64,000 nt of DNA. It comes from a virus. Its lineage: Duplodnaviria; Caudoviricetes. Positions 1 through 64,000 of the stretch are shown here, piece after piece. Made by a program: the position numbers and the translations under genes. Location of the stretch: positions 13,667 through 77,666 of the IMG/VR virus record IMGVR_UViG_2654588144_000016, one strand, 5' to 3'. Below the pieces are notes generated by a model. The model was not told where the DNA came from and did no database searches. It worked only from the letters and a program-made list of their open reading frames with translations. How positions within the stretch are numbered: position 1 is the first letter of the stretch; each line of letters starts with the position of its first letter.

Positions 1-1
1 C

Positions 2-247
2 GCCAATTACTGTAGGATTCTCCTGCATTGCTCTGCTTTGTGCTTTATAAACTGCCTCTCCAAGTTTATCGTAATCAATTATTCCTGCCAAAGAAGCACA
101 CAATTCTGCTGTATAATCCATGTTGATAGAACCAGTGTTAAAGCTTGGCAAGGATACCTGTGGTGCCATAGCATATTGATTTAATAAATCATTCCCCAGC
201 GAATAAGTAAAATCAGAACCAGGAAGGGCTATACTGTATCCGTTCAA
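2..247 (-). pseudogene. Orphan second copy of a tape-measure C-terminal segment (runs off the window edge)
   Basis: Open frame ...AELCASLAGIIDYDKLGEAV... matches TMP end AELKAALSDIIDYDKLGDVL (IIDYDKLG at 59-82 and 1507-1530). Confidence 0.7.
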
Positions 248-271
248 CTTCTTTTCAATAAAACTTAAACT

Positions 272-299
272 AAAAGCACCCGTTTTTCCAGGTGCTTTT
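272..299. terminator. Bidirectional intrinsic terminator
   Basis: AAAAGCACC...GGTGCTTTT hairpin after the lipoprotein gene. Confidence 0.75.
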
Positions 300-359
300 A
301 CTTAGTTCTGCTTATTGTTTCCTTTTTGCGTTCCGCAATACTATCCTTTGTTAATAATT

Positions 360-1130
360 TTATTTTCTTCCTGTTAAATAAAATTCTATTCTATCAAAAT
401 CCTCATATGCAGTAACCTGCTTTGATATTGTCTTTCCGGGTTTAATTTGGGAATCATCATCTGTAAAATATGTGCTTTCATATCCTACCAGTTCATTTTC
501 CTTAAAAAACAGTGCATACCCCTCAACAAATTCCGCTGAATCTTTCCCGTTATTTGTGACTTGGAAAACAGCTCCACCGTCAATATCGTTTTGAACAAAC
601 GACAAATCTTCGATTACTGATTTATAGTATTGGCTTGGTGATGTGTTTAACTCCATTTCATAGCGAGATATTTGTGCATTTGTTTCAAATGATTCATATA
701 ATACTGATGTACATCCAGCCCCAAGTGCATCAAGTTTTCCGTTTGCCGCTCCAACCATTGTGCCGTCCTCCGAATACGCCAATGATGAAGTGGAAATATC
801 AACCGTTTCGTTTGAGTTGTTTTTGACTATAATAAAATGCCGTGTATACCAGCCAATTCCATCTGGCAATGTATACTCCGCCAGAACTTCAACATTCTCA
901 TTTTGGCTTTCCTTAGTCTCCGAAGTTTCCTTACTTTCAGTTTCATCAGTTGATACTTTTTCTCCTTCATGTTGGATGTTATTAGAAACATCAGCCTCCA
1001 AAGATTCTAGCTTTTGCGTTAATGCATCCCTTTCGGCAACCACACTTTCATACAACTCCTGCGTTATCCCAGAATTACTACATCCGGTCAAAATCAGGCA
1101 TCCAATTAACATAACAGCTATTTTCCTCAT
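360..1130 (-). CDS. Lipoprotein moron, possible superinfection exclusion protein
   Basis: Signal peptide with lipobox LTGC, acidic linker, beta-rich domains, own promoter. Confidence 0.75.
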   Translation of the reverse strand: MRKIAVMLIGCLILTGCSNSGITQELYESVVAERDALTQKLESLEADVSNNIQHEGEKVSTDETESKETSETKESQNENVEVLAEYTLPDGIGWYTRHFIIVKNNSNETVDISTSSLAYSEDGTMVGAANGKLDALGAGCTSVLYESFETNAQISRYEMELNTSPSQYYKSVIEDLSFVQNDIDGGAVFQVTNNGKDSAEFVEGYALFFKENELVGYESTYFTDDDSQIKPGKTISKQVTAYEDFDRIEFYLTGRK

Positions 1131-1159
1131 GAAATCATCCCCCTTTGTAATATGCTTTC

Positions 1160-1188
1160 ATTATAGCATGAAGGGAGGGGAATGACAA
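1160..1188 (-). promoter_or_regulatory. Sigma70-type promoter of the lipoprotein gene
   Basis: TTGTCA-17 nt-TATAAT with TG extension. Confidence 0.75.
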
Positions 1189-1371
1189 TACAAAAGCCTA
1201 TGAACTCTGACCCTTTGAAATCGTTATACAAACCGAATAATGATATTTTTCCCACTTGTTCCATATTTCTTTTATGGTTAGTATATATTCATCCGGTTAA
1301 TAGATAATACCACCCTGATATCTCCTCGCCTTGATATTTTTATAATAACACAAAGCGAGGAGATGATTTAA

Positions 1372-4300
1372 TTAAACAATTGGAACCGGAGAGCGCCCTG
1401 TTCTCTTTACTTCCTGCCGCCACTTTTCTTTTGTATTATTGTATGCCTTATTGGAATCAAGTTCAGCTGTTATATTTGCCCTCTCCAACTTAGCAACTAG
1501 TACATCCCCTAGTTTATCATAATCAATAATGTCAGATAAAGCCGCTTTAAGTTCAGCCGATATATCCGCTTTGAAGTTTGAGTGTCCAATGTCAAATGCC
1601 ATACTTGTTCTTGTATCAACCTGGTTGAAAATATCTCTGTTAATTCTTACGCTAGTGTCTATCATCGGAATAGGTATAGTATTGGATGTCAAACCGTTTA
1701 CAAAGTCATCAACTTTCGATTGAACCATGCCGAATTTATTGACAATACCATTCATTAGGCCTACTGTAAAATAATCACCAATCTGGAATGCCTTTTTGGA
1801 TGGAGAATGCTCATCAAATCCGGCTTTGAATCCATCAATTACTCCACGACAAAAATCTCCAATTTTCGTTCCTAGCCAATTCGTTAAATTGAAAATTCCT
1901 TCCCAAAGTCCTTTTACCAAATTTTCTCCAACAGTTATAATTTTCTTTGGTAATTCTCCAAAAAATTCAATTACTTTATCTACAATTTTAGGCACTTCGG
2001 TCTGGAAGAAAGAAACTGTATTCTTTCCCCATTCAACAATTTTTTCTTTTATCTTTATGATAGTATCATATATCTTTCCAGGAAGTTCAGAAAACCATAT
2101 CACAACATTTGAAATCGTTTCATGAACCTTTTCATTAAATGCCGCCAGAACCTCACTTCCCCAAGCAGCAACTTTTGATACAGTTCCAGAAATTGCCGCA
2201 TAAATTCTTCCTGGCAATTCAGAAAACCACGTTGCGATACTTGAAATGATTTCCGGAATTTTCTGCTCCAAATACCCTACTAAATCAGCTCCCCATTTAG
2301 TTACTGTGCCAAGTGCATAACCAAGCGCATAGCCGATTTTCCCCGGCAACTGATTAAACCATTCTCCTATATCTGATACAACACCACCAATTTTCTCTGG
2401 AATCCCGCCTAAATAATCAAGAAGTGCATCCCACTTTTTAGAAGCTGTAGTCTTTACAAGTTCCCATACTTTCGAAAGTTTGTCTGGAATCCCTTCAAAA
2501 AACGGAACCACTATTCCAGACCACCACTCTGGCACAGTAACAGTCCAAAACTCTTTTATTTCATCCCAGTGCGTTACTGTATAAATCACTCCTGCAACCG
2601 CGGCGGCAGCGGCGGCTATAACAATTGCTCCGGCAGCGGCTACGCTGACTCCAAGAGTACCTGCAAGTGCAGTTATTCCACCAGTTATCATTGTTCCAAT
2701 AGACGATAATGCTCCCGTAATCGTTCCCGGAATTGTTACTGTGAAAAACGTTTTAATTGGCGTAAGAATCAAACTAGAAAGAACCGCTGGCAACGATGCT
2801 CCCGTCTCTGCCATCGTTGTAGTAATTGTGCTTACAATAAGGCTGCTCGGAAATGCCTTTGAGAGGACCTTTCCAATACCAGCAAAGGAAAGTCCTTTTG
2901 CCAAACTGGATAATATTGATTTTGATATGGCCGTTGCTGCCTGTTTTGCCAATGCACCGCTAAATAAGAGTTTCCCAAACTTTTTAACCGTAATTGACCC
3001 AATGATTATCCCAACCGTCTCTAGCTCGATATTACCCAAAAAGTCTTTAACCCCAGAGAAAATAGTTTTCCAATCAAGCCCTGAAATTGCAGTCTTTATG
3101 GTTGTCCAAATGCCCTGAACCCACACATTAATGCTTTTTGCAAGCAAGCTAAAATCGAATGTACCAAAAAACTCGTTTATCCCTGTTGAAATAGAAAGTC
3201 CAAAGTCCTTCCAATCAAAAGTAACACCGAAGGAATCCATGAAATGCAATGCTGTATTCAGACATCCGGCAATCGTGCCGCCAACTGAACCGAACAGTTC
3301 CGGTGAAATCAATCCATTTAAAAATTCTGCTAATCCATTACCAAAACCTTGTGCCACTGAATAGACAGACTCCCAGTTAATTGATTTCAAAGCTCCTGTT
3401 ATGCCATCACCAATGTATTGACCTATTCCGAAATAGTCTCCAGATTTGAACGCATTACAAATTTTATCGGCCATCTCCTGTGCGGAGTTTTCCATATTTG
3501 CAAATGCTGCGTCCCAAGCTGCCTGATACTCAGCAAACGCATCATTGAAAGCATCATCCAACAGGCCACCTGCACCACCGCCAGAACCACTTCCACCGCT
3601 ACCGGAATCTTTTTGCGAATTAACAACATTCAGGTTATCGAATTCTTGAAGGTTGTCTGCCATCTTCTTTGTGTTCTTTGCAGCATCACCGGTACTATCT
3701 GCAATACCGTCAGCAGCATCTTCCATATCCCCAAAATCCGTAGCCGCAGAACCAATCGAAGAACTAAAACCGCCTATCTTTATTCCCAACAAACCGCCTA
3801 TCCAAGAAAATAGCCTTTGTATAGCGATTACCAGCGCGTTTATGTATGGAAGGACTTTTGATACTATAGGCAGAAGCAAGTTACCTATTGTTCGTGCCAA
3901 ATTTGCAAAATTAGCCTGTAACAGGCGTAACTGGTTTGCTGGCTGTCCTATCGTATCAGCCATATCACCCCACGCATATTTAGTAGATTGGAGTAAAATA
4001 ATAGTCCGTAAAAGTGCCTTGTCCTGCTGTCCCAGTTTTGCAATTTTAGCATCTATACCTAACTCATATAATTTCTCTTGCAGATTCACATTACGAATAT
4101 TGACACCGTACTTATCCAATGTTCGGCTCATACCGACCATGCCAGATGCCATATCCTGCCATACATCCTCAAACTTAAGATTCTTTACGGAAGCTAAATC
4201 CGCTCCAATCATAGTAAGGGCATTGGATAACTTCAAAGCAGTTTCAGAAGCAACACCCATAGAGGATGCCATTTGACCAAAAGTAGCTTGATAATTCATA

Positions 4301-5676
4301 AGCTTTTCTGGGTCCAATCCAAGACTGGGCATTCCAGTTGCTATTAGATTCCCATATGCATCTGGTTGAAATCCTGTCATTTTACCTGTCAATGCTTTTG
4401 CTCTCTCACTGAAAGATTTAGCATAAGCTTCAGCAGACTCATAACCAGCTTTCTTCCACTCTCCTGCCGCATTCCCAGCGACCTGCCCCCATGCAGCGTC
4501 AAAATAATTCAATGTCTCAATATAATCCATGGATGATTCTGTGGCCTTCCACAATGCTTTGGCTCCACGAATCAGCAAGAAACACTTGGCATAGAACATA
4601 CCAATTTGGGAAACTAAACCTTTTGTAGCTTTGGTCGCTCTACTTGCGCTACTGGAATATAAGTTTAATCCTCGGTACATCGCCGTCGATGCACTGCTAA
4701 CCCTTGAACCATTTCCGGCCAGGTTAGCCAGAGCTGTTGTCATTTGTATAAGATTTTGGCTTACAGCTGGTGCATGGGATAATGTTGCCATTAATTGGGT
4801 CAATGCCGTACCAAGTGCCTGAATATTAGGAATCGCCGTTGTGGCCGCCTTGCCTCCCAGTTTAGTAATGGAAGAAACAAGATTAGCCAGACTGGTTGTA
4901 TCAAAGCTAAGTGAACCTATCCCATTCAAACCACTCACGAATCGCAATATCTGGTCCTTTATCGGTTTCAGATTTGTTGCGGCTTGTGTTGCTTTTGCAC
5001 CACCTAATCTGGTAATATTGCTCACAAGATTATTAAGCCCAGCAAAATCGAACGCGACACTTCCAACAGTATTCATACTCGTAATGAATCCCCTTAAAGC
5101 TGTGGAAATCTGAGGAAGATTCTTGACCGACTGCGTAGCATTTGTGCTCCCAAGTCGGCTCACGCTATTTACCAGCGATACTAGTCCATTCGCATCAAAA
5201 GTTAAACTTCCGGCACCATTCATTCCAGTAATAAAATCTTTCATACTGGTTTTCAGAAACTCCAAATTCTGCGTCGCCTCTGTCACTGTTGCCCGCCCTA
5301 GTTTGGATATGGCATTGGCTATGTTAGAAATCCCATCAGAATCCACATGAACATCATTAAGCCCCATCATATTAGCTGCAAATGTGGACATGGCCTGAGC
5401 TGTCGCTGCAACTCCCTGGGCATCTACTGTTGCCAGTTTATTCATTCCAGTAGCAACTCTACTAAAATCTGCCGTCTTTGTTCTGTTATTAAAATTCTGA
5501 ATGGACGCCGATATCTGATTAATTCCGGAAGCAATATTACTTACATTGGACATTTCAAGACCAGTAATTGTGGACTGGAATTTCATCATTTTTGCAATGA
5601 ACTTATCCAATTTCGCATCTGCGCTCTGCGTACTAGCGTCTATTTGGACTTTTAAATCATCAATTACATCTGACAT
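1372..5676 (-). CDS. Tail tape measure protein
   Basis: ~1430 aa, Ala/Gly-rich with W/F-periodic repeats, follows tail chaperones; start moved to ATG 5676 with AGGTAGGTG RBS. Confidence 0.92.
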   Translation of the reverse strand: MSDVIDDLKVQIDASTQSADAKLDKFIAKMMKFQSTITGLEMSNVSNIASGINQISASIQNFNNRTKTADFSRVATGMNKLATVDAQGVAATAQAMSTFAANMMGLNDVHVDSDGISNIANAISKLGRATVTEATQNLEFLKTSMKDFITGMNGAGSLTFDANGLVSLVNSVSRLGSTNATQSVKNLPQISTALRGFITSMNTVGSVAFDFAGLNNLVSNITRLGGAKATQAATNLKPIKDQILRFVSGLNGIGSLSFDTTSLANLVSSITKLGGKAATTAIPNIQALGTALTQLMATLSHAPAVSQNLIQMTTALANLAGNGSRVSSASTAMYRGLNLYSSSASRATKATKGLVSQIGMFYAKCFLLIRGAKALWKATESSMDYIETLNYFDAAWGQVAGNAAGEWKKAGYESAEAYAKSFSERAKALTGKMTGFQPDAYGNLIATGMPSLGLDPEKLMNYQATFGQMASSMGVASETALKLSNALTMIGADLASVKNLKFEDVWQDMASGMVGMSRTLDKYGVNIRNVNLQEKLYELGIDAKIAKLGQQDKALLRTIILLQSTKYAWGDMADTIGQPANQLRLLQANFANLARTIGNLLLPIVSKVLPYINALVIAIQRLFSWIGGLLGIKIGGFSSSIGSAATDFGDMEDAADGIADSTGDAAKNTKKMADNLQEFDNLNVVNSQKDSGSGGSGSGGGAGGLLDDAFNDAFAEYQAAWDAAFANMENSAQEMADKICNAFKSGDYFGIGQYIGDGITGALKSINWESVYSVAQGFGNGLAEFLNGLISPELFGSVGGTIAGCLNTALHFMDSFGVTFDWKDFGLSISTGINEFFGTFDFSLLAKSINVWVQGIWTTIKTAISGLDWKTIFSGVKDFLGNIELETVGIIIGSITVKKFGKLLFSGALAKQAATAISKSILSSLAKGLSFAGIGKVLSKAFPSSLIVSTITTTMAETGASLPAVLSSLILTPIKTFFTVTIPGTITGALSSIGTMITGGITALAGTLGVSVAAAGAIVIAAAAAAVAGVIYTVTHWDEIKEFWTVTVPEWWSGIVVPFFEGIPDKLSKVWELVKTTASKKWDALLDYLGGIPEKIGGVVSDIGEWFNQLPGKIGYALGYALGTVTKWGADLVGYLEQKIPEIISSIATWFSELPGRIYAAISGTVSKVAAWGSEVLAAFNEKVHETISNVVIWFSELPGKIYDTIIKIKEKIVEWGKNTVSFFQTEVPKIVDKVIEFFGELPKKIITVGENLVKGLWEGIFNLTNWLGTKIGDFCRGVIDGFKAGFDEHSPSKKAFQIGDYFTVGLMNGIVNKFGMVQSKVDDFVNGLTSNTIPIPMIDTSVRINRDIFNQVDTRTSMAFDIGHSNFKADISAELKAALSDIIDYDKLGDVLVAKLERANITAELDSNKAYNNTKEKWRQEVKRTGRSPVPIV

Positions 5677-5787
5677 GATTTCACCTACCTTTTCTGCATA
5701 TAAAAAAAGGCGGGTAACTGCTTTAGTCACTCGCCCTATTGGTTTATAGAAACTATGTTGTTAAAATAGGCAAATAGGCTGTAACAC

Positions 5788-6315
5788 CTACATGCCCTCA
5801 TTTTTCTTTTTCACATCTTTCTCAAACGAATCCGCAAAACCAAGGAATTTTTGTAATTCTTTATCTTCTTCCTGCCGCCTTTCTTCTTCTGTCATAGGAA
5901 TTACCCGATATGGCTTTTCAGGGTATTTCCCTTTTCCTTTGCGTTTAACGAAAGGCATCATGTTACATACAGTTGCATCTAATGCCGCCATAACAAGTTG
6001 ACCCATCATCCACATTTCATCACTTCGCTCTTGCTGTTTCTGTCCATATGCTTTAATAAACGGAATCAGTTTTGTTGGATTGAGGTGCCAGAACAATTCA
6101 TAAGGGACACCTATTTTTAGCGCAAGCGGAAGATAATGCTCCCAAATTATTTTGTGGAAGTTGACTTCCTCTTTCGGTCTGTCGGAACTTTCGGTAATGT
6201 GGACTGTTCTGTCTCCTTTTCTGCTTCCTTTATCGCCTTCTCCATGGCCTCTGACATTTCCTTCAGATACTTGTCCAGGCCGGTAAGTTTGAAAAAACCA
6301 TCTTCCTCCATACAT
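5788..6315 (-). CDS. Tail assembly chaperone extension (gpT-like, -1 frame)
   Basis: Overlaps upstream chaperone in the -1 frame, lies just before TMP. Confidence 0.7.
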   Translation of the reverse strand: MYGGRWFFQTYRPGQVSEGNVRGHGEGDKGSRKGDRTVHITESSDRPKEEVNFHKIIWEHYLPLALKIGVPYELFWHLNPTKLIPFIKAYGQKQQERSDEMWMMGQLVMAALDATVCNMMPFVKRKGKGKYPEKPYRVIPMTEEERRQEEDKELQKFLGFADSFEKDVKKKNEGM

Positions 6316-6677
6316 CCTTTCAAGAACTCATACATTCCCAGAAATGATGCGCGGTCATCATCCGGATTTTCCTTTACAAACTGCTTAAACAACTGCTTTG
6401 CTGCTTTTTCATCTTTAACAGGATTATTTTCCAGAAGGCCCGCATAAAAGCAAGTAATGGACAGAGACGCCATATCGGAAATCATATCAGCTGTTCCGTC
6501 CATCATGGCCACCGCCATTTCAGCCTTTCCCTCTTTTCCAGTGATTCCACGCTTCATAATGTAGCCTCCAGAAACCACTTTAAAAACTTTGTCCACACAA
6601 GCCTTATATTCTGCCGCATCAAAGGCAAATTCAATTTGATATTCCTTGCCACCAATCGTCAAAATTCTCATGTTCAT
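6147..6677 (-). CDS. Tail assembly chaperone (gpG-like)
   Basis: Between major tail and TMP; contains slippery T TTT TTC. Confidence 0.8.
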   Translation of the reverse strand: MNMRILTIGGKEYQIEFAFDAAEYKACVDKVFKVVSGGYIMKRGITGKEGKAEMAVAMMDGTADMISDMASLSITCFYAGLLENNPVKDEKAAKQLFKQFVKENPDDDRASFLGMYEFLKGCMEEDGFFKLTGLDKYLKEMSEAMEKAIKEAEKETEQSTLPKVPTDRKRKSTSTK

Positions 6678-6694
6678 TTACCTCCCAGTTTTCT

Positions 6695-7189
6695 TTATGA
6701 CCCAATCTGTTCCTTTGGTGTAGGCTTAATTGGCTCTGCCCACCCAATTTCCCCAGTTGGTGTTACCGATACCGTGGTGTCCCAGGCACTATCCACATCA
6801 GTTGCGGACCATCCTAGACTTGATGGAGTACAGGTAAAGAAAAATGCCTCAGTCAATCCAGGGTGGAAAAATTCCATCCACATGCGCTTCCCAGATGTTT
6901 TTGCACTTTCGTATTCGGTACAAATACCATTCCACATCTCTCGGAATCCATCAGACATTCCGAACGTAATCTCAATCGCTCCACCTGGGTCTTTCAGTCC
7001 ATCAATGTAACGCTTCCAAACTGTGTCGTTCAGAGACGTAACATCGTAAGTCGCTGTTTTCGGATTGAAATCAGGTATTGACTTTGGGTTTGGCAGGTCG
7101 ATAAACTTTGATGGTTTTTGGCCTGCCGTCCCTTCAATCCCATATCCAACCTTGATGCCTGCCGTAGAAAGGTCTATAAAATTACCCAT
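6695..7189 (-). CDS. Major tail tube protein
   Basis: YDVTSL...YIDGLKDPGG motif typical of lambda-like tail tube proteins; synteny. Confidence 0.85.
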   Translation of the reverse strand: MGNFIDLSTAGIKVGYGIEGTAGQKPSKFIDLPNPKSIPDFNPKTATYDVTSLNDTVWKRYIDGLKDPGGAIEITFGMSDGFREMWNGICTEYESAKTSGKRMWMEFFHPGLTEAFFFTCTPSSLGWSATDVDSAWDTTVSVTPTGEIGWAEPIKPTPKEQIGS

Positions 7190-7265
7190 GGTTCATATCC
7201 TCCTTAAAATTTGGAATAAAAAAAGAACCACACAGTTTCCTGCATGGCTCAAAGTTATTTAGTTG

Positions 7266-7649
7266 CTATATCACATCGCCCTCGCAATAGGTTCTTCGGA
7301 ACCTTGCTATCCAGCGATATGCTTCTGTTGTACTGGACCGTTCTATTTCAGTCGGACCGTAATTCATTGTAAATCCCATCTTCTGCATAAGGTCAGACGC
7401 CAGAAAGATTAGCTGCTTCGCTTTGGTACTTGAAGTAGAATCATAAATGGTAATCTCAAAAGCAGCTTGTATGGCGCATTGCTTATTCTGCAAGGAAGAA
7501 CTGGTTGTTGGCTCCCCCAATGTTTTCATGTACAAATACGGAAATGCCGATGGAGTGTCATTCTTAGTTGTACTGCTACCTTTCAGATATTTCTTCATCT
7601 GCTCGTTGTTTATCAGTCTGGAATAGACCAGTGAGGAAATGTCAAGCAT
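7266..7649 (-). CDS. Tail terminator/completion protein
   Basis: Synteny, size, FPY motif. Confidence 0.7.
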   Translation of the reverse strand: MLDISSLVYSRLINNEQMKKYLKGSSTTKNDTPSAFPYLYMKTLGEPTTSSSLQNKQCAIQAAFEITIYDSTSSTKAKQLIFLASDLMQKMGFTMNYGPTEIERSSTTEAYRWIARFRRTYCEGDVI

Positions 7650-8179
7650 TACGAGAACACCTCCTTTGCAATTGACGCTACCTGTTCACGGATAGCCACC
7701 GAAGCGCTATACATAGGCATCGTGGCTTTCACACCGTGAGTGTAATGCCACTTCTCATCTTCGCCCCAGTAATACCATCCATCTTCAAAAGCATGAATCT
7801 GTCCGGGGAAAGTTCCGATTCCATACCACATTTCCCCAGCTTTCGGATTGTCTGATGGATTGTAGAATACGCCCGCACCAAACTCAACGAGCAAAAGCGT
7901 ATTTACGGTGCCATAATCATTTGATTTTGTCTGTCCAGACGCAATCAGAATGGCTTTGCAGCCTGCCTTTGATGGTTCCATATCAATTCGCAAGGAGATT
8001 GTCTTACCCAGCGGAGATTCTCCGATTTTCGTCTGCGCCACGGTCAATCCAACTTCTGCCAACCGCTTACACAACAGTTCAGTCTTGCGGTGCAAGTCTT
8101 GTTTGTAGTCTTGAAGTTGGTCGATAATGCTCTGGATTCCCTTTGAGGACAGTTCTCCACGGATTATTCGTTTTCCCAT
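7649..8179 (-). CDS. HK97 gp10-like neck/tail completion protein
   Basis: LLVEFGAG and TxG-x-A-x-MPMY motifs; synteny. Confidence 0.7.
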   Translation of the reverse strand: MGKRIIRGELSSKGIQSIIDQLQDYKQDLHRKTELLCKRLAEVGLTVAQTKIGESPLGKTISLRIDMEPSKAGCKAILIASGQTKSNDYGTVNTLLLVEFGAGVFYNPSDNPKAGEMWYGIGTFPGQIHAFEDGWYYWGEDEKWHYTHGVKATMPMYSASVAIREQVASIAKEVFS

Positions 8180-8187
8180 ACAAACAC

Positions 8188-8502
8188 CTACTCAAGCAAC
8201 GGAGACAGCGGCATAACCTTGTCATAGGTTTTCTCGAATATATCCGGCTTGCATGGGTAAAGTTCTCCGTTTACGCCTTGAATGATATAATCTCCCACAC
8301 TGGCATGGTGAACACCCTCAAGGGTTTTAATAAACAGCTCTACGGGCGGCGAATCACAATCCATGCTGTCGTAATACATTACACCATCCTCAAAGGCCTT
8401 TACTGCCCATTCCGGCACATACCACTTGCCGTCTTTTCCTTTTAAATCCCCGTCGTACTGAAATGCTTCAATCTCAACGGGTTTTTTCCTATATTTAGCC
8501 AT
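8188..8502 (-). CDS. Conserved phage protein (KKPVEIEA...TLEG...GDYII family)
   Basis: Recognisable widespread phage family; function unknown. Confidence 0.75.
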   Translation of the reverse strand: MAKYRKKPVEIEAFQYDGDLKGKDGKWYVPEWAVKAFEDGVMYYDSMDCDSPPVELFIKTLEGVHHASVGDYIIQGVNGELYPCKPDIFEKTYDKVMPLSPLLE

Positions 8503-8764
8503 CGTTCCGTTCCTCCGTTTTCCAAGTCTCCTTTAAATGTTTCAAGACATCAATCAACTCGTCAATAGCTTTCTCGTTCTTGAATTCCAAAACACAAGGA
8601 ATCTTTCGTAAATCAACTCCGTCTTCTGCTATCGGTCGATAATCCAGTAGAACTGTTGGATATTGTTCTTCCTTCCCTTCTCTTGGCTCCAGCATAGCTA
8701 CGTAAATATCCTTATCAAAGGTCACTTTGCATTGGTCAAATCTATATGTCTCATGTTGAATCAT
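8495..8764 (-). CDS. Hypothetical protein
   Basis: Translationally coupled ORF with RBS. Confidence 0.65.
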   Translation of the reverse strand: MIQHETYRFDQCKVTFDKDIYVAMLEPREGKEEQYPTVLLDYRPIAEDGVDLRKIPCVLEFKNEKAIDELIDVLKHLKETWKTEERNDG

Positions 8765-9191
8765 TTTGCATTCCTCCCTCTGTCACTTTCCGAATCGCAT
8801 ACAAAACCGAATTCAAAGACTTTGCCACCTTAACAACCTTGAAATCGGGCTTATTGGTCAACTTTCCGTCTGCGCAAAATTCCGGCTTCTTATCCACGAA
8901 TAACACCGACAATTCATCAATCGGCAAATTCATGTCACAAGTGGCAATCGTTTTGTCATAAGCCAAATCAACGCCAAATGGGTCTGTATTTGCTTCCCCT
9001 CTGGCGGCTGATACGTTTGCCCGAAACTCCACAGGGTCAGCATAGCCAACAGTACAATCGCCAGTCAAAAGCGGTTCTCCGGTCACGGGGTCATAGATGA
9101 TGTTACCATCAAGGTCTGTCTCATAGACCGGAATGTGTTCTGAATAGAGCTGATACCACATCTTTTGCTTATTGCGTTTCAGTCCTCTCAT
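8751..9191 (-). CDS. Head closure/head-tail adaptor protein
   Basis: Start MRGLKRNKQ at 9191; synteny after connector. Confidence 0.7.
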   Translation of the reverse strand: MRGLKRNKQKMWYQLYSEHIPVYETDLDGNIIYDPVTGEPLLTGDCTVGYADPVEFRANVSAARGEANTDPFGVDLAYDKTIATCDMNLPIDELSVLFVDKKPEFCADGKLTNKPDFKVVKVAKSLNSVLYAIRKVTEGGMQNDST

Positions 9192-9207
9192 AGTGCCCAC
9201 CGCCTTA

Positions 9208-9693
9208 TCACTCAACCAGAACCCAATCCTCTGCCAGCATATCAGCCTGTGAAGCAAGCCATCCCATCTGCACTCCAGACGTTCCGACAAAGGCAATGGC
9301 TTTATTTCCGATTGCTTCATGCTCCACATTCACAGCGTTTCCATCTGCGTCAATATAGCTGATATTAGTCGCAAGCTGAATATATTGGTTCCTTCCATTC
9401 CAGCCTTTACGGGCAACACGCTCTCCTCTCTTCATACGAGATATTGCCTCGCCGAATGTAAAAGTGGACACGTCAAGTCCCGTAATGGAATCCCAGTCAA
9501 CAATTTCCCAGTCATCTGCCATCATGTGGTCGATATCAACAAAGATACACTCTGTTTCCATGAATGGAACTTTTGAACCGTCTTTGCAGTACATGACAAT
9601 CGTTTCATCTTCTTTGCGCCAGAAACCTTTCCATGATGGTCTTTTAATATCTGCGCCCTGTTTCAGTGCTTCATAAGCTTCTTTAAAAATCAT
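9208..9693 (-). CDS. DUF2829/Tad2-like protein with two tandem repeats
   Basis: FxEA...KxG..V/IxRxxWxG and DM(L/M)AxDW motifs each occur twice. Confidence 0.8.
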   Translation of the reverse strand: MIFKEAYEALKQGADIKRPSWKGFWRKEDETIVMYCKDGSKVPFMETECIFVDIDHMMADDWEIVDWDSITGLDVSTFTFGEAISRMKRGERVARKGWNGRNQYIQLATNISYIDADGNAVNVEHEAIGNKAIAFVGTSGVQMGWLASQADMLAEDWVLVE

Positions 9694-9733
9694 TCTTCTT
9701 TACCTCCACAAATTTCCTCATAATTTACTTTAA

Positions 9734-9892
9734 TCATTCTTTTCCCTTGAGTTCGTTCATTCTGTCCTGAATATATCCCTCAAGCACTGAAAATCCTTTT
9801 GGCGTGTCAAATCTTTTCCTTTTCAGTTCGGTTTTGATGGTATTGATTTCTTCTTTTACGCCCTGTAATTCAATCAATCCACCAGTTTTCAT
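9734..9892 (-). CDS. Small hypothetical protein (52 aa)
   Basis: MKTGGLIELQG... C-terminal part of the long ORF 9734-10258. Confidence 0.55.
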   Translation of the reverse strand: MKTGGLIELQGVKEEINTIKTELKRKRFDTPKGFSVLEGYIQDRMNELKGKE

Positions 9893-9933
9893 ATCATCGT
9901 TCACTTTTCCTCCATAACCTCCACAAAAGAAAA

Positions 9934-10002
9934 ATGCGCTTGCCCACCACCATTCACAGCGCACACCCTGCGTCCAGCCGGGGAGGTATCGACCGGACAC
10001 GC
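9934..10002 (-). other. Two-hairpin structured intergenic element
   Basis: Stems GTCCGGTCG/CGGCTGGAC and GTGCGCT/AGCGCAT. Confidence 0.5.
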
Positions 10003-10046
10003 TCCGTCTTTTAAAAGGAGAGTCAACTTTTGGAATTACATACGGT

Positions 10047-10367
10047 TCAGAAAATTTTTGCCATCGGGACAACATCAAAATAGATATCGTCTTCTTTCTC
10101 ATATGCTCGGCTGATTCCATTCTCGCTGTGAGAGCTTTCACCATCAGCCCCTTGTTTCGCCCAATAGTAAACAGCGGCGGCAAATATCGTATCACGATAC
10201 CGCTCAACCGCTGTCTCTTTCTCCGTGTCCGTGTATCCAAACGGATACCGCTTCGCACAAACCTTTCGGATTGCTCTCTGGATTAAGATGAACAGAACCG
10301 ACAAATCTTTTTCGGCTACCTCGTCACCAAGATATGTAATTACATCATCCAGAATCTCCGCTTCCAC
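10047..10367 (-). CDS. Head-tail connector (SPP1 gp15-like)
   Basis: GADGESSHSENGISRAY motif; follows capsid. Confidence 0.85.
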   Translation of the reverse strand: MEAEILDDVITYLGDEVAEKDLSVLFILIQRAIRKVCAKRYPFGYTDTEKETAVERYRDTIFAAAVYYWAKQGADGESSHSENGISRAYEKEDDIYFDVVPMAKIF

Positions 10368-10383
10368 TCATTTCACCTCACAA

Positions 10384-11706
10384 TCAGCCTGCCTTTGCGG
10401 TCACCGTTGTGCTACCGGCTTTCAGAGCCTTGTATGCTGAATCGCACTCAACTACGGTAATGGTCTTTCCAGTCTGCGCTGTAATGTCAGCAGAGCCATC
10501 CCATGCAGTCCAGGTCTGGACATTCTGACCGAAAACAACAGCGGTTTCGGAATCACCTATTTTATACTTATATGAATTTCCGCTTGCCTTTGCCGGGGAA
10601 ACAGTCAGTTTCGTTGCTCCGCTTGCAGAACCGGCGGATGATTCCACAGTCAGAGTGCCAAGAGTGTTCTCAGCAGTAGTAACCGTAGCGATTACCATAC
10701 CATATACGTCCGGAAGGACCGGGATAAACATACCAGAAGCTTTCGTCCATTTTGCAACAGGGTCTTCGGTCGCCCACATGGTCACGGTTACAAACATTTT
10801 CTGCAATGCTTCCTGGAATGCAGCATACTCAGCCTCCTCCGGAGTCGGTCCCCACAAACCAGTACCGGCCCTACCAGATACATCCGCCGTATAGAAGGTA
10901 ACCTTGTCCTCATCGAAGTAGCGACCATTCACTCTGGAACCATCAGCCTTGATGTAGGCATATCTTTCATCACAGGTAGCAATTTGAAGGCCGAACTCCT
11001 CCATGATGATAGACCGAAGTTCATTCATGGTAACCAGTCTACCCGCATTGATATTACCGTAGATTGCGGATTGGATGCCCTTGTTCTTTCTCATGCGCTG
11101 AATCTGGGTATCAGAGGTCAGCATTCTGGACGGAATTTTACCCTCATCCTTCAGCATTTTTACTGCCTTCATGATATCGCCAAAGATATCATATTCTGGG
11201 TTAGACCAATCACCAAAAGTGATTTTATGAGCCGCAGGTACACCAAAATCAATCAACATATCCAGATTATTTTCCTTGATTTTCATTACACCACGGCTCA
11301 TTGCCTGACCTTTGGCAATCTTGGTACGGGTAACAACGCTCTCGGACAATCTGCCCATATCGTCAAACACCCAGTTCACCAGACCATCATCATCTGGTAC
11401 ACCATTGTTGATGTACATCTGCAACTGCTCGGACTGATTGATTTTCTCCTTGATAAACAGTTTCTCAGTCAGAACTTTCTCGAAAGTCGGCCTGGTACCG
11501 ATGTGCGCCTCGGAATCCAGAGCATGCACAAATGCAGGAGTTGGCAAATTCTGTCCCTGCATTAGCCGGTAATACTCAGCCTTGAAGTGCTGTGTCTTCA
11601 CGTCCGGGAAAATGGTATCCAGAACGGTTGGCCTTGCAACGGCGAAGTTCTGAGAAAAATTTAATCTCTCTGTAACATTAATTGTATCCAATACATTAAA
11701 TGGCAT
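10384..11706 (-). CDS. Major capsid protein (lambda E-like) with C-terminal Ig-like domain
   Basis: Capsid fold region plus Thr/Ala-rich beta domain TLTVESSAG...TVTAK. Confidence 0.88.
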   Translation of the reverse strand: MPFNVLDTINVTERLNFSQNFAVARPTVLDTIFPDVKTQHFKAEYYRLMQGQNLPTPAFVHALDSEAHIGTRPTFEKVLTEKLFIKEKINQSEQLQMYINNGVPDDDGLVNWVFDDMGRLSESVVTRTKIAKGQAMSRGVMKIKENNLDMLIDFGVPAAHKITFGDWSNPEYDIFGDIMKAVKMLKDEGKIPSRMLTSDTQIQRMRKNKGIQSAIYGNINAGRLVTMNELRSIIMEEFGLQIATCDERYAYIKADGSRVNGRYFDEDKVTFYTADVSGRAGTGLWGPTPEEAEYAAFQEALQKMFVTVTMWATEDPVAKWTKASGMFIPVLPDVYGMVIATVTTAENTLGTLTVESSAGSASGATKLTVSPAKASGNSYKYKIGDSETAVVFGQNVQTWTAWDGSADITAQTGKTITVVECDSAYKALKAGSTTVTAKAG

Positions 11707-11720
11707 CTTTACACCTCCAA

Positions 11721-12065
11721 TTAAAATTCACATTCTGGAGCATCAAGAATTACAAATCCTTTTTTCTCCAAAGCTGTCTTGGCTTCGCTGGATAACGGCG
11801 TCTTTAATCTATTTCCGTAGATTCTTCCAGCTTTAATAACGCTGGCTGGACGATTTGTATCGTCAGTCATATCAACAGTTTCAAATACAATACCAGTTGC
11901 CTTGGAATCATTAGACGGGAATGCCGTTCCAGCATAAATAAGCTTCTTGTTGTCAACTGTAGTTGCCATCTCCTGGGTAACCATCTCTGTTTTCTGAACC
12001 AGGCCAACGGCAGATTCCAAAAAATTTGGCAGGCTATATCCCTGCTCAACCTTCATGTAAGCCAT
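11721..12065 (-). CDS. Head decoration protein
   Basis: AGT-x-FPSND-x-KATGI motif; between scaffold and capsid. Confidence 0.7.
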   Translation of the reverse strand: MAYMKVEQGYSLPNFLESAVGLVQKTEMVTQEMATTVDNKKLIYAGTAFPSNDSKATGIVFETVDMTDDTNRPASVIKAGRIYGNRLKTPLSSEAKTALEKKGFVILDAPECEF

Positions 12066-12077
12066 GTCATATCCTCC

Positions 12078-12689
12078 TTAAAATGTTGTTGTGGCAGCCG
12101 GAACCGGATTGCCTACCGTCGGCTGTGGGTTATGTTCCTGCGAATACTGTTTCGCATATTCAGCGGCAGCACTCTTTTCTTCTCCACCTCCAGCCGGGTC
12201 GGATTTGCCTCCGGTCCCCGGATTCGGAGTTTTGTCAAAAGTTTCTTTCTGCCACTGGGTCTTGTTCGCTTCGTCGCGTTTGGAGATTCCATTGACAAAA
12301 GATTCTGCGCTGGTCTTTGCCGCCTCCAAATCAAGCCCGGATAATGCGCCAATCATCCCGGAAAACTCCTCGCCGGAAAGGTTTGCTTTTGCGAAAATCG
12401 CTTCGACTGCGGAAGTTGTAAGCTGCTTCTGTAAATCTGCCGTTCTCTTTTCCGCTGCCTCTCTGGCTTTCTTCTCCTTTTCCAATTCGGTAAGATTCTG
12501 TTGCTCAAGACCATCAAGTTTGGTTTGCAGCTCCTCCGCCTTTTCAGCTTCTTTTTTCCATTTCTCAGCGTCTTCCTGATATTTCTTTACTTCTCCATTG
12601 TGCTGATTTAGGTAATTGGTTACCTGCTCATCAGTAGGTTCCTCGACGCCAAGCGCAACCAGATTCTTCTTTGCCTGTTCTCTTGTCAT
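12078..12689 (-). CDS. Capsid scaffolding protein
   Basis: Coiled coil, TPNPG motif, synteny. Confidence 0.8.
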   Translation of the reverse strand: MTREQAKKNLVALGVEEPTDEQVTNYLNQHNGEVKKYQEDAEKWKKEAEKAEELQTKLDGLEQQNLTELEKEKKAREAAEKRTADLQKQLTTSAVEAIFAKANLSGEEFSGMIGALSGLDLEAAKTSAESFVNGISKRDEANKTQWQKETFDKTPNPGTGGKSDPAGGGEEKSAAAEYAKQYSQEHNPQPTVGNPVPAATTTF

Positions 12690-12790
12690 GTTATTCCCCT
12701 TTCTAATCCACGCTTTTGATAACGCAGGTCGCTCCTGCTGGATTTTGCCATTTATCGGATGGCTCCATTTTGATATAAAAAAAGAAAAGC

Positions 12791-14239
12791 CTACTCGGCT
12801 CCTCCTGTTTTAACTGTTTCAGTTTGCTTTGTTTTCAAAAGTTCCAATGCGTGTTCTTTTTCAGCTTCAATATCAAGTTGCTCCTGCGTCTTGAAAATGG
12901 TATCCATGTACGGCTTACTCTGCGTCCAAACCTTTTCCGGGTCACCAAACAGCCCGCATACAGTAATTGCAATCAGCGGATGAATCTTATTTTTCAGTAA
13001 ATAATCCAGCGCCTGTGCCTTAACCAGCATATTATCAGTAGAATTTCGAGTAATCTTCACATCGAAGTCTCTTACTGTCAGAGGAACATCATTTGTTGTT
13101 TGCTTAATGATATTCAAAACAATTCTGGCATGTTTTTTCTCTGCCTCAATGGTAAATGGTTCATCCAGTTTTGCCCGCTGTTCCGCAAAATCCCAACCAT
13201 TCCGCAGGTAAACCGCCTGTCCGGTATCTCCGCCGGTATTCTGCTGTCGGTCTGGCATACCCTCAACGACAAGTACTTGTCGGTACACATCATCCTTGGC
13301 TACTTGCGTCTGCTGCTGATTCAATTCAGCCGTCATGAGTTTTACATCTGATTGCATTCCCTGACCGGAATCTTTAACCTCCACAGCACCAAGGTCACAC
13401 ATCTGTAAAAACTTCTTCTCATCAATCTCACAGTTCTTAAAAAGCATAAATGCCTGAATAAACTGTTCAATACCATTCATGCGGTCGGACTGCATTTTGT
13501 TAATCTGGTCAAGAAGCGTAATCACAATTTCAATGTCGGAGAGCCTGTCCGGATTATTCGGATACTCCACAATCGGAATACCGCCAAAACCATTTATTCC
13601 AGAATCAGTTACTCTACCGCCCTTGATGATGAAATATAAATCATCCGAATAGCACTGATAATACTGTTCGTCTTTTTCATCCTTCAATACCTGAATGGAA
13701 AGCATATCTGAATCATCTTTGGCAGAATACACAACAATCGTATTCAGCGGATTCGGAATATGGATTCGGAACGGAACAATATCTGTTGACTTTCCTTTAA
13801 GCGTTACCTTGTAGGCAGTTCCAACGGCACTCTGAAAATTTCCAAGCTTGATATCTCTGGCCTGCCGATGAGCGTCCTTCATGTAATCATTTAGTTTATC
13901 CACGGCATCATTGATTTTTTTATCTGTTTTTCGGCTGACATACTGTATCGGCTCCCCATATGTCTGACTGGTGCTAAAGCGGACAATTTCAAGTGCATGG
14001 TTCTCGCAGGTCTTATTGTTGATGTCAGGCCGCACTTTCTTTTCACGGTAATGAATCGGCTGGTCACCCTTGTAGTAATCGTAAAGATACCGTATCGCCG
14101 GTCGATTGTAATTCAGAACTGAAATGGCCTTACCAACGACACCAACAACATTTTCTTTGGTAATTCTATCGACATTCGTATATGCAATTTTTCTACCAAA
14201 ATGTCCATGGCATAAATCAATAAAGCTATTACTGTTCAT
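12791..14239 (-). CDS. Portal protein (SPP1 gp6-like)
   Basis: YYKGDQPI, IPIVEYPNN and SDIE..I.L.D motifs. Confidence 0.92.
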   Translation of the reverse strand: MNSNSFIDLCHGHFGRKIAYTNVDRITKENVVGVVGKAISVLNYNRPAIRYLYDYYKGDQPIHYREKKVRPDINNKTCENHALEIVRFSTSQTYGEPIQYVSRKTDKKINDAVDKLNDYMKDAHRQARDIKLGNFQSAVGTAYKVTLKGKSTDIVPFRIHIPNPLNTIVVYSAKDDSDMLSIQVLKDEKDEQYYQCYSDDLYFIIKGGRVTDSGINGFGGIPIVEYPNNPDRLSDIEIVITLLDQINKMQSDRMNGIEQFIQAFMLFKNCEIDEKKFLQMCDLGAVEVKDSGQGMQSDVKLMTAELNQQQTQVAKDDVYRQVLVVEGMPDRQQNTGGDTGQAVYLRNGWDFAEQRAKLDEPFTIEAEKKHARIVLNIIKQTTNDVPLTVRDFDVKITRNSTDNMLVKAQALDYLLKNKIHPLIAITVCGLFGDPEKVWTQSKPYMDTIFKTQEQLDIEAEKEHALELLKTKQTETVKTGGAE

Positions 14240-14376
14240 CAGCTTTTACCCTCTTCTGTCAAAAAAGTAAGGCCGTTGGAGGATTTTCTATATCCTTCAA
14301 CGGCTTGCATTTATTTCAATATTAATAGTTATATCAAACATCCTTAATTTAATTTGGATGTCTCGCATACTTTTTA

Positions 14377-14418
14377 CTAATACCATTTTACCATATCCTA
14401 AGTGGCATTTGTGGCAAA
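14377..14418 (-). promoter_or_regulatory. Putative activator-dependent late promoter for the head operon
   Basis: TGCCAC direct repeat followed by extended -10 TGGTAAAAT, no consensus -35, downstream of the late regulator gene. Confidence 0.5.
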
Positions 14419-14426
14419 GATGAATA

Positions 14427-15025
14427 AAGTAGCAATTTAAACGATGGAAAATACTGGCGTGCATATACAACCACTTTTGCATTTGGTCGAGAAATACCAG
14501 CTGGTAAAGACATGACATTTGATTTAAATATTAGTTTTCCGGCACGTCCATCTGTACTTGTCATTATTCCCTCTACTGCCAAAATAACAAACGTAAGGTA
14601 TGATTTTGACAATTCGACCTCGACCAAGACAAGAATCATCTTTGACAACGAGGGAGCGACAATACCCGCAGATGCTATGGTACGTATGGGCGTTATCGCT
14701 ATCAAATGATTATTTGGTAAAATAAATCATCTCAAAGTAAAATATACTGTTACCTATGGCCCCTGAATCAATGGTTATATTGCCGGTATTGGCAATAACC
14801 TTAAACACTCCATATCCTGTGGTGCCATAAATTAAGCATACTTTTTCTTGTGCGGCCACCGGAAGTCCACTAATCAGTAGTGTATTGTTAATTGTTGTAT
14901 TTTGCTTTAATGTAACAAGTGTATTTACTACACATTGTTTTCCGATTTTATAATAATTGGCTGTTCCGGTAGCCCAATCCGCATTTATGGTAGCTGCCCC
15001 TAATTCCAGTTCTAAATTGCTACTT
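14427..15025. repeat. Putative invertible segment bounded by 13-bp inverted repeats AAGTAGCAATTTA
   Basis: Identical 13-mers at 14427-14439 (+) and 15013-15025 (-), each in frame as S-S-N-L. Confidence 0.7.
14428..14709 (+). pseudogene. Start-less tail-fibre-tip-like cassette A (SSNLNDGKYWRAY...GVIAIK)
   Basis: Frame open from the repeat to TGA 14709; TAA immediately upstream; beta-rich. Confidence 0.6.
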
Positions 15026-15045
15026 CTTTTCTTTTTGAATCGCAT
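14710..15045 (-). CDS. Tail-fibre-tip-like cassette B (SSNLELELG...YFTK)
   Basis: YYKIGKQC, ISGLP and terminal Y-F-T-K resemble tail fibre C-terminal domains. Confidence 0.6.
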   Translation of the reverse strand: MRFKKKRSSNLELELGAATINADWATGTANYYKIGKQCVVNTLVTLKQNTTINNTLLISGLPVAAQEKVCLIYGTTGYGVFKVIANTGNITIDSGAIGNSIFYFEMIYFTK

Positions 15046-15475
15046 TCAGAAACTTATCAATCTTAAGTCCTATGGTCCTCCTGCTATAATTCAATTTCTT
15101 CGCTATTTCTCCATCGGATTTGCGTTCTACATACTTTAATCCTAAAATATGCTTAATTTCAATATCCTCAGCAGGTAGTGTTTCCAAAAAAGTCTCAATA
15201 TCTAATTTCATATCTTCAAAAAGTTGTTCATTACCTTTGAGGTCGATAATCAACTGGCGTACCATTTTTTCCCGTTCTGAGTTCGACTTTATAGTTGGAC
15301 CAGAAACCACAAAATGACATTCAGTAAATGGAAACTGCTTCATAGAGCCTTTTACGATGCCATACTGTTGCTGAACCGGATGATTTTCATAATATTTTAT
15401 TCTGCCCCGAATTCTTTTGATTTCAGATTCCAGGTACACATAGGTTGCCAGATACTCTCTTGTCAAAGTTTGCAT
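15020..15475 (-). CDS. ArpU/RinA-like late transcriptional regulator
   Basis: C-terminal sigma-region-4-like HTH (LKYVERKSDGEIAKKLNYSRRTI). Confidence 0.7.
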   Translation of the reverse strand: MQTLTREYLATYVYLESEIKRIRGRIKYYENHPVQQQYGIVKGSMKQFPFTECHFVVSGPTIKSNSEREKMVRQLIIDLKGNEQLFEDMKLDIETFLETLPAEDIEIKHILGLKYVERKSDGEIAKKLNYSRRTIGLKIDKFLNAIQKEKK

Positions 15476-15494
15476 AATACTTGTTCTCCTTAAT

Positions 15495-18272
15495 TTAGAA
15501 TGGTCGTGGCGTAGGCTTTGCTGAAGCTACACCTCCGCCGCTTCTGTAAACAGCTAACATGGCTACCATATCGGGTGCATCATCGTGAGCATTCTTCGCC
15601 AACTGACTGTATGCGCACAACCACGACATGAATTGCCCATAATCAGATTTAACCTCATAACAATCTGGGTGCTTAAATAGCACATGCTGAATTACCCATG
15701 GACTATTGACGATAATCTTCGTTTCCTTATTGGTAGTTGTGAATCTCTTTTCAATGCTGGCTCGCCCACCTTTTTCTTTTACTTTTTCCTGAACCTTATC
15801 GCCGGTTCTGCTACCCTCTTTGTTGCTCTCAAATACCGCAATCTGAACATTGTTCCGAACCAGGCATTCTGCATTCAAGTCGTCAAGCAAATAGGGGTCA
15901 ATACTCTGGAATACCACATCATGAAGATAATAGTCCTCACCATACTGGTAAAACACACCCAGACAGTTGTAATCAGAACCCGTATCTTTCGTATCGCAGA
16001 ACGCCCATATAGCATCTGGCTCTTTTGGCGGCAGCTCCCCATAATACCGCCGTAACATATCTGGATTGTAGAGGATTCCCTCGCGTTCTACGGGTTCATT
16101 CTTGTATAAACACTTATATGTAATATCATCCAGCGACTTTTCGATATCTTCAAAATACTCCACATCGAATCCAACGCCATAATCATAATCAAAATTGCTT
16201 TCCCCTGTTGCCGGGTCAATATCGGGCACTGAAATGAAACGGCAACGCTTATTATTCTGGTAGATGGTTTTTATGCGCCCAATCACATCCCATACAGACC
16301 ATCTAGTCGCAATATGTAGTTCCTTGCAGGTCCTCCCACGTTTTCCTTTTTTCTTTCGGGTTTTTAAATCTGTACTATACATCGTCCAGAGTTTATCCAG
16401 ACGTATTTTAGACAATGCCATCTCGATTCCAGAACAAAGGTCATCGCAATACAAAATCCCCTCACATCGGGTAACGCCTGTTTGGGAAGCCCCCAACGCT
16501 CTGCAGGTCAATGTCTTAAAAGGCTTGAACTTTCCAAGGTTAATTTCCTGCTCATTTGCATTGTTGCTTTCCACTTCAACATCCGGGAATATTTCTCTCC
16601 ATGTGTATTCTGGTATCTGCCCAGGCTTCAAACCAATTCCAATGATATTGCAAACAACTTGATAAACCATTCTGGTAACATGGCCACTGTGAGATGAGAA
16701 CAGATTACACAAATCCGGGAACCATCCCATGAAACCGGACATGAACATTTCTCCAAGTGTAGTGTTATGAGTGATAACATATCCATCAGTAATATATAAA
16801 TGAGATTCATCATCCACCATAATGCATTGGCATTCCTCTTCACCTACATACGCTATATTTCTTATGAATCGTTTTATTTTTTTTCTTTTCGGGCAATACA
16901 AAATCTTTTTTCGTTCTAAAGAAAAAATCTTCTCACTTTCACTCGAAAATTGAATAAGTATTCGATAACATAGTTTTCCTTCTCTTTTTTCTCCCTTATA
17001 GAGATAGCAACTCTTTTTTGTTCCTTTGCTTGCATATCCTCCCAATGAGTGAACCAATTCTACAACGTCATTAGCAAGTTTCTCCGATACTGTATAATAC
17101 TCTGCATGGTTTTCTTGAGCACATCCATCTGTGTCAAGCAATCCTCTTAGCAAATCAAGTCTCTGTTTATATGACGCTGTCAAATATTCTTCTGGTATGA
17201 ATTTGTGGTCGCTTGTTTTTCCATACAGCCCTAACCTTTCTAATTCCCTACGAAAATGGCACTTTGTATATCTTCCCCTACTATCTCTCTTTGAATATCC
17301 CTCTACAATACGGTACGAAATATCATCAATTAGATTTAACGAATAGCCATCCGGCAATAAATCTTTGATTCTATTTAAGATTTCCTTATCTATATTTGTA
17401 ATATTTATAGAACCTCCAGACAGCGCACCACCTCCTATAAGAGCACCCAAAACATAGGGAGATATTAAAAACTCCTTCTCTTTAAAATCAATTTTAGGCA
17501 CATAATCAACAGAATAGTTCACGCGCTTTCCATGCTCTACATAAACATTATTAATCATGTCCCTCAATTCAATAACTCTATACCTACCGTTTTCCCCATA
17601 GCGTTTTTTGTTTCGGTCTTCCCTTGTCTGAACTTTCCACAAATGTTCGTCAGAACAACGCACCTTTGTACCATCATCAAAAGTTATCTCATAAACCTTT
17701 TTCTTTCCCTGCGGATACACCCCAACAACCTTGCATACATTCCCAGTGCCAGAAATTACTTCCTGACCAATTTTTACATCACCCATTCGCATGAACCCAT
17801 CTGGTGTAAGAACTTTGGAATACAGTGGTTGCGCTTTCCCGCTCCCAGGTACGGTAGATATGCTCAAAATATCTATTTCATCATCAATCAAATCCTGTAA
17901 CGCTTGCGTGAAACCCATTTTCAGGAATTGCTTGCGGCGTGGCTCATAAAATCTATCCTCCGGGTCCCGATTCTTCTCCAGATAAATCAAGTAGCTGTCC
18001 ACCACACGATTTCTGGCTTCAAACAGCATAGTATCCCAGTACAACTTGTCCCATTGAGGGTCAAGTGTCTGCTGTAAGCGTTGTAACGACCAACGCTTAA
18101 TAAATCCTGAATAGGAAAACACATATTTTCGTTCATCTGCACCCAAATCCGGGTTATCCTGCATCGTATATTGAAGTTCGGACAGAAGAAGTTGCAAAAT
18201 GTCCAAAGATGGCGGCTCTGTAATCTGCCGCTTTAATTTTTTGATTAATTTCCGGTGTTCCTGGAAATTCAT
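15495..18272 (-). CDS. terL: Terminase large subunit with intein
   Basis: Walker A PGSGK/T split by intein, Walker B LYCDD, ATRW, nuclease HDDAPD; start ATG 18272 with AAGGAGG. Confidence 0.93.
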   Translation of the reverse strand: MNFQEHRKLIKKLKRQITEPPSLDILQLLLSELQYTMQDNPDLGADERKYVFSYSGFIKRWSLQRLQQTLDPQWDKLYWDTMLFEARNRVVDSYLIYLEKNRDPEDRFYEPRRKQFLKMGFTQALQDLIDDEIDILSISTVPGSGKAQPLYSKVLTPDGFMRMGDVKIGQEVISGTGNVCKVVGVYPQGKKKVYEITFDDGTKVRCSDEHLWKVQTREDRNKKRYGENGRYRVIELRDMINNVYVEHGKRVNYSVDYVPKIDFKEKEFLISPYVLGALIGGGALSGGSINITNIDKEILNRIKDLLPDGYSLNLIDDISYRIVEGYSKRDSRGRYTKCHFRRELERLGLYGKTSDHKFIPEEYLTASYKQRLDLLRGLLDTDGCAQENHAEYYTVSEKLANDVVELVHSLGGYASKGTKKSCYLYKGEKREGKLCYRILIQFSSESEKIFSLERKKILYCPKRKKIKRFIRNIAYVGEEECQCIMVDDESHLYITDGYVITHNTTLGEMFMSGFMGWFPDLCNLFSSHSGHVTRMVYQVVCNIIGIGLKPGQIPEYTWREIFPDVEVESNNANEQEINLGKFKPFKTLTCRALGASQTGVTRCEGILYCDDLCSGIEMALSKIRLDKLWTMYSTDLKTRKKKGKRGRTCKELHIATRWSVWDVIGRIKTIYQNNKRCRFISVPDIDPATGESNFDYDYGVGFDVEYFEDIEKSLDDITYKCLYKNEPVEREGILYNPDMLRRYYGELPPKEPDAIWAFCDTKDTGSDYNCLGVFYQYGEDYYLHDVVFQSIDPYLLDDLNAECLVRNNVQIAVFESNKEGSRTGDKVQEKVKEKGGRASIEKRFTTTNKETKIIVNSPWVIQHVLFKHPDCYEVKSDYGQFMSWLCAYSQLAKNAHDDAPDMVAMLAVYRSGGGVASAKPTPRPF
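16764..17834 (-). mobile_element. Class 3 intein (357 aa) with LAGLIDADG homing endonuclease domain
   Basis: Starts Ala (AQPLYSKV), ends THN/T; W in block B, C in block F, T in block G; LLRGLLDTDG. Confidence 0.88.
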
Positions 18273-18353
18273 AAGAAAAGCCTCCTTCCTCTGTTTATTT
18301 CGCAAAGGTCGAAGGCTCACTAGGCACTGGTTTAAATCGACATAATTTTTAAC

Positions 18354-18782
18354 TTAATCCTGTTCGGGATGTTCTTTCTGCCATTTTTGATAATACCAAC
18401 ATCTCGTTGCAAGGCCCCTGTTTATACCACGAAGAATATCATAATTTTCGCATTCATATTCTTTATTCCAACCATGAACATCAAAATTATGCCCTAAGCA
18501 TAGTCTACGAACTCTTGATTTTGCCCAATCATCGCAGTCATGTTTCTTCCCAATCATAAATGTTGCCGCCCAAGGTGTTGCATTGGGACTACAATAGAAA
18601 TACAACGGCCACCAATGTCCATCACATAGAAAAGGCAACCTAAAACAAATATACCCGTATTTTTTAGTATGTAGTTGTACTCCCCAATGCATGGCATTTC
18701 TCCCATATACTGTAAGATTCCCAATACTAATATGGCCTGTCATAAAATTCCACTTCATGTAATGCTTTATCTTACTCCACAT
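18354..18782 (-). CDS. Hypothetical protein (aromatic-rich)
   Basis: Coupled ORF in operon. Confidence 0.65.
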   Translation of the reverse strand: MWSKIKHYMKWNFMTGHISIGNLTVYGRNAMHWGVQLHTKKYGYICFRLPFLCDGHWWPLYFYCSPNATPWAATFMIGKKHDCDDWAKSRVRRLCLGHNFDVHGWNKEYECENYDILRGINRGLATRCWYYQKWQKEHPEQD

Positions 18783-19257
18783 TTACAATTATCTCCTTCC
18801 GACATCTACTGTTTTTGCACTTATATGGCATTTTCTCTATCCGCGTATCAGAATTTACTTTAAACTGTTTTTTCTGACAATAAGGACAGATAATCCATCC
18901 GTCTTTTATATCCGCTTGCCCGTCAAATCCATCTTCTGGCGGATTCATTGCTTTTGAAAAATCCATCTTAGTCCCTTCCATTTCAATTATTGATAACCTA
19001 TTATCACCCATGTAACATATGCTACAATGTCCATCGTCACATTCAACTTTAAAAGGTTCTGGTTTGAATACGGCGATTGGCTTCTCAAAAGTATATTTTC
19101 GAATGATTCTACAATCTGTAACTTTTTTCATATTTGCATTGAGTCCTTCTGAAATCAACCTGTGCTCCTGCATTTCGGCTGGATATAAGTTTTCATCAAT
19201 TTTTATTGTACAGTGTCTCAGAGGAATATCATATTCCCTTTCTGGACTTAAAAGCAT
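18772..19257 (-). CDS. Protein with C-terminal zinc ribbon (Com/Cys-rich KTR-like)
   Basis: WIICPYC...KCKNSRCRKE; possible internal start at MDFSKAM. Confidence 0.6.
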   Translation of the reverse strand: MLLSPEREYDIPLRHCTIKIDENLYPAEMQEHRLISEGLNANMKKVTDCRIIRKYTFEKPIAVFKPEPFKVECDDGHCSICYMGDNRLSIIEMEGTKMDFSKAMNPPEDGFDGQADIKDGWIICPYCQKKQFKVNSDTRIEKMPYKCKNSRCRKEIIVNVE

Positions 19258-19279
19258 TTATTCCATCCTCCCAGCAAAC

Positions 19280-19594
19280 TTAGAAAATATAATTCCGATT
19301 CTTATGAGCACTATCGTTTCTCATCATGAGTGTTAAGTCGTTCCCACTTACCCACGCCAACGTATTTCCATCATCAAGGAATGTTATCTCATATTCGTCT
19401 TTTTCCTCATATGTTCCACCAAGCGTTTGCTCCATGTATTCCTTATAGACTTTACTGACATAAGCCTTTCTGTTAAACCACGTATCATTAACACATGGTA
19501 CAACTTTGATTCCGCTTTCATCAATTACCATATTCTGTTCGATAGAAAACTTTGTGCAAAGAACAATATCCCCTTTATTAAACCTTCGTTTCAT
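19280..19594 (-). CDS. Hypothetical protein
   Basis: Coupled ORF. Confidence 0.65.
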   Translation of the reverse strand: MKRRFNKGDIVLCTKFSIEQNMVIDESGIKVVPCVNDTWFNRKAYVSKVYKEYMEQTLGGTYEEKDEYEITFLDDGNTLAWVSGNDLTLMMRNDSAHKNRNYIF

Positions 19595-19893
19595 TTCTCT
19601 AACCTCGTTTCAAACCCTGCTGCCATCAGTTTATCATTGATTTCCAACGCATATCCGGCAAAACATTCCTGATATCGGTTTCCATAACCATCTGCGTATT
19701 TACACAGCTTTCTGCGCTTTATCGGATCTCCGTCCGACAAGAGCAATTTAATGCAATAAGCAAACGTCTTTCCGTTGCACCGTCCTGACCGAATTATATC
19801 TCGCTTTCCAAGCAGATAATCCTTCTGCCAGTTATACAATTGGATTCCAAAAGCCTGTTCAATCCTTTTGATTGTGTTATCATCAATCTTCAT
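19591..19893 (-). CDS. Small terminase-ATPase-like fragment protein
   Basis: Q-motif-like LYNWQ and Walker-A-like GRCNGKT in 100 aa. Confidence 0.55.
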   Translation of the reverse strand: MKIDDNTIKRIEQAFGIQLYNWQKDYLLGKRDIIRSGRCNGKTFAYCIKLLLSDGDPIKRRKLCKYADGYGNRYQECFAGYALEINDKLMAAGFETRLEK

Positions 19894-20131
19894 TCTTCCT
19901 TACCCACATACTTACCGGAGGTTGACCGCCAATCACATCCAAATGAATTGCCGGTCTAATTCCAGCCTTAATTTGCTTTAATATATCTGCCAAATCATCA
20001 TCCGAAAAACGCCACAGAGAAATCACTTCATCGGTTAGAAACTGTTCATTATACTGCTTACAAGCTGGTAAATCGTCACATCCATCTGCTACAAATACGC
20101 TATTCTGTTCTGGAAATTCTACTGGATACAT
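19883..20131 (-). CDS. Hypothetical phage protein
   Basis: ORF with RBS. Confidence 0.65.
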   Translation of the reverse strand: MYPVEFPEQNSVFVADGCDDLPACKQYNEQFLTDEVISLWRFSDDDLADILKQIKAGIRPAIHLDVIGGQPPVSMWVRKNED

Positions 20132-20143
20132 TTTCCTGCTCCT

Positions 20144-20497
20144 TTATTCTTCGTTTTCACTGTTATTGCAGTACGCCAGCAAATGCTCCGCAATCTGCCG
20201 CAAATCGCTTTTAGAATATTTCTCTGTCTCATATTCATCTAGCGCATTGGGATTAAACGCTTTCTGAATATAGTTTGTTCTTACAGTTCTCGTAGCCTTA
20301 ATAAGCATAGATGCTACATCAATAGGCTCTGCCGATAGATTATGTTTCATTTTCAATTCCTGCTTCAATTCATCAGAGTAGCATTGTATTTCCTGCAATT
20401 CAGCTTTTAGGCAGTCAATATGTGCCTGCATATCCGCTTTTTGCTTTTTATAGCAACATACCTTATTTCTCAATAATTCAATCTCAGTATTTTCCAT
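20144..20497 (-). CDS. Hypothetical coiled-coil protein
   Basis: Coupled ORF. Confidence 0.65.
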   Translation of the reverse strand: MENTEIELLRNKVCCYKKQKADMQAHIDCLKAELQEIQCYSDELKQELKMKHNLSAEPIDVASMLIKATRTVRTNYIQKAFNPNALDEYETEKYSKSDLRQIAEHLLAYCNNSENEE

Positions 20498-20711
20498 GTT
20501 CTAACCCCCTCATATATCCTTTCACGAAAGAAACCTCCTCCACGCAACCACAATTCTTGCACCGATACTTCGGCAAACCATTGATTTTCTCACGTTCAAA
20601 CTCATGCCGGCGGCAGGATTCCTCTTTCTGGTTATTCTCGTTAATGTCCCGCATGATTTTTATGGAGCGTTCGTCCATTCCTTTTGCTCTCATTTTTTCA
20701 ATATCGAACAT
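20484..20711 (-). CDS. Small Cys/His zinc-finger-like protein
   Basis: CRRHEF...CKNCG; AGGAGG RBS. Confidence 0.65.
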   Translation of the reverse strand: MFDIEKMRAKGMDERSIKIMRDINENNQKEESCRRHEFEREKINGLPKYRCKNCGCVEEVSFVKGYMRGLEHGKY

Positions 20712-20719
20712 AAGCCTCC

Positions 20720-21028
20720 TTACCCCTCTTTCCTATTAATCCGCACAACCTCTTTGACAAGGTTATGCGGTATCTGAATCACAGTGATTAAGTTCTGGTT
20801 ATGGAATATGTACGCCTTATCCCCGTAAAGCCGAATCTGGTTCGCTCTGCGATTATAGAAATACTGCTTGTCCACCCACTTTTTCAGATTGCCGGTCAAA
20901 TCCCCATGACGCAGACCTTTCTCATATGCAATTTTTGCCATCCGCTCCGAAGATTTATCATTCAGACCGCACCGCTCTTTCAATCGCTCTTTGGCGTGTT
21001 TTGTGACCTGCATACGAATGTCCTCCAA
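20720..21028 (-). CDS. Hypothetical protein, possible RelE/BECR-like fold
   Basis: VTKHAKERLKER...LITV motif. Confidence 0.55.
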   Translation of the reverse strand: MEDIRMQVTKHAKERLKERCGLNDKSSERMAKIAYEKGLRHGDLTGNLKKWVDKQYFYNRRANQIRLYGDKAYIFHNQNLITVIQIPHNLVKEVVRINRKEG

Positions 21029-21143
21029 TCCTTACTTATCACATATTGCACAGACCCCGAGAATGTAATGACTTCTGGAATCCATTGACCTTGTAACTTC
21101 TACGCAATTTCCATTTACAATACACATCGGTAAAATATCACAT

Positions 21144-21335
21144 TTAGCATTCTGTATCTTTTTCTATGTATTCAGGTGCTATAAATTCTTTGAAATATGG
21201 ACAGCCAATGCCGTGTACTTGCAGTCCTACTTCATTTTCTTTCTGGCACTGGTATATGTTGACTTCATCATTTGCTTCATCGTCCCACTCATAATCAATA
21301 TCAAGAAACTCACACTTTTCACAACGATTCTCCAT
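21144..21335 (-). CDS. Small Cys-rich acidic protein
   Basis: Coupled ORF. Confidence 0.55.
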   Translation of the reverse strand: MENRCEKCEFLDIDYEWDDEANDEVNIYQCQKENEVGLQVHGIGCPYFKEFIAPEYIEKDTEC

Positions 21336-21534
21336 ATGCTTCTCCCAATTTCCGCAATTCGTCCAATTTACCAGTATTCAGTTCTATACAATCCAGACAG
21401 TCAATAGCTATCAGCTCTTTCTCCACTCTGGACAGCTTCTTTCCAGTCTGCTCTTCTATTCTCCCATACATCCGCTTACCTTTAGCTGACTTAACGAATT
21501 TCTGAATCTTCTGGCGCTGTTGCTCTCTGTTCAT
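21319..21534 (-). CDS. Hypothetical protein
   Basis: ORF in operon. Confidence 0.55.
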   Translation of the reverse strand: MNREQQRQKIQKFVKSAKGKRMYGRIEEQTGKKLSRVEKELIAIDCLDCIELNTGKLDELRKLGEAYGESL

Positions 21535-21546
21535 CGTGCTTTATTT

Positions 21547-22464
21547 TCAATAATAATCTGACTTGTAAGCAAGCCTTTGTATTATTCCCTCCGTTGCAAA
21601 ATGTGGTAAATGCCAATCTATATTTTTTCCATAGTTTACAGTAAAATGCTTATCAATCAAAGAATAATACCCATTATCAAACGAAATTAGGTCCTCGAAA
21701 TCTTTACTTCCTTCAACAAGCTTTTCGATAACCTTAATCAGCGTTTGGTCTGACATTCTTGGGTGAAATCCTCCTGTATGCTCGTGATATTTGTCAAAAT
21801 AATAACTGATGGTATTTATTATGTTCTCTACTACACTATCATCATCGTAAAATAATTTATCTCGACACAACCTGATTGTTCTTGTAAGCACTTCGCCTTT
21901 TACGTCTTTTCCATCATTGTGGAACACATCGTCCTTCGCACCGATTCTATCGGTCGGAGTATTCGCTCCTCCTTTTTCTTTAGAAAAAGAATTTAGTGTA
22001 CTCTTTGGTGTATTCTCTGTATAGTACTCTCTGGTATTGGTTGGTTCATCTTGATTTGCTCGAATGTCGCAAAATGATACGTCCGTCGTATCATTTTGCG
22101 ACATTCGATTGTTCATCATAGATTCCTCAAGTTTTTTATAATCTATCGAATACCATTTTGTCTTATCAAACGAATATGTATTATGATTTGCGGAAATTAC
22201 ATATCCGTCCTTTTCTAATTTTGCAAAAATCCGTTTAATTGTTGGAATCGACCAAAAAGGAAAATTATCTCTTTGCCAATCCTCATATGTATTAAACGTC
22301 CAGTATCTTCCATCAATAAAATTCTTTCCGCTCCGCTCATTAAACTCCAACCAGTATTCAATCTGGTTGAGAACAATGGCTTCATTAAGCCCAACTAACA
22401 TAGCCAATTCTTGGCGAATGTTGAGCATTCTATCTTTATTTATAAATAAACTTCTTGCTGTCAT
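21547..22464 (-). CDS. Replication-initiator-like winged-helix protein
   Basis: GLNEAIVLNQIEYW, FPFWS..TIKR, DKTKWYSIDY motifs. Confidence 0.75.
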   Translation of the reverse strand: MTARSLFINKDRMLNIRQELAMLVGLNEAIVLNQIEYWLEFNERSGKNFIDGRYWTFNTYEDWQRDNFPFWSIPTIKRIFAKLEKDGYVISANHNTYSFDKTKWYSIDYKKLEESMMNNRMSQNDTTDVSFCDIRANQDEPTNTREYYTENTPKSTLNSFSKEKGGANTPTDRIGAKDDVFHNDGKDVKGEVLTRTIRLCRDKLFYDDDSVVENIINTISYYFDKYHEHTGGFHPRMSDQTLIKVIEKLVEGSKDFEDLISFDNGYYSLIDKHFTVNYGKNIDWHLPHFATEGIIQRLAYKSDYY

Positions 22465-22565
22465 TTTAATTACCTACCTTTCAAGTAATTGCCTCAATTT
22501 GGATTTAGGCAAGGAAACGGTTAAGGCTTACCGCTTTCGTGTTGCAATCACTATCCTTGCCTAAG

Positions 22566-22637
22566 TTGGGCTAGTTGGATTCGAACCAACGAATACAGGA
22601 GTCAAAGTCCTGTGCCTTACCGCTTGGCGATAGCCCA
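22566..22637 (-). tRNA. tRNA-Gln (TTG)
   Basis: Cloverleaf TGGGCTA..., anticodon loop CTTTGAC, T-loop TTCGAAT. Confidence 0.93.
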
Positions 22638-22642
22638 TAAAT

Positions 22643-22951
22643 CTATGCTTCTTCTACTTGTCCAAAAACTTCACAATATCGCTTAACATCAGTAAATCCA
22701 AGAATCTCTTTTGCTTTTTCTACTGATTCCGTTCTAATATCAGAGTAAGTAGTAATTATATGACCATCTCCAAATCCATCTTGATAATTTTCAAATTCAC
22801 ATTTTGCCGAAAAGAAGTTCTGTCTAAAAGTCATAAAATATTTTCTACCATTTTGTTCACCAATTACTTCCGCATTATTTGTTCTATAAAGTTTTCCACA
22901 AATAATTGCAGAAGAATGATTGGTTTCTCTAATAAATCTCATATTACACAC
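22643..22951 (-). CDS. Hypothetical protein between tRNAs
   Basis: ORF with RBS. Confidence 0.6.
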
Positions 22952-22981
22952 ACCTTTACGATTAATAAACTTTTACTACAA

Positions 22982-23055
22982 TGGACGCTCTGGGCATCGA
23001 ACCCAGGAATCTTCCGGTTATGAGCCGGATGCATTAACCACTTTGCTAAGCGTCC
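22982..23055 (-). tRNA. tRNA with CAT anticodon (Ile2-like, or Met)
   Basis: GGACGCT acceptor, CCGG-CTCATAA-CCGG arm resembles Firmicute tRNA-Ile2. Confidence 0.85.
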
Positions 23056-23218
23056 TAAGCACGACCCGCTTAGATTATCACACCGTCTACTATCCAGTTC
23101 CTCTGGTTTCGCAAGCATACTCGTGCACTAATATGCTCCGGTAGTTTTCAGCGGGCATTATCATTCTTTGTGAGGCGTTGTGCGTACTCTCACATCAGCC
23201 GGGAGCGACCCGGCAACA

Positions 23219-23318
23219 TGGGGAGTATAAGAATCGAACCTATGTCTCTGGTGGTATCGATTTTTATGTTTACGATTATTCTGCTTTCCCCAGTGTCTTA
23301 CCACTTGACTAACTTCCC
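23219..23318 (-). ncRNA. tRNA-like RNA with a ~35-nt insert in place of the anticodon loop
   Basis: Acceptor GGGAAGT/ACTCCCC, D arm GTC-AAGTGGTAA-GAC, T arm ATAGG-TTCGATT-CTTAT. Confidence 0.65.
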
Positions 23319-23433
23319 AGGCTCATCCGTCCCCTGTATAGCCCCAAAGAACGGACAATGTTTATCAGACATTCGCTCTTTCCCCTATTGGGCGGGCATG
23401 TGAACCTTCGCTACTCGGCTATGAAGAGCAAAA

Positions 23434-23551
23434 TTCTGCATAACAGAATCGAACTGTGCTTACCCCAACGCCTGACTTTTGAAATGTACTCTGGTTGCGC
23501 TCACGCCATTTCCATTACAAAAGCGAGTGGATTTGAACCACATATGCAGAA
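23434..23551 (-). ncRNA. Structured RNA with two T-arm motifs
   Basis: Closing stem TTCTGCATA/TATGCAGAA enclosing GTGG-TTCAAAT-CCAC and ACAG-TTCGATT-CTGT. Confidence 0.55.
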
Positions 23552-23569
23552 CTCGTATCGTCATACGAA

Positions 23570-23642
23570 TGGGAAGTATAGGTTCCGACCCTATCTCTCC
23601 TGCTCTTCAGGCAGGCGCTTTCACCAGATTAGCTTACTTCCC
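23570..23642 (-). tRNA. tRNA-Phe (GAA), atypical T-loop
   Basis: CCTGC-CTGAAGA-GCAGG arm; T-loop GTCGGAA. Confidence 0.75.
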
Positions 23643-23789
23643 AGTATAAATCCCCCTTGTTCCGTACAAGGACGAAATTTTATTAACTTCCGTTGTAAAC
23701 TCCATTTTCTGGAATCAATGGGAAACCTTGTTTCGCTACCGTTTATCGCAGAGTCGTTTGCAAACAAGAAAAGGTCAACACATCTCTCA

Positions 23790-23873
23790 TGGGAAGAACT
23801 GGATTTGAACCAGCAGAACCCGAAGGTACCAGATTTACAGTCTGGCCCGCTACCAATTACGGTATATCTTCCC
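23790..23873 (-). tRNA. tRNA-Tyr (GTA)
   Basis: CCAGA-CTGTAAA-TCTGG arm, long variable arm, T-loop TTCAAAT. Confidence 0.9.
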
Positions 23874-23874
23874 T

Positions 23875-24493
23875 CAACGGGCATGCGCCCGTTAGCAACA
23901 TCTTTATCGTGCATATGCTTTACACTATCCGGTTTGCAGCCTTTCACCGGCAACTCTTTTATCCAGCTACCTCGCAAAACTGGACGGACAATTTCTTCTC
24001 ACCCGCAGGCTTTTCCCCTTGCCTTATCGGTTCACATGCAAAATTGCCACTGGTGTTTTAGGGAAAATCTTAGCAAGGTTTTTACTAGAACCGCTCTCAC
24101 GGTTCCGCTACTTTTTCTCCATCATGGTAGATGGGAAAACACATTCCTTGAAACTCCCCAGACACGCTTTGGCGCCGATTATGTACTCCAGAATGTTATC
24201 AGCAACTCAAATCCGTCCGCATCGGCGTTCCCGTACACTAGCCAAATTTGGTGACTGAGTAAATGCTGATAAGTTTTTCTACGGCTTATACGGGGGCCGT
24301 AGCATTTGGAAGATTGGAAAGCCTACCTATCTCTCCTGCAGCAGTTAGCTCATGCTTGCCAAGGCCGGTTTATATGGCTTAACCTGCTGCCATGTCTTGG
24401 AACTCCCATACAGGTGACACGTCTGCCAACTATTATCCGACTGCCTCAAACAGGAAGCAGCCTGACCATATACTGCATGGTAAAAACGTTCCA
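23875..24493 (-). ncRNA. Candidate large structured ncRNA between tRNA-Thr and tRNA-Tyr
   Basis: No credible ORF; at least ten hairpins and a pseudoknot-type pairing. Confidence 0.45.
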
Positions 24494-24566
24494 AGCTATC
24501 AACCGGATTCGAACCGACAACCTATCGCTTACAGGGCGATTGCTCTACCATTTGAGCTATGACAGC
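24494..24566 (-). tRNA. tRNA-Thr (TGT), C at position 33
   Basis: GCTGTCA acceptor, ATCGC-CCTGTAA-GCGAT arm, TTCGAAT. Confidence 0.82.
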
Positions 24567-24779
24567 TACTACAAATACCAATGATAACCACTCATTGGCA
24601 TGGATACTCCCCTGCGTTTACCGTTCCAGACGGATTGCAACGCCCAGTTCTCTTGTGTATCCTTCCCAGGCTGTAAAACCTCACGGCGGTCGTAAGCCGC
24701 CTTAACAGCCTATTGGCTATGAGGTAGAGGTCAAGTATGAAAAAAATCAAATCCGCATATTCAGCACAAGTATGCGGAA

Positions 24780-24858
24780 TAGGGAGAACAGGAATCGAAC
24801 CTGTGACTTCGGAGTGTTTCGTCGGCTTCTCCGCACTCTACCACTGAGCCATCTCCCT
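24780..24858 (-). ncRNA. tRNA-like RNA with a 14-nt anticodon loop
   Basis: Perfect acceptor AGGGAGA/TCTCCCT, D and T arms; CGGAG-AAGCCGACGAAACA-CTCCG. Confidence 0.7.
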
Positions 24859-25182
24859 TCAATCCGGTCGGAATTATGCCAACCGGATGTTTTACCAGAT
24901 ATGGTAATGTTATGCGGCTTTTCAGCAACTACCGCATTTCAACGCTACCTTTGGCCCCGATTCACGAGATAATGTTTCTTGGGATTCCACATTATTATCC
25001 GCATTATCCAGTTGCACCATGGGCTCCAGCTACTCTGGATGCCTCGACCGCTCACAAGGGTAAGGAATCCCGTGCTTACCTGCTTGATTCGGTCTTATTG
25101 CCTGCTTTACAGAACTTTTTGATATGAATTGAACCCATTCGTATGTAATGAACAGGATAATTCCGAAATAGGTGAAAATCAT

Positions 25183-25935
25183 TTAATCCTCCAACCATTC
25201 GTTGTCGAGACAGATAAACCCAACCACTGCACCACCGGTCAATATAATCCAAATTATCCAAAACAGCACTATCGGAAAGCCAGAAGTCAAATACTCTACC
25301 GTTGATTCTATGTCCTGTCCAACGTAAAACGGTGAATCATCTTTCATGGCTCCGTCTCGCAAATCAGTATAGACTGTGCCAGTATATTTCGGATTACATC
25401 CATAATATTTGAATCTCACAAATCCAGATTCATTCATTGTGTCTATGTAATCCGTTCCCGGCATAGCCACTTTGGAATAATCCATTTCGATATCGCAAAA
25501 TTGGATTTTCTTACTATGGACTTCTTCACTTCCGGCATAATCCCATGACCAATATGTTTCTGTCCTTGTATGGGTTTTTCCGTTGAAATCCGTATATGTG
25601 ACCGTTCTGGTATGCATATTGTAATGCTCCTCAACCTTTTCCACGTACAGATATTCTCCACCAATTTCTGGATATGTGACTGTATCAATCGCCTCCAGTT
25701 CTCCATACACAAACGCATTACCAATACTGGTATTCATGCCATACCGAAACATCTCTGTTTCAGTTATCTTTGCCGCCTTGTAATACTCTGCGTTTTTGTC
25801 CATCTGGTGTTCTTCTATTTTCCCGGCAAACACGAATCCAAGAATCATCATCACCGCAATAATGGTAATACTGGCCAGAATCTCACGCATTGTTATCTCA
25901 TAACTTCCGAACCACCACGACTTTTTCATAATCAT
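25183..25935 (-). CDS. Membrane protein (N- and C-terminal TM helices), LemA partner
   Basis: Two hydrophobic segments; coupled to lemA. Confidence 0.75.
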   Translation of the reverse strand: MIMKKSWWFGSYEITMREILASITIIAVMMILGFVFAGKIEEHQMDKNAEYYKAAKITETEMFRYGMNTSIGNAFVYGELEAIDTVTYPEIGGEYLYVEKVEEHYNMHTRTVTYTDFNGKTHTRTETYWSWDYAGSEEVHSKKIQFCDIEMDYSKVAMPGTDYIDTMNESGFVRFKYYGCNPKYTGTVYTDLRDGAMKDDSPFYVGQDIESTVEYLTSGFPIVLFWIIWIILTGGAVVGFICLDNEWLED

Positions 25936-26474
25936 TCACCAAACAAATTCGTCGGCGCATCAACCGGAGCCTGATAGTCCAATCTCTGATAATCCAGCAC
26001 CTCATAACCTGTCCAAGACAGAAACTGTCTGGCCGGAAATCCTTTTACATACCGGTTATATGTACCTACCTGCTTGTTGTAGCTCTCTCGGTACTGGGCA
26101 ATCATGTTTTCCGTGGTAGCAAGCTCTGTCATGAGCTGTTTGTAATTCTCATTACTTTTCAGTTCTGGATACGCTTCTGCTACCGCTGTAATTGCAGTAG
26201 TCACATTCTCGATATCTCCGGTGCTTCCTCTGCCGGCCACAATCGCCTGTAACGTTTCCGCCTCATGCTTGTCATACTGCTTAATCGTATCCACAAGATT
26301 TGGTAGCAAGTCGATTCTGCGCTTCTCCTGCACCTTAATGTCAGACATGGAGGTTTCAATGGATTCCTCCAAGCCGATTGCCTTATTTCTGCTGCCCTGT
26401 ACGCCAAATACGCACGCTACTGCAATAAAAACAATTCCTACTGCCACAATGGCACCTATCTTCCATGTTTTTAT
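25932..26474 (-). CDS. lemA: LemA family protein
   Basis: RRIDLLPNLV and AEAYPELKSNENY motifs; RBS points to in-frame ATA at 26474 (GTG 26447 alternative). Confidence 0.85.
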   Translation of the reverse strand: MKTWKIGAIVAVGIVFIAVACVFGVQGSRNKAIGLEESIETSMSDIKVQEKRRIDLLPNLVDTIKQYDKHEAETLQAIVAGRGSTGDIENVTTAITAVAEAYPELKSNENYKQLMTELATTENMIAQYRESYNKQVGTYNRYVKGFPARQFLSWTGYEVLDYQRLDYQAPVDAPTNLFGE

Positions 26475-26501
26475 TTTGATTTACCTCCCGTTTTTTAACA
26501 C

Positions 26502-26810
26502 TCAACAATTATTCCGACAGTGATATGCTCCGAACACCATCAGATTGACTTCCTTTTCATCAAAGCCACACCTGTTCAGTCTACGAACCATGGAATACTT
26601 CTCCTTTGTCGGAAGTTTCCAGAAATTCTCCCGGAGTTTACCCAAGCATATGATACAGTTTCTTACTGCCTCAAACAATTCTTCAAATGCCAATTTGATT
26701 TTGATTAAAATCCGCTTAAACTCTACAACCATCATATTGCCAGATTCATTGATACATTTTTTCTGTGATTCTGTCATGCATATGTACATTTCCGTAATCA
26801 CCTCCACCAA
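26502..26810 (-). CDS. Hypothetical protein
   Basis: ORF in operon. Confidence 0.6.
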   Translation of the reverse strand: MVEVITEMYICMTESQKKCINESGNMMVVEFKRILIKIKLAFEELFEAVRNCIICLGKLRENFWKLPTKEKYSMVRRLNRCGFDEKEVNLMVFGAYHCRNNC

Positions 26811-26945
26811 ATCAATCCGGCACTTGCCAGAAAGAGAAATATCATCACGGAAAATCCAACCACAGAAGCAACATCTTTAACATTATTCCACATGAACCAT
26901 CCTATGATAGCCGCCATAATAATATCTCCACAGGTTACAATAGAC

Positions 26946-27191
26946 TTAATTACTTCCATCACCATCCTCCATTCCGATAATTTGGTTCAAGATTTCTTCC
27001 GCTAAATGCTTCGCCCCATATTCAGCGTGAATTTCGGATTCACCATCTCCAATATAATGCTCCTTTGGTTTTAAAACGCTGAAAATACTCGCCACAAAAC
27101 CATCGTACAAATCTCCCTGTTTCAAAAGCTCATTTCGGAGAATTTTGATAACTATCGGTATTGTAAAAAATGGCATCTTAACTGTAGACAT
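26946..27191 (-). CDS. Hypothetical protein
   Basis: ORF with GGAGG RBS. Confidence 0.65.
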   Translation of the reverse strand: MSTVKMPFFTIPIVIKILRNELLKQGDLYDGFVASIFSVLKPKEHYIGDGESEIHAEYGAKHLAEEILNQIIGMEDGDGSN

Positions 27192-27204
27192 ACGCTATTT
27201 CCTC

Positions 27205-27609
27205 CTACTGCAAGTCGTTTACGGAAAACACAATCCCCAAGCAATACGGTTCTCCATCCTCATACACCATGAATGTCTCATGTGGAATGTCAGTCTTGTA
27301 CGTCCATGGGATAACATTTCCGTCCTCATCCTTGGACGCCTTGTCGCACCATAACGCTTCAATGCAATTCGGGAAGTCTTTCTTATCGTCCTCGCCGTTA
27401 TAAACGCTCTCTTTCGAGAACCAGACCTTTCCACCATCGAAACAACCGCCCTCGTCACTCATGGCTCCCTCAAATTCCATCAAATCGTCTGAAGCGCCGG
27501 TGACAATTACCCAACCGTTATCTTTAGCTGTCTGGATTTCTTTTTTCGTAAACATATAAGAATCATATTCTTTACCATCAAGCTGCTGTGCAAATTCTTT
27601 TATTTTCAT
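27205..27609 (-). CDS. Conserved phage protein (GASDDLMEF family)
   Basis: GASDDL and WTYKTDIPHETF motifs common in phages. Confidence 0.75.
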   Translation of the reverse strand: MKIKEFAQQLDGKEYDSYMFTKKEIQTAKDNGWVIVTGASDDLMEFEGAMSDEGGCFDGGKVWFSKESVYNGEDDKKDFPNCIEALWCDKASKDEDGNVIPWTYKTDIPHETFMVYEDGEPYCLGIVFSVNDLQ

Positions 27610-27772
27610 AGGATTACTCGCCTTTCTTCACTTCATCAAAACAGCCGTCATAATACTCTGTTTCCAGACCGTAATTTTCGCTTTCCTCGTTATCACATAC
27701 CCACTCGCCATCTATACGTTTGTGGTGTTCGCAGTTGCCGCACATTACTCATCCCTCCACATTGTCAAATCT

Positions 27773-28099
27773 TCATTCATGTTCCAACTCCAATGTCACA
27801 TAATATCCGTTTCCCTTTATATGCTCAATGGTATACGTTCCCAGATTTCCATTGGCATTTATCTTAATCGTATCCCCAACTTTTGCATATTGGTCATATA
27901 CTGTTTTTCTTACAAAATGCTCCTCAAATACTTTATCCAAAATGAAAAGTAAAACACCCTCATAACTTATTGAAGCATAGCCATGCGGAACAGAATGATA
28001 TGGAGCAATCTTAAACTCTCCACCAACATTATTAAGCCTTAATCCATTCAAATTTAACGGCTTTACCTGTACCCATGATTCTCCCTCATTGCCATACAT
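27773..28099 (-). CDS. Hypothetical protein
   Basis: ORF with RBS. Confidence 0.6.
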   Translation of the reverse strand: MYGNEGESWVQVKPLNLNGLRLNNVGGEFKIAPYHSVPHGYASISYEGVLLFILDKVFEEHFVRKTVYDQYAKVGDTIKINANGNLGTYTIEHIKGNGYYVTLELEHE

Positions 28100-28314
28100 C
28101 GTTCATTCCTCCACAATTGCCAGTTCTTTGCTAAATCATCCATGAATCCTTTTTCAATACTAAAATTTTCGACCCCATCAATCATCACAGAATCTATGGC
28201 AAAAGTCCTGTCCCCGGCTTCACGCATCAATGCAAAAATCAGCTCCTTTACGTCATCCGGACTGTCACAGTCTGTATTGATTTTAATATTGATTTGCAAC
28301 TTTTTAATAGCCAT
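28063..28314 (-). CDS. Hypothetical protein
   Basis: ORF with RBS. Confidence 0.6.
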   Translation of the reverse strand: MAIKKLQINIKINTDCDSPDDVKELIFALMREAGDRTFAIDSVMIDGVENFSIEKGFMDDLAKNWQLWRNERCMAMRENHGYR

Positions 28315-28339
28315 ATTATGCCCTTTCTCTTACAAAGCC

Positions 28340-28606
28340 TTAATTTCCTTGCGCTTCCAGAACAGACTTTCTCGGACAGTAATAATTGGTAATCTGACCG
28401 CTCTTGCCCGCCGGAACTGCAACCAGAACACGTTCGTGGATACTGATATGCCTATCATATTTGACATGACTTGGTTTTACGTCATGCGGAAGAAGCAAAT
28501 CTGTATCCTTTTTTGCTGATACAATTGCTATAACCTTTCCCGTTTTTTTCTTATCGCTACCCTGCGCCTGGCTTGTCCATGTAACTTCTTTTCCAACTCC
28601 AATCAT
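28340..28606 (-). CDS. Hypothetical protein (SH3-like)
   Basis: VTWTSQA...GKVIAIV pattern; RBS GAGGAG. Confidence 0.65.
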   Translation of the reverse strand: MIGVGKEVTWTSQAQGSDKKKTGKVIAIVSAKKDTDLLLPHDVKPSHVKYDRHISIHERVLVAVPAGKSGQITNYYCPRKSVLEAQGN

Positions 28607-28898
28607 AATCAGTTCTCCTCACCTTCATTGTATTTAGGAAATCCCCTTGTACTGAATCCTTCTGACTTACAGATATACTGTTCTTGGTTACTATCCATAT
28701 GGGTATCCTCCTAGCTGGAAAGCCTTTTTATTTTTTTCGGAATTAAAGGGACTAACTGGCGCCGACATCGGCTTCCTACAGACCCCCTCCCGCCCCATTT
28801 GCATATGACGGTTGATTGGCTGAAATACTGCACAAATTCCAGTTCAAAAACTATGCATATTGCTGTTTCAAAGGCCATCATCACTTATATTCGTTTTC

Positions 28899-28932
28899 AA
28901 CTATTCGCTAAATATCAATTTCACGAATAGTT
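28899..28932. repeat. 34-bp loxP/dif-like palindrome, putative tyrosine recombinase site
   Basis: AACTATTCGCTAAA-TATCAA-TTTCACGAATAGTT: 14-bp arms with 2 mismatches and an asymmetric spacer. Confidence 0.65.
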
Positions 28933-29044
28933 ATGGTTGAAATCTGCACAAAATCTGTCAAAAATATTATGCACAATAACCAATACACTATAAATTGTGC
29001 CTATTGTATAACAGACACGCTGTATTGTCTGATAATATAGTAGT

Positions 29045-29719
29045 CTAATCCGGCAAATCATCCACGCTCCCAGGCAAGGATTCCATTTCTTTGGCCCTGG
29101 CTACTATCTCCTCGCGGCTATATGTAATGCCCGCTTTGCTTCCGTCTGCTCCCCTTGGCTGCCCCATATTCCATCCGTGCCGCCTGTTTAATGCTCCCAG
29201 TATTCCGACGGGATTTCTCTTCCCACCAATGAGCATGTTTGACAGACTTTCCTCGTTCTCCATGTTCAATTTTTTGTATATAACGGAACCTTTTGAACCT
29301 ACTCTCGTCTCATCCCTGCCCCAACTGTTAACCGTATCTGTATCTATACCAGTCAATTTACTAAACCCACTTATAGATACCTCTTTGTCATACTCATAAC
29401 ATAGAGTTATATATATATCACATACACAGTCTATTAAATCCAGATTATAGGCATTGTTTAATCTTGTATCTGTATATAACCTTTCACGGTTAACAGCAAA
29501 CAACTGTTTATTAATATATATAAGAGCAGCATTCCAGCGGCTCTGCGGCTCCTTACGCATATCCTTTATGCCTCTATTGTCGATGTACTCTTGGAGATAC
29601 ATAGATATATCATTTGCATAGACATCTATGGTATTACCGTCCCTATCTGTTATTTTGACCATGTTAATATTAATATCTGACATAACTGTATATCTCCTCT
29701 CTGGGGCTATGTAACCCAA
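29045..29719 (-). CDS. terS: Putative terminase small subunit
   Basis: SISGFSKLTGI HTH-like segment and VG.L..LN..HGW motif; first gene of the late arm; real start may be 29683. Confidence 0.6.
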   Translation of the reverse strand: MGYIAPERRYTVMSDININMVKITDRDGNTIDVYANDISMYLQEYIDNRGIKDMRKEPQSRWNAALIYINKQLFAVNRERLYTDTRLNNAYNLDLIDCVCDIYITLCYEYDKEVSISGFSKLTGIDTDTVNSWGRDETRVGSKGSVIYKKLNMENEESLSNMLIGGKRNPVGILGALNRRHGWNMGQPRGADGSKAGITYSREEIVARAKEMESLPGSVDDLPD

Positions 29720-30058
29720 TTATATATAATCCTTATCTATCCACATGGGAATATGTATATAATATATATCTATTCCGCTACACTGTATTTGTATTAACTA
29801 TAAGGCAGACCCATTGAAGCATTGCGGCCTCCTCTCTGCCTGGTTAAGGTAAATAAAAAAAAGGCCCCAACGCTTAGACAGACTGCTACATCCGTCTATA
29901 ACGTCAAGGCCCCGTGGACTGGTTATACTTCGCCGCGCATCTGCTGGCCGGCGGTCTGCATGTGTGGTCAAGGCATCCGAGACACTAGCACACATACACG
30001 CTATATATAATTATCAATTGGTTATACTCTAGCAGATTTTATAATATCTGTCAATAGC

Positions 30059-30421
30059 CTATTTAAGCGCATCCAAAAAAACGCCTAAATCAGTATAATC
30101 CCATTCCCCAGTGACATCTACAACACGGTATGCCTGGGAATAATCCACATTGCTCAAATCTCCGTCAAAATCATCGTCATCTGGCAAGTCAAAATAAAAT
30201 TTTAGCAGACGATTGTTATCTGTGATGCCGTATTGATAAAACTCGTCCATATCAAAACACTCATCAGTGCCAACCATATAAATTTTATAACTTACGCCAT
30301 CAACCAAAACGGTAGTGTACCGACAATCGCTATCTAACAGTTCGGCCTCGGTCACATTCCGACGCCCCTCAATAATTTCCAATGCCGCTTTGCGCAGTTC
30401 TTTATTTTTATTTTTATCCAT
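30059..30421 (-). CDS. Small highly acidic protein
   Basis: Asp-rich 120 aa, AGGAGG RBS, operator-covered promoter. Confidence 0.7.
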   Translation of the reverse strand: MDKNKNKELRKAALEIIEGRRNVTEAELLDSDCRYTTVLVDGVSYKIYMVGTDECFDMDEFYQYGITDNNRLLKFYFDLPDDDDFDGDLSNVDYSQAYRVVDVTGEWDYTDLGVFLDALK

Positions 30422-30481
30422 TTTACTTACCTCCTATATGACTCCCTGATATCCTCTTTGTTGATACTCCAAGCATATCAC

Positions 30482-30884
30482 ATGTGCGTTATATTGTCAA
30501 TATTATATGTGCGTTATTTTAAGATTTTTTCTAACTCATCCAATTTACTTAATACTGTGTCACGGATAAAGGCGGAATTAGTTTTATTAAGATTAAGCGC
30601 CTCAATCCTTTCCTTTGTCCCATCAGGGAAAACAATATTTAATCTGTAGTTTCTTTTTTCGTATTCTCTCACGGCTTTTCTTTGCGAATCTGTTGTCTTT
30701 AACTCCTTATTTCCCATCATTCCACCGCCTTTGTCATATATGTGTCTTACCTAATTATATATTATGTGCGTTACATTGTCAATAAATATGTGCGTTATAC
30801 ACTTTGCACATTTTTCTGTCTATATATGTGCGTTATTTTGTTAGTTATTCCGGTATTGCACTTTGCTTATATGTGCGTTATAAT
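30482..30884. promoter_or_regulatory. Seven ATGTGCGTTA operator-like direct repeats over divergent promoters
   Basis: Copies at 30482, 30507, 30740 (variant), 30764, 30788, 30826, 30871; TTGCAC-17-TATAAT (+, 30856-30884) and TTGACA-16-TATAAT (-, 30754-30781). Confidence 0.8.
30514..30720 (-). CDS. Ribbon-helix-helix (Arc-like) repressor
   Basis: YRLNIVFPDGTKERIE...SAFIR motif; flanked by repeats. Confidence 0.7.
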   Translation of the reverse strand: MMGNKELKTTDSQRKAVREYEKRNYRLNIVFPDGTKERIEALNLNKTNSAFIRDTVLSKLDELEKILK

Positions 30885-30933
30885 TTAGGCATAACAAAAC
30901 AACAACACATCAAGCAAAAAGGAGATAAAAGCC

Positions 30934-31305
30934 ATGGTAAAAAACATCATCGATTTAATTGAGGCCAGCGGAGCCGAATATATAGGCATAAGACATTTGG
31001 CAGACGATGAGCATTACAACGTTGGAGATTACTGCCGTAACTCTTATGACTGGGATTATGAGCACGATTGCTCCACATACGAGACGGATGAGCCGCAAGA
31101 GCTTCCAGGCACGTGCGCATACAATACCAAGATACATTCCGGATGGGACGATCCGGATGAAATCAAGTCAAAGCTGGAAAAAGCCCTTAACGCATCCAAA
31201 GTATACTATGGCAATATTGTTATCATCGGCGGAGACCGTGTTACCTATGGTAATGACGAGGGCGAAATCATCATAGAGGATGCCGTTGTTATCGCAACTG
31301 TTTAA
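30934..31305 (+). CDS. Small acidic hypothetical protein
   Basis: First gene behind a strong promoter; AAGGAG RBS. Confidence 0.75.
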   Translation: MVKNIIDLIEASGAEYIGIRHLADDEHYNVGDYCRNSYDWDYEHDCSTYETDEPQELPGTCAYNTKIHSGWDDPDEIKSKLEKALNASKVYYGNIVIIGGDRVTYGNDEGEIIIEDAVVIATV

Positions 31306-31336
31306 CCGTACCACCAAATGAGAGGAGATAAAAACC

Positions 31337-32362
31337 ATGACAAAATATTTTAAAAATGTGAAATCCCTAGAGGATTTGAAAAACCAGTTTAAGGCCCTGG
31401 CCCGGAAGAATCACCCGGATGCTGGAGGAAACGCCGAAACCATGAAGGAAATCAACTGCGAATATGACGCGCTTTTCCCTATTTGGAAGGATCGTCACAA
31501 CACCGCAGAGCCGCAGAACCAGACCACCGAAACCGCGGACAGCACCCGCCGCCGGTTCTACACTGACTGGGGATGGGAAGGAAGCCGCTACAATTCCAGC
31601 ATGAGCACTACCGAAATTTCCAAAGCAATCAAAATCTATTGCAAAGAGAAATATCCAACATGGAAATTTTCAGTTACATCAAAATATTTTTCCGGCGGTT
31701 CCTCTATTGATATTTCCGTCATGGAAGCACCTGAACAGATTTTCGACCTTGCAGCCTGTCGCAAAGCATACGCTGAGCATCTGGAGAACGAAAAAATGGG
31801 CTACTATGGCGGCCGCGGTCTGGGAATGGACATAGAAAAGATGTTGACGGATGACAAAATGCACTGGCAGCTACACAGAATTAGTGACCATTACAAGGAA
31901 TATTTCACCGAATACGGTTTTTCGGTTCTGGAAGATGTTTATAAATTTATGCAGTCCTACAATTATGACGACAGCGACAGCATGACCGATTATTTCGCCT
32001 GCAATTTTTACAGCTCTTTTAACATCGGAAAATGGGACAAGGGTTTTAAAATCGTTCCCAAAACCGCCAGAATAAAGAATCAGGACAGTGCCCCAGCGAA
32101 AAAAGCGCCGAAGAAAAAACCAGCGGAGCCGGAAGCAATCGAACAGAAAACCGGCTACACCTACAAAATCACAAAAGGCGAGGACACACGGGACGGCTCC
32201 GAACTGTGGCTTGTACGAATTGAAGAAACGCTTGACCGTGAAGCATATAAGGCCGAAGCCGCCGCCATGAAAGAGCGTGGTGGATATTACAGCAAATTTC
32301 GCAAGGCATTTATTTTTCGATTTGACCCCACCGAAATTTTGTCCGGTGGAAAGGCGGCATAA
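31337..32362 (+). CDS. J-domain plus LPD29-like domain protein
   Basis: HPD motif (KNHPDAGG); KFSV...GGSSIDI and SYNYDDSDSMTDYF motifs. Confidence 0.75.
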   Translation: MTKYFKNVKSLEDLKNQFKALARKNHPDAGGNAETMKEINCEYDALFPIWKDRHNTAEPQNQTTETADSTRRRFYTDWGWEGSRYNSSMSTTEISKAIKIYCKEKYPTWKFSVTSKYFSGGSSIDISVMEAPEQIFDLAACRKAYAEHLENEKMGYYGGRGLGMDIEKMLTDDKMHWQLHRISDHYKEYFTEYGFSVLEDVYKFMQSYNYDDSDSMTDYFACNFYSSFNIGKWDKGFKIVPKTARIKNQDSAPAKKAPKKKPAEPEAIEQKTGYTYKITKGEDTRDGSELWLVRIEETLDREAYKAEAAAMKERGGYYSKFRKAFIFRFDPTEILSGGKAA

Positions 32363-32554
32363 TAGGCTGCCTGGCGGCATTTGGGCTGGTTCGACTCCCG
32401 CCGCTGCTTTTTCATTTCGCGGTCCCCAGGGACAAGGGGAGAAAGAAAACCTTGAAAACAATGTTAGATAAAGCAATTATCGCTATTGCCATCGGAGCAC
32501 ACCGTCGACACGGGCCAGACGGTTGGAAAATGGCAATTGTGAAATTGCCGCAAG

Positions 32555-32583
32555 AAAAAGAGCCTACAGGATAGGCCCTTTTT
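32555..32583. terminator. Bidirectional intrinsic terminator
   Basis: AAAAAGAGCCTA-CAGGA-TAGGCCCTTTTT. Confidence 0.75.
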
Positions 32584-32620
32584 CCATCACTTAAACATAA
32601 TGTTTTGTAATAATAATGTT

Positions 32621-32659
32621 ATTTCAATCCACGTGCGGGAAATCGGTTTCCCGGCTGAC
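32621..32659 (-). CRISPR. Solitary type I-C CRISPR-repeat-like unit (not an array)
   Basis: GTCAGCCGGGAAACCGATTTCCCGCACGTGGATTGAAAT: GTC start, hairpin, GTGGATTGAAAT end. Confidence 0.65.
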
Positions 32660-32821
32660 AAGCAACCCATTATGTTGCCAACGACAATTACATTATTATA
32701 TTACACCAAAAAGCATAAATAATCAAGAGTTAAATAATCGCATAATCGCAGTCCCCAAAAAAAGGAAAGAAAGGAACGACATGAAACAGATTGAAAAATG
32801 GCTACAGGATAATGGCATTAC

Positions 32822-33085
32822 ATGATGTCCGACAGCGAAAACAAATATAAGGTCGGGGAAACAGGATTGACAATGTATTCTTCGATTTGCAGATGCGATT
32901 CCTGCAAAGAGGAATTCTTTGCAGATTTTTTTTTAAAAATCCTAGATACCAGTATTGCCCTCATTGTGGGCGTATGTTTGTCAGTTGGAATCATGCTGAC
33001 ACAGAAAATCAACACTAACGCAACTGACACTCCCGCTCCATGGCTTCGACCAGCAGCAGGTTTACGACCTGCAGGCGGGATTTAA
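32822..33085 (+). CDS. Small protein; zinc ribbon split by a T9 tract
   Basis: CDSC in frame 0, CPHC in the -1 frame after T9 at 32926-32934. Confidence 0.5.
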   Translation: MMSDSENKYKVGETGLTMYSSICRCDSCKEEFFADFFLKILDTSIALIVGVCLSVGIMLTQKINTNATDTPAPWLRPAAGLRPAGGI

Positions 33086-33881
33086 GCACTTGCGGCGGCC
33101 CCGTACCCGTCTACAAGCCAACGCAAGCCGGTAACCCAAAGACACCAACCACGCCCCGGTGATGTAATCCGGCGCTTAACGGTTGCGCGATAGCATCCAG
33201 CACACAGGCAATACACCACCCTACAAGCTACGGGACGGGACGCAGACGGGAGGCGTATTCCCTGAGGGCAAAAATCAAAAATGAGAGGAGGAGCCGACCA
33301 TGAGTAACCGCTCACGTAGTCCGCCGACACATCAAAACAGTCCTCCCACGGTATTCAGTCCGTCAGCCGTCAGCCGGTACGGGGACTTTTGCACGTTTGC
33401 AACCGCATATTTAGCCGCGTAGCCATTTTATGCATTTGTGGCATATTGCAAAGGTAGCGCCTATAAAGTCCCATAGCGGGGCTTGTGGTGCGTGAAACCG
33501 ATATTTTAGGATTGTATGTTATCGCCGATTGTGGTATTATACGCTTATAGTAGATATTGTGTGCGCCGGTATGATAAACTACGCCAGTTTGGACAATCTT
33601 CTTTCAAACTGACATAATGCCGCCTGGAAGGCAAGGTATGTTCCTAAACAGTTTTATCAAAATCCAAAGCAAATCCGATGCAAATTCAAAATCAACTTTT
33701 CGTGATTTCACCAATCACCAAAATTTAAAAATTCTCCGAAAAATATTTTTGACATTCTTCTATCAGATCTCCTGCTCCCGGGGGGTATCAAAAAACGTTA
33801 CCTTGTTTGCATATTTTCAATTTTCCATTGTATCAACTCAATCTGTTCCAGATATTTTTTTGCTGTCAAACCAAAGCCCCC

Positions 33882-34916
33882 CTATCCAACATAACGGGCA
33901 TGAGCTTGTCGTACCGTTTCTTTGCTTATTTTTGCATAGCACTTAAGTGTTGTATCAACTTTTTCATGACCAAGCACTTCCTTTACCATCTCAATTGGTG
34001 CGCCCTTATTAATCATATCTGTTCCTACTGTACGCCTAAAAACATGAGGTGTAATTCTAACACCATCTAAGTCCGCATCACGTTCTTTTATTTGATTAAG
34101 AATATTTCGTACTGTCTTGTCCCCTATGCGGCTTTGAGGCCTATGTGGTGATACAAACAACGCTGGGTTATCATCATTACGGCTGTCGATATATCTCCAA
34201 AGATGCAATGCCACTTGTCCATTTAAACATACTTGCCGTTCTTTTCTTCCCTTTCCATAAACAACAGCAGTTTTACGATGAAAGTCCACATCTGCAATAT
34301 CCATTCCGCATAGCTCAGATACCCTTATGCCTGTTACATATAACATATCACATAATGCCAACTCAAATTCATTTTCACAAGCGCATCTTACCATTTCGCG
34401 TTGTTCTGGCTGCAATGTCGAGCCTATTCTATATTCCACCCGCGTTTCTTTTAATTTCTTAGCTGGATTATTTGGCAACAGGCCCTCTGTATACAGAAAA
34501 GAGAAGAAACTACGTATTGATATAAGTTTACTATTATAGGTCCTATCCTTCCATTTCCGCACTACTTTCCCATATCCAAGATATCCTTTTAAATCCTGGT
34601 ATGTAATCTCTGTAACATTTTTATTTATATGTGCCAACATATTTTTTAAATTGTATTTATAATTATTTATACTACCATCAGTGCACCCATCTAATTTCAT
34701 CTGAAACAAATAAGCGTTAAGGTATTCCACTGACCTATATATCTCATTGGAAAGAGCCGTTTCTTCTGTGAAAAACTGAAAACCAGATAGGCACATATTA
34801 AGTATCTGTTTTACTTCATTGAGTCGTTCCTGTTCTTCGATGACATCTACAATATTATCCATCACACGCCTGACAACATCATCCATACTTACCTGTTCTG
34901 CCATATATTTCCACAC
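33882..34916 (-). CDS. Tyrosine recombinase (XerC/D-like)
   Basis: Intact R (TGIRVSE), K (GKGRKER), HxxR (HVFRR), H (LGHE), Y (CYAK). Confidence 0.93.
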   Translation of the reverse strand: MWKYMAEQVSMDDVVRRVMDNIVDVIEEQERLNEVKQILNMCLSGFQFFTEETALSNEIYRSVEYLNAYLFQMKLDGCTDGSINNYKYNLKNMLAHINKNVTEITYQDLKGYLGYGKVVRKWKDRTYNSKLISIRSFFSFLYTEGLLPNNPAKKLKETRVEYRIGSTLQPEQREMVRCACENEFELALCDMLYVTGIRVSELCGMDIADVDFHRKTAVVYGKGRKERQVCLNGQVALHLWRYIDSRNDDNPALFVSPHRPQSRIGDKTVRNILNQIKERDADLDGVRITPHVFRRTVGTDMINKGAPIEMVKEVLGHEKVDTTLKCYAKISKETVRQAHARYVG

Positions 34917-34925
34917 ATCCTTTCC

Positions 34926-34954
34926 TTGTAATTTTGTACAGGATAGGTTATAAT
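34926..34954 (+). promoter_or_regulatory. Promoter antisense to the recombinase leader
   Basis: TTGTAA-17-TATAAT followed by a hairpin and T-run ending ~35010. Confidence 0.55.
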
Positions 34955-35010
34955 TATCCTATCCAAAGATGAAAAGCCCTTCAGCCGCCAAGCACACGGG
35001 GCTTCTTTTT

Positions 35011-35024
35011 CGTACATATGTTCT
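35011..35024 (-). promoter_or_regulatory. LexA/DinR (Cheo) box-like site upstream of the recombinase
   Basis: AGAACATATGTACG vs Firmicute consensus GAAC-N4-GTTC, one mismatch. Confidence 0.55.
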
Positions 35025-35060
35025 TTTACGATGTTTTTTATTGCCGGGGTACTCCCCGGC

Positions 35061-35393
35061 TTATTTCATTTCAATCTCAATATCACATTCATCTTTCAGC
35101 ACTGAACGGATATCATCCAGTGTGTACAGCCCCTTATCAAACTGCCTATAAAACTCGATACAGTAATCCACGAACCGCTGTTCCCGACTCTTTCCATCCA
35201 CTTCCCTACGCATCAGTTGACCAAAATGGTCCTTGAACATTAATACTGGAATGCCCAGCATCATGAGAAAAGCAGTCTCTGCCGCGTCATGGGTAGCCTC
35301 TTGTTTAATTTCCCGCAATTGGTCTCTGGATAGATTATATGTAGGCTGTTTTCTGTTCTCTCGTTCTACGCGTCGCCTTTCCGCTCGTGTCAT
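35061..35393 (-). CDS. Conserved hypothetical phage protein
   Basis: MTRAERRR start; ORF with RBS. Confidence 0.7.
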   Translation of the reverse strand: MTRAERRRVERENRKQPTYNLSRDQLREIKQEATHDAAETAFLMMLGIPVLMFKDHFGQLMRREVDGKSREQRFVDYCIEFYRQFDKGLYTLDDIRSVLKDECDIEIEMK

Positions 35394-35445
35394 AATATCT
35401 CCTCACTCCTTCGGCAAATTATGTGACTTTATCATCCTTACAGTA

Positions 35446-35850
35446 TCAAATTTTTTCTCTATAAATACGTTCTATTTCTTCCAATAAGACATGTATTAAT
35501 AGATTCTTGATGAATTGACTTTCTCCGAATTCCTTCCCCAAATCTTTTATTCCATATATAAGACCATCCCAGTATTCATCAGAATCATTGGGGTCACTAT
35601 ACTTCTTAAACAGTTTCCATGTATATGTAAATGCCCTCTGGTAATCCTTTTCCAATAATGGCTCACCACCTGCCTTGACTCTCTTTATTTCTTGCCAAAC
35701 GGCTAGGCAAAACAGCCGTCTCATGACTCCGATATCATGCTTCGATAGCATTTCTTCTATATGCTCCTTCATGACTTTTTTCCAGTTTTTCATCAGCATC
35801 CATGCATCTGTATAAGCCTGCCAGTACCTCTTAAGTTGTTCTTCGCTCAT
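35446..35850 (-). CDS. Hypothetical protein
   Basis: ORF with RBS. Confidence 0.7.
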   Translation of the reverse strand: MSEEQLKRYWQAYTDAWMLMKNWKKVMKEHIEEMLSKHDIGVMRRLFCLAVWQEIKRVKAGGEPLLEKDYQRAFTYTWKLFKKYSDPNDSDEYWDGLIYGIKDLGKEFGESQFIKNLLIHVLLEEIERIYREKI

Positions 35851-35917
35851 ATTCCACCGCCTTTATTTGCACGCCCAGCACCCGTACCGTATCCGGCCCT
35901 TGTTGTTGCGCTGGCCA

Positions 35918-36139
35918 TCACACGCGCGGCGCCCGTTGTCTATGTAACACTGTCTCATAATACCGTATCACTCCCTTCGGTGGCCGGCGCAGTCCCGGAA
36001 CCGGGCACAGGCTGGTATACATGTACGGCGGCGCCGTCCGGATGCGCTCCTTGATGGCCTCGTCAGCCTGGGCGGCCAGAGCCTTGCTGCGGTCGATACG
36101 GCTGACCTTAGCCTGCTTACTGTCTGCTTTCTTTCTCAA
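35918..36139 (-). CDS. Hypothetical protein
   Basis: TTG start with GGGAGG RBS. Confidence 0.55.
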   Translation of the reverse strand: MRKKADSKQAKVSRIDRSKALAAQADEAIKERIRTAPPYMYTSLCPVPGLRRPPKGVIRYYETVLHRQRAPRV

Positions 36140-36172
36140 TCAGGTACCTCCCTTCGTATCACAAATGTCAGT

Positions 36173-36373
36173 TTAGTCGATAACAAAATCAAACCAGTGA
36201 CAGTTAAAATCTGTCTCTTTTTCCGGAATTGGCATACAGACACCCACCGCATCTTTCACGTATAGTTCACCGTTAATTTCTATGACAGTCATGGGATAAT
36301 AGCCAAATCTTCGTACTTTGCAGTCGATTTTTTTACCCACAAGGTCTTTTGCGTTGCCCTGATATAATTTCAT
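36173..36373 (-). CDS. Hypothetical protein (cassette gene)
   Basis: Bounded by two junction sites; GGAGGAGG RBS. Confidence 0.7.
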   Translation of the reverse strand: MKLYQGNAKDLVGKKIDCKVRRFGYYPMTVIEINGELYVKDAVGVCMPIPEKETDFNCHWFDFVID

Positions 36374-36410
36374 TTATTTTTCCTCCTCCAAATGCTAATT
36401 TTCCTATTGC

Positions 36411-36812
36411 TCAGTCTATCCACCAGTCCTTCCCGTTCTCTATCTCCTTTTGTGGCATCAATTCCCCTTTCCATTTATCCAACAATCCACATGGATACAA
36501 AGAAAATTCCAGTTCCGGCAGACGTATTGTCAATTCATCCTCTGCCTTGTCATCCCTGTTCAATGCTGGCTTAAATCTGTTTATGTAATAAATTTCATAC
36601 AAGAACATATCTGCTTCCGTCTGGCACGTGGCCGTTTCGATATGTGTTACACTGAAAATGTCTATCAGCTTGTGCATGGGCAGTTTGAAGAAGTGCCCCC
36701 GCAATCTGCTGTTGATTGTCTGTTTAGTACGCCCCAGGTACGCCACAAACTCTGTTCCATCCGGTCTTCCATAAAAAATTTTATATATTGTGTATACAGT
36801 CTTTTTTCCCAT
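36411..36812 (-). CDS. GIY-YIG nuclease-like protein
   Basis: TIYKI...YLGRT...RLRGH, E..YI...KP.LN. Confidence 0.75.
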   Translation of the reverse strand: MGKKTVYTIYKIFYGRPDGTEFVAYLGRTKQTINSRLRGHFFKLPMHKLIDIFSVTHIETATCQTEADMFLYEIYYINRFKPALNRDDKAEDELTIRLPELEFSLYPCGLLDKWKGELMPQKEIENGKDWWID

Positions 36813-36897
36813 TCCGCTGCCCTACATTTCCGCCTCTATCTTCTGCGGCTTCGCTTCCGTGTATCCTGCTGCCTCCGGTTTTCCCGTAAATTTCGAT

Positions 36898-37173
36898 TTA
36901 ATCGCAAGAAGCTGCACTTGCATCCAACTCAATACCCTCCATCACTGCCCTGGCTTCAAGAACTGCAATATAATCAGTCATGGCGGAAATCTGCATGTTA
37001 TATGTACTTCGTGGGCAGGTTGGAACAAACCCAAGCTCTATTCCCCTGTCCCATTTATTCAGCATATTAGCCAATCCTCTGTATCTGATAACTAACTGCT
37101 GATACTCTGCAATAAATCTCTTTTTGTAATCTGCACTATTCATTCCTTCTACTGTATCCGCTAATTTCATCAT
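36898..37173 (-). CDS. crAss001_48-like helical protein
   Basis: DYKKRFIAEYQQL...QISAMTDYIAVLEARA pattern. Confidence 0.7.
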   Translation of the reverse strand: MMKLADTVEGMNSADYKKRFIAEYQQLVIRYRGLANMLNKWDRGIELGFVPTCPRSTYNMQISAMTDYIAVLEARAVMEGIELDASAASCD

Positions 37174-37287
37174 GTCTTCCTCTTTTCTCCCACACTTAGC
37201 AGTGGGCGGCTAAATTTCGATTTGGTTGACAAAAACATGTAAAATCTGTAAAACACGCTCATGTTAAGCAAATCTTAATTTGAATAC

Positions 37288-37698
37288 TCAGCACTTCTTC
37301 CCCGGTTCTGGCCGGTATGGTTCCGGCAGTGGCATCCATGCAACAACACTTTTCATTTCTTCTCTCCATGCCTTATTTTCGCTATTATCACCGTCAGCAA
37401 CTATGAACCATTTTTCGCATTCATAATAGCAGTATTCAATATCGTATCCTCCAAATTGTTTTGCAAATGTTACAAGGAAAAATTTTGGTTCATCCGGCAA
37501 CTGTTCCGATACTGGAATCCATCTTCGACTCTTCTTTTCTTCCAAAACAGTTATTGCCTCTTCGATAGCATAGTCTTCGGGTTCTGGATATACATATCTA
37601 TGCCCAGACGCAAAAGCCGGAGCACCAATCATATCTGCATAATCCTGTAATGGATTTTGCATACCTTTTAGTAATTCTATTGCTTCTTGCTCTTTCAT
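37288..37698 (-). CDS. DUF551 domain protein
   Basis: WIPVSEQLP...VVAWMPLPEPY. Confidence 0.85.
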   Translation of the reverse strand: MKEQEAIELLKGMQNPLQDYADMIGAPAFASGHRYVYPEPEDYAIEEAITVLEEKKSRRWIPVSEQLPDEPKFFLVTFAKQFGGYDIEYCYYECEKWFIVADGDNSENKAWREEMKSVVAWMPLPEPYRPEPGKKC

Positions 37699-37745
37699 AT
37701 AGTTTCTCCTTTTCCATAGTTAAATTCTAATTTCAGTTGTCAATA

Positions 37746-38012
37746 CTACCACTCCGGAAATGATACTCCGGCAAATAATTCTTCTCTAAAGTGGAACGGA
37801 CACATTTTATATACTTCATTCAATAAACTATTTCGTAATGTTAGGTCTTTCATATCCGCATATCGTAGAATATTACTTCTTATCTCCTTCAAAAAATCCT
37901 CTGTCCATCTGGCTCCGTTTTGTTCTTTTTCTCTCTGTTCTCGTTCTGTCTGTGCAGAAAACGTTTCCCAGGGGAACAATACATGTGATATATATATTTC
38001 TTCTTTCTTCAC
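37746..38012 (-). CDS. Hypothetical protein (cassette gene)
   Basis: GTG start at 38012 behind junction site and AAAGGG RBS. Confidence 0.55.
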   Translation of the reverse strand: MKKEEIYISHVLFPWETFSAQTEREQREKEQNGARWTEDFLKEIRSNILRYADMKDLTLRNSLLNEVYKMCPFHFREELFAGVSFPEW

Positions 38013-38223
38013 GTTTTCCCTTTCTCCGGTATTCCCTAAAATTTCGATATAGTGGATGTGCGCCAGACCGGAACCCCTGGCCGTATGGTCCTCCATTATC
38101 TCTCCATAGGCACATCCGCTGCTGGTCTTACTGGTTGTGCATACACCAGAGCCATGCCAGCTATCTTTACGCAGTCACGGTCCTGCGAATCAGGTACCGG
38201 TATGCGCTGCTGCGTTATAAGCA

Positions 38224-38511
38224 TTATACGGGCATCTGGTATGGACAAGGACTCCCCAGGTAACACCGGTCCATAAGCTCCTCCGCTTCACCGTTCTCCA
38301 GCGCTTTAATAGCCATCTCGTAAGCCTGTATCTGCCTCTCTGCCTCTGCTATAAAATCTATCTTGTCAGGTATCGTGTTTCCGACAATACCTGTACGCAC
38401 CATTTGCTCCCATCCCTTATCTGTGGTTTGGTAGCGGTATGTATTAATGTGTTCTTGTAATATCGCAATTGCTCTTTGTCTATCTATCATCCATCTACCT
38501 CCATGCGCCAC
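38224..38511 (-). CDS. Hypothetical protein
   Basis: Coupled ORF. Confidence 0.6.
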   Translation of the reverse strand: MAHGGRWMIDRQRAIAILQEHINTYRYQTTDKGWEQMVRTGIVGNTIPDKIDFIAEAERQIQAYEMAIKALENGEAEELMDRCYLGSPCPYQMPV

Positions 38512-38789
38512 TCAACATCCCATTTGATTCTCTGCCCACAGTGTCCGCAATATGGATAGCCTGAATTAACCCCTTCACCGCAAGATGGACACAATCCGAT
38601 ATTCTCTTTGTCTTTAATAAAACATCTTTCATCCTCTGGTTTTTTTGCTATCTGTTTCTGTAGAGCTGATATGACAGCCTCAACATTTTTCAATGGTATA
38701 TGTCTAAATGACTTAACCTCTTGGCATCCCATCAATTTTGCATTTTTAACTACCATTGATAGGTCTTTCGCGATTCCTTCTTCAATCAT
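38487..38789 (-). CDS. Zinc-ribbon phage protein
   Basis: ALQKQIAKKP...CPSCG...YCGHCGQRIKW. Confidence 0.75.
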   Translation of the reverse strand: MIEEGIAKDLSMVVKNAKLMGCQEVKSFRHIPLKNVEAVISALQKQIAKKPEDERCFIKDKENIGLCPSCGEGVNSGYPYCGHCGQRIKWDVEWRMEVDG

Positions 38790-39121
38790 CTCTCTTCCTC
38801 CTGATGCATTTCGTCATATTGGTACTGTAAACGGCATTCTTTACAGGTTCCGTAAGGTTCTCCATCTCCACCCATGGTTCTTAATCCGGCACATAAGCCT
38901 TCTTCCATCCCTGGATATTCAAATTTGGTCATATAGCAATGAGCAATCGCATCTTCAATCCTTTTTTCATCTTCCTTTATCTTTTTGTATTCCCAATCCA
39001 AAAGCATGAGCAAATCCGCTCTTGTTGTCGCATTATGAGTTTCCAGACTTAACTCCCGCTCTATCAAACCCATCTTTTTTTCGTACGGCAACCATTCAAA
39101 TCTTTCTTTGTCATACTTCAT
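38786..39121 (-). CDS. Hypothetical protein
   Basis: Coupled ORF. Confidence 0.65.
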   Translation of the reverse strand: MKYDKERFEWLPYEKKMGLIERELSLETHNATTRADLLMLLDWEYKKIKEDEKRIEDAIAHCYMTKFEYPGMEEGLCAGLRTMGGDGEPYGTCKECRLQYQYDEMHQEEER

Positions 39122-39471
39122 CCCTCTGCCTCCTTATATGGCTCCGGCAATGGCATCCAGGCCAGCACGTCCAGTTTCTCCCACCCATCAGTAAATGATG
39201 CTCCGTTCCAAAGTGCCATAATCACACAGTCTGTATTTTTGACAGACACTAAATATAACTCCAACGGTTTGTTATCATATAGCGGATTTTCTTTTGGTTT
39301 CTTTGGGAGCCGTTCAGAAGCGGGAATCCACGCATCGCCCAGGCCCGCAATAGCTTCCATTGCACGCCAAACTCCATTAGCCGCTTCTTGGTTATGTTCT
39401 TCTCTTTTTATGCGCTCATACAGTCTTGCTAATGTGTCGATCGCTTTTTCTTTTTCCAGATATTTTCTCAT
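39118..39471 (-). CDS. DUF551 domain protein
   Basis: WIPASERLP...VLAWMPLPEPY. Confidence 0.85.
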   Translation of the reverse strand: MRKYLEKEKAIDTLARLYERIKREEHNQEAANGVWRAMEAIAGLGDAWIPASERLPKKPKENPLYDNKPLELYLVSVKNTDCVIMALWNGASFTDGWEKLDVLAWMPLPEPYKEAEG

Positions 39472-39546
39472 CTTCTCTTCTCCTTCCCGGCATGCGTCCG
39501 AAGTGAATGTTCAGCTCCGTCCGCCGCTTTGTCTTGATTTTGGTTA

Positions 39547-39717
39547 CTAATCTGGCATTCCAAACTGCTTATATGTCGCCGTGAATGTAAATTTTTTTCC
39601 ACATTTACAGCAGGTTTCTGTTACTTTACAGGTTTTACTTTCATCGTCGCAGTCTATTTCGGTTTTACCTGGCTGGAATCTATGACCACCAGTTAAAAAA
39701 CAGCATATTCTTTTCAT
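39547..39717 (-). CDS. Small Cys-rich protein (56 aa)
   Basis: MKRICCFLTGGH...CCKCGK, coupled to upstream stop. Confidence 0.6.
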   Translation of the reverse strand: MKRICCFLTGGHRFQPGKTEIDCDDESKTCKVTETCCKCGKKFTFTATYKQFGMPD

Positions 39718-39926
39718 TCCTCTGTCTCCTTCGCTAAATGCATGCCAAATGAGTCAATTGCCTTCATGGCCTCTCCCAAATCATCAAACACCCTTCCATC
39801 GTACGAGATATCATCAATCCGGTACCCCAGTTCATCTCCATCGGATGGGGTTGCTACCCTCAAGGTGCAGATATCCATACCTTTGTATTCCGTTACCTTT
39901 GCGTATCTATCATTCAAATGTTTCAT
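39714..39926 (-). CDS. Hypothetical protein
   Basis: RBS GAGGAG right after a junction site. Confidence 0.65.
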   Translation of the reverse strand: MKHLNDRYAKVTEYKGMDICTLRVATPSDGDELGYRIDDISYDGRVFDDLGEAMKAIDSFGMHLAKETEE

Positions 39927-39946
39927 TGCATTTACTCCTCTAAATA

Positions 39947-40348
39947 TCAGTTTTGCGGATAAAGCAAATCCGGATTGTCAAAAATGTTGCCAACAACATC
40001 AGCATTTGCAAACATTTCAAGCGTATACTGTTGATAGCTATCGTCTATATCATCCACAGCAAATCCTATATAATCTTCCGTATACCACATTACTTTTCCG
40101 ACTGCCTTAATTGCATCATGGTAGATAATATCATTCTCCCAAATTTCTCTACCGTTCTTATCGGTTATTCCGGCATACTGACAGACGGTTTTAGGGTCTA
40201 TTTCAATCCATTCCGCATAACGTTCGTCATATCCATGGTCATCATCATATACCGGCAAGATATAGTGATGTCCTCTGCATTTTACATAATAGCCTTTCTC
40301 CCACTCGGCATTGTCCAATCTCTTTGCCTTACATAAATATCTGTCCAT
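39947..40348 (-). CDS. YopX family protein
   Basis: CQYAGITDKNGREIWENDI and VVGNIFDNPDLL motifs. Confidence 0.9.
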   Translation of the reverse strand: MDRYLCKAKRLDNAEWEKGYYVKCRGHHYILPVYDDDHGYDERYAEWIEIDPKTVCQYAGITDKNGREIWENDIIYHDAIKAVGKVMWYTEDYIGFAVDDIDDSYQQYTLEMFANADVVGNIFDNPDLLYPQN

Positions 40349-40376
40349 TTTGTTCCTCCGTTAAATATTAATTTTG

Positions 40377-42008
40377 TTATGCAAACTTTAGCTGTATTTC
40401 ACTATCATCAATTCTCATATTTGGCATCCGCTCACCCACTTTGAGATACGGACAATTTGCCTGCACCAGCACCTGTGCCATAATTGGCACCACACTATTT
40501 CCGATGCGTGCAACCTGTTCGCTTATAGGATATGGTTTCCGGTCAATATCCCGGTCAAGAATATAATCTGTAGGAAATCCCTGCCCCAGCATTAACTCCT
40601 TTGGCTTTAACATCCGCAGGAAGATATCCATGATGGCATATTCGTTCCCCAGCACTGTAACCAACGCAAATCTATCTTTCGTCACAATCGTGTGAAGAGG
40701 GCCATTTATGCTCTGACCAATACCACAGCCGTAATACTCCATGATAAATTGCGACACCCAGGTGCATTTCTGAATTATCTCGTCTGCTTCGTTCCCAACG
40801 TTGGAAAGCAGTTCTTCTTTCGGTATCGCCAGCACACTGACCTGTCCGAAGTGTCCCGGAGAGGTGGTAATCGTATGTATCGGCTCTGCCAGAGACTGTC
40901 CAGAACCTGACTTATAAAACTTTGTCAAGAATGCCATAACCAGCCCGTAACGGTTACTTGTATCTATTGTCTGGATTGGCTCCACCAGTGATTGCCCTCT
41001 CACTCCGCTCTTGGTAGTTTCGGAATGATACTGGATAAGAATAGGACTGATTAAGCAATGCTCATTCTTTGTAACTACTGTACTCATGGGTTCTTCCATG
41101 CTACGGTTTCTATCGGCACAAAATCCTGTTTGCCCTATCTGCATGATATATGGTGTTACCACTCCAAATCCATGTTTCCCTGTAATCGTTGGCATTGGCT
41201 CGTGAATATTCTGACCACGGAAATTGTCTCCACCATGATTAACCTGTACAATAAATGGTTCCGGGCAATTAAACACAAACTTCTCCATTCCCCGTGCAAT
41301 CCGATTCATGGTCTTTTCCGCCAGTGGCTTCTTTCTGTCGAAAATAGATTTCCCCATATCCGACAAGTCCAAATACTTCCAGATAGGCTCCCACTTCTTC
41401 AATCCGTCTGTGCCCTTCTTACTATGTGTCGGCTCCGGCCAGATAATCGGCTTACCGTCTCGCCGGAAGATTGCATACCAGCGCTTCCTCGTAGTAGGTG
41501 CTCCATAATCTGCCGCCACCAACTCTCGGCTGTCAAAGTCATATCCGAGAGACTTCATCGCGGTAATGAATTTTTTGTAATCCTCTCCTTTTCGCTCTGG
41601 TATCGGATGGCCTGTCTTGTCCAACGGCCCCCATTGCTGTATTTCCTCCACATTCTCCATGATAATTACATCTGGAAGAATTGCTTTGGTGTGCTTGTAC
41701 ACCGCCCACGGGAGGATTCTCAGTCCTTTTTTTCTTGGCTGTCCTCCTTTCGCTTTGCTGTGACTGGTGCAGTCTGGACTCGCCCACATAAGCGCCACAT
41801 GCCGTCCTCTTACATACTTTTGCAGGTCAACCTTGAATATATCCTCTGACAAATGCAGCGTATCCGGGTGATTAACCTTGTGCATCCGAATCGCCTGCGG
41901 GTCATGGTTGATTGCAATATCAACCGGTCGCCCCAGTGCCATCTCTATTCCTACGCTTGCCCCTCCGCCACCAGCGAAACAGTCAATAATCAAATCTCTC
42001 ATTTTCAA
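40377..42008 (-). CDS. dcm: DNA (cytosine-5) methyltransferase
   Basis: FAGGGG, SPDC, ENV, RKRW and IGNSV motifs. Confidence 0.93.
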   Translation of the reverse strand: MKMRDLIIDCFAGGGGASVGIEMALGRPVDIAINHDPQAIRMHKVNHPDTLHLSEDIFKVDLQKYVRGRHVALMWASPDCTSHSKAKGGQPRKKGLRILPWAVYKHTKAILPDVIIMENVEEIQQWGPLDKTGHPIPERKGEDYKKFITAMKSLGYDFDSRELVAADYGAPTTRKRWYAIFRRDGKPIIWPEPTHSKKGTDGLKKWEPIWKYLDLSDMGKSIFDRKKPLAEKTMNRIARGMEKFVFNCPEPFIVQVNHGGDNFRGQNIHEPMPTITGKHGFGVVTPYIMQIGQTGFCADRNRSMEEPMSTVVTKNEHCLISPILIQYHSETTKSGVRGQSLVEPIQTIDTSNRYGLVMAFLTKFYKSGSGQSLAEPIHTITTSPGHFGQVSVLAIPKEELLSNVGNEADEIIQKCTWVSQFIMEYYGCGIGQSINGPLHTIVTKDRFALVTVLGNEYAIMDIFLRMLKPKELMLGQGFPTDYILDRDIDRKPYPISEQVARIGNSVVPIMAQVLVQANCPYLKVGERMPNMRIDDSEIQLKFA

Positions 42009-42073
42009 AAGGACCCGCTATAGCTTTTCTCCGGCCGGAGGTCGACTCCTTTCATATTTTTCAAAATGTGTGT

Positions 42074-44116
42074 TTAATCAAACGGTATTTCCCCATGTAC
42101 TGCAATGAAGCCATTATCGGTCTTATTCCACCCGTATATTTTGTTTTCGGAAGAATAGTTTTTCAGGCGTTTGGTTTCTGGCTCATAATAAAGTGGGATA
42201 AAGTAATCCATCACACCGCCATCACGGTCTTTAGCAATCTCTATAACGTTTGTAGCCTGGTAAATCTGGTTATCATCTTTCCATCCAAACATCTGTTTAC
42301 TAAGGCGTTTAAAATCCTGATTTACTCTGTGAACAATAAAAGCGTTATCTACAGCGTTGCCCAAATCTGCTGTTCCTGAAATATCATCCAACCGGAGGAA
42401 TCCCATGGCTTTTCTCGGATGTGCCACAAACATGATATGCACATTGTATGGCTTGGCTATCTCACCCTGTAAAGCAAGGATAAACTTGGTCTGTGCCTCA
42501 AATTTATTTTCTGACATACCGGAAATATCAAAGGTCATTAGGTTGTCCAGAATCAGCATATCCAGTTTATCTTTTTCGATTTTTCTCTTAAACTGGTCAA
42601 CTACTGCCTGAAAGTCAAATCCGTATTCATTGTTATACAACCAGAAGTGTTCTCCTAACCATTGTGCTATCTGCTCCTGGTATTTCCGTTGTACGTTGTA
42701 ATACCCTTCAAACTGAGTTGGTTCTGTGTATCCCTTTCCAGCCGCCTGTAAATTCATCCAACGCATAAAGTTCTTTGGTGCCAGTTCCCCGGAAAAAACT
42801 CCAATATTATTTCCAGACTCAACACCATCCAGAACCATTTCAGAAATCACAGAACTCTTTCCAGCTGCTCTCAACCCAGACATAACGGAAACATATCCTT
42901 TTTTCATTCCCCGCAATTTCTTATCAATATCAGCAATTCCAGTTTTGATAAAACGTTCTTCCGGCACTGGAAGATTTAAAATATCCATAGCTGTGTAGAA
43001 TACTGGCTTGCCGTCTACGGCTTCTATTTGCTTTTTAACAGGCTTTTCTTGCTGTCGTGAGTAAATCCTAGCCTCATACTCTTTCTGTCGCTTCTCGTAT
43101 GCTTCAGGCTCATACAACAGCCTTACATCTTTCCATGTCTTGTCCGAGCAAGAATTGTGGAAACAGTGAAATCCGATTGCCCCAGACCTTGCCTGGAAGA
43201 TACAGGCATCTTTTCCTTTATGGTTGCTATCAAATGGACATTGTTCCAAAATATACTTTATACCATCCGAGTAATTGGTTTTCTGATAACGAAGCCCATA
43301 TTTTATCAACCACTCCTCCAGGTCAAATTCATTTGGGCGATACCCATTGTATTTCTGTGGCTTTTCTGGAACCGGCAACATAGCAGCCAGCTTCTCCAAA
43401 TAAGCCTTATCTGTAGGTTCCTTGCTTCCCTCTGACAACAAACGGCTCATTCTGTGTGGATTCTCGGCAGTATTGCTACCTTTCCTTGCCACTGTTCCAT
43501 ATAGTTTGCAAATTCTCGCAGGATTAAAATTCGTTTTATCAATGTCTACACAATCATTACTAAACAACATGTCCAACACAAGGAGACAGTTCTTAATCAA
43601 TGCTTTGTTTTCATCACTGTTCCGCAGTCTAATCTTGTAAAGCAGATGGATTCCATTTCCACTCATAGCCGTTATAGGTTCGTTGAATCCAAGATTTTTC
43701 ATAAAGACATAAACCTTGTTTCCCACTATTTTAGCCTGATTCAGTTGCTCGTCGGTGCTTGATACACCAGATGGACGCTTCGGGTCTGCATCAATAAACA
43801 GCCATTCATATCCAACAATATCCGTATCACTTGTAGTAGGAATCTTCCCCTGAACAATCTGAATAAATTTATCGCGTTGCGCCCTGGAATAACACTCTGG
43901 CTTAATGCTGTTCAGCGTTATGTACACGTTACTGTCAGAAGAATTCAACCTGCTCAGTTGGTCCAGCATGACTTCTACATCTCTAAAATACCCGCTACTT
44001 ACTCTTTTCCCGTTTGCTTCCAAGAAACGGACTTCAAACAGTTCTTCATAATCTTTTAAAGCCTGTATTGTTTTTCGGATTTCATCTGGTTCAAATATCT
44101 TTTTTCCTACTGCCAC
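42074..44116 (-). CDS. Primase-helicase fusion (AEP-like N-terminus, Zn site, SF4/DnaB-like helicase)
   Basis: DADPKR/SGNGIH, CPF..H, GLRAAGKS, ILDNL, VAHPRK. Confidence 0.82.
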   Translation of the reverse strand: MAVGKKIFEPDEIRKTIQALKDYEELFEVRFLEANGKRVSSGYFRDVEVMLDQLSRLNSSDSNVYITLNSIKPECYSRAQRDKFIQIVQGKIPTTSDTDIVGYEWLFIDADPKRPSGVSSTDEQLNQAKIVGNKVYVFMKNLGFNEPITAMSGNGIHLLYKIRLRNSDENKALIKNCLLVLDMLFSNDCVDIDKTNFNPARICKLYGTVARKGSNTAENPHRMSRLLSEGSKEPTDKAYLEKLAAMLPVPEKPQKYNGYRPNEFDLEEWLIKYGLRYQKTNYSDGIKYILEQCPFDSNHKGKDACIFQARSGAIGFHCFHNSCSDKTWKDVRLLYEPEAYEKRQKEYEARIYSRQQEKPVKKQIEAVDGKPVFYTAMDILNLPVPEERFIKTGIADIDKKLRGMKKGYVSVMSGLRAAGKSSVISEMVLDGVESGNNIGVFSGELAPKNFMRWMNLQAAGKGYTEPTQFEGYYNVQRKYQEQIAQWLGEHFWLYNNEYGFDFQAVVDQFKRKIEKDKLDMLILDNLMTFDISGMSENKFEAQTKFILALQGEIAKPYNVHIMFVAHPRKAMGFLRLDDISGTADLGNAVDNAFIVHRVNQDFKRLSKQMFGWKDDNQIYQATNVIEIAKDRDGGVMDYFIPLYYEPETKRLKNYSSENKIYGWNKTDNGFIAVHGEIPFD

Positions 44117-44364
44117 CTCTTTACCTCGCCTTTTTCGTAGGCTTGCTGCTCAACTTTTTTCGCCAGTTCCCGTATCTCGGCAATCGTGGGCGGAAACTTG
44201 TTTTCCTGAATCCATTGAATAACTGCTTTTTTCATCCATTCAAACTCCAAATCTCGCAGACACTCATACCACACATCAGCTTCGGCGACGGATTTTAAAA
44301 GTTCAGTCCTGGAATATGCCCCGCGTAACATGGAAACAATCTCCACAAACTCTTTTTTACTCAT
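44107..44364 (-). CDS. Helicase loader/inhibitor (G39P-like)
   Basis: W...L.D......A........KFPPTIAEI. Confidence 0.8.
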   Translation of the reverse strand: MSKKEFVEIVSMLRGAYSRTELLKSVAEADVWYECLRDLEFEWMKKAVIQWIQENKFPPTIAEIRELAKKVEQQAYEKGEVKRWQ

Positions 44365-45226
44365 TCAGCCATCCCTCCCATGAATTACTGCTGGATTTTT
44401 TATCATCATACTGACCTTCCAGAACTTTCGGGAAATTATTTGGCCTAGCAAACCATTCAAAGTAAATCATCCAACCGCGATTGCCTCCACCTTTCAAAAA
44501 TGTGCTGTCGTTTATTTTTTGTATCGCTTTGAGAACATCATCAATGCCATACTCTTTTATTCTGGCAGAAATCATTTTGTATCGAGTGGAAGTCGATGCC
44601 ATTCTGCTGACGGGATTTATTCCCAACTGGTTCCATGCCTCCACGACTCGTTGGACATCAGTCCGACATATAGTGTCGTCAGACACTATAATATCTTTAC
44701 CTATACCTATCCTATCCTTACCTAACCTAACCTGCGTCTCCCAGGTAGGCGAAGTGGTGTCAATTGTGTCGCAAGTGGTACGCTTTTGGTTTCCACTTGG
44801 TATACCAATGGTTTCCATATGGTTTTCACTTGGTATACCAATGGTTTCCATATGTTTTCCCACTGGTGTACCTTCATCGTTTTTAAATAACTGATACGCG
44901 CCATTTTCTTTAACGGAAAGCATATTTTTTTCCTCAATATATTGTGTCGGTTTGTATCTGTCACTCCGAATGTAATTATGAATAAGCCAATGTTTTATTA
45001 CACACACACCTTCATCGAACTGGATAATAAAACGCTTCATAAGCAGCATGTCATAATCATTTTGGTTTGCTCCAACATTTCGCATTATTTTCTTTGCGTT
45101 ATTCAAAAATCCATCATCATCCGCTCTTAACAAAAGATGGAAATACAATGCTTGTGATGATAATGGCATTTCGGTAAATGCATCACTATCAATGATTTTT
45201 TTCGACATCATGCGTCTTTCTGCCAT
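44357..45226 (-). CDS. Replisome organizer/replication initiator
   Basis: MAERRM, QALYFHL, ADDDGF motifs; internal iterons. Confidence 0.85.
   Translation of the reverse strand: MAERRMMSKKIIDSDAFTEMPLSSQALYFHLLLRADDDGFLNNAKKIMRNVGANQNDYDMLLMKRFIIQFDEGVCVIKHWLIHNYIRSDRYKPTQYIEEKNMLSVKENGAYQLFKNDEGTPVGKHMETIGIPSENHMETIGIPSGNQKRTTCDTIDTTSPTWETQVRLGKDRIGIGKDIIVSDDTICRTDVQRVVEAWNQLGINPVSRMASTSTRYKMISARIKEYGIDDVLKAIQKINDSTFLKGGGNRGWMIYFEWFARPNNFPKVLEGQYDDKKSSSNSWEGWLNE
44794..44872. repeat. Putative replication origin iterons
   Basis: CACTTGGTATACCAATGGTTTCCATATG twice at 33-bp period plus a partial third; palindromic TTGGTATACCAA. Confidence 0.7.
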
Positions 45227-45806
45227 TACCTACCTCCAATAATTTCAATATCATTGCACCAGTCTCTTCCGGTTTGCAGAACAGGAATTTTACACCATAT
45301 TTCCGCCCCATCGTCTCCATGGCTTTTGCCAGCGTCTCTCCTTTAGTCGCATTTGGACTTAGCAATACCTTCCTACGTTCTCCAGAAGGCGTTGTAACCC
45401 ACTTTTGCATATGCCTACGAGGATTTTCCCATGTGTATAGGTCAGACAGGCTGGAAACACCGTCCTCGTTCTCTACAAGGACATACAGCGTAACTCCAAT
45501 GTTTCTTGCAAGGGCGCATTCGTCTCGGAACCTGGCGTGCTGTTTTCCGCAAATATTTCCGATTGCCTCCTGTAAATCACGCTTCGTGTCTACCGAAACA
45601 GTGTAGCTACCGGATAAATCCATTTTCTTTATCGGGATTCCTCTTGCTTCTTTCCGTTTCAAAACGTCGGCAACCCTATCATCTACCAAAACATAATCCC
45701 CCACCGGAAGCGGAACAATCTGTAATTCCGCTCCCAATGCTTTTAGACAATCATGTTTTAAATCATGCTTATGTGCCTGCTGCCCTTTATCAATAAGAAT
45801 TTTCAA
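45189..45806 (-). CDS. ERCC4-domain nuclease (resolvase-like)
   Basis: LPVGDY, VDTKRDLQE, LVE motifs. Confidence 0.75.
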   Translation of the reverse strand: MKILIDKGQQAHKHDLKHDCLKALGAELQIVPLPVGDYVLVDDRVADVLKRKEARGIPIKKMDLSGSYTVSVDTKRDLQEAIGNICGKQHARFRDECALARNIGVTLYVLVENEDGVSSLSDLYTWENPRRHMQKWVTTPSGERRKVLLSPNATKGETLAKAMETMGRKYGVKFLFCKPEETGAMILKLLEVGNGRKTHDVEKNH

Positions 45807-45819
45807 TCATACCACCGCC

Positions 45820-46269
45820 TTAATTGAAGGGAAGACCATCGTCCTCTACCCCATCTGGAATATTCATAAATCCATCTCCAAGCGGACTGTTTGAAGCAGG
45901 TCTATCCTGTGGCTGATTTCCACCACTGGAAGCTCCTTTACTATCCGCAAACTCCTGGTCATCCAAAATGACCTCGGTGGTGTATACTTTCTGACCTTCT
46001 TTATTTACATAGCTACCTGTCTGGATTCTGCCTGACACGAGTACCCGCATTCCCTGACGGAAATACTTCTCGGTAAACTCGGCAGCGCGGTCAAATGCAA
46101 CACAGTTGATAAAATCGGCTGTCTGCTGTTCTGCGGAACTGTCCTGGTTCCTGCGGCCCCTTCTGTCCACTGCAAGGGTGTACCTGGCTATAGCCATGGA
46201 ACGCTCTCCCTGTGAATATCTGACTTCCGGGTCTCTTGTTAATCTTCCCATTACAATGACTCTGTTCAT
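45820..46269 (-). CDS. ssb: Single-stranded DNA-binding protein
   Basis: MNRVIVMGRLTRDPE...DGLPFN. Confidence 0.95.
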   Translation of the reverse strand: MNRVIVMGRLTRDPEVRYSQGERSMAIARYTLAVDRRGRRNQDSSAEQQTADFINCVAFDRAAEFTEKYFRQGMRVLVSGRIQTGSYVNKEGQKVYTTEVILDDQEFADSKGASSGGNQPQDRPASNSPLGDGFMNIPDGVEDDGLPFN

Positions 46270-46322
46270 GTTTGTCTCCCTTTCTCCGGCTGCCCCGAAA
46301 GACAGCCGGTAACATCAAAAAC

Positions 46323-47045
46323 TTAGGAAATTACGGTGAACTGCGGCAGTTCTGCCAGTTCATACTGCAAATACTCCTTAATTGACTTCATGGCCGCATT
46401 CTTCCACGCACCACCATCGGCCTCAAAGATAGCACATTCAACACCATGTCCTTCTGCCTGTCTCATGCGGAATACAAATGCACTTTCCGGTTGTTCTACC
46501 TCAATGAATGTCCGGAATGGCCGTAATTTAACCGGATTAGGCACAACGGCATCTCCTACACTTGTAATTCCTGTTTTAATGGTAGCTTTCTGGGTCACTC
46601 CATCATCTCCGTACTGGGCGATAGATTCATCCTTGACAGTCCCAGCGAACTGAAGCAACAAAGCGCGGTCATCGTTGTCAATGAATTTCGACTGCAGAGC
46701 TATGATTAAACGCTCGTTTCCCATGTAGCGCCCATACTCAAAATCCGGAATCCTGGCCTCTACATCCACCAATTCCTCGCGTTTCCGGTCTGCATCCAGC
46801 ATTGAGAGTACTCTTACTTTCATAGGAGAAACCACCTGAACCAACATTTTGTCTGCCATAGAATCAACACCAGCTTTCAGATAATCTACCAGGCTGGTAA
46901 GAGTATTCATCTGAATGGCAGAAGCACGAAGTTCCTTGTCCACTCTATGTACGACCTTATCGACATACTTTCCACCATTGATATCCAGAACTTCTGCGGT
47001 TTTTAAACCAACAACATACTGTAAAGCGTCTCTTGTCATATCCAT
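46323..47045 (-). CDS. Conserved phage protein
   Basis: DDGVTQ, LRPFRTF, FEADGGAW motifs. Confidence 0.75.
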   Translation of the reverse strand: MDMTRDALQYVVGLKTAEVLDINGGKYVDKVVHRVDKELRASAIQMNTLTSLVDYLKAGVDSMADKMLVQVVSPMKVRVLSMLDADRKREELVDVEARIPDFEYGRYMGNERLIIALQSKFIDNDDRALLLQFAGTVKDESIAQYGDDGVTQKATIKTGITSVGDAVVPNPVKLRPFRTFIEVEQPESAFVFRMRQAEGHGVECAIFEADGGAWKNAAMKSIKEYLQYELAELPQFTVIS

Positions 47046-47059
47046 TTTTCATATCCTCC

Positions 47060-47512
47060 TTATGCCTGTTTAGCTGTTCTCATATCCAAAACCTTTACCG
47101 GAGACTCTTTAATTTCTCCTGTTTCCGGGTCTACAGTTTTTCCATCCACTACAAGTTCCGCCGGATTCTGGGCGCTTGGCTTAAATTCCATCTGTCCACG
47201 CATGGTATTTCCATACTCCTGCGCATACACTTTTCCGGTTCTTAAATCTTTTCCGATTGCCATTCTTGTGACCATCGGTTTTACCGGAGCCAGCTTTGTT
47301 GTAACGGAAATATCCACCGCCGCGGCATCCCTGTCCTCATTCTGCTCAAATTTAAGTTTGATTGCGATTTCTCGTTTGTTTTTGTATGGAGTGTTGGGAT
47401 TCTGCATATTCTCAACAACTTCCTCCATCGCTTTTGCAAATACTTCCTGCAGCCCACCGCCTACCAGTTCTTCCAGATTTACTTTTGCCATGATATTTTC
47501 CTCCATAGTCAA
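47060..47512 (-). CDS. Conserved phage protein (often labelled replication terminator protein)
   Basis: NMQNPNT...R...IKLKF, TKLAP motifs. Confidence 0.7.
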   Translation of the reverse strand: MTMEENIMAKVNLEELVGGGLQEVFAKAMEEVVENMQNPNTPYKNKREIAIKLKFEQNEDRDAAAVDISVTTKLAPVKPMVTRMAIGKDLRTGKVYAQEYGNTMRGQMEFKPSAQNPAELVVDGKTVDPETGEIKESPVKVLDMRTAKQA

Positions 47513-47590
47513 TATGTTTACGGGTTACATTTATTTAATAGGCCTATTAAAATCACATCATAGTTTTGAATGGGATTGCGCCCATGTTGT

Positions 47591-48358
47591 TTAATTCAGC
47601 GACCATTCCGGATTTTCTTCTGGCTCGATGTCGTCATTTTCTTCGCTTTCTGTATTTAGGATAATTTCTACAAATCCACGCTTCAGTACGGACAGGAAGA
47701 TTTCAAAATCACTGACATTTCTCAAGGAATTAATGTCAATGGCATAATCCCCTCTCAAAATACTCCATGTATTTTCCTTGCTTTTTTTGTACAATTTAAT
47801 CTGACAATTCAAGTCCTCGTCCTCTTCACATGTGAACTTCACAGTACAGTTATCAAAACTTGACTCAAACCATCCTTTATCTTCATGTTCTACTTCCATA
47901 CTAGCTGTTACATGCTCGTAGTATGGTTCTCCGTCCTCACAACATGCTTCCAGATTGCTTGTGTCCACATTCTTGGCAACATGCTCACAATACTGCTCAA
48001 AAATCTTCGACAGTTCGATTTCTTTGTACTCTGGCTCTTTCAACAGAGACTGGAAATTATCCAAAATCCGTTTGTTATCTGCCAGATTTGTACTATTTAC
48101 AATCTCGGTAAGAATGGAATCCAACTTTACCATATATTGATTGAAATTGTGTTTTTCAATAACCGGAACCATAACTTCCTTTATTTTGCTTTCGATGACT
48201 TCCTTTGCTTCCCCACGATATCCAAACACATTGTCAAGTGCTTCGGATATTCCCTTTTCCAGTTTTTCCCCGATGATTTTCTCAACTGTCCCATCGTTCA
48301 GTTTTTCATCAAGGACGCTCATAATTTTCTGTTCAAAATCCATGCCTGGTCTCCACAT
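47591..48358 (-). CDS. Hypothetical acidic protein
   Basis: Long ORF in operon. Confidence 0.7.
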   Translation of the reverse strand: MWRPGMDFEQKIMSVLDEKLNDGTVEKIIGEKLEKGISEALDNVFGYRGEAKEVIESKIKEVMVPVIEKHNFNQYMVKLDSILTEIVNSTNLADNKRILDNFQSLLKEPEYKEIELSKIFEQYCEHVAKNVDTSNLEACCEDGEPYYEHVTASMEVEHEDKGWFESSFDNCTVKFTCEEDEDLNCQIKLYKKSKENTWSILRGDYAIDINSLRNVSDFEIFLSVLKRGFVEIILNTESEENDDIEPEENPEWSLN

Positions 48359-48588
48359 TTATTCTATTTTACCGTTTTCTTTTTGTTGCTTTAGCACATC
48401 ATTTAGCGAATATCCCTCTTTGAAGCGGCTATGTCCATTTCTTTTTAAGCTGTTCTTTTTTTGATAAATGCCTTTTGCAAAACTTCAAAATCCGCTCCAT
48501 TTTGCACCGCTATAACAATGTCTATTCTCAATTCATCCAGTTCTCTCATAGTCTGGCAGACCTTGATTTTTTCTAACAAATCCATACC

Positions 48589-49158
48589 TTACTCCTTTTC
48601 CAAATCATAGAAAACCAGTTCCTCGCCATCCGGCAGCGGACACTCATCATCTTTCCATTTCAGATATTTTACGCTTGTCCAATGCCCCCATGAATCTTCC
48701 GTATCAAGTCCGATAATGGTCAGAACCTCATTCGTATAGCAGCGGCTGTCAATTAACAGTCTGTCAGAGCGCCTATTTTTTCTGTTATCAAAATTATCCA
48801 GAATGTACTTGCTAAGCTTTCTTGCGTCCCTTAAATCTGTTTGTGACGGCTTATGGTGCAAGGTATAGGTTATTCCGTCTACTTCCTTTAAAACTGCTCT
48901 ATCTGCCCATCTTGCTGTTTTAACACAGGATGTATAAAGCCAAATCTTACCCTCATATCCGTTCGCCCGGAGGCGATGAATCATTTCCAAAACTCTCGGC
49001 GCAAGTAACATCGGCTCTCCTCCGGTGATTACCAGTTCCTCGTATTTCAGTAAATCTGTAAATACAACCTCTAGCACATTCCCGATATGCTCATTACAGC
49101 AATTCTCGCAATGTCTGGGGCAGTTGTATGTAACGATTACTCTCGCTCTTTTCTTCAC
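48589..49158 (-). CDS. Radical SAM-like protein
   Basis: CxxxCxxC (CPRHCENC) and ITGGEP. Confidence 0.82.
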   Translation of the reverse strand: MKKRARVIVTYNCPRHCENCCNEHIGNVLEVVFTDLLKYEELVITGGEPMLLAPRVLEMIHRLRANGYEGKIWLYTSCVKTARWADRAVLKEVDGITYTLHHKPSQTDLRDARKLSKYILDNFDNRKNRRSDRLLIDSRCYTNEVLTIIGLDTEDSWGHWTSVKYLKWKDDECPLPDGEELVFYDLEKE

Positions 49159-49164
49159 TTATTT

Positions 49165-50160
49165 TCATCCTCCAATCAACGAATCTAGCACTTGTACTCT
49201 ACTCTGCACCTTATCCGGCTTCGCAGAACCGCTACCAACAGACTTGTTATAAATCTCGCTCACACTGGTTTGGCTGGAATCGAAGAACTTATACAGAATC
49301 TCTTTCAGTTCATCCACCGACTTTCCAGCCCGTAATGCTTTCAGTGCAACATATGTACAGGACACCAGATGGCTTCTAGTCTTAATTTTCTTCAATACAC
49401 GCTTATCTATCTTTTCTTCAGGATTTAAAAGGTCGCTGACTTCCTTAACATAATCAAGGGCCTGTCCAATTTCCTGTACCTGCTCATCTGTAACCGCCGC
49501 TGATTCGATAAGAGGACGAAAGCCTTTTGTCGTGAAGTCCCGGCAATCCGAAAAGCATAATGCCCAGGCTTGCATAGCAACATTTTCGTCATTGTAGCGG
49601 CGCTTCCCTGCTTCAGTAATTGCCCCTGCAATCATTTCATGCTTGGCAATTTCCCGGAATTTCAGAATGCTTTTCGCTTTAACTCTTGTCAGTTCTACAC
49701 TGGTAAGAGGCTTTCCGTTATTAATACGGAAGAACAGTTCTGCAATCTCTTCCTCAGTAATGCCCTCAAAGTAATAGATTGTCAGTGAATAATCCTTTAT
49801 ATTGTCCTGCGCCCACTCTGGAAGTTCTGAAAACTTCAACCTTGAAACGGTTACAGGAAAACCATTTTCATCTATTACTTGCGGAGTATCATCTGATAAA
49901 GGAAACTCTCCATCCAGATATCCCTTAATAGAAAGTGACCTCTGCTGACCATCTAAAGCGTCATACTTACCATCATCTTTCCGTGCAAAGTAGAATGGTG
50001 GAATCGGATATCCCTCTATCATTGAGTGAATCAGCAAGGATTTTCTGGACATATCCCAAACCGGATTTCTCTGAACTGCACAGTCAAAAGAAACCTGTCC
50101 TTTCTCAATCTGGTTCCGCAGCGTTTTACCGCTCCACTGAATGTTTGCTTTTTTCAGCAT
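49165..50160 (-). CDS. DUF262 (ParB-like/GmrS) domain protein
   Basis: QRNPVW, LDGQQR, FFRINNG motifs. Confidence 0.85.
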   Translation of the reverse strand: MLKKANIQWSGKTLRNQIEKGQVSFDCAVQRNPVWDMSRKSLLIHSMIEGYPIPPFYFARKDDGKYDALDGQQRSLSIKGYLDGEFPLSDDTPQVIDENGFPVTVSRLKFSELPEWAQDNIKDYSLTIYYFEGITEEEIAELFFRINNGKPLTSVELTRVKAKSILKFREIAKHEMIAGAITEAGKRRYNDENVAMQAWALCFSDCRDFTTKGFRPLIESAAVTDEQVQEIGQALDYVKEVSDLLNPEEKIDKRVLKKIKTRSHLVSCTYVALKALRAGKSVDELKEILYKFFDSSQTSVSEIYNKSVGSGSAKPDKVQSRVQVLDSLIGG

Positions 50161-50174
50161 TTCTTGTTTCCTCC

Positions 50175-50903
50175 CTAAAATAGCTCTTTCCTTAACTCCG
50201 CTTCCAATCCAGCCTCTGCACAGAACACTTTAGCGCGGTTTCCAGCCACTTTTTCGACCTCAGCCAACATTTGCTTGGGGTCTGCATTAAAATGGCTTAA
50301 ATGGCATAATATGACGTTACGCAAACACGGTGTTTGGTTTTTACGAACAACATCAAGTACCGTTGATAAACTGCTGTGTCCACGCATAACGTGTTCGTAG
50401 TTCTGACCCGTGTTCTCCACATCGTCCATATGGTTACACTCAATCAGCATATGGTTTAATCGTTTCTTCCGGAATGTCCACGGAAGATATTCAAAATCTG
50501 TAGCAAACAGCAGTTTTCCCATTTCCTCATGTTCAACCAAATATCCATAATTTGGAGTATCATTGTGCGGCACATAAAATGGTGTTACCTTGAATTCTCC
50601 CACCTTGAACATTTTCTTTTCCGGGATTCCGTACAACCACCCACTAGACACACAGTCAATTAATCTCTGCGTTTCATCGTTGGTATAAATTTTGATTCCA
50701 GCAGAAAGAAAGTCTTTTGCGTATTTGAGATGGTCCTGGTGCCCGTGACTTACCAGGCACCCAACCACTTTCCCAATCTGGAAGTCGATAGTCTTCTTCA
50801 CATCCAATAATCGGCAACCAGCTTCCAGAAGAAGAATTTCATTCTCAGAAATCAGCGCATAGGCATTTCCCTTACTTCCGCTTCCAATAACTTTTAGTTT
50901 CAT
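50175..50903 (-). CDS. Metallo-beta-lactamase-fold hydrolase (exonuclease-like)
   Basis: GSGSKGN, SHGHQDH, HLS motifs. Confidence 0.88.
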   Translation of the reverse strand: MKLKVIGSGSKGNAYALISENEILLLEAGCRLLDVKKTIDFQIGKVVGCLVSHGHQDHLKYAKDFLSAGIKIYTNDETQRLIDCVSSGWLYGIPEKKMFKVGEFKVTPFYVPHNDTPNYGYLVEHEEMGKLLFATDFEYLPWTFRKKRLNHMLIECNHMDDVENTGQNYEHVMRGHSSLSTVLDVVRKNQTPCLRNVILCHLSHFNADPKQMLAEVEKVAGNRAKVFCAEAGLEAELRKELF

Positions 50904-51283
50904 CCCATTGTACCCACTGCTTTCACACCAACCATAATATCTGGTGGAATTGGCAACTTTCCAGAAAACTGCTCAATCGGCTTCCAGAGGTGCAGGCAGT
51001 TTTTCATATTGTTTACATAGTTCGTCTTCGCGGGATGATACTGGATAACTGTTTCGTCCTCATTCCAGAACACATCTTTCAGTAAACACATTTCATTCCA
51101 ATCTGGCGTTCTATTCTTGGGGCAGATACTTACATGTTCCCAGCCACCGGCATAACTCCAGATTACAGTTGCGCTTTTAAGTGTTCCTTTTGTAAAAACC
51201 CCACATCCACCATCAAAACCTAAATGTGTAATTTGGATATCATGTGCTCCTAAACACTTCTGCAAATCTCTCGCTTTCTTCAT
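50900..51283 (-). CDS. Conserved phage protein
   Basis: GWEHVS...P.W.EMC...CLHLW motif. Confidence 0.75.
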   Translation of the reverse strand: MKKARDLQKCLGAHDIQITHLGFDGGCGVFTKGTLKSATVIWSYAGGWEHVSICPKNRTPDWNEMCLLKDVFWNEDETVIQYHPAKTNYVNNMKNCLHLWKPIEQFSGKLPIPPDIMVGVKAVGTMG

Positions 51284-51645
51284 TCCTCCACCTCAATTTC
51301 ATCATCTGTTGGAAACTGGAATATCCGTGGAAGCATATGTACATCAATGTCTCCAGCATTAGCAGGCTTAACAAATACTCCCGCGATAGAGTTTATCAGT
51401 GCTTTCATGCTTTCTTCATCGAGTTTGGCATTCCTGTCAATTACCAAACTTGGCATAATTCCGGTGTATGCCTTATGAAGCATCTCCATGGCTTTTTCTG
51501 CCTTTTCAGGCGTTTCATACTGCGCCATCAGCGTCCCTTTTCCAGTGTCGCCGACCATGTTCATGCGAATCATTCCACCAGCTAAGTGAAAAGCCGTCAT
51601 TTCATAAGGAACATCAATAGCACCATTCTGCGATATTACCCTCAT
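51280..51645 (-). CDS. Hypothetical protein
   Basis: MRVISQNG family, paralogous to the next gene. Confidence 0.7.
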   Translation of the reverse strand: MRVISQNGAIDVPYEMTAFHLAGGMIRMNMVGDTGKGTLMAQYETPEKAEKAMEMLHKAYTGIMPSLVIDRNAKLDEESMKALINSIAGVFVKPANAGDIDVHMLPRIFQFPTDDEIEVEE

Positions 51646-51968
51646 ACCTCGACCTCCTCGTCACTCGGCATCTCAAAGATTCCGAACATCTGGTCTGCCA
51701 CATACTCGTCAAACAAATCTCTTGGCTTCGATTCGGGAATTAAGTTCAACAACAAATTCATGCTGTAACTGTCCAGAATCCAGTCCAGAACCTTTTGTGC
51801 CTTATTTTCAGAAGAATATATCCCAAGCTCCACTTGGCTAATGTGCTCGGAATCTACTTCCAATACTGCATAAATCTTAAAGTCACTTTCATTCGGATAG
51901 CCAATGCAAATGCCATTGTATTTGTCAAAGTTGACTATTTGTTTTCCGCTCTGGCTTTTAATCAACAC
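51642..51968 (-). CDS. Hypothetical protein
   Basis: MLIKSQSG...FEMP family. Confidence 0.7.
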   Translation of the reverse strand: MLIKSQSGKQIVNFDKYNGICIGYPNESDFKIYAVLEVDSEHISQVELGIYSSENKAQKVLDWILDSYSMNLLLNLIPESKPRDLFDEYVADQMFGIFEMPSDEEVEV

Positions 51969-52350
51969 CGAAGAACACCTCTCTCATTGAGAACACTCGC
52001 CTGCCCTTTTTTAGCCGTTCTCGGTTTTCTTTTGCTCTCTGCTCGCTGTCACAAATAAATTGACGACAGATTTCCGGCCTAACTTCATAAATCGTGCAGA
52101 TTTTCTTTCCATTGTCACGGAAAGGACATGTCATATCCAATACCGGCTTCGCCACCGGGATAAGGTGTTTGCTTTCCTTTATCCCGTTCTGGCGAACATA
52201 CTTGTGAATCCTACGGATTTCATCATCTGACAGAGGGAGAATATCTGAACAACAATTTCCGCACTTGGAGCATTTTCCATCAACCGTGTAATTGTAGAGG
52301 TTATCTTCCATACCTTTCGCAATTGCCGCTAATGCCGACATACACTCCAT
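51958..52350 (-). CDS. YkgJ-family cysteine-cluster protein
   Basis: CSKCGNCC...CPF...CTIYEVRPEICR. Confidence 0.85.
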   Translation of the reverse strand: MECMSALAAIAKGMEDNLYNYTVDGKCSKCGNCCSDILPLSDDEIRRIHKYVRQNGIKESKHLIPVAKPVLDMTCPFRDNGKKICTIYEVRPEICRQFICDSEQRAKENRERLKKGRRVFSMREVFFGVD

Positions 52351-52353
52351 GGA

Positions 52354-53496
52354 CTATCCCTCCATCCAGCTTTTATCCACTACAGGAGCTGTTTTTTTCT
52401 GCTTCTGGCTTGCTGTCACATCTGCCATAGTCTTAGGCGGTTCCTTCTGCCCAATGGAGGACGGCTGTTCTGGCTCCATAGGAAACTCCTGGGCATTAGC
52501 ATTGTAAGTGATTTCCTCCTGAACCTGCTGATACACAACATCGTCAAGCTGCCTGTATTCCTGTGCCGCTACTGGATTTCCAAAGTCTTTCGGAATCTTT
52601 TTCATGACGTTGTTACGCATTTTTCGGATAATCATACTTTCTCTAGACTGTGGTTCTGTCCATGCTGGAGAAAGATAAGGCTGCAATTCCGGGCAATCCA
52701 AAATCTTATCCAAATCATTCAGTTCCTTTGCTTTGTCCATGATTTCCTTTTTCTTTTCGGAAATCTGTTTTTTTTGTGCAGGTGTGGCATCATACCGATT
52801 TTCACAAACTCCAAAGGTTTCATTCATCAGATTGTTTGAAAGATGTGCATATAAGTTTTTCAGTACATCATCACGTTCCCCAAAATGAAACTCGGTATGA
52901 CCATCGGCATATTCAATAGGGTAAACCACCCTCACAACTTCGCCTTTCCCAGTTGGCTCCCATTCTGGCGGCTCTACTTCGATACCTTTTCTTTTTCCAT
53001 AAGAAAAACTATCGCCAGACCGGACAAGCCAATATGGGTGCACCATCTTAACCCCCCTGCCAAATTTAGCAGTTAAAGCATCATTCCCATCACCTTCAAG
53101 GCCCATTTCAATTTGTTTTTCCCAAACTGCCTTCTGACCTTTTTTTGCTGTATTTACACTGCGTACCTGAAAGTAGCACTCTCTGGGAACTGCATTAGTA
53201 TTGAGTTTAAGTGCGGCAACGGTCAACAACGTGCTCTGCAAATTTGCCGGGTTGATATCATTGGGAGTAAGTCCCTGATTATGTATCAAACTGTAAATAC
53301 ACCCCATTGCCGCAATTACACACTGTTTGGAATATTCGTCAAAGGTCACGCCACGTTCCTCCAGCATTTGCCGCGTAGATTCTACACAGGCATTTGTAAC
53401 CGTTGCAATCTCACTCCTAAATGCAACTGTAGCTGGCTTAACCGGTGGCTGTACTGTAGTTGAATCCTGTTTATTCTCTGTCTGCTTTACTGCCAT
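52354..53496 (-). CDS. Putative RecT-like single-strand annealing protein
   Basis: RECYF, ESMIIRKMRNN motifs; between AAA ATPase and MBL nuclease. Confidence 0.65.
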   Translation of the reverse strand: MAVKQTENKQDSTTVQPPVKPATVAFRSEIATVTNACVESTRQMLEERGVTFDEYSKQCVIAAMGCIYSLIHNQGLTPNDINPANLQSTLLTVAALKLNTNAVPRECYFQVRSVNTAKKGQKAVWEKQIEMGLEGDGNDALTAKFGRGVKMVHPYWLVRSGDSFSYGKRKGIEVEPPEWEPTGKGEVVRVVYPIEYADGHTEFHFGERDDVLKNLYAHLSNNLMNETFGVCENRYDATPAQKKQISEKKKEIMDKAKELNDLDKILDCPELQPYLSPAWTEPQSRESMIIRKMRNNVMKKIPKDFGNPVAAQEYRQLDDVVYQQVQEEITYNANAQEFPMEPEQPSSIGQKEPPKTMADVTASQKQKKTAPVVDKSWMEG

Positions 53497-53502
53497 GATT
53501 AT

Positions 53503-53799
53503 CTATCCCCTTCCATATTCTTCAAACAATACGCCCATATCGGCCAGGATTTCATAAAATTTATTTTCAAGGGTTGCTCTATTTTGCATTCCAACCTGCT
53601 CGTCCTCTTCATCTGTGGATTTGGGTTCTACACAGAACCCTTTTTTCTTCAAGCAGTCCGGACAAATATCAACGGTGATTCCGTTATACCCAACGCCCTT
53701 CATCCTTATACCGTCTGACTTAATTGTTATTTTCGCCAAATCATCTTTGCTCTTACTCTGCTTGCAAATATCACAAGTAAATACCGTTGTTTGTGCCAT
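53503..53799 (-). CDS. Zinc-finger hypothetical protein
   Basis: CDIC...DICPDC. Confidence 0.7.
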   Translation of the reverse strand: MAQTTVFTCDICKQSKSKDDLAKITIKSDGIRMKGVGYNGITVDICPDCLKKKGFCVEPKSTDEEDEQVGMQNRATLENKFYEILADMGVLFEEYGRG

Positions 53800-53801
53800 A
53801 A

Positions 53802-54095
53802 CTATCTGTCCCCTTTCTGCCCCATTCGGAACATCTGCTTAAAAGTGTCCAACCAGTTCCCCTGCTTATGTGCCATCTTATTGTAATGATGGCTGTTAGC
53901 CAAACGTTCTGACGCGACTGCCACGCTCCCCATAACCTTCCGATTCTGCTGATAACTCCGATGACTTCTCTGTTTATGCTTTAATGCTGTTGCCATGATT
54001 ACTTGTCCTCCTTCTTTTCCATTAAATATGTTGCTTCCATATCGGAATATTTCCAATGATATCCTCCGCAACTCTTTAATTTTCTCTTGCAACAT
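53802..54095 (-). CDS. Hypothetical basic protein (real start probably MATALK)
   Basis: AAGGAGG RBS before internal Met. Confidence 0.55.
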   Translation of the reverse strand: MLQEKIKELRRISLEIFRYGSNIFNGKEGGQVIMATALKHKQRSHRSYQQNRKVMGSVAVASERLANSHHYNKMAHKQGNWLDTFKQMFRMGQKGDR

Positions 54096-54562
54096 TTTGT
54101 TATTGTCGAACTATCCAGTCCCAATTCTAATGATACTTTTCTCGCACTTTCCCATGTTTTAATGTACCTTCCATCTAAAGTTAGTTGAACAACACTCTTA
54201 ATGATTGGAGAGGTTACATGTCCTATTTTTACAGCATGTTTCATATTTTCACTAGGCGTCACCCATTCAAGATTACAAATAGAGTTATCTTCCGTATTAC
54301 CATTGATATGATTTACCTCTCGTTTTTTTAAAGGATTGGGAATAAAAGCAAGCGCAACAAGCCTATGGACAGAAACTGTTTTTTCCTTTCCTTTTGTACA
54401 CAGTTTAACCTTGAAGTACGCTCTCCCATCTTTAAATTGTTTCAAAATTCTTGTCATATCTTTTTGCCGATATTTTAGACTTCTCACACGTCCCAAACTA
54501 CTTACCTGATACAGTCCTTCATATCCGGGAATATCTCTCCATGTCTCCAATTTATTCTTCAC
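53999..54562 (-). CDS. NUMOD4-HNH homing endonuclease
   Basis: WRDIPGYEGLYQVSSLGRV, VHRLVA, VNHING...N...NLEW. Confidence 0.9.
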   Translation of the reverse strand: MKNKLETWRDIPGYEGLYQVSSLGRVRSLKYRQKDMTRILKQFKDGRAYFKVKLCTKGKEKTVSVHRLVALAFIPNPLKKREVNHINGNTEDNSICNLEWVTPSENMKHAVKIGHVTSPIIKSVVQLTLDGRYIKTWESARKVSLELGLDSSTITKCCKRKLKSCGGYHWKYSDMEATYLMEKKEDK

Positions 54563-54776
54563 CCGCTTTATCTTCGGCTTCTATTCCCACAATGGACTTC
54601 ACTTTATCAGCAAACGCCGCAACTTCTTCCTCTGGCACATCGACTTCGGTCACGATACCCTTTGCAGAACTGTTAATCTGCACCTTGTCGCCAACCTTGA
54701 CCAGAACATCGGAACGATATGTATATGCCCTGCCAGATGGCTTGTCTCCCTTCAAAAACTGCACTTTAATCAACAT
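54552..54776 (-). CDS. Hypothetical protein
   Basis: Coupled ORF. Confidence 0.7.
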   Translation of the reverse strand: MLIKVQFLKGDKPSGRAYTYRSDVLVKVGDKVQINSSAKGIVTEVDVPEEEVAAFADKVKSIVGIEAEDKAGEE

Positions 54777-55137
54777 TGCTAAACTCCTTCCACATTTTCT
54801 TTATATACTTCCACTGCCTTTTCAAGAATTTCTCAATCTCTGGCATATCTGAATCCTTGATGTTTCTTACCTGTACAGGACTAAAAATTCCCTTACGTTG
54901 TAATAAGAAGAATAACCATAAATCTTTTGCACCACTGTCTTCGTTCTGCGTAATATCGAATCTAACACAGTAATTAAGGTCGGAATCAATTCCTAATGAA
55001 TTATCTCCTATTCCCAGCCATTCTTCCTTGAAATCTGACCAGCTATCATATTCGCTTCTTCCAAAATTATCGGAACCGCCAACGTAGTAGTTGCTTTTAC
55101 TGCAATAGTATGGGTGATTCGTAACGTTCAGCTTCAT
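54766..55137 (-). CDS. Hypothetical protein
   Basis: HPYYCS family; AAGGAG RBS. Confidence 0.7.
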   Translation of the reverse strand: MKLNVTNHPYYCSKSNYYVGGSDNFGRSEYDSWSDFKEEWLGIGDNSLGIDSDLNYCVRFDITQNEDSGAKDLWLFFLLQRKGIFSPVQVRNIKDSDMPEIEKFLKRQWKYIKKMWKEFSNVD

Positions 55138-55276
55138 AAGTTAATTCTCCTTATGTTTTCTTCTGCACCAACCGTAATCATCTGTCTGGGTTGAAAAATC
55201 CACCAATATTATTCTAGGTTCCTCTTTCATACAGGCGAAATCCCCCTCGCAAATATATACGCACTCGTCACAGTCC

Positions 55277-55510
55277 TCACATTTTTTCATTACTATGCTC
55301 CTTTATAATCTTTATTGGATGTCCCAACGCCTTTTCAATTTCTGAAATGGTCATTTCACATGGTTCTTGAGGCTTTGACTTTTTCATAAAATCCGCAATT
55401 TTTTCTAAAGCATCAATATCTTCTGGTGTCAACCTCTTGGCCGCCTCAATGAAAATCTTAATGGCATGTAACATTTCAATAACCCGGTATTCGCTCTCCA
55501 AATCTCTCAT
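55277..55510 (-). CDS. Hypothetical protein
   Basis: EMTISEIEKALG motif. Confidence 0.65.
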   Translation of the reverse strand: MRDLESEYRVIEMLHAIKIFIEAAKRLTPEDIDALEKIADFMKKSKPQEPCEMTISEIEKALGHPIKIIKEHSNEKM

Positions 55511-55719
55511 AACTTCTCCCTTGCATCTAATTTGCTAATCTGTTTTTCTGCATCGACAGCAATCAATATAGCTGTATTTGCTTTGATATCAGAAAACCCA
55601 TATTCTTCAATAAGAATTTTTCTAACAGACCAAATTAACGTTGATAGTGTAAAGAGAAGTGTTAAGGGCGTCACTTTATCTTCTATGTCATTCCTTTTCA
55701 ATTCTGAAATCCTCGTCAT
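55507..55719 (-). CDS. Hypothetical protein
   Basis: Coupled ORF. Confidence 0.5.
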   Translation of the reverse strand: MTRISELKRNDIEDKVTPLTLLFTLSTLIWSVRKILIEEYGFSDIKANTAILIAVDAEKQISKLDAREKL

Positions 55720-57718
55720 TGGAAACCGACAGCATAATCATCTGGGTATCAATCTCTGGCATATTGCCCTCTGATACCTTTTCAGCGTTATCTATAATTA
55801 CTGGGGCGCTGACTCCGATAATGCCAGATAAAACGTTGATAACTTCAAGCCCCATAATCAGCTTCTCTGCTCCGCTGGTCGTGTTATCTCCATAAGGGGA
55901 ACCATCCTTTGTATAAACATCACATACACGCTCTACGCCGCCATTCTTCTGCTGGCGGAATAACTGGAACCGTACATTTTCAAAGTGCTTGTTTACCTCT
56001 TCGGTCAAATAATTGTCCTTGGCTGTTTGAAACTCTTCGCACATCATCAAAATCCGCTCCTGGTCGGCAATCAGCTGAACCTTATCCTTAAACTGCTTTT
56101 CCAGTTCTGCCACACGGTCTTTGGCTTCATCGGACTTGTCCACAGCGGCAAACTTCTGGTTGACCTCGGCAAGCTGTGTCTCCCATTCAGTTTTTTCGTC
56201 TCTCAACTGTGTACGGTAATCAGCGCCGGTATTCATATTCCGCAGGGCTTCCTCTTTTGCCTGGATTTCCATACACAGGGCTTCATATTCCTGATTATTC
56301 GATAAGTCTACCTGCTCCGGCAGCGCCGCCAGTTCTTCCATTGCTTTTGTCTTATCTGCATTTGCAGTAATCTTGTCTGCTTTTGCTGATTCCAAGAAAT
56401 TTTTAGCAGTCTCTAAATCTTCTTTTGCTTTGTTGATTTTCTCAACACAAGCTTTTCCCTCCTGGCAGATTTTGTCCAATAATTCGCTCTGGTCTGCTTC
56501 AAATTTCCCCTTATCAGCCTCGTATTTCTCCCAATGTAGCTTTTTGTCCTTTTCAAAGCATTCAATCTTCCTCTGTTTTAATTCTTCTGGTAAATCCTGT
56601 CCGCAGGTGGGGCAAACCAGCGCATCAGAGGATAGTGGTTCTGGTTCCACATATTCCGAAAAAGTTTTCGCTTCCTCAGTCTCAACCTTTTTTGCAAGTT
56701 CAGCCCGAAGCGTTTTGTTACTCTCAACAATGCGATTCAACCGCTGAATTTCCAATTCTCCTATTTTCTGATGCTGTATGGCTTTACGTAAATCATCTTC
56801 TGCTTCGTCAATCCGCTTTTGGATATCACGCTTCTGCTGTACTAACGACTCATTTGCAATTCGTTCTGTTTCAGATTTCTTCATCTTTAATTCAATAATG
56901 TTTTTGGACTTCTCGTCATACTCTGTGACTGCGGCTGTGGAATCCTCGATTTTCTGGTCAATCTCGGCAATCTTCTCGTTGATTACATTCCGCTGTAGTT
57001 CCATATCAGAAACATCAATATCAACAATATCCTTTCTTCTCTCGTTGATAAATGCCGAAATCTGGTCACGCTCTTTGGTCATATCCGAAATCGAGCGCTT
57101 GGAAGTGGCCTTTACCTCTTCCAGTTTCTTTCCATCCCGAACAAATTTCAGAAGTTCATCGAATCCGCCAGCTTCCATCAGAATCTGTTCCTCGGTCACA
57201 TTGGCAATTAGGGAAAGAATTAAATCCAACTTTTCCTGTTTCGATAGCCGGAAGAATGCGGTCGGGTCCGTAATCAACATGAAGTTCTTTTCTGATACAA
57301 TATCTGTAATACGACGCTTGAACTCTGTTTCGGATATTTCCACATTGTTCCATGCATAAATGTTCTTATCTCCCTCATGGACTTCTGTTGTTGTTCCGCG
57401 CTTCCGTACCCAGTTCTGCCTCTGAGTCTTTCTAAGAACAACTTCAACGCCGTCTACCAATAGCACCAACTCCGCAACCACATCCACATGGTCAACATCA
57501 ATGCCCAGGGAATCATACGGCCTGGGATGAAATTCTTTTCCCTCGCTCTTCCCTGTGCTAGACTTTCCAAACAAGACCCAGAATATTCCATCCGCCATGC
57601 TAGACTTTCCTGTCCGATTCATAGCAAAAATCTGCGTTTTTTTCTCACCGAACTCGACAGTCCGATTTAATTTTTTAAAATTTTCAAAACTGACCGAAAC
57701 CAGTTTAATCACTTTCAT
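55688..57718 (-). CDS. SMC/Rad50-like AAA ATPase
   Basis: NFK, NRTGKS, coiled coil with CPTCGQ hook, IIDNAE. Confidence 0.85.
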   Translation of the reverse strand: MKVIKLVSVSFENFKKLNRTVEFGEKKTQIFAMNRTGKSSMADGIFWVLFGKSSTGKSEGKEFHPRPYDSLGIDVDHVDVVAELVLLVDGVEVVLRKTQRQNWVRKRGTTTEVHEGDKNIYAWNNVEISETEFKRRITDIVSEKNFMLITDPTAFFRLSKQEKLDLILSLIANVTEEQILMEAGGFDELLKFVRDGKKLEEVKATSKRSISDMTKERDQISAFINERRKDIVDIDVSDMELQRNVINEKIAEIDQKIEDSTAAVTEYDEKSKNIIELKMKKSETERIANESLVQQKRDIQKRIDEAEDDLRKAIQHQKIGELEIQRLNRIVESNKTLRAELAKKVETEEAKTFSEYVEPEPLSSDALVCPTCGQDLPEELKQRKIECFEKDKKLHWEKYEADKGKFEADQSELLDKICQEGKACVEKINKAKEDLETAKNFLESAKADKITANADKTKAMEELAALPEQVDLSNNQEYEALCMEIQAKEEALRNMNTGADYRTQLRDEKTEWETQLAEVNQKFAAVDKSDEAKDRVAELEKQFKDKVQLIADQERILMMCEEFQTAKDNYLTEEVNKHFENVRFQLFRQQKNGGVERVCDVYTKDGSPYGDNTTSGAEKLIMGLEVINVLSGIIGVSAPVIIDNAEKVSEGNMPEIDTQMIMLSVSNDEDFRIEKE

Positions 57719-57762
57719 CTTGCAATCTCCTTTAAAATCCCTTATACTAAGGGTGTGCTAAA

Positions 57763-57963
57763 CTATTTGTCCATGGGCCTCTCGCGGTTGCCGCCGCTGG
57801 GGTCCTTTTTCATTTCTTCCAATATCTCATTACTCGCTGCCTCAGCCCCCGCCTCAATTCTATCTGCGTTACCGGTCATAACAACACCGGACTGGACCAT
57901 GGCCTGTATGATGATAGCTTTAATAACTTGACTCTGTATTATCCTCACCTCCGCTCCGGGCAT
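57763..57963 (-). CDS. Hypothetical protein
   Basis: Coupled ORF. Confidence 0.6.
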   Translation of the reverse strand: MPGAEVRIIQSQVIKAIIIQAMVQSGVVMTGNADRIEAGAEAASNEILEEMKKDPSGGNRERPMDK

Positions 57964-58911
57964 ACGCCCTCTCCGATCTCCAACTTCTCTATCTTTTGGA
58001 ACGCCGCGTCAATCGCTCTCTGGTAATCCTCTTCCAGGTATGCAGGGATACTCACTGCCTGCTCGTCCAACAGCTCCATCATAATCCGGATCTTTCGTTC
58101 TCTTGTCATCTCGCTTCACCTCCCATTAAAGTCTCACGCCCATGGCCAGCGCCATGACCACTGTTGCTGCAACCACCATTCCGAACATCCAAAAAGTTGC
58201 TATGATAATCCATCTCGCTACCGTCATTAGGGGATGCTCGTCCCATTCGTCATCGCATCTCAATTTCGTACACCGCCCCTCTGTCGTATACTACACGGAT
58301 TTTGTCACCATTGATGTCCGTCACTATGGCCTCATGTGCGTTAACTGTTTCCATGTGGCCATCCAGGCCCGGGTAAACTGTTTCCAGGTACTGATGGATA
58401 CGGTGCTCCGCAAATGTTTTAGCTCTCATTGGCTTGTCTCTCCTTTCTATGCTTGTCCTCCATGGCCGCCCTTAGGCGGTGTCCTCCTGCTTTTGAATTC
58501 TTTCATCACGGAACTGTTCCAAGAACCTGTAGAACATTTCAGTATTCTCGTTTCTCTCTACCTTAATGTCCTCCGGGTTCGTATAAACTTTCCCGTCATA
58601 GGTTGTTATGATTACGTTTGCCATATCACCACCCCTCTCTGGTTGATTGTATGCTGTTACGGTTGTACTTCTTGCGTTGTCCGCCTTATCTTTTTCCTCC
58701 CCCTGCCCTATACTTTACTTACAGGCGTTGCCGCGCCGAGTATTTAGTGAAGGAAATATTATTATGGAATTAACAAAAGAAAATTTAACTTTTGCTCTAT
58801 CACTTATTGGCACGCTTGGTACTATTTCTGGCTGGTGTTACTATTGGATAACCTCTCACAAAAATACACATCCCTCTCACATCTTCCTATTCACTTGCCA
58901 ATATTCCGAGA

Positions 58912-59082
58912 TTAACTCGTCTTTCTATCCTTAATGTCAGTACCACTCTTGGTCACACTAGGAATTAAGCCACACATCAGGCCAAACACCTTATTTTGAC
59001 CAGCTTCATCCAGCATGGGAGCCATAATAAGGATATTTTTTAATGTGTCATCCGTTAATTGGATAGAGTTAATGTCCTGCAT
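58912..59082 (-). CDS. Small early protein (56 aa)
   Basis: MQDINSIQ... with GAGGTG RBS, downstream of the leftward early promoter. Confidence 0.55.
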   Translation of the reverse strand: MQDINSIQLTDDTLKNILIMAPMLDEAGQNKVFGLMCGLIPSVTKSGTDIKDRKTS

Positions 59083-59149
59083 AGTTTCTCACCTCGCTTT
59101 CCCAAAATATGCTATAATTTTTTTATTAACTTTAAAGGAGGACTAGCCA

Positions 59150-59650
59150 ATGCCCAACATACCTAACAATACTGATTGGAGCGCTACTGCTGCCTGGATT
59201 GCTTTGGCAATTTCTATCATCACTCCAACCATCTCGCTACTTCTTAACAATATTCATCAGCTCAAACTTAAACAACTCGAACTACAACATGAAACATCCA
59301 CTGATTATTACAAACAATGCAAAGAAACATACGAAAATTTCATTACGCAAGCTTCATCACATCTCTACTCATTAGGTGGAAACCAAATTGATTATGAACG
59401 TGCTTACCAAAAACTATTTCTTTATATTCCGAAGGAACACTGGCCTGTACTTAGAACTTTAAATAAAGAACTAAAAATACATTCCAAAAATAAAGAAGCA
59501 ACTTGTCCAACATATGATTTGGTTATCGAAATATTGGGAGATTTACTGCAAAAACAGCAAAAACAAATCCCAGTAGGATATTCCACAGCAGTAGGACGAA
59601 TTTTCCAGCACTTTTCTCAAGCGTTCCGTAAAAAAAGGAAGTCAGATTAA
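59150..59650 (+). CDS. Membrane-anchored hypothetical protein (moron)
   Basis: N-terminal TM helix; own TGCTATAAT promoter and AAGGAGG RBS. Confidence 0.7.
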   Translation: MPNIPNNTDWSATAAWIALAISIITPTISLLLNNIHQLKLKQLELQHETSTDYYKQCKETYENFITQASSHLYSLGGNQIDYERAYQKLFLYIPKEHWPVLRTLNKELKIHSKNKEATCPTYDLVIEILGDLLQKQQKQIPVGYSTAVGRIFQHFSQAFRKKRKSD

Positions 59651-59783
59651 AAAGTGTTGTAATAATAAAAATTGGGATTATATTCCATTGATTTATTTTT
59701 ATTACCTCCTAATATATAAGTGTAAGGTTTCAGTACCCAACAGCCAGTTAGGTATCATCTTCTTTCACCTCGTTTCTATTTGT

Positions 59784-59875
59784 TTGTTAAGGACATTATA
59801 TACCATTATTTTGTCCTTGTCAATCAAATATTTCACATTTTTGTCCTTTACAAGCATTTTTATTTATGGTATAAT
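59784..59875. promoter_or_regulatory. Lysis-lysogeny switch: divergent promoters with three operators
   Basis: TGTCCTTnnCAA at 59784 (-), 59811, 59841; TTGACA-17-TATAAT (-) and TTTACA-17-TATAAT (+). Confidence 0.75.
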
Positions 59876-59902
59876 TTACTTGTACACGAAAGGAGAAAAA
59901 GC

Positions 59903-60283
59903 ATGAATATATATGAACGAATACGGTTTTTGCGCAAAGAGATTCTGCATAAGACACAAGAAGAATTTTCTGAATCCATTAAGATATCACGCTCAAATCT
60001 CGGAAATATAGAAACCGGAAAGGTTGCCGTTACAAATAGAGTAATATCTGATATCTGCAATTCGTTTCATATCAATGAAACTTGGCTTCGCACAGGTGAA
60101 GGCGGAGACGATAACATATTTACTCAAATATCTGCTGATGACAGATTTTCGCTTAATTTAGGAAAACTGAGCACAACTGAAAATGAATTTATAAGAAATG
60201 GCATAAACTTATTAGCAGAAACGGACCCAGAGAAATTGAAAATTTTAGAAAATTTCATGAAAGCATGGCTAGGAATAAAATGA
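59903..60283 (+). CDS. CI-like XRE HTH repressor
   Basis: TQEEFS...ISRSNLGNIETG, WLRTGEG; ATG 59903 with AAGGAG. Confidence 0.88.
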   Translation: MNIYERIRFLRKEILHKTQEEFSESIKISRSNLGNIETGKVAVTNRVISDICNSFHINETWLRTGEGGDDNIFTQISADDRFSLNLGKLSTTENEFIRNGINLLAETDPEKLKILENFMKAWLGIK

Positions 60284-60553
60284 CAAAGGCACCTCAACGG
60301 GTGCCTCCTTGTAGGGCAAGGATAAAAAGGTAAATTCTTCTAAGTAAGGCATTGTTATCAATTTCCTTAGCCTTTTCAGCAATAGCATTCCAGTATTCTT
60401 GATTACTCATATGTATGTACCATCCTTTCCCATAGTCATATTATTGACTATCTTATGCAATAAGTACGCAGTAATTTTCTTTTTTACCTGCTGTTTCCAC
60501 ATTTGTCCGGTATAACGGACAAATATTGACAAGTGTCTATTATGTACCCCCGT

Positions 60554-60772
60554 TTAGGGGGTTATGCGGATTGAAAACAGGTCGGCTGGTGTAACACCCA
60601 ATGCAAGGGAAAGGAGGCATATGGTGTGTATCGTGGGATTGGCCTTGCCATCTTCAATTTGATTAATTTGGGTTTTACTCACCCCAGATAGTTCCGCAAG
60701 ACCACGGTCTGTAAGACCCGCTTTGGCCCGGAACTGGTACAGGTGATACTCAATTCTAAATTTAGGAACCAT
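60554..60772 (-). CDS. XRE HTH protein, putatively SOS-induced
   Basis: LAELSGVSKTQINQIEDGKANPT; GGAGG RBS. Confidence 0.8.
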   Translation of the reverse strand: MVPKFRIEYHLYQFRAKAGLTDRGLAELSGVSKTQINQIEDGKANPTIHTICLLSLALGVTPADLFSIRITP

Positions 60773-60826
60773 TTTGTGTATACCTCCATACGGACAGTAT
60801 CCGCAGTAGCAGTGAATGATATACAC

Positions 60827-60873
60827 AAACTTATGTTCTTATTTATTATAGCAGAACACATGTTCTTATTCAA
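60827..60873 (-). promoter_or_regulatory. Two LexA/DinR boxes over a TTGAAT-17-TATAAT promoter
   Basis: AAAC-TTAT-GTTC (60827) and GAAC-ACAT-GTTC (60854). Confidence 0.75.
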
Positions 60874-60916
60874 GCATTAGACTATGAAAAATACTATTTC
60901 ATAAGGAGGCAACATC

Positions 60917-61093
60917 ATGAAATTTGGAATGCGTAAAATCAGCCCAATGAAATCGCTAAAGGCCAGGACCACCGGACGAGCAAAAAGAACGGTAAAAAAA
61001 GCATTAATCCCCGGCTATGGAAAAAAGGGGGTGGGGTGGATAAAGAATCCTAAAAAGGCCGCATATAATAAAGTATATAAAAAGACTTCATAA
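60917..61093 (+). CDS. Small basic conserved prophage protein, truncated by IS insertion
   Basis: MKFGMRK...PGYGKKGVGWIKNPKKAAYNKVYKKTS; remainder FSLFDLFK* resumes at 62436-62461. Confidence 0.75.
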   Translation: MKFGMRKISPMKSLKARTTGRAKRTVKKALIPGYGKKGVGWIKNPKKAAYNKVYKKTS

Positions 61094-62435
61094 AACTTTC
61101 AGGCACAGAAACCCACTTCCTTTAGGTAGTAGAAAGGAGTACAATTTTATGGAACAACTTACCATAACTGCTAAAATTCAAGTTTTAACTGATACCGACA
61201 GTAAATCCTTATTGGATAATACTATGTCTGCGTATTCAAGTGCCTGTAATTATGTAGCAGATTATATTTTTCGTACTCATGACTTGAAACAGTTTTCCTT
61301 AAACAAAGCATTATATTCTTCTCTTAGAGAATTATTTGGTTTAAAATCACAAATGGCTCAATCTGTTTTAAAAACAGTTATTGCACGATATAAGACTATT
61401 CTTGAAAATCAAAATGAATGGATAAAGCCTAATTTTAAACATCCAGAATATGATCTTGTATGGAACAGAGATTATTCACTTACGAACAACTGTTTTTCTG
61501 TAAATACCTTAAAAGGTAGAATAAAATTACCTTATTTTTCTAAAGGGATGGAACAATACTTTTCTTCCGATATTTACAAATTTGGTACTGCTAAACTTGT
61601 AAATAAGCATGGAAAATATTTCTTACATATTCCTGTTACCTACGAAGTTGAAGAAAGTAATCTTTCTAATATTTGTAATGTAGTAGGTATTGACAGAGGT
61701 ATTAACTTTATTGTTGCCACCTATGACAATAAGCATAAATCAGGCTTTGTAAGTGGCAAGCAGGTTAAACAGAAAAGAGCAAATTATTCCAAACTGCGTA
61801 AAGAGTTACAAATGCGTCAGACACCATCTTCAAGACGAAGATTAAAAGCTATTGGTAGTAGAGAAAACCGTTGGATGCAGGATATTAACCATCAGGTATC
61901 AAAGGCACTCGTGCAAAACAATCCAAAGCATACTCTCTTTGTTTTAGAGGATTTAAGTGGTGTTCGTAACTCTACAGAAAAAATCCGTCTTAAAGACAGA
62001 TATGTTTCTGTATCATGGTCTTTTTACGACTTGGAGCAAAAACTGATTTATAAATCAAAACAGAACCAATCGACAGTTATAAAAGTCAATCCGGCATATA
62101 CAAGCCAGACCTGTCCTTGTTGTGGACACATCGAAAAAACTAATCGTAACAAAAAATTACATTTGTTTACGTGTAAAAACTGTGGCTACAAATCAAATGA
62201 TGATCGTATTGGAGCTATGAACCTGTATCGTATGGGAATAAACTATCTTGAAGATAGTCAAGTACCTAATACAGTTACAGTTGAGTAAAACTCTGCTGTA
62301 AAGGGTGCTGTCAATCACCCTGTGATGTAACGTCACTTTGGTAGCAATACCAAACGACTAAAGGTAGGAGATTTCTAATCGCTCGGACTACTGGACAGTT
62401 ACAAGCCCATTCCCTTTAGGGGATGGGTAGTTGAC
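61092..62435 (+). mobile_element. IS200/IS605-family TnpB-only element (IS1341-like)
   Basis: Inserted after TTCAT without duplication; right-end hairpin CCCATTCCC-TTTA-GGGGATGGG then TAGTTGAC; removal restores the host ORF. Confidence 0.85.
61149..62288 (+). CDS. tnpB: RNA-guided endonuclease TnpB
   Basis: RuvC D (GIDRG), E (LEDL), D (DDRIGA); zinc finger CPCCG/CKNCG. Confidence 0.93.
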   Translation: MEQLTITAKIQVLTDTDSKSLLDNTMSAYSSACNYVADYIFRTHDLKQFSLNKALYSSLRELFGLKSQMAQSVLKTVIARYKTILENQNEWIKPNFKHPEYDLVWNRDYSLTNNCFSVNTLKGRIKLPYFSKGMEQYFSSDIYKFGTAKLVNKHGKYFLHIPVTYEVEESNLSNICNVVGIDRGINFIVATYDNKHKSGFVSGKQVKQKRANYSKLRKELQMRQTPSSRRRLKAIGSRENRWMQDINHQVSKALVQNNPKHTLFVLEDLSGVRNSTEKIRLKDRYVSVSWSFYDLEQKLIYKSKQNQSTVIKVNPAYTSQTCPCCGHIEKTNRNKKLHLFTCKNCGYKSNDDRIGAMNLYRMGINYLEDSQVPNTVTVE

Positions 62436-62451
62436 TTAGTCTTTTTGATTT
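62289..62451 (+). ncRNA. Putative TnpB omegaRNA (scaffold plus flank-derived guide)
   Basis: Hairpin-rich region between tnpB and right end; guide inferred from flank TTAGTCTTTTTGATTT. Confidence 0.6.
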
Positions 62452-62632
62452 ATTTAAATAACGCAAGAGCCCCTGTGCAGCAAACACAGGGGCCCAGCCT
62501 TACCAAGGGTGTCACGGTTCCCCAGATAAGAAATGTTGAGTACAAGACATAGTATATCATCTTTCCGGGCACCAGGCAACCGTATGTGTAATTTTACGTT
62601 AACCAAAGAGTATAGTTAAGTATTAAGGAGAG

Positions 62633-64000
62633 ATGAATATGATTAAAGGCGCATGTTATGTCCGCGTATCAACGGACAATCAGTTAGAAAACTACAGCAT
62701 TGAAGAACAGACTGACCGATTGAAAGCATACTGTAAAGCAAAAGATATTCAGATAGTCAAGATATATACTGACGGAGGTTATTCCGGCGGAAACATTAAT
62801 AGGCCTGCTCTGCAACAGATGCTCCAAGACATCGGCAAAGGATTGATAGACTCTGTTATTGTCTACAAGCTTGACCGCTTGTCCCGAAGCCAAAAGGATA
62901 CCCTCATGCTGATTGAGGATTGTTTCCTGGCCAAGAATGTAGACTTCGTTTCTGTGAATGAGAATTTTGACACCTCCACTCCCTTTGGCCGGGCCATGAT
63001 TGGAATACTGTCTGTCTTTGCCCAGCTGGAGAAAGACCAGATTACGGAACGTTTTACAATGGGACGCATCGGCAGGGCCAAGAATGGGTATTTTCATGGA
63101 GGCGGTAATGCGCCGACCGGATATGATTATATTGACGGAGAACTTATAATAAATGATTATGAGGCTTTGCAGGTCAAAGATTTGTATAATCGGTTCTTAA
63201 AGGGGTATTCAATCCATAACTGTTGGCAGTATATGCATCAAAAATATGGGGGATGGAGCAATGAGGTCTCAGTACGGAATGTCCTTAAAAATGAACTGTA
63301 TATTGGAAAGGTGAAGTTTAAAGGAGTTGCCTATCAAGGCAATCATCAACCAATCATATCCGAAGAAATATTTCGGCAGGTGCAGGACCTGTTTAACAGC
63401 TCCAGGAGGACATCTGATACCTTCAAGCGTTCTCCATTTAAGGCGAACACTCTTCTTTCCAGCCTCGTGTATTGTGGTAAGTGTGGGGCACGGTTCCATG
63501 GTGAGCATGGTAACTATTCCTGCTATAGCCGTACTAAGGGAGATAAAAAGTATATTGTTGACCCAAATTGCAAAAATAAAAAATGGAAAATAGAAGAACT
63601 AAATAAACTGGTACTGGATTACATAACGCGTTTAGACTTTTCCAAATTACAGAATAGCCATCCTGCCCCAGTTCCAGTCACTGACTATTCACTTCGTTTA
63701 ACCGAGATTGATAAGCAGATTGAAAAGCTGATAGACCTATATCAAGTTAGTGGCATTCCGCTTGAGTCCATACAGAAAAAGATGGATGCACTTACTAAAG
63801 AGAAAGAGGCGCTATTGAATGTATCAAAACCCAAAAATGTGCCTATAACAACACTTACTGAAATGATAACCGCGAGAGATACATTGATGTCTCTTGCTGA
63901 TACAGGAAGTCTGGATGAAAAAAGAGCCTGCCTAACTATGATTATAGACCGTATCACAATTGATGATGATAATGTCAATATCAAACTAAAACATCTATGA
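62633..64000 (+). CDS. int: Large serine recombinase (prophage integrase)
   Basis: YVRVST catalytic motif, DRLSR, recombinase domain, CGKCG zinc ribbon, coiled coil. Confidence 0.95.
   Translation: MNMIKGACYVRVSTDNQLENYSIEEQTDRLKAYCKAKDIQIVKIYTDGGYSGGNINRPALQQMLQDIGKGLIDSVIVYKLDRLSRSQKDTLMLIEDCFLAKNVDFVSVNENFDTSTPFGRAMIGILSVFAQLEKDQITERFTMGRIGRAKNGYFHGGGNAPTGYDYIDGELIINDYEALQVKDLYNRFLKGYSIHNCWQYMHQKYGGWSNEVSVRNVLKNELYIGKVKFKGVAYQGNHQPIISEEIFRQVQDLFNSSRRTSDTFKRSPFKANTLLSSLVYCGKCGARFHGEHGNYSCYSRTKGDKKYIVDPNCKNKKWKIEELNKLVLDYITRLDFSKLQNSHPAPVPVTDYSLRLTEIDKQIEKLIDLYQVSGIPLESIQKKMDALTKEKEALLNVSKPKNVPITTLTEMITARDTLMSLADTGSLDEKRACLTMIIDRITIDDDNVNIKLKHL

Follow-up and report, generated by a model that had tools for sequence, protein, structure and literature searches.

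A palindrome beside the probable small-terminase gene of gut phages matches a predicted dif-type site of clostridial chromosomes

Phage P1 closes its terminally redundant genome by means of Cre/loxP, a system in which the recombinase gene lies next to loxP and the site itself has a 13-8-13 layout, and the FRT site of the yeast 2-micron plasmid carries a third arm, a direct repeat, beside its inverted pair. Host Xer recombinases are exploited by filamentous and some non-tailed phages as well as by genomic islands and plasmids: elements of the CTX-phi type integrate at dif via host Xer (IMEX), and the multimer-resolution sites of plasmids are exemplified by cer and psi and by pdif of Acinetobacter. 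Among Vibrio inoviruses and DJR phages IMEX are treated in PMC12715192, and dif-like plasmid sites in PMC11705084 and PMC12907356. For the XerS/difSL system of streptococci and lactococci, in which one recombinase resolves chromosome dimers, passages in Le Bourgeois 2007 (PMC1914069) describe a recombinase of 356 aa with a 31-bp site immediately upstream of its gene, and a non-replicating difSL plasmid that recombines with the chromosomal site. A non-exhaustive search of open-access papers found no tailed-phage family with an exact mimic of a host dif site at a fixed place beside terS.

The DNA analysed here, referred to as the window, comprises 64,000 nucleotides and corresponds to bases 13667-77666 of a 77,666-bp IMG/VR record that is classed as a provirus. 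Nearly all of its genes lie on the - strand, and the space between the site considered here and the large terminase gene is taken up by small variable genes and 7 tRNA genes (Table 1). On the + strand the core site reads AACTATTCGCTAAATATCAATTTCACGAATAGTT, of which the string given in the first-pass annotation is the reverse complement. The site has a 14-6-14 layout around an asymmetric 6-bp centre (TATCAA on the + strand, TTGATA on the - strand); its outer arms are perfect over 9 bp or, alternatively, extend over 14 bp with 2 mismatches, and a repeat search returned arms of 15 nt at 28899-28913 and 28918-28932 that are 87% complementary. Sequence and repeat search thus agree with the 34-bp palindrome that had been claimed, with its 14-bp arms, 2 mismatches and asymmetric 6-bp spacer, and the loxP-like anatomy that had been ascribed to it, namely two inverted arms around a short asymmetric centre, is indeed that of a simple tyrosine-recombinase core site. 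The palindrome is genuine and not a product of chance, because the arm pair AACTATTCG-N10-22-CGAATAGTT, present once in the window, was produced by none of 100 shuffles, and because the window has 10 places with palindromes of similar grade, where 100 first-order shuffles gave 2.1 +/- 1.2. The centre of the site is no more palindromic than expected by chance, and the whole 77.7-kb record holds 1 site. Another palindrome, at 33694-33726, has AACTnTTCG in common with the site, but half-sites with at most 1 mismatch are at chance level elsewhere in the window (13 matches against 14.3 expected) and this candidate was rejected.

Table 1. Coordinates of the features discussed, numbered from the first base of the window
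Feature	Position	Strand	Remark
Tape measure	1372-5730		
Major head protein	10384-11706		
Portal	12791-14239		
Large terminase with LAGLIDADG intein inside	15495..18320	-	10.6 kb downstream of site
Small genes	about 18.3-28.9 kb		
DnaD-like gene	21547-22464		
Seven tRNA genes	22566-24858		
Conserved G-rich box GGGGCGGGAGGGGGTCT ..., then A-rich tract	28715..28800	-	About 110 bp after site
Downstream flanking repeat copy, TTTGTGCAGTATTTCA	28819..28865	-	Phage-specific flank
Core site of predicted dif type, 34 bp	28899..28932	.	AACTATTCG-nn-AAA-n6-TTT-nn-CGAATAGTT
Upstream flanking repeat copy, TTGTGCA / ATTGTGCA motifs	28935..28980	-	Phage-specific flank
Probable divergent TerS homologue	29045..29683	-	ORF open to 29719 from TTG; likely start is ATG at 29683
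Xer-like tyrosine recombinase	33882..34916	-	Pfam Phage_integrase 4e-33
Early genes: SbcC-like, RecT-like, DnaB-like helicase, methyltransferase	about 35-58 kb		
HTH repressor-like gene	59780-60283		
TnpB	61149-62288		
Large serine recombinase	62633-64000+		Runs off record end

Around the site, nothing in Rfam matched the interval 28300-29300 at E<=1, and megablast of 27000-31000 against cultured phages gave no match. In three pig-gut metagenome runs the assembled Logan contigs are interrupted inside the site, at 28897-28916, and the isolate contig is continuous there; we read these breaks as a branching of the assembly graph at a sequence that is common to diverged phages, and not as DNA ends.

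The ORF upstream of the site has its stop 113 bp before it and encodes a product of 212-224 aa. Since the window protein itself matched neither Pfam nor PHROG families, its assignment depends on a profile that was built from ORFs ending just before the site in related loci (alignment A1, 22 members with 14-51% identity to the window protein). Pfam GP3_package was matched by 6 of the 22 members (best 7.7e-14) and phrog_606, terminase small subunit, by 8 of the 22, and the A1 profile gave a weak match in the PDB to the nonameric phage protein 2ao9 (E=0.065). When the AF2 model of the window protein (pLDDT 78.8) was searched with Foldseek, nothing was obtained at E<=0.001, and P22 gp3 (3p9a) appeared only at rank 17 with a probability of 0.87; tblastn against cultured phages returned only Dulem virus 39, at 26.5% identity. 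On this family-level evidence the ORF is a probable divergent TerS. The earlier placing of the site about 110 bp after terS accordingly holds as regards the distance, and as regards the identity of the gene it holds at the level of the family and not through a direct match of the window protein. In every locus that showed both genes, TerL lies downstream of TerS on the same strand at a gap of 0.5-11 kb (10.7 kb in the window), with a variable set of small genes between the two in relatives.

The same site recurs in many other phages. Scanning IMG/VR with AACTATTCG-N16-CGAATAGTT, in which the arms were required to be exact and the inner 16 bases were left free, returned at least 119 contigs. 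Among the 28 distinct oriented viral sites listed from this first scan, AAA was found at positions 12-14 in 27, 28 and 28 cases and TTT at positions 21-23 in 28, 28 and 25 cases, while positions 10, 11, 24 and 25 were free; the centre was likewise free and non-palindromic, except for its first base (position 15), which was never or almost never A. The invariance of the arms is partly given by construction, since both the viral and the genome scan demanded exact arms. From the scan matches listed, together with loci found via TerS, we obtained 137 site-bearing loci, in which at least 3 contigs count as two loci each. Among these matches listed, an ORF of at least 90 aa that points at the site ends within 500 bp upstream of it in 130 of the 137 loci, and in 107 of the 137 the stop of a TerS-family ORF is found no more than 300 bp upstream, the gap between TerS and site being 50-99 bp in 87 of these 107 and 100-149 bp in a further 12. 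The TerS proteins at site-bearing loci are down to 14% identical to the window protein. There is a bias in lineage, in that 63 of the 107 TerS ORFs group together at >=70% identity and about half of the viral loci represent one lineage. In more distant TerS relatives the arms are variants, for instance AACTTTTCG...CGAATAGAT and ATAGTTCG...CGAACTAT; a search for these variant arms in 401 genomes was uninformative (4 matches versus about 13 control genomes). Judged from the sequences of these loci, the site is tied to terS across gut phages.

An equivalent site was found in clostridial chromosomes. When one genome per GTDB species was scanned with the 24-position pattern and exact arms, at least 120 contigs matched, and the chromosomal sites compared here are those of this species-genome scan, which may not include the window phage's own host. 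All but one of the titles among the matches listed are clostridial, comprising Lachnospiraceae, Christensenella (Christensenellaceae), Oscillospiraceae, Enterocloster, Hungatella, Oribacterium, Butyrivibrio, Limiplasma and others, and the sole non-clostridial match listed comes from an Eggerthellaceae MAG, on a contig of 2.2 kb. The surroundings of these sites are not those of a phage: a TerS-family ORF stands upstream in 1 of the 120 genome loci listed, that one being a 2.2-kb contig, and the flanks of the chromosomal site are unrelated between genomes. The commonest neighbour is a tyrosine recombinase of about 357 aa, which clustering placed in 58 of the 120 loci listed at a median distance of 188 bp. 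By tblastn at 38% identity or more, an XerS-like gene was present in 73 of the 120 8-kb loci listed; the site lies upstream of the 5' end of the recombinase gene in all 73 of these loci, and within 400 bp of it in 40. One such host recombinase, taken as an example, matched Pfam Phage_integrase at 6.6e-31 and had XerS as its best NCBIfam match (6.7e-54), its 183 bits being below the cut-off of 267 for the XerS equivalog, so that we call it XerS-like and not XerS. The other neighbours of the chromosomal site are housekeeping genes, such as those for LexA, RNase HI, TtcA, D-Tyr-tRNA deacylase and pseudouridine synthase.

When up to 2 mismatches were allowed, 9 of the 10 whole genomes had exactly one copy of the site. 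In the tenth genome there is one exact copy together with a 2-mismatch copy inside an unrelated prophage, where it sits between a TerL of the Terminase_6N/6C type and an SPP1-type portal; in this lysogen, the one examined, the centres of the prophage copy and the chromosomal copy differ. In all 4 genomes that were viewed over 40 kb on each side, the site marks a switch of GC skew from + to - and a convergence of long ORFs, the signal being weak in the Limiplasma MAG, and in a 6.37-Mb Enterocloster contig the site is located at 49.8% of the length. Because the chromosomal 34-bp site is single-copy, lies at the terminus as marked by the switch in GC skew, adjoins an XerS-like gene and has a non-phage context, we read it as the hosts' dif-type site, predicted to be served by the adjacent single Xer gene. 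A looser pattern, TTCG-nn-AAA-n6-TTT-nn-CGAA, was discarded as unspecific (30 of 151 genomes of the class versus about 34 with the reversed control), though many of its matches look dif-like. No description of the 34-bp clostridial site was found in the available text of the open-access papers searched. The portions available of Kono 2011 (PMC3025954) and of a survey of cell division in Firmicutes (PMC8136486) are silent on it, and the supplementary dif tables of Kono 2011 might assign other sites; in the papers listed for them the 9-mers and the G-rich box (G-box) appeared only as primers or as unrelated sequence.

Phage and host sites follow the same rules within the half-site, with C or T at position 10, A or T and in some cases G at position 11, AAA at positions 12-14, and C or G, in some cases T and almost never A at position 15. 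The differences between phage and host copies all lie outside the core. Complete identity of the 34-mers is rare: 2 of the 56 distinct 34-mers of the phage collection equal any of the 78 from hosts, and both come from loci without TerS. The copy in the window is a minority variant, with T at position 15 on both arms, a base that occurs in 17 of 156 host half-sites, and with G at position 11 on one arm. By this comparison the phage palindrome is placed in the same site family as the terminus site of the hosts.

The explanation that we favour, and hold to be rather more probable than the remainder, is that the palindrome represents a phage-borne copy, or mimic, of the chromosomal dif-type site of gut Clostridia and is worked by host Xer. 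Since what would be a copy of the host dif-type site has been kept after terS in more than 100 gut phages, the acting enzyme is most likely host Xer and not an enzyme of the phage. Dimers of host Xer would bind the two arms, and strand exchange would take place at the borders of the 6-bp centre. Recombination between two identical phage copies could then cut multimers, whether of replicative or recombinational origin, to monomer circles; such multimers could be generated by the RecT-like and SbcC-like functions of the phage, and the flanks confined to phages might play the part that accessory sequences have at the Xer sites of plasmids. An alternative benefit would be the closure of a terminally redundant genome after injection. 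Exchange needs matching centres, and therefore two phage copies would be able to recombine with each other, while a prophage copy should not recombine with a chromosomal dif that has a differing centre. We thus infer circularisation or dimer resolution as the leading idea for the role of the site. If the host enzyme depends on FtsK at the septum, its action on phage DNA would be limited. In a more specific form of the proposal, which we hold to be slightly less likely than not, temperate tailed phages of gut Clostridia would have built a dif mimic, with a third arm and flanking repeats, into the region where packaging starts. The host's single Xer would thereby be co-opted, so that the phages cyclise or resolve their genomes with no need to encode a recombinase for it, or would serve as an architectural partner of the terminase.

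Multimer resolution leaves the fixed position of the site just after terS unexplained. Since the Xer account does not explain this place, we keep as a rival that the site is a packaging signal, although we regard this as unlikely. According to this alternative, site and flanks together would form the recognition region of the terminase, of the pac or cosB-like type, to which either Xer would bind merely as a DNA-bending factor or the terminase itself would bind, with the G-box as the place of cutting. IHF provides a precedent, being an architectural factor at cosB of lambda. The constancy of the position, 50-150 bp after terS with TerS identities as low as 14%, would suit a packaging signal, as would the presence of a single site per genome. 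The flanks argue in the same direction, because their repeats and the G-box are found in phages only. These phage-only additions count equally for the favoured explanation, as does a third arm, a direct repeat with at most 1 mismatch abutting the palindrome, which was present in 59 of 122 phage contexts and 0 of 120 host contexts listed. At least three AATTGT/ACAATT motifs lie within 100 bp of the site in 75 of 125 phage contexts, compared with 0 of 114 host contexts listed. A GGGG..GGGGTCT box within 200 bp was seen at 64 of 137 viral loci versus 0 of 120 genome loci listed, about 110 bp downstream of the site where present. The window copy has no third arm; its flanks contain four TTGTGC-type motifs and a direct repeat (28828-28857 and 28944-28973, 70% identity, spacing 116). 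For the G-box no RNA fold was supported (-1.89 kcal/mol, 4 pairs) and it is conserved as sequence; one candidate role is that of a cos or pac cut site of the terminase. The unrelated prophage of the tenth genome, with its dif-like site between the genes for TerL and portal, offers a single further case. On the other hand, the core obeys the host dif rules exactly, which recognition by a terminase alone would not require, and TerS is widely diverged while the arms are identical. Moreover, matches of TerL to terminase classes were weak (T7-type RNaseH-like or Terminase_6C in 6 of 7 relatives, E 3.7e-7 to 2e-4).

Slightly less likely still is lysogeny of the IMEX type, in which the site would be a second attP and the phage circle would integrate into the chromosomal dif via host Xer. 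That a dif mimic is carried on a phage is what such a mode of integration would lead one to expect, and passages of PMC1914069 report that in Lactococcus a difSL plasmid integrates at the site on the chromosome. In addition, a second partial or full site is found within about 40-100 bp of dif in several bacterial genomes. The recombinase genes were surveyed in 50 whole records, 45 of which are at least 90% complete and 5 of which carry variant rather than exact sites. A PF00589 match was obtained in 39 of the 50; of the other 11, which lack a tyrosine recombinase, 7 have a large serine recombinase, which leaves 4 with no recombinase of either type. The 4 among 45 near-complete records that are without either type would be in line with dependence on host Xer for integration, as opposed to the 46 of 50 records (39 tyrosine, 7 serine) that have an integrase of their own. 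The location of the site likewise speaks against integration at dif, since provirus and linear records have the site in their interior and integrase genes at the contig ends, and the 77.7-kb record has a single site. Had phages of this kind integrated at dif, TerS would be expected next to it, as opposed to the one short contig among the 120 loci listed, and phage centres rarely equal host centres.

The first-pass annotation had regarded the palindrome as the full cognate site of the recombinase encoded 5 kb away, a pair resembling Cre and loxP, and cassette junctions as degenerate products of the same enzyme. This model, which we now consider very improbable, gains some plausibility from the Xer-like nature of the enzyme and its closeness to the site, from the three nearest relatives, which carry both, and from the site architecture, which fits a tyrosine recombinase. 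The co-occurrence of site and recombinase in relatives, which had been named as a check, showed instead that the two are not inherited together. By tblastn the window recombinase matched 5 of 154 loci, 3 of them the nearest relatives and the other 2 at 27-28% identity, so that an enzyme of the window type stands beside the site in the nearest relatives only. The PF00589 proteins of the surveyed records are of several unrelated kinds with lengths of 147-447 aa, they are often encoded at a contig end and, in three circular records that were worked out, 7-12 kb from the site. Most site-bearing phages thus have another tyrosine integrase, a serine integrase or none, and the arms are identical across records whatever the type of recombinase, exact arms having been required by the scan. 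The window recombinase has the XerA/integron-integrase type as its best NCBIfam match (2.5e-53), XerS reaching only 7e-22, and it shares 24.9% identity with the XerS-like protein that is encoded next to this site in the hosts. From these sequence comparisons the site is not linked to any one phage recombinase. The palindrome is instead the same as the terminus site beside an XerS-like host gene, an outcome that the annotation itself had listed as speaking against its proposal and that points to host Xer. The large serine recombinase at the end of the record is likely the prophage integrase, and the tyrosine recombinase is therefore not needed to explain lysogeny.

The part of the same model that concerned cassette junctions is not supported either. 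The centre had been taken as the core of these junctions, and the 12-mer AAATTGATATTT is not enriched: at up to 2 mismatches its 27 matches in the window compare with 23.7 expected, and at least as many were obtained in 28 of 100 shuffles. Degenerate copies of the full site are absent, in that the next best in the window has 8 mismatches at the 24 constrained positions and the number of segments with at most 8 mismatches is at chance level (4 against 3.7 expected). The right flanks of junctions that had been quoted as resembling the right arm (AGAGGA, AACGGA, ACGGGA) are Shine-Dalgarno sequences followed by ATG, and such flanks occur at 5 of the 27 core matches. The resemblance of the site to cassette junctions is due to chance and to ribosome-binding sites.

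Equally improbable is a transcription-factor operator for the genes downstream of terS, for which the intergenic location and a promoter-like TTGACT-16-TATAAT seen by eye further downstream in some relatives might be quoted, or a functionless remnant of an exchange with the host chromosome, given the one site per genome without regulon-like spread, the distance of 25 bp between the arms centre to centre, the exact identity with the host dif rules and, as regards a remnant, the strict conservation amid diverged flanks in more than 100 phages.

If the explanation by host Xer is true, these phages would constitute a new class of Xer-exploiting elements among the Caudoviricetes, and they would offer a simple, testable case of a phage that outsources cyclisation or multimer resolution to a housekeeping enzyme of its host. 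On the side of the hosts, our finding would point to a so far undescribed candidate dif/XerS-like module of Lachnospiraceae, Christensenellaceae and their relatives, and it supplies a sequence-defined candidate for the dimer-resolution site of major gut Clostridia, which would help to locate termini in MAGs and to predict the hosts of uncultured gut phages.

Among the known systems, XerS/difSL as set out in the passages of PMC1914069 resembles the predicted host module in having its site immediately before the gene for a recombinase of about 356-357 aa, one site per chromosome at the terminus, and two inverted arms around a centre of 6-8 bp, and XerS is also the best NCBIfam match of the host enzyme. 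It differs from what those passages describe in the score of the recombinase (183 versus 267 bits) and in the site, which in Clostridia is 34 bp long, not 31 bp, and has symmetric outer arms of 9 bp. Furthermore, the hosts are Clostridia, the activity is a predicted one, and the copy studied here sits on a tailed phage. With Cre/loxP of P1 the phage site shares a short inverted repeat with an asymmetric centre, its occurrence in a temperate phage and the job proposed for it, cyclisation or dimer resolution; unlike loxP, it has a 14-6-14 layout and matches the dif of the host, and the recombinases of the phages that carry it vary or are absent. Like IMEX, the phages described here are mobile elements with a dif-like site that would be usable by host Xer, but they are tailed phages of 55-78 kb that mostly have integrases of their own, and the site is internal, beside terS, with a centre unlike that of the host. 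As with cer, psi and pdif, an extrachromosomal replicon carries a dif-like core whose flanks are specific to the element, whereas here no plasmid functions were identified, the flanks consist of short AATTGT/TTGTGC repeats, a third arm and the G-box, and the one site per phage genome means that there are no modules of the pdif style. The third direct arm in 59 of the 122 phage contexts listed is reminiscent of FRT, which belongs to an unrelated enzyme and organism, and the window copy is without this arm. On our best reading, the mimic of the host dif beside terS adds tailed phages to the known theme of mobile elements that exploit host Xer.

A G-rich box followed by an A-rich tract lies close to the dif-type site and, among the matches listed, was found near that site in 64 of the 137 site-bearing phage loci and in none of the 120 host loci with the same site. 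The box had no match in Rfam, RNA fold prediction gave no supported structure for it, and it may represent a terminase cut site.

Features of the window phage and of one unrelated prophage (window positions unless a locus is named)
Feature	Position	Strand	Remarks
TerL, 941 aa	15495-18320	-	LAGLIDADG homing-endonuclease (intein-like) insert
Perfect palindrome, arms at least 14 bp, 0 mismatches	22065-22103		within DnaD-like replication gene (21547-22464)
Seven tRNA genes	22566-24858	-	variable region, dif-type site to terL
LemA-family protein gene	25932-26447	-	accessory, variable region
G-rich box GGGGnGGGGGTCT ... then A-rich tract	28715-28800	-	conserved; ~110 bp past dif-type site
LPD29 / DnaJ-like 'polyvalent protein' domain gene	31337-32362	+ (opposite strand)	accessory, variable region
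Imperfect palindrome AACTTTTCGTGATTTCACCAATCACCAAAATTT	33694-33726	+	~160 bp past 3' end of tyrosine recombinase gene
Lysogeny-type module	59780-64000	+	end of record; repressor-like gene, TnpB, serine recombinase
dif-like site, Christensenella prophage unrelated to window phage	L292 (G051:C1:1766200-1786199), position 9989		flanked by prophage TerL and SPP1-type portal genes

Of the two palindromes listed above, the perfect one is a candidate origin element. The imperfect one, which is situated within a stretch of ~450 bp devoid of long ORFs, may be the neighbouring Xer-like tyrosine recombinase's own site, and its similarity to the dif arm was no better than chance.

The LAGLIDADG insert occupies approximately residues 375-460 of the window TerL, and in relatives without this insert the protein is 544-595 aa long. 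In the lysogeny-type module, the repressor-like gene is of the HTH_19/HTH_3 type, the TnpB gene is OrfB_IS605 / Cas12f-like, and the large serine recombinase is truncated by the end of the record. Moreover, three segments of the window (32407-32444, ~34066 and ~35136) were found on short contigs assembled from the sequencing run of the isolate carrying this phage (X1), all bordered there by one common sequence of 25-27 nt (ATCCACAAGGCCCTCGCGGGCCTCGAC-like loose ends), a pattern resembling CRISPR repeats around spacers matching the window phage.

Further dif-type sites were observed in bacterial genomes. A second site, full or partial, is located ~40-100 bp from the chromosomal one at L161, L187, L188, L201 and L208, and such doubled sites may be footprints of Xer-mobilised elements. 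The dif-like site of the Christensenella prophage has two mismatches, both in one arm, and its centre differs from that of the chromosomal site.

Follow-up and report, generated by a model that had tools for sequence, protein, structure and literature searches.

A forked mimic of a type I-C CRISPR repeat in a phage accessory cassette: a candidate RNA anti-CRISPR

What is a single CRISPR-like repeat doing in the genome of a gut phage, between two plus-strand genes and within what looks like a transcription unit of its own? The window analysed here (the whole stretch of DNA, 64,000 nucleotides) carries such a unit on its minus strand, where positions 32726 to 32555 can be read directly as a promoter-like site, a repeat mimic, an AT-rich stretch and a terminator. 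With a probability of roughly 0.65, the predicted product, a non-coding RNA some 135-140 nt in length, would mimic a type I-C crRNA and serve as an RNA anti-CRISPR of the Racr/Cracr class, distracting or reprogramming the CRISPR defence of the host. Most likely, we see here a new form of a trick that phages are already known to use.

The promoter-like site consists of a -35-like hexamer TTGATT (32721-32726), which is invariant in all eight copies of the element, and, 17 nt further on, a -10-like hexamer TAATAT (32698-32703), which is overlapped by a perfect TATAAT at 32700-32695. These promoter letters, like the 37-nt AT-rich stretch (32620-32584) and the hairpin with its T-run (about 32581-32555), were found just as the initial annotation had described them. 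The hexamer pair agrees with the consensus at 8 of 12 positions and is thus absent from the list of our promoter scan, which used a threshold of 9 of 12; the scan did list a plus-strand site within the element (32675-32702, 10 of 12). Judged from the spacing, transcription would start near 32691, and GUCGU, with which the repeat mimic opens, begins 12 nt past the -10-like hexamer. The outer helix UAAUAAUGU/ACAUUAUUA of a first fold was dropped, because with a start at this position it would probably not be transcribed.

At the other end of the unit lies an intrinsic terminator (32555-32581), a hairpin with a predicted 13-bp stem and a U-run that can serve both strands. The terminator scan listed the hairpin for the plus strand only; on the minus strand it is followed by TTTTTCTT. 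One stem position is G-U in three and A-U in three of the six distinct rows of the alignment. The terminator is shared with a converging small gene remnant of 38 aa on the plus strand (32461-32574), which belongs to the context and not to the RNA. An 87-aa form of this gene is present in another contig (L043), from which the window version differs by an in-frame loss of 117 nt; behind a 68%-identical homologue of the small gene, no element was found. Read coverage comes from four runs, in which contigs from three libraries labelled "RNA?" (X15-X17) span 32384-32693, libraries that may contain DNA. A short contig from the same read mapping (X20) spans 32300-32383. The right ends of the contigs at 32663 and 32693 were considered as RNA ends and rejected: positions 32661 and 32695, both polymorphic, are no more than 2 nt away from them, and we read them as assembly breaks.

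The repeat itself had initially been delimited as a 39-mer starting at GTCAGCC. This 39-mer, GTCAGCCGGGAAACCGATTTCCCGCACGTGGATTGAAAT, is present (32659-32621) and contains the annotated hairpin CGGGAAA/TTTCCCG, but its 5' end was misplaced. Parsed in this way, 4 nt separate the hairpin from the UGG of the handle, and in 17 of 17 distinct real type I-C repeats (31-33 nt long) the stem abuts the handle. A better 5' end is the GUCGU at 32685-32681, which would make the annotated hairpin the second arm of a forked stem. The mimic (psi-repeat) then comprises 65 nt (32621-32685, minus strand): GUCGU, a fork of two hairpins, ACG and an 11-nt handle. Its base helix would have 3 bp, formed by CGU (32681-32683) and ACG (32634-32632); the counterpart in canonical repeats is CGC/GCG, from which the third pair differs on both sides. 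Hairpin 1 (GGCAAC AUAAUGG GUUGCU, 32661-32679) is inserted into the 5' strand of the repeat stem, and its closing pair is G-U in three copies and G-C in five. Hairpin 2 (CGGGAAA CCGA UUUCCCG, 32636-32653) is invariant in 8 of 8 copies. The handle UGGAUUGAAAU (32621-32631) is identical to the type I-C 5' handle, including that of published I-C repeats, and is directly preceded, as in type I-C repeats, by a G at the stem base; Cas5c is predicted to cut after G32632.

For the majority variant in a 106-nt context with the leader, the fork is the minimum free energy (MFE) structure, and the z-score of the element fold is -2.8. In the isolated unit, the fork lies above the MFE by 4.2 (window variant), 2.0 (L002) and 2.6 kcal/mol (L072), and the 3-bp base helix is absent from the predicted MFE structure. 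The pairing probabilities of the fork pairs in the window variant are 0.02-0.3.

How much of a real repeat is preserved? The unit agrees with a I-C repeat subfamily of the form GTCGT...ACGTGGATTGAAAT at 5 + 14 end positions. One member of it, GTCGTTCCCCACGAGGGAACGTGGATTGAAAT (locus L110), adjoins the genes cas5d-csd1-cas7-cas4-cas1-cas2, and its ends, 5' GUCGU and 3' ACGUGGAUUGAAAU, are those of our unit as well as those of two viral mini-arrays (L118 and L164); the viral family C (L122/L151/L167) carries these repeat ends as well. The L110 repeat and the unit thus have in common the 5' GUCGU, the CGU/ACG stem base, the G at the cut site and the 11-nt handle. In the L110 repeat, which is arrayed, 13 central nucleotides form the upper stem and pentaloop, whereas a two-hairpin module of 46 nt takes their place here. 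In length and shape, this solitary 65-nt fork differs from a canonical I-C repeat, which measures 31-33 nt, folds into one stem of about 7 bp with a pentaloop and belongs to an array. Likeness to real repeats is limited to the ends, and blastn-short comparisons with six I-C arrays gave 26.3-30.2 bits over 13-15 nt. We sampled 401 genomes of the phylum to which the nearest integrase relative belongs, and 35 of them contain type I-C arrays with exactly the handle UGGAUUGAAAU. According to PMC8524198, Cas5c recognises its substrate by the cut site and by the handle downstream of it, with loop and 5' overhang being uncritical.

The exact 12-mer of the element on its own is unremarkable across a large scan. 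GTCGT was not significantly enriched upstream of ACGTGGATTGAAAT in viral contexts (16 of 104 compared with 11 of 104 for a control word), in a test whose open-frame filter misclassified arrays. Real I-C arrays yielded 0 hits in an Rfam scan, so that a missing CRISPR family match at the element is uninformative. Still, a chance origin is unlikely, because the 14-nt repeat match comes together with a 5' GUCGU able to pair with ACG and with an architecture that is recurrent in other viral contigs.

This architecture (promoter-like site, forked repeat mimic, spacer-like stretch, terminator) was found in three viral families of unrelated sequence, namely A/A' (L072 and eight distinct units in 10 loci), L198 and L216. 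In each, hairpin 2 stops 3-4 nt before the UGG and [G/A]CG faces a 5' CG[C/U], although it should be considered that the search patterns themselves demanded the letters GTCGT, GTCGC, ACG and GCG in these units. Family A/A' shows covariation: 16 pairs with 97.9% of the cells paired and five pairs changed on both sides, which none of 500 shuffles equalled, most of the double changes being supplied by L072 alone. Compensatory changes are present in the third pair of the base helix, which in the sister family A is C-G in eight cases and U-A in one, and in the second hairpin. Units of family A' precede a module of psi-spacer, psi-repeat, psi-spacer and terminator that is common to the single-hairpin family C. 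Since forked units front the same module, forked and plain psi-repeats are, by this arrangement, interchangeable.

Within the 77,666-base record from which the window was taken, a search for the 39-mer with up to three mismatches found a single copy, and the Cas5d and Cas7 families had no match in this provirus record. The view of the initial annotation, that the phage carries a lone mimic of a I-C repeat within a promoter-to-terminator unit of its own, is supported. A search of the record for Csd1 was also without a match, but is void, as the control was silent in every control genome. The 12-mer has one exact occurrence in the window and one 11-of-12 match at 40200-40211, inside long ORFs on both strands. 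Almost unchanged, the element recurs in seven other contigs (L002 and six metagenome contigs). Together with the window, these eight copies are 98% identical, with nine variable columns in the alignment and zero pairs altered on both sides, so that the comparison is powerless for covariation in the element itself. Of four polymorphisms in predicted stems, three preserve the base pair if the minus strand is read, but not on the plus strand (99.6% vs 95.1% of the cells paired), one of these three (column 8) being upstream of the presumed start.

The cassette that houses the unit is accessory and variable. A gene for an LPD29 polyvalent-protein domain adjoins the unit, and the integrase gene is 1.2 kb away; the L072 unit likewise lies 1.2 kb from an integrase. 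Among the neighbouring proteins, no family match marks acr or aca genes or an anti-CRISPR locus. Related phages with a common integrase (92-96% identical in amino acids, about 92-94% in DNA) or LPD29 gene have other cassettes at this site and are without the element. No distant relatives of the element were found in the phage collection, and 185,579 species genomes gave 0 hits.

From these features and the published precedents, we propose the following mechanism. Transcription would begin a few bases upstream of GUCGU, and the first 65 nt would fold such that CGU (32683-32681) pairs with ACG (32634-32632), rebuilding the I-C stem base ahead of UGGAUUGAAAU with the tip of the stem swapped for two hairpins. 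[quoted passage not shown] The 3' product would then consist of the handle, the 37-nt stretch and the terminator hairpin, laid out like a mature I-C crRNA. By analogy with Racrs and Cracrs, it would occupy Cas5c, Cas7 and Cas8c instead of host crRNAs and weaken interference against the phage. Additionally, the 37-nt stretch might guide the complex to a site in the host with which it matches in part, as Cracrs do. Within the confidence stated for the RNA anti-CRISPR, the odds of a mere decoy and of a guide are roughly equal.

The guide mode, which claims a share of the same probability and is by itself a tentative reading, assumes that, once the RNA is loaded, about 9-12 PAM-proximal bases pair with a host site, for instance a cas promoter or cas gene, and that Cascade represses it without cutting. 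It gains from a layout of psi-repeat, psi-spacer and terminator that equals those of CracrVA1 and CreR, and from I-C Cracrs reported in Bacillota, both according to the Cracr preprint (10.1101/2024.10.29.618823). The spacer-like stretch (psi-spacer, 32584-32620, minus strand) starts with AACAUUAUUAUU, is AT-rich and contains a 5-bp hairpin at 32605-32593; handle and terminator hairpin are 37-41 nt apart, which is near the lengths of spacers in real arrays (32-36 nt), and in the kindred viral families C/A' and in L164, several units with short AT-rich psi-spacers form an array. On the other hand, four of the nine variable alignment columns (93, 94, 103 and 114) fall within the 37-nt stretch. 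The initial annotation had envisaged a target with a TTC PAM for this segment, and nothing convincing emerged: TTC plus a seed match was found neither in the phage record nor in 139,663 bases of I-C loci, and in 35 I-C genomes, among which the true host is not included, the pattern was about as frequent as a reversed control. One candidate was rejected. In one I-C locus (G221), the leading 12 nt of the stretch coincide with the codons of QHYY, which belong to the conserved motif near the N-terminus of cas4. The PAM of this site is TGC, the other four of five cas4 genes examined match just 1-6 leading bases, and we estimate that a match so near an array is expected by chance in about one search in three.

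Could the structure have another purpose altogether? The two hairpins could be P2 and P3, the "tuning fork", of a relative of the purine riboswitches, in which case the handle match would be a coincidence that stood out only because the initial annotation was looking for such motifs. The RNA might then bind a ligand and regulate whether transcription reads through into the antisense of the converging gene. We consider this unlikely. The Rfam model of the 2'-dG-I aptamer (2dG-I, RF01510) does match the element over model positions 11-54 of 63, with 32.1 bits and E = 1.1e-4 in 501 nt (E = 0.014 window-wide), the sole match other than tRNAs among 10 listed at E values up to 2. The consensus of the model is found letter for letter in loop 2 (AUAAUGG), and loop 3 conforms to ACCnAU; the adjacent hairpins have loops and spacing like P2-L2 and P3-L3, a three-way junction is followed by a terminator as in transcriptional riboswitches, and the fold z-score given above points the same way. 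However, the family has a gathering cutoff of 51, which 32.1 bits do not reach, model positions 1-10 and 55-63, which comprise P1 and the conserved strands of the junction, are unaligned, and the CRISPR handle occupies the place of the 3' strand of P1. Nor is there a gene to be regulated: no gene follows on the same strand, and the only long minus-strand frame overlaps the family-matched LPD29 gene on the opposite strand. A scan for the loops and junction returned the same near-identical element only (in one viral contig and in six of 11 metagenome matches, the other five being unrelated). A riboswitch would also leave unexplained the 14-nt I-C identity, the 5' GUCGU and the recurrence of handle-bearing forks with other hairpin sequences, and the RNA anti-CRISPR explanation treats the resemblance to the aptamer as coincidence or convergence. 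If both ideas are combined, forked ("Y-shaped") I-C repeat mimics, which retain just the stem base and handle that Cas5c recognises and have two hairpins for a stem tip, would be a distinct, undescribed structural class of phage anti-CRISPR RNA. In the present member, with its purine-riboswitch-like fork, a small molecule or loop-loop docking could gate the formation of the stem base and hence capture of Cas5c. This seems to us very doubtful; if true, it would amount to a ligand-tuned or specially stabilised RNA anti-CRISPR.

It is rather improbable, too, that the locus makes no dedicated RNA and is an intergenic spacer with a two-way terminator, a plus-strand promoter and palindromes that arose by chance or serve as operators. 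Such a reading could point to the 10-of-12 plus-strand site, which faces a gene start at 32781, as compared with the 8 of 12 of the minus-strand promoter, and to the terminator, which closes the small plus-strand gene. CGGGAAA-N4-TTTCCCG is moreover a perfect 18-bp palindrome of the kind that we would expect dimeric regulators to bind, and the coverage comes just from contigs of uncertain RNA or DNA origin. Chance, though, fails to explain the I-C ends and an architecture common to other phages, three of the four stem polymorphisms are wobble-compatible on the minus strand alone, and the module moves as a unit among different neighbouring cassettes.

If the unit is indeed an RNA anti-CRISPR, its closest relatives are Racrs and Cracrs. 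As described by Camara-Wilpert et al. 2023 (PMC10651486), RacrIC1 and other Racrs are, as here, solitary repeat-like sequences in a phage, with no cas genes and with a promoter-like site just upstream; they mimic host-type repeats as small RNAs, as our unit is predicted to do, and I-C is among the types inhibited. Unlike in Racrs, only the repeat ends (5 + 14 nt) are kept here, two hairpins stand for the stem tip, and the length is 65 nt instead of 31-33 nt. RacrIC1, which was assayed in PAO1::IC, shares an operon with a homologue of AcrIC5 and follows it at a distance of 11 nt, whereas our unit has no recognised acr-like neighbour. The SRUFinder pipeline, as described there, compares candidates by blastn with a library of 17,823 CRISPR repeats and demands 41.1 bits or more. 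Against six I-C arrays the unit remains under this score, and the pipeline would thus probably not have listed it, a judgement that refers to these six arrays.

As to Cracrs and CreR/CreA, the bioRxiv preprint by Liu et al. (10.1101/2024.10.29.618823) describes CracrVA1 as a single psi-repeat with a psi-spacer and a rho-independent terminator, the arrangement that we see here, and our unit has a phage origin in common with Cracrs. I-C and Bacillota are named there among the targets, and our family C/A' and L164 resemble the "Cracr arrays" with several spacers. The defining feature of Cracrs, a match of at least nine PAM-proximal bases to a host CreR/CreA spacer or a cas promoter, was not found for our unit in the phage record, in the 139,663 bases of I-C loci or, above background, in the 35 I-C genomes. 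Forked psi-repeats are not mentioned in the parts of the preprint consulted, and its tables S1 and S2 may already include family C/A'.

RNA anti-CRISPRs and viral crRNA-like regulators have been found via near-full-length copies of repeats, and the present unit keeps only the stem base and the handle, which the I-C processing enzyme is reported to read, with a 46-nt fork between them. If such RNAs work, the census of RNA-based anti-CRISPRs is an undercount, nature itself has defined a minimal recognition element for Cas5c, and type I-C tools could be supplied with compact scaffolds or decoys in the form of forked repeats. With one RNA and one nuclease, the system offers a simple test bed.

The host side was approached from several directions. 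We aligned 508 spacers from 19 I-C array loci to the phage and its relatives and found no alignment of at least 24 nt, the best one being 17 nt. No link by blastn was seen between the phage and contigs with a I-C system or with other units, and tblastx gave one weak match, L164 to L030. Among species genomes, the nearest integrase (61% identity) is encoded by a Paenibacillaceae MAG that does not contain the 12-mer, while the closest phage match of a 680-aa protein is from a Bacteroides phage (43% identity). The runs that contain the stretch are mostly pig-gut metagenomes, plus one coded isolate.

On the minus strand, the unit at 32726-32555 was read from the sequence as a -35-like TTGATT (32726-32721), a -10-like TAATAT 17 nt after it (32703-32698), a 39-mer with the hairpin CGGGAAA/CCGA/UUUCCCG and the 3' end GTGGATTGAAAT (32659-32621), an AT-rich stretch of 37 nt (32620-32584) and a hairpin with a T-run (about 32581-32555). 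This confirms the layout described in the initial annotation, which had taken the unit for a solitary, separately transcribed type I-C CRISPR repeat. The minus-strand promoter scores 8/12 and is therefore absent from the promoter-scan listing, which gives a 10/12 site on the + strand at 32675-32702; the terminator hairpin, too, appears in the scan output for the + strand. An 8-nt sequence (TGCGATTA) is duplicated in tandem upstream of the -35-like hexamer (32735-32750, minus strand); the contigs L037, L039 and L043 share this duplication, and TGCGATTA is present as a single copy in L002, L041, L042 and L045. The IMG/VR provirus record of which the window is a part (77,666 bases, estimated completeness 47%) contains a single match to the 39-mer when up to 3 mismatches are allowed, and the exact 12-mer that forms the I-C repeat end occurs once in the window, in agreement with the annotated lack of a second repeat. 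The lack of nearby cas genes holds for Cas5d and Cas7, for which a family search of the record gave no match; in the Csd1 search of the record the control was silent as well.

The 12-mer occurs in 25 papers and is published as the terminal part of I-C repeats (PMC4521832, PMC8955288). In a sample of 401 genomes from the phylum to which the nearest integrase relative belongs, 35 have arrays with the exact 11-nt handle (32631-32621). While the I-C ending thus stands, the 39-nt repeat was rejected. The 17 distinct repeats from 19 array loci are all 31-33 nt long, and each has its stem directly against the handle (...GCG followed by TGGATTGAAAT and variants), whereas the hairpin of the 39-mer ends 4 nt ahead of the UGG handle. 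Compared with 6 I-C arrays, the element matches over only 13-15 nt (26.3-30.2 bits, versus the published SRUFinder cut of 41.1 bits; PMC10651486), and real I-C repeats share 23-31 of 33 positions among themselves.

A different parse of the unit suggests a forked structure. GUCGU lies at 32685-32681, upstream of hairpin 1 (32679-32661), and ACG lies at 32634-32632, directly ahead of the handle; CGU and ACG are complementary and would form a 3-bp base helix carrying hairpin 1 and hairpin 2 (32653-32636). Like canonical I-C repeats (GUCGC...GCG followed by UGGAUUGAAAU), the unit retains the 5' overhang, the cut-site G, the entire handle and the 3-bp stem base, whose third pair is changed from C-G to U-A on both sides; unlike them, it has hairpin 1, a linker and hairpin 2 in place of the upper stem and pentaloop. 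According to PMC8524198, recognition by Cas5c depends on the handle (U22-G23-G24) and on the cut site upstream of it, at the 3' stem base, and neither the loop nor the 5' overhang is critical. For the 106-nt RNA of the majority variant (C at 32661, 5 of 8 copies) the fork is the minimum free energy (MFE) structure, in which hairpin 2 gains two pairs and stacks onto the base helix, whereas the window variant (U at 32661) prefers an alternative long hairpin. When the 65-nt unit (32685-32621) is folded in isolation, the fork is less stable than the MFE by 4.2 (window) or 2.0 (L002) kcal/mol, and the base helix is thus marginal on its own.

Repeats of the GUCGU...ACG type are real. A contig flagged as viral, L110, carries cas5d (truncated), csd1, cas7, cas4, cas1 and cas2, followed by an array of GTCGTTCCCCACGAGGGAACGTGGATTGAAAT, and L107 holds a sister repeat. 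Among the 35 handle-bearing genomes ACG precedes the handle at only one place, so this subfamily is rare in that sample. Plain single-hairpin units with the same ends stand behind promoter-like sites in the viral mini-arrays L118 and L164 and in three further contigs (family C; L122, L151, L167). In L110 (958-2881) the cas5d gene matches only model positions 92-217, the remaining type I-C operon and the array lying downstream; directly upstream is a phage-type endolysin gene (glucosaminidase, CHAP, CW_7 repeats). A prophage or contig boundary may cut into the cas operon here.

Two scans of the viral collection required only that GTCGT or GTCGC be followed, after 36-64 nt, by the 14-nt repeat end. 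Among the 11 stretches of the first scan, family A (L072, L075, L078) has two hairpins filling the gap, TTGACA-17-TATGCT just upstream and a terminator downstream; L076 holds an additional unit that runs from promoter to terminator. The 27 stretches of the second scan contain 24 distinct units, among them 8 distinct homologues of family A at 10 loci (family A') and two more forked units that are unrelated and solitary (L198, L216), each between promoter-like and terminator-like sequences. The remaining matches were arrays, hairpin-plus-repeat mini-arrays or apparent chance hits. In every forked unit hairpin 2 stops 3-4 nt ahead of UGG, a feature outside the search patterns. Across the 9 sequences of families A and A', 97.9% of the cells of 16 pairs are paired and 5 pairs are changed on both sides, which was reached in 0 of 500 shuffles, and slid controls gave no more than 2 such pairs. 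For the third pair of the base helix, 8 sequences have C-G and 1 has U-A. Covariation in this sister family supports the predicted fork, with few events behind the double changes, as four of the five come from L072 alone and one from L210. Family A' units precede the same module of psi-spacer, degenerate repeat, psi-spacer and GTCGCG-terminator as family C, so one kind of locus can take either a forked or a plain psi-repeat. As with the window unit, there is an integrase 1.2 kb from the L072 unit. RNA anti-CRISPRs (Racrs; PMC10651486, 2023) and viral crRNA-like regulators (Cracrs; 10.1101/2024.10.29.618823, preprint first posted 2024) are already known, type I-C included. We found no mention of a forked psi-repeat in the accessible parts of this literature, whose supplementary tables may list some of the loci, and literature searches pairing Racr with three-way junction or RNA anti-CRISPR with riboswitch returned nothing.

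Several further features of these viral units were noted. The terminator of the family C and A' modules starts with GTCGCG, resembling the 5' part of an I-C repeat, and may double as a 3' hairpin of the RNA. The gene downstream of these modules encodes, by sequence reading, a product starting MTLRAMRERAGLSQQDL, for which a family search at 240 aa gave no match. At about 5040-5300 of L164, one transcription unit contains four repeat-like units that differ from one another (three are of I-C types, the fourth of a ...GGATCGAAAC type). Short AT-rich stretches (19-31 nt) separate them and a terminator comes last, an arrangement that resembles a multiplexed crRNA-like array. In unrelated forked units ATTTATGTGTG (L198, L216) or ATTTATGTTG (L076) follows 7-9 nt past the handle, and in the window unit CATTATGTTTAAG begins 20 nt past it; a shared target or a shared signal might explain these motifs. 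Short I-C-like repeat units in the viral contigs L195 (about 150-290) and L192 directly adjoin tRNA 3' ends (GGTTCGATTCCCGCC..., GGTTCGAGTCC...), which are likely attachment sites.

Taken together, we consider the unit a probable type I-C CRISPR RNA mimic (probability about 0.65). This reading accounts for the 14-nt identity, the 5' GUCGU with its compensated pair, the stand-alone transcription unit in an accessory cassette and the finding of this design in other units whose hairpins are unrelated. A structured, riboswitch-like RNA unrelated to CRISPR, which we regard as unlikely, would account for the two hairpins only. A permissive Rfam scan (501 nt) matched the 2'-dG-I aptamer of the purine clan at 32636-32679 on the minus strand with 32.1 bits (E = 1.1e-4; gathering cutoff 51), covering model positions 11-54 of 63 (P2, L2, J2-3, P3, L3); loop 2 is identical to the consensus AUAAUGG, and the hairpin initially assigned to the repeat corresponds to P3. 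In the whole-window scan (E = 0.014) it is the sole match not related to tRNA among 10 listed at E up to 2. However, P1 and the ligand-pocket junction strands are unaligned, and no gene was found downstream of the element on the same strand. The I-C and riboswitch resemblances are each unlikely on their own; the latter may have arisen by chance (at the 1-in-70 level for a window) or by convergence on a docked-loop fork.

That the stretch has no RNA function at all likewise seems unlikely to us, and its copies bear on this point. Outside the window, one viral contig (L002) carries the element, and a loop-and-junction pattern matched 11 metagenome stretches, of which 6 carry it and 5 are unrelated sequence; searches of one genome each of 185,579 species and of a phage collection found none. 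The 8 copies are 98% identical (9 variable columns), and covariation is therefore absent. Four variable columns fall in predicted stems, and three of these stay paired on the minus strand only (A-U/G-U, G-C/G-U, A-U/G-U), with 99.6% of cells paired across the copies versus 95.1% on the + strand. This is a modest hint in favour of a minus-strand RNA, as one of the three pair-keeping columns lies upstream of the likely transcription start. Short contigs from three wastewater libraries labelled 'RNA?', which are possibly DNA, span 32384-32693, and two of the contigs end on the right, at 32663 and 32693, no more than 2 nt from a polymorphic site (32661 and 32695).

As a CRISPR RNA mimic, the unit would be transcribed from about 32691, bound by Cas5c and cut after G32632. 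The 3' product (handle, 37 nt and terminator hairpin with pentaloop) would load into Cascade and compete with host crRNAs, as a decoy or as a guide. The initial annotation had proposed to look for targets of the 37-nt stretch with a TTC PAM. This search did not yield a target: neither the phage nor 139,663 bases of I-C loci contained a seed match flanked by TTC, and the PAM-plus-seed pattern was at background in 35 I-C genomes. The sole match near an array was discarded; it corresponds to the QHYY codons of cas4 in one I-C locus (G221), has the PAM TGC and occurs in 1 of 5 cas4 genes. None of 508 I-C spacers matched the phage.

Most window genes are on the minus strand, and a + strand block surrounds the element. 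It comprises a 341-aa protein with an LPD29 polyvalent-protein domain (31337-32362, 59 bits), a tRNA 3'-end-like fragment (about 32385-32440, sequence reading), a small gene ending in the terminator (32461-32574) and the start of a further gene (32781); a tyrosine integrase follows on the minus strand (33882-34916). Phages sharing the integrase (92-96% amino-acid identity, DNA about 92-94%) and the LPD29 gene (80-85%) have different cassettes in place of 32376-33100, and the module 32441-32823 is found beside differing left-hand neighbours, which makes it a mobile accessory cassette close to the integrase. The small gene encodes 87 aa in L037, L039 and L043 (L043 8208-8471) and has an in-frame 117-nt deletion in the window, L002, L041, L042 and L045; family searches of it and of other neighbouring small proteins gave no match. 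The tRNA-like fragment resembles a T-arm and acceptor 3' strand (GGTTCGACTCCCGCCGCTGC) and is also present in L002, L005, L020, L023 and L024; ARAGORN and Rfam made no call for it. It is kept in relatives without the element and is possibly the phage attachment core. Elsewhere in the window, a minus-strand tRNA gene cluster lies at 22565-24858 (7 by Rfam, 5 by ARAGORN: Gln, Met, Phe, Tyr, Thr), in which two Rfam 'Plastid-ycf2' matches are merely the antisense of two tRNA genes.

Follow-up and report, generated by a model that had tools for sequence, protein, structure and literature searches.

What marks the places at which a phage gains, loses and reorders its small accessory genes, and does the mark itself do any of the work? 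The locus that raises these questions lies in a 64,000-nucleotide stretch of DNA from a prophage of a gut bacterium (positions 13,667 to 77,666 of IMG/VR record IMGVR_UViG_2654588144_000016), here called the window, where the genes behind a conserved helicase are punctuated by copies of a 12-nt sequence that we refer to as the "linker." A preliminary description of this DNA saw an integron-like array, its cassettes captured and reshuffled by a nearby tyrosine recombinase. We have kept the array and, for the most part, let the recombinase go. Read along the coding strand, the parts are these.

52354..53496, minus strand: RecT-like single-strand annealing protein (phrog_2185, E 4e-181)
42074..44116, minus strand: DnaB-like helicase, conserved left anchor of the array (Pfam AAA_25, DnaB_C; 31 related loci)
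36173..42008, minus strand: whole span of the cassettes between linkers (ORF list with Pfam, NCBIfam and PHROG matches)
42064..42075, minus strand: linker on the helicase stop, first of the array, AAACACACATTT, centre CACAC
40377-42008, minus strand: Dcm (Pfam)
40363..40374, minus strand: Dcm/YopX linker, AAATTAATATTT, 3 nt before the Shine-Dalgarno (SD) sequence
39947-40348, minus strand: YopX (Pfam)
39942..39953, minus strand: CTGA-type linker, AAACTGATATTT, its TGA the YopX stop
38096-39926, minus strand: multi-gene block with overlapping junctions, free of linkers
38039..38050, minus strand: one-mismatch linker ahead of the 88/116-aa ORF, ATATCGAAATTT
37746-38096, minus strand: ORF
37722..37733, minus strand: linker ahead of the DUF551 gene, AAATTAGAATTT
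37288-37698, minus strand: DUF551 (Pfam)
37270..37281, minus strand: linker after DUF551, then a gene-free 58-bp stretch, AAATTAAGATTT
37212..37223, minus strand: linker ahead of the crAss001_48-like gene, AAATCGAAATTT
36898-37173, minus strand: crAss001_48-like gene (Pfam)
36888..36899, minus strand: linker on the crAss001_48 stop, AAATCGAAATTT, identical to the 37212 copy
36411-36812, minus strand: GIY-YIG-like, 133 aa (weak UvrC N-terminal match)
36390..36401, minus strand: linker ahead of the 66-aa ORF, AAATTAGCATTT, abutting GGAGGAGG
36173-36373, minus strand: 66-aa ORF
36163..36174, minus strand: terminal CTGA-type linker, on the 66-aa ORF's stop codon, AAACTGACATTT
33882..34916, minus strand: intact Xer-like tyrosine recombinase, 344 aa (Pfam Phage_integrase, E 4e-33)

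All ten sites named in the preliminary description are where it placed them, on the minus strand: eight strict copies within 36163-40374 (at 36163, 36390, 36888, 37212, 37270, 37722, 39942 and 40363), every one on the coding strand in a stop-to-RBS spacer, together with the one-mismatch copy at 38039 and the variant at 42064. Four of the ten overlap a stop codon, as it had said, by a TAA read across the motif's edge (T-AAA) at 36163, 36888 and 42064 and by a TGA at motif positions 5-7 at 39942. Pfam bears out its Dcm, YopX, two DUF551 genes, crAss001_48 and DnaB-like helicase, and its serine integrase as a large serine recombinase from 62639; the intact tyrosine recombinase is there too, starting at 34916, 1.25 kb after the last site. 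The GIY-YIG call at 36411-36812 stands only in part, with a weak UvrC N-terminal match at E 5e-4 but no Pfam match at E 0.01.

The motif, AAAYYRRNATTT, has 13 strict matches in the window, 12 of them on the minus strand, where 2.5 were expected (100 dinucleotide-preserving shuffles: mean 2.51, sd 1.6, largest 7). The genome is 42% GC with AT-rich spacers, and a few matches fall within genes, at 42312 and, in the late region, at 14526. Might such spacers simply resemble one another, with a degenerate pattern fitted to them post hoc? The pattern did come after the data, the spacers of this 42% GC genome are AT-rich, and genes do hold the odd match; against this, none of the 100 shuffles reached 13, and among 31 IMG/VR relatives and the window's own contig, with unique gene starts counted, the strict motif precedes 26 of the 263 starts in the variable region behind the helicase vs 1 of 499 elsewhere (36 and 2 for a looser motif). 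Unbiased k-mer counts independently recover it as TAACATT, ACATTTA, AATTAAC and ATTTAG. The exact 18-mer AAATTARCATTTAGGAGG was found in 13 IMG/VR stretches, all phage loci (2 of them already among the compared contigs), 11 with two or more co-oriented copies. Chance resemblance is thus contradicted by shuffles, start counts and 18-mer search alike, and we give it almost no credence. The same motif occurs in phages whose helicases are 48-97% identical, and in other backbones.

In its finer form the linker reads AAAY-[TAA/TAG/TGA]-N-ATTT, usually abutting GGAGG, and the register is fixed. The upstream ORF stops within -18 to +12 of the motif in 73 of 83 unique intergenic copies, 33 having the stop embedded at positions 5-7 and 17 the T-AAA overlap. 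SD and start follow in 66 of the 83 copies, the SD beginning 0-4 nt past the motif in 42 of these; in 14 of the 83 neither SD nor start follows, so that not every copy can serve translation initiation. Some copies are followed by a mini-hairpin, CCGG-N5-CCGG (or its CCTG/CAGG variant), whose 3' arm enters the SD; the 36888 linker has a small hairpin, CGGG..CCGG, running into the SD. Centres fall into discrete types (TTAA 28, TTAG 24, CTGA 13 and others 14 among 79 unique copies, with a stop codon at positions 5-7 in 68), which fits copying by descent better than free convergence. A CTGR-type copy is the very last site in 10 of the 23 arrays listed, and in 5 more only loose matches come after it. 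Neither promoters nor terminators are in excess (promoter-like sites number 21 vs 31.9 in shuffles), as fits a single polycistronic unit, and Rfam has no match to the motif at E up to 1.

Gene order changes at these sites. The window runs helicase, Dcm, YopX, 70-aa gene; relative L001 goes from the same Dcm end through the linker (40363) straight to the 70-aa gene in place of YopX, and L019 and L002 go from helicase to the 70-aa gene, every switch lying at a linker. Helicase homology to 8 relatives stops at, or no more than 4 nt from, the last T of the 42064 linker, alignments to L001, L002 and L019 begin within the 39942 linker, those to L006, L010 and L019 terminate at 38039, and L003 homology restarts 7 nt ahead of 36163, a site that, with its right flank, is also present in L003 and L042.

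Contigs from four pig-gut metagenomes add natural joints. Some join the helicase to the 70-aa gene within the core (39946->42070, with one end in the 39942 linker and the other in the 42064 linker, which also holds a loose end at 42065); others lack the 3.8 kb between the two AAACTGAYATTT copies, at 39942 and 36163 (36151->39942). Joints within the core keep the 12-nt register, as in the hybrid AAACAC-G-TATTT, seen in 3 of 4 runs. One contig, whose left edge is the 37212 linker, has permuted order, the crAss001_48 cassette standing directly before YopX, and a joint that goes back, 40348->36888, ends at the 36888 linker. The joint 37273->38470 at the 37270 linker appears in 4 of 4 runs. Loose ends lie at 37279 and 37281 in that linker, at 37212 and 37218, at 36894 and at 38050; in all, 10 of the 24 loose ends listed (of 107) are within 6 nt of a linker, positions that make up 2.3% of the stretch. 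Of 12 metagenome joints, linkers hold at least one end of 6 and both ends of 3; the other 6 lie at junctions without the motif, which is therefore not needed for exchange. Nor are linker junctions clearly broken more often than the other spacer junctions of the variable region, the same upstream neighbour being kept in 16 of 79 comparisons vs 76 of 311. Motif, register, lineage-wide conservation and natural joints within the motif are all, then, matters of observation.

What acts on the linkers? An Xer-like or other site-specific enzyme might cut and rejoin them at 12-13 bp, cassettes leaving as circles and reinserting, with TTAR and CTGA centres heterospecific. Joints within the core keep register, one deletion runs from motif to motif between two CTGA-type copies, one contig is permuted, CTGR-type copies tend to come last (the 10, and the 5 with loose matches, of those 23 arrays), and a centre that varies between fixed arms is what recombinase core sites typically show. 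An Xer-like gene follows the last site by about 0.4-1.8 kb in five loci (the window, L003, L034, L035 and L044) although the enzymes are only 27-29% identical, a LexA-box-like GAAC-N4-GTAC precedes the window's gene, and the phage's 13-bp tail-fibre shufflon site shares the AAxT-N4-ATTTA outline. The Rin shufflon is predicted to use an armless XerD-like invertase on 11-bp sites (Mavrich et al. 2018, PMC6109161). The window's enzyme, co-oriented with the array and at its far end behind four conserved genes, has its best NCBIfam matches in XerA, XerC and XerD, all below cut-off, and its nearest solved relatives in XerA, an XerC-like protein and XerD; it is no IntI, for the integron-integrase model gives it 70.6 bits where 265 is the cut-off, and there is no IntI-specific match. 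A search of the junctions for attC-type inverted repeats found none. Neighbouring copies differ in centre, and differing centres block strand exchange in classical tyrosine recombination. Presence of the enzyme tracks the shufflon, whose site is distinct from the linker and occurs in the window phage six times, as three inverted pairs: the window, G007, G008, G013 and G002 have both, whereas in G001 one site copy stands without inverted partner and there is no tyrosine recombinase. G014 lacks the site and any Xer-like gene behind its array, and its one PF00589 match (a 412-aa frame 13 kb away) is assumed to be the integrase. L011, an 86%-complete record, has three pattern matches and two near-matches, but no PF00589 match in that record and no recombinase at the syntenic place; L027 has recombinase and shufflon sites, but its linkers have decayed to one match and four one-mismatch relics. 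A likelier role for the Xer-like recombinase is to invert the tail-fibre shufflon. With half of the joints off the motif as well, cassette exchange driven by this enzyme is unsupported, as is an integron-like system, and we think either improbable. The rest of the preliminary description fared better: the motif is enriched at junctions, the region is a cassette-like array, and breakpoints in relatives and metagenome contigs fall in or at the core, a test that it had itself proposed.

Or is the 12-mer purely regulatory, a docking site for some phage or host factor (on DNA a stoperator-like repressor site, say, or on the polycistronic mRNA an RNase site or translational operator), at which breakpoints fall merely because it is intergenic? 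The copies are asymmetric, share one orientation to transcription and sit in short intergenic spaces, often on stops, much like L5 and Bxb1 stoperators (PMC3029335); the SD stands at a constant distance (0-4 nt in those 42 of 66), a subset has the hairpin entering the SD, and conservation is position-specific. The pattern, AAA and ATTT fixed and position 8 free, looks to us more like protein or RNA recognition than plain homology. The stop-to-SD space, moreover, barely exceeds the motif, so any viable breakpoint must fall there. Yet the motif is constant across diverged helicases and other backbones, whereas stoperators vary by immunity group; it keeps to the variable region, whereas a silencing site should be genome-wide; its types are discrete rather than scattered about a consensus; and neither a candidate binding protein nor an Rfam match was found. 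We regard this explanation as unlikely, though less so than the site-specific enzyme.

Known systems offer several partial likenesses. In integrons, where attC meets attI, promoterless and mostly single-gene cassettes lie co-oriented, the site often holds or touches a stop, and a tyrosine recombinase is nearby. Classical integrons are reportedly present in phage genomes, according to one study. The present array shares all those traits, but has no IntI-type enzyme, attC hairpin, attI or Pc beside a divergent integrase; its recombinase sits at the far end in the same orientation. Promoter-early stem-loops (PeSLs), for which Comeau et al. 2014 is said to be a further source, come closer. As Arbiol et al. 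2010 (PMC2839356) describe them, they are mobile regulatory cassettes of T4-type phages that begin with the upstream stop, are AT-rich, end at an SD, mediate shuffling and yield mini-circles. Linkers likewise are short repeated intergenic elements concentrated in a hypervariable region, run from the upstream stop through AT-rich DNA to the SD of the next small gene, and mark points of insertion, deletion or replacement between close relatives (compare PMC2839356). PeSLs, however, are several times the length of a linker and include a sigma-70 promoter and terminator stem-loop, with mini-circles shown experimentally (PMC2839356); linkers are 12-13 nt within one operon, lack promoter and terminator, hold the stop in fixed register and are known from contig joints. 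"Short conserved boundary sequences" at gene borders are an established proposal for homologous exchange of modules in lambdoid phages, and PMC3029335, which cites it, says that they cannot be found at most mosaic boundaries; linkers stand at about half of one region's junctions, with conservation throughout a lineage. Cluster A mycobacteriophages have stoperators, which are also asymmetric 12-13-bp, one-orientation sites in many short intergenic spaces, but genome-wide and differing between immunity groups (PMC3029335), whereas linkers keep to one region, are identical across diverged phages and have no repressor linked to them. Rin, too, sets an Xer-like recombinase beside a short asymmetric crossover site in a receptor-binding gene, but the site is 11 bp (13 in the window's shufflon) and lies in coding sequence, and the system inverts (PMC6109161); linkers are intergenic direct repeats with a different centre.

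We favor, at a probability of about 0.5, the reading that the accessory-gene region shares one boundary element, akin to the PeSLs of T4-type phages, of which the 12-mers are copies, and that it is exchanged by short-homology recombination. Each linker closes the upstream gene with its central stop codon (AAAY-TAA/TAG/TGA-N-ATTT) and hands over directly to the next SD inside one long early operon. Linker and adjoining GGAGG appear to be the sole sequence common to otherwise unrelated cassettes, and would therefore serve as the short homology at which relatives, whether co-infecting or resident, could swap, delete and reorder cassettes; selection would then retain only joints with both genes intact. 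The enzyme, like any role in expression, we infer. The likely route would be strand annealing or relaxed homologous recombination through the RecT-like system that the phage itself encodes: the RecT-like protein, whose family is found in at least 12 related loci, is a candidate, and upstream it keeps company with an SbcC-like ATPase, an MBL-fold nuclease, an SSB and an ERCC4 nuclease. Length speaks against short homology, the linker being 12 nt, which becomes about 18-20 nt once the SD is counted in. The minimal pairing segment of Red-beta is quoted as 23-27 bp, longer than both together, and loci assayed in the same paper include one whose longest identity is 11 bp (PMC3945230). In several lineages an Xer-like gene stands behind the array even where the enzymes are no more than 27-29% identical, and this too we count against our reading. 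Whatever the enzyme, in this lineage of temperate phages of Lachnospiraceae the linker marks points of gain, loss and reordering of the small accessory genes among related phages.

Gene cassettes of the accessory region between helicase and tyrosine recombinase are parted by a 12-nt linker, AAAY-stop-N-ATTT, and all ten copies listed in the preliminary description were found on the - (coding) strand, starting at 36163, 36390, 36888, 37212, 37270, 37722, 38039 (one mismatch), 39942, 40363 and 42064 (a variant on the helicase stop). In the window (64 kb out of a 77.7-kb virus record), 13 places match the pattern AAAYYRRNATTT, against a mean of 2.51 and a maximum of 7 in 100 dinucleotide-preserving shuffles, 0 of which reached 13. 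All but one of these matches (12 of 13) are on the - strand, and eight lie within 36163-40374, each between the stop codon of one open reading frame (ORF) and the ribosome-binding site (SD) of the next; when the flanks were compared across sites, no further common sequence appeared. The main features of the window are these:

42074-44116, - strand, DnaB-like helicase, left anchor of the array (Pfam)
40377-42008, - strand, Dcm (Pfam)
39947-40348, - strand, YopX (Pfam)
37224-37269, "empty" 58-bp unit between linkers 37270 and 37212, lacking both ORF and SD
33882-34916, - strand, Xer-like tyrosine recombinase (Pfam)
49165-50160, - strand, GmrSD_N-domain protein
53999-54562, - strand, free-standing NUMOD4/HNH_3 homing-type endonuclease in the recombination module
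61149-62288, + strand, TnpB gene (OrfB_IS605 plus Cas12f1-like TNB) beside the serine integrase
from 62639, large serine recombinase (Pfam)

Pfam thus confirmed both recombinases that had been named, as it did the labels Dcm, YopX, DUF551 (two genes), crAss001_48-like and DnaB-like helicase; for the gene called GIY-YIG, the one match behind the label is a weak one to the UvrC N-terminal domain. The empty unit may be the remnant of a lost cassette, and both of its edges are break points of several metagenome contigs.

The linker is not a peculiarity of one prophage. A search with the helicase led to 31 related IMG/VR loci, in many of which the same 12-mer recurs; it then lies downstream of the helicase, points the same way as the genes in every case and has an SD close behind it. 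Enrichment at junctions, which the preliminary description put forward as a check, is seen in these loci and our own contig taken together: of 263 unique starts in the variable region, which runs from the helicase to the conserved genes ahead of the recombinase, 26 have the strict pattern in the preceding 50 nt, as against 1 of 499 elsewhere, and a looser form gives 36 of 263 and 2 of 499, both denominators containing spurious ORFs from a simple ORF caller. A k-mer comparison blind to the pattern recovered TAACATT (20 vs 1), ACATTTA, AATTAAC and ATTTAG. An exact scan of IMG/VR for AAATTARCATTTAGGAGG returned 13 stretches, two of them contigs already in the comparison set, and 11 of the 13 hold at least two co-oriented copies, with a maximum of seven (locus L042). 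Related prophages in bacterial genomes, sought by scanning contigs for the helicase, came to only four loci (Lacrimispora, Faecalicatena contorta twice, Dorea), too few for a test of co-occurrence, and a near-identity search of 33800-44200 against deposited phages gave one 294-bp match (an Enterocloster phage) and nothing usable for synteny.

What does a linker consist of, and what does it join? The centre (positions 4-7) of the 79 unique copies reads TTAA in 28, TTAG in 24, CTGA in 13 and something else in 14, and from these counts positions 5-7 are a stop codon in 68 of the 79; because the pattern itself was used to collect the copies, they inform only on which of the permitted letters are used. 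Of the 83 unique copies that lie outside any continuing open frame, 73 have upstream an ORF of 45 or more codons whose stop falls within -18 to +12 of the motif (embedded in 33, a T/AAA overlap in 17), and 66 are followed by an SD and by the start of an ORF with 35 or more codons, the SD beginning 0-4 nt after the motif in 42 of these. Put together, 59 copies have both stop and SD, 14 a stop only, 7 an SD only and 3 neither. There is also an order to the arrays: the helicase-stop copy has the centre CACnn, the inner copies are of the TTAR type, and 10 of 23 listed arrays end, strictly speaking, with a CTGR-type copy, which in five more has only loose matches after it, with exceptions in L008, L019/L020, L036 and several short loci.

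The register of stop and SD suggests a part in expression, in which the linker would supply a stop and an unstructured leader. Promoter-like sites number 21 in the region (31.9 in shuffles) and terminator-like sites 12 (9.6 in shuffles), the latter no excess, and none of either kind sits at a linker; Rfam, over 33000-45000 and with E up to 1, gave zero matches. The motif might be read as a promoter, with TAnnAT as a -10 box, and we reject this reading, since in 22 of 66 copies the SD follows the motif without a gap, which would place the transcription start inside or after the SD, and since promoters show no excess. A T-loop-like run behind the site at 7037 in L004 had the look of a tRNA, but ARAGORN finds none in L004, L003 or L008. 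The motif may bear some likeness to the XerD arm of dif and to a phage translational enhancer, and no argument here rests on either. At L031 3108, L044 (reverse) 2289 and L048 13384, a conserved stretch comes after the terminal CTGA-type linker and contains, about 25-30 nt on, a TTGACA box, which hints at the start of another transcription unit. In a subset of copies, a mini-hairpin, CCGG-N5-CCGG, stands between linker and SD, its 3' arm running into GGAGG (window 36870-36887 and 38020-38038; L004 5851 and 8644; L008 17301; L010 2943; L019 14955); L031 has a CCTG/CAGG version in which the pairing is preserved.

If the linkers delimit cassettes, then relatives should differ at them, and the check proposed in the preliminary description, whether breakpoints fall inside the core, came out in its favor for the helicase, Dcm, YopX and 70-aa gene comparison. 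The window reads helicase, Dcm, YopX, 70-aa gene; L001 has Dcm directly followed by the 70-aa gene; L002, L019 and L020 have the helicase directly followed by it, and the switch relative to the window lies at a linker. When the window was compared by blastn with all loci, homology stopped at or within a few nucleotides of five linkers (the helicase site, 40363, 39942, 38039 and 36163), and it stopped also at about nine gene borders that have no linker, mostly inside the multi-gene block, the genes of which overlap.

Finer resolution came from pig-gut metagenome runs of four studies, which contain 52-70% of the region's words and were used as Logan contigs aligned at 90% likeness or more; such data reveal joints, not the enzyme behind them, and a part of the stretch that no contig covers is no evidence of absence. 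There are 12 joints, 6 of which touch a linker and 3 of which have a linker at both ends.

Joints in metagenome contigs (window positions)
39946 to 42070; 3 of 4 runs; helicase fused to the 70-aa gene inside the core, leaving a hybrid AAACAC-G-TATTT
36151 to 39942; 2 runs; 3.8 kb lost between two CTGA-type copies, the ten letters "between" being the spacer that follows 36163 in diverged form
40348 to 36888, which "goes back"; one contig; gene order changed, the crAss001_48 cassette and both of its linkers lying immediately ahead of the YopX start
37273 to 38470; 4 runs; one end in linker 37270
36007/36103, 38492/38792, 38802/39737, 39312/39727, 39471/39727 and 39988/40127; linker-free or intragenic

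Of 107 loose ends, 24 are listed; 10 of these are no more than 6 nt from a linker, a distance that takes in 2.3% of the stretch for the ten linkers together, and 2 more are at the SD directly behind 36163. Contigs may be chimeric and metagenomes mix strains, and for this reason we take the joints as natural variants and not as proof of events in single genomes. The upstream neighbor is kept at 16 of 79 linker junctions, 76 of 311 other spacers and 122 of 283 overlapping junctions; breakage is thus not clearly commoner at linker junctions than at other spacers, in a test made weak by ORF calls that include spurious ORFs. Target-site duplication was considered and set aside: cassettes flanked by identical 12-mers (crAss001_48 in the window, and others in L008, L031, L034 and L037/L039), about five pairs, are judged to be at the chance level because two centres make up two thirds of all copies. 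The cassette array, then, is supported, with breakpoints of gain, loss and order at linkers, but 6 of the 12 joints are at other junctions.

It had further been suggested that the array is integron-like, and for this we find no support. An integron combines an integrase of the IntI clade, which has an IntI-specific extra segment, with an attI site and attC cassettes; on the 3' side of each cassette stands an attC site, an imperfect inverted repeat of about 60-140 bp that forms a hairpin, and the integrase gene lies right next to the insertion site, points away from the array and comes with a promoter that drives the cassettes. Classical integrons have reportedly been seen in phage genomes. Here, the enzyme is of the XerA/XerC/XerD kind and is co-oriented with the array, 1.25 kb past the last site and behind four genes. 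Attachment repeats of the attC type are absent from the junctions: there are eleven short inverted pairs in 36000-42200, none of which brackets a linker, and only one (38051-38061/38110-38120) adjoins one, the one-mismatch copy at 38039-38050.

The recombinase is intact. Its best NCBIfam models are XerA, XerC and XerD, all under their cut-offs; the integron-integrase model TIGR02249 scores 70.6 bits in two stretches (cut-off 265) and NF011946 scores 42.3 (cut-off 435). The closest solved relatives are XerA (3.7e-29), XerC-like and XerD, with solved IntI4 weak (E 1.6e-7). It has Phage_int_SAM_4/1 and Phage_integrase domains, and in the XerA alignment, over residues 75-338, the R, H-x-x-R and H...Y positions are conserved; core-binding and catalytic domains with intact catalytic residues and no arm-binding domain make it an armless enzyme of the Xer/Rin type, the first ~65 residues lying outside assigned domains. 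Two elements precede its start on the - strand:

35011-35024, - strand, GAAC-N4-GTAC, LexA-box-like (we take it to be one letter off the LexA box)
34937-34961, - strand, inverted repeat GGATAGG-N10-CCTATCC, also in L027

A better candidate for its substrate is a tail-fibre shufflon site, AArTAGCAATTTA, of which our own contig has six copies in three inverted pairs (contig 2411, 3048, 7365, 7902, 28097 and 28679, the last pair being window 14431 and 15013 and the other four preceding the window), with the copies of a pair 540-640 bp apart. The records of L019, L027 and L009 and record G013 also have it in inverted pairs, and across records the site tracks the recombinase.

Xer-like recombinase and shufflon site by record
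Window: recombinase present; site present
L019 and L027 records: recombinase present; site present
G013: recombinase present, only 27% identical; site present
L009 record (G002): recombinase present; site present
L011 record (G001, 86% complete): no PF00589 match; one lone copy, no inverted partner
G014 (complete, terminal repeats): only a PF00589 match in a 412-aa frame, far from the array; no site
Four further incomplete records: recombinase present; exact site not found

A 34-bp near-palindrome at window 28899-28932 has the junction-type 12-mer AAATTGATATTT at its centre and TTGACA just upstream; its 24-bp core is identical in the L019 and L027 records, no further copies were found in the sequences examined, and the L009 record has a related palindrome about 200 bp from its tyrosine recombinase gene.

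Which process, then, moves the cassettes? One might imagine that a single armless Xer-like recombinase acts both on the shufflon site and on direct AAAY-stop-N-ATTT copies, with the TTAR and CTGA types as heterospecific addresses, and that the whole is a hairpin-free phage counterpart of the integron, induced by the SOS response to shuffle accessory or anti-defence genes. A Xer-like gene does lie after the last linker in several lineages, the shufflon site shares the outline AAxT-N4-ATTTA, and short sites are predicted for the Rin invertase too (PMC6109161). Linkers and enzyme are separable, however. L011 has three pattern matches and two near-matches with no recombinase at the syntenic place; L027 has the recombinase, one pattern match and, at 13690-16000, four junctions with one-mismatch relics (ATTT changed to GTTT twice, AGTAAC for ATTAAC once, one copy ending CATAT), and there the motif appears to be decaying though recombinase and shufflon are kept. 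With the enzyme Xer-like and its presence tracking the shufflon, we think it unlikely that the neighboring recombinase shuffles the cassettes, as had been proposed.

We rank first another reading, that the linkers are a shared boundary element exchanged by short-homology recombination. Cassettes would be swapped at linkers with the help of the phage's own RecT-like annealing protein (E 4e-181); an SbcC-like ATPase, an MBL-fold nuclease, an SSB and an ERCC4 nuclease are also encoded. Phage recombinases of the Rad52/RecT type drive the formation of mosaics on diverged DNA, according to PMC3945230, which also quotes 23-27 bp for efficient pairing; the linker, at 12 to about twenty nucleotides, falls below this, and here lies the weak point. 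That the sites come in discrete types favors copies related by descent, and position-specific conservation favors recognition by some factor.

Among described systems, the PeSLs of T4-type phages (PMC2839356) and the boundary-sequence proposal come nearest. Like a PeSL, the linker is a repeated intergenic element of a hypervariable region, set between an upstream stop and a downstream SD, and indels and replacements between close relatives break within it, though six of 12 joints are elsewhere. Unlike PeSLs and boundary sequences, it is much shorter, has no promoter or terminator (a PeSL carries an early promoter and a terminator stem-loop; only a subset here has the 4-bp mini-hairpin) and holds a stop codon in fixed register. 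Stoperators have a cognate repressor and genome-wide sites that co-vary with immunity type; the spread of linkers is different, with 1 of 499 starts outside the variable region carrying the motif, which is the same across diverged backbones. We found no description of the element in open-access literature text.

Whether mosaic phage genomes arise by illegitimate recombination and selection, or by exchange at short shared boundary sequences, has long been debated, and the objection to the latter was that boundary sequences of this kind have seldom been found (PMC3029335). In the present case, a 12-nt boundary word stands out clearly and is conserved in a lineage of gut Lachnospiraceae prophages, and near-identical natural variants differ by joints inside it, so that the question becomes testable in a culturable lysogen. 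The linker is also a natural "stop-linker-SD" adaptor for operon building and a rule by which accessory cassettes, probably of host-takeover or anti-defence genes, can be delimited in gut phage genomes.
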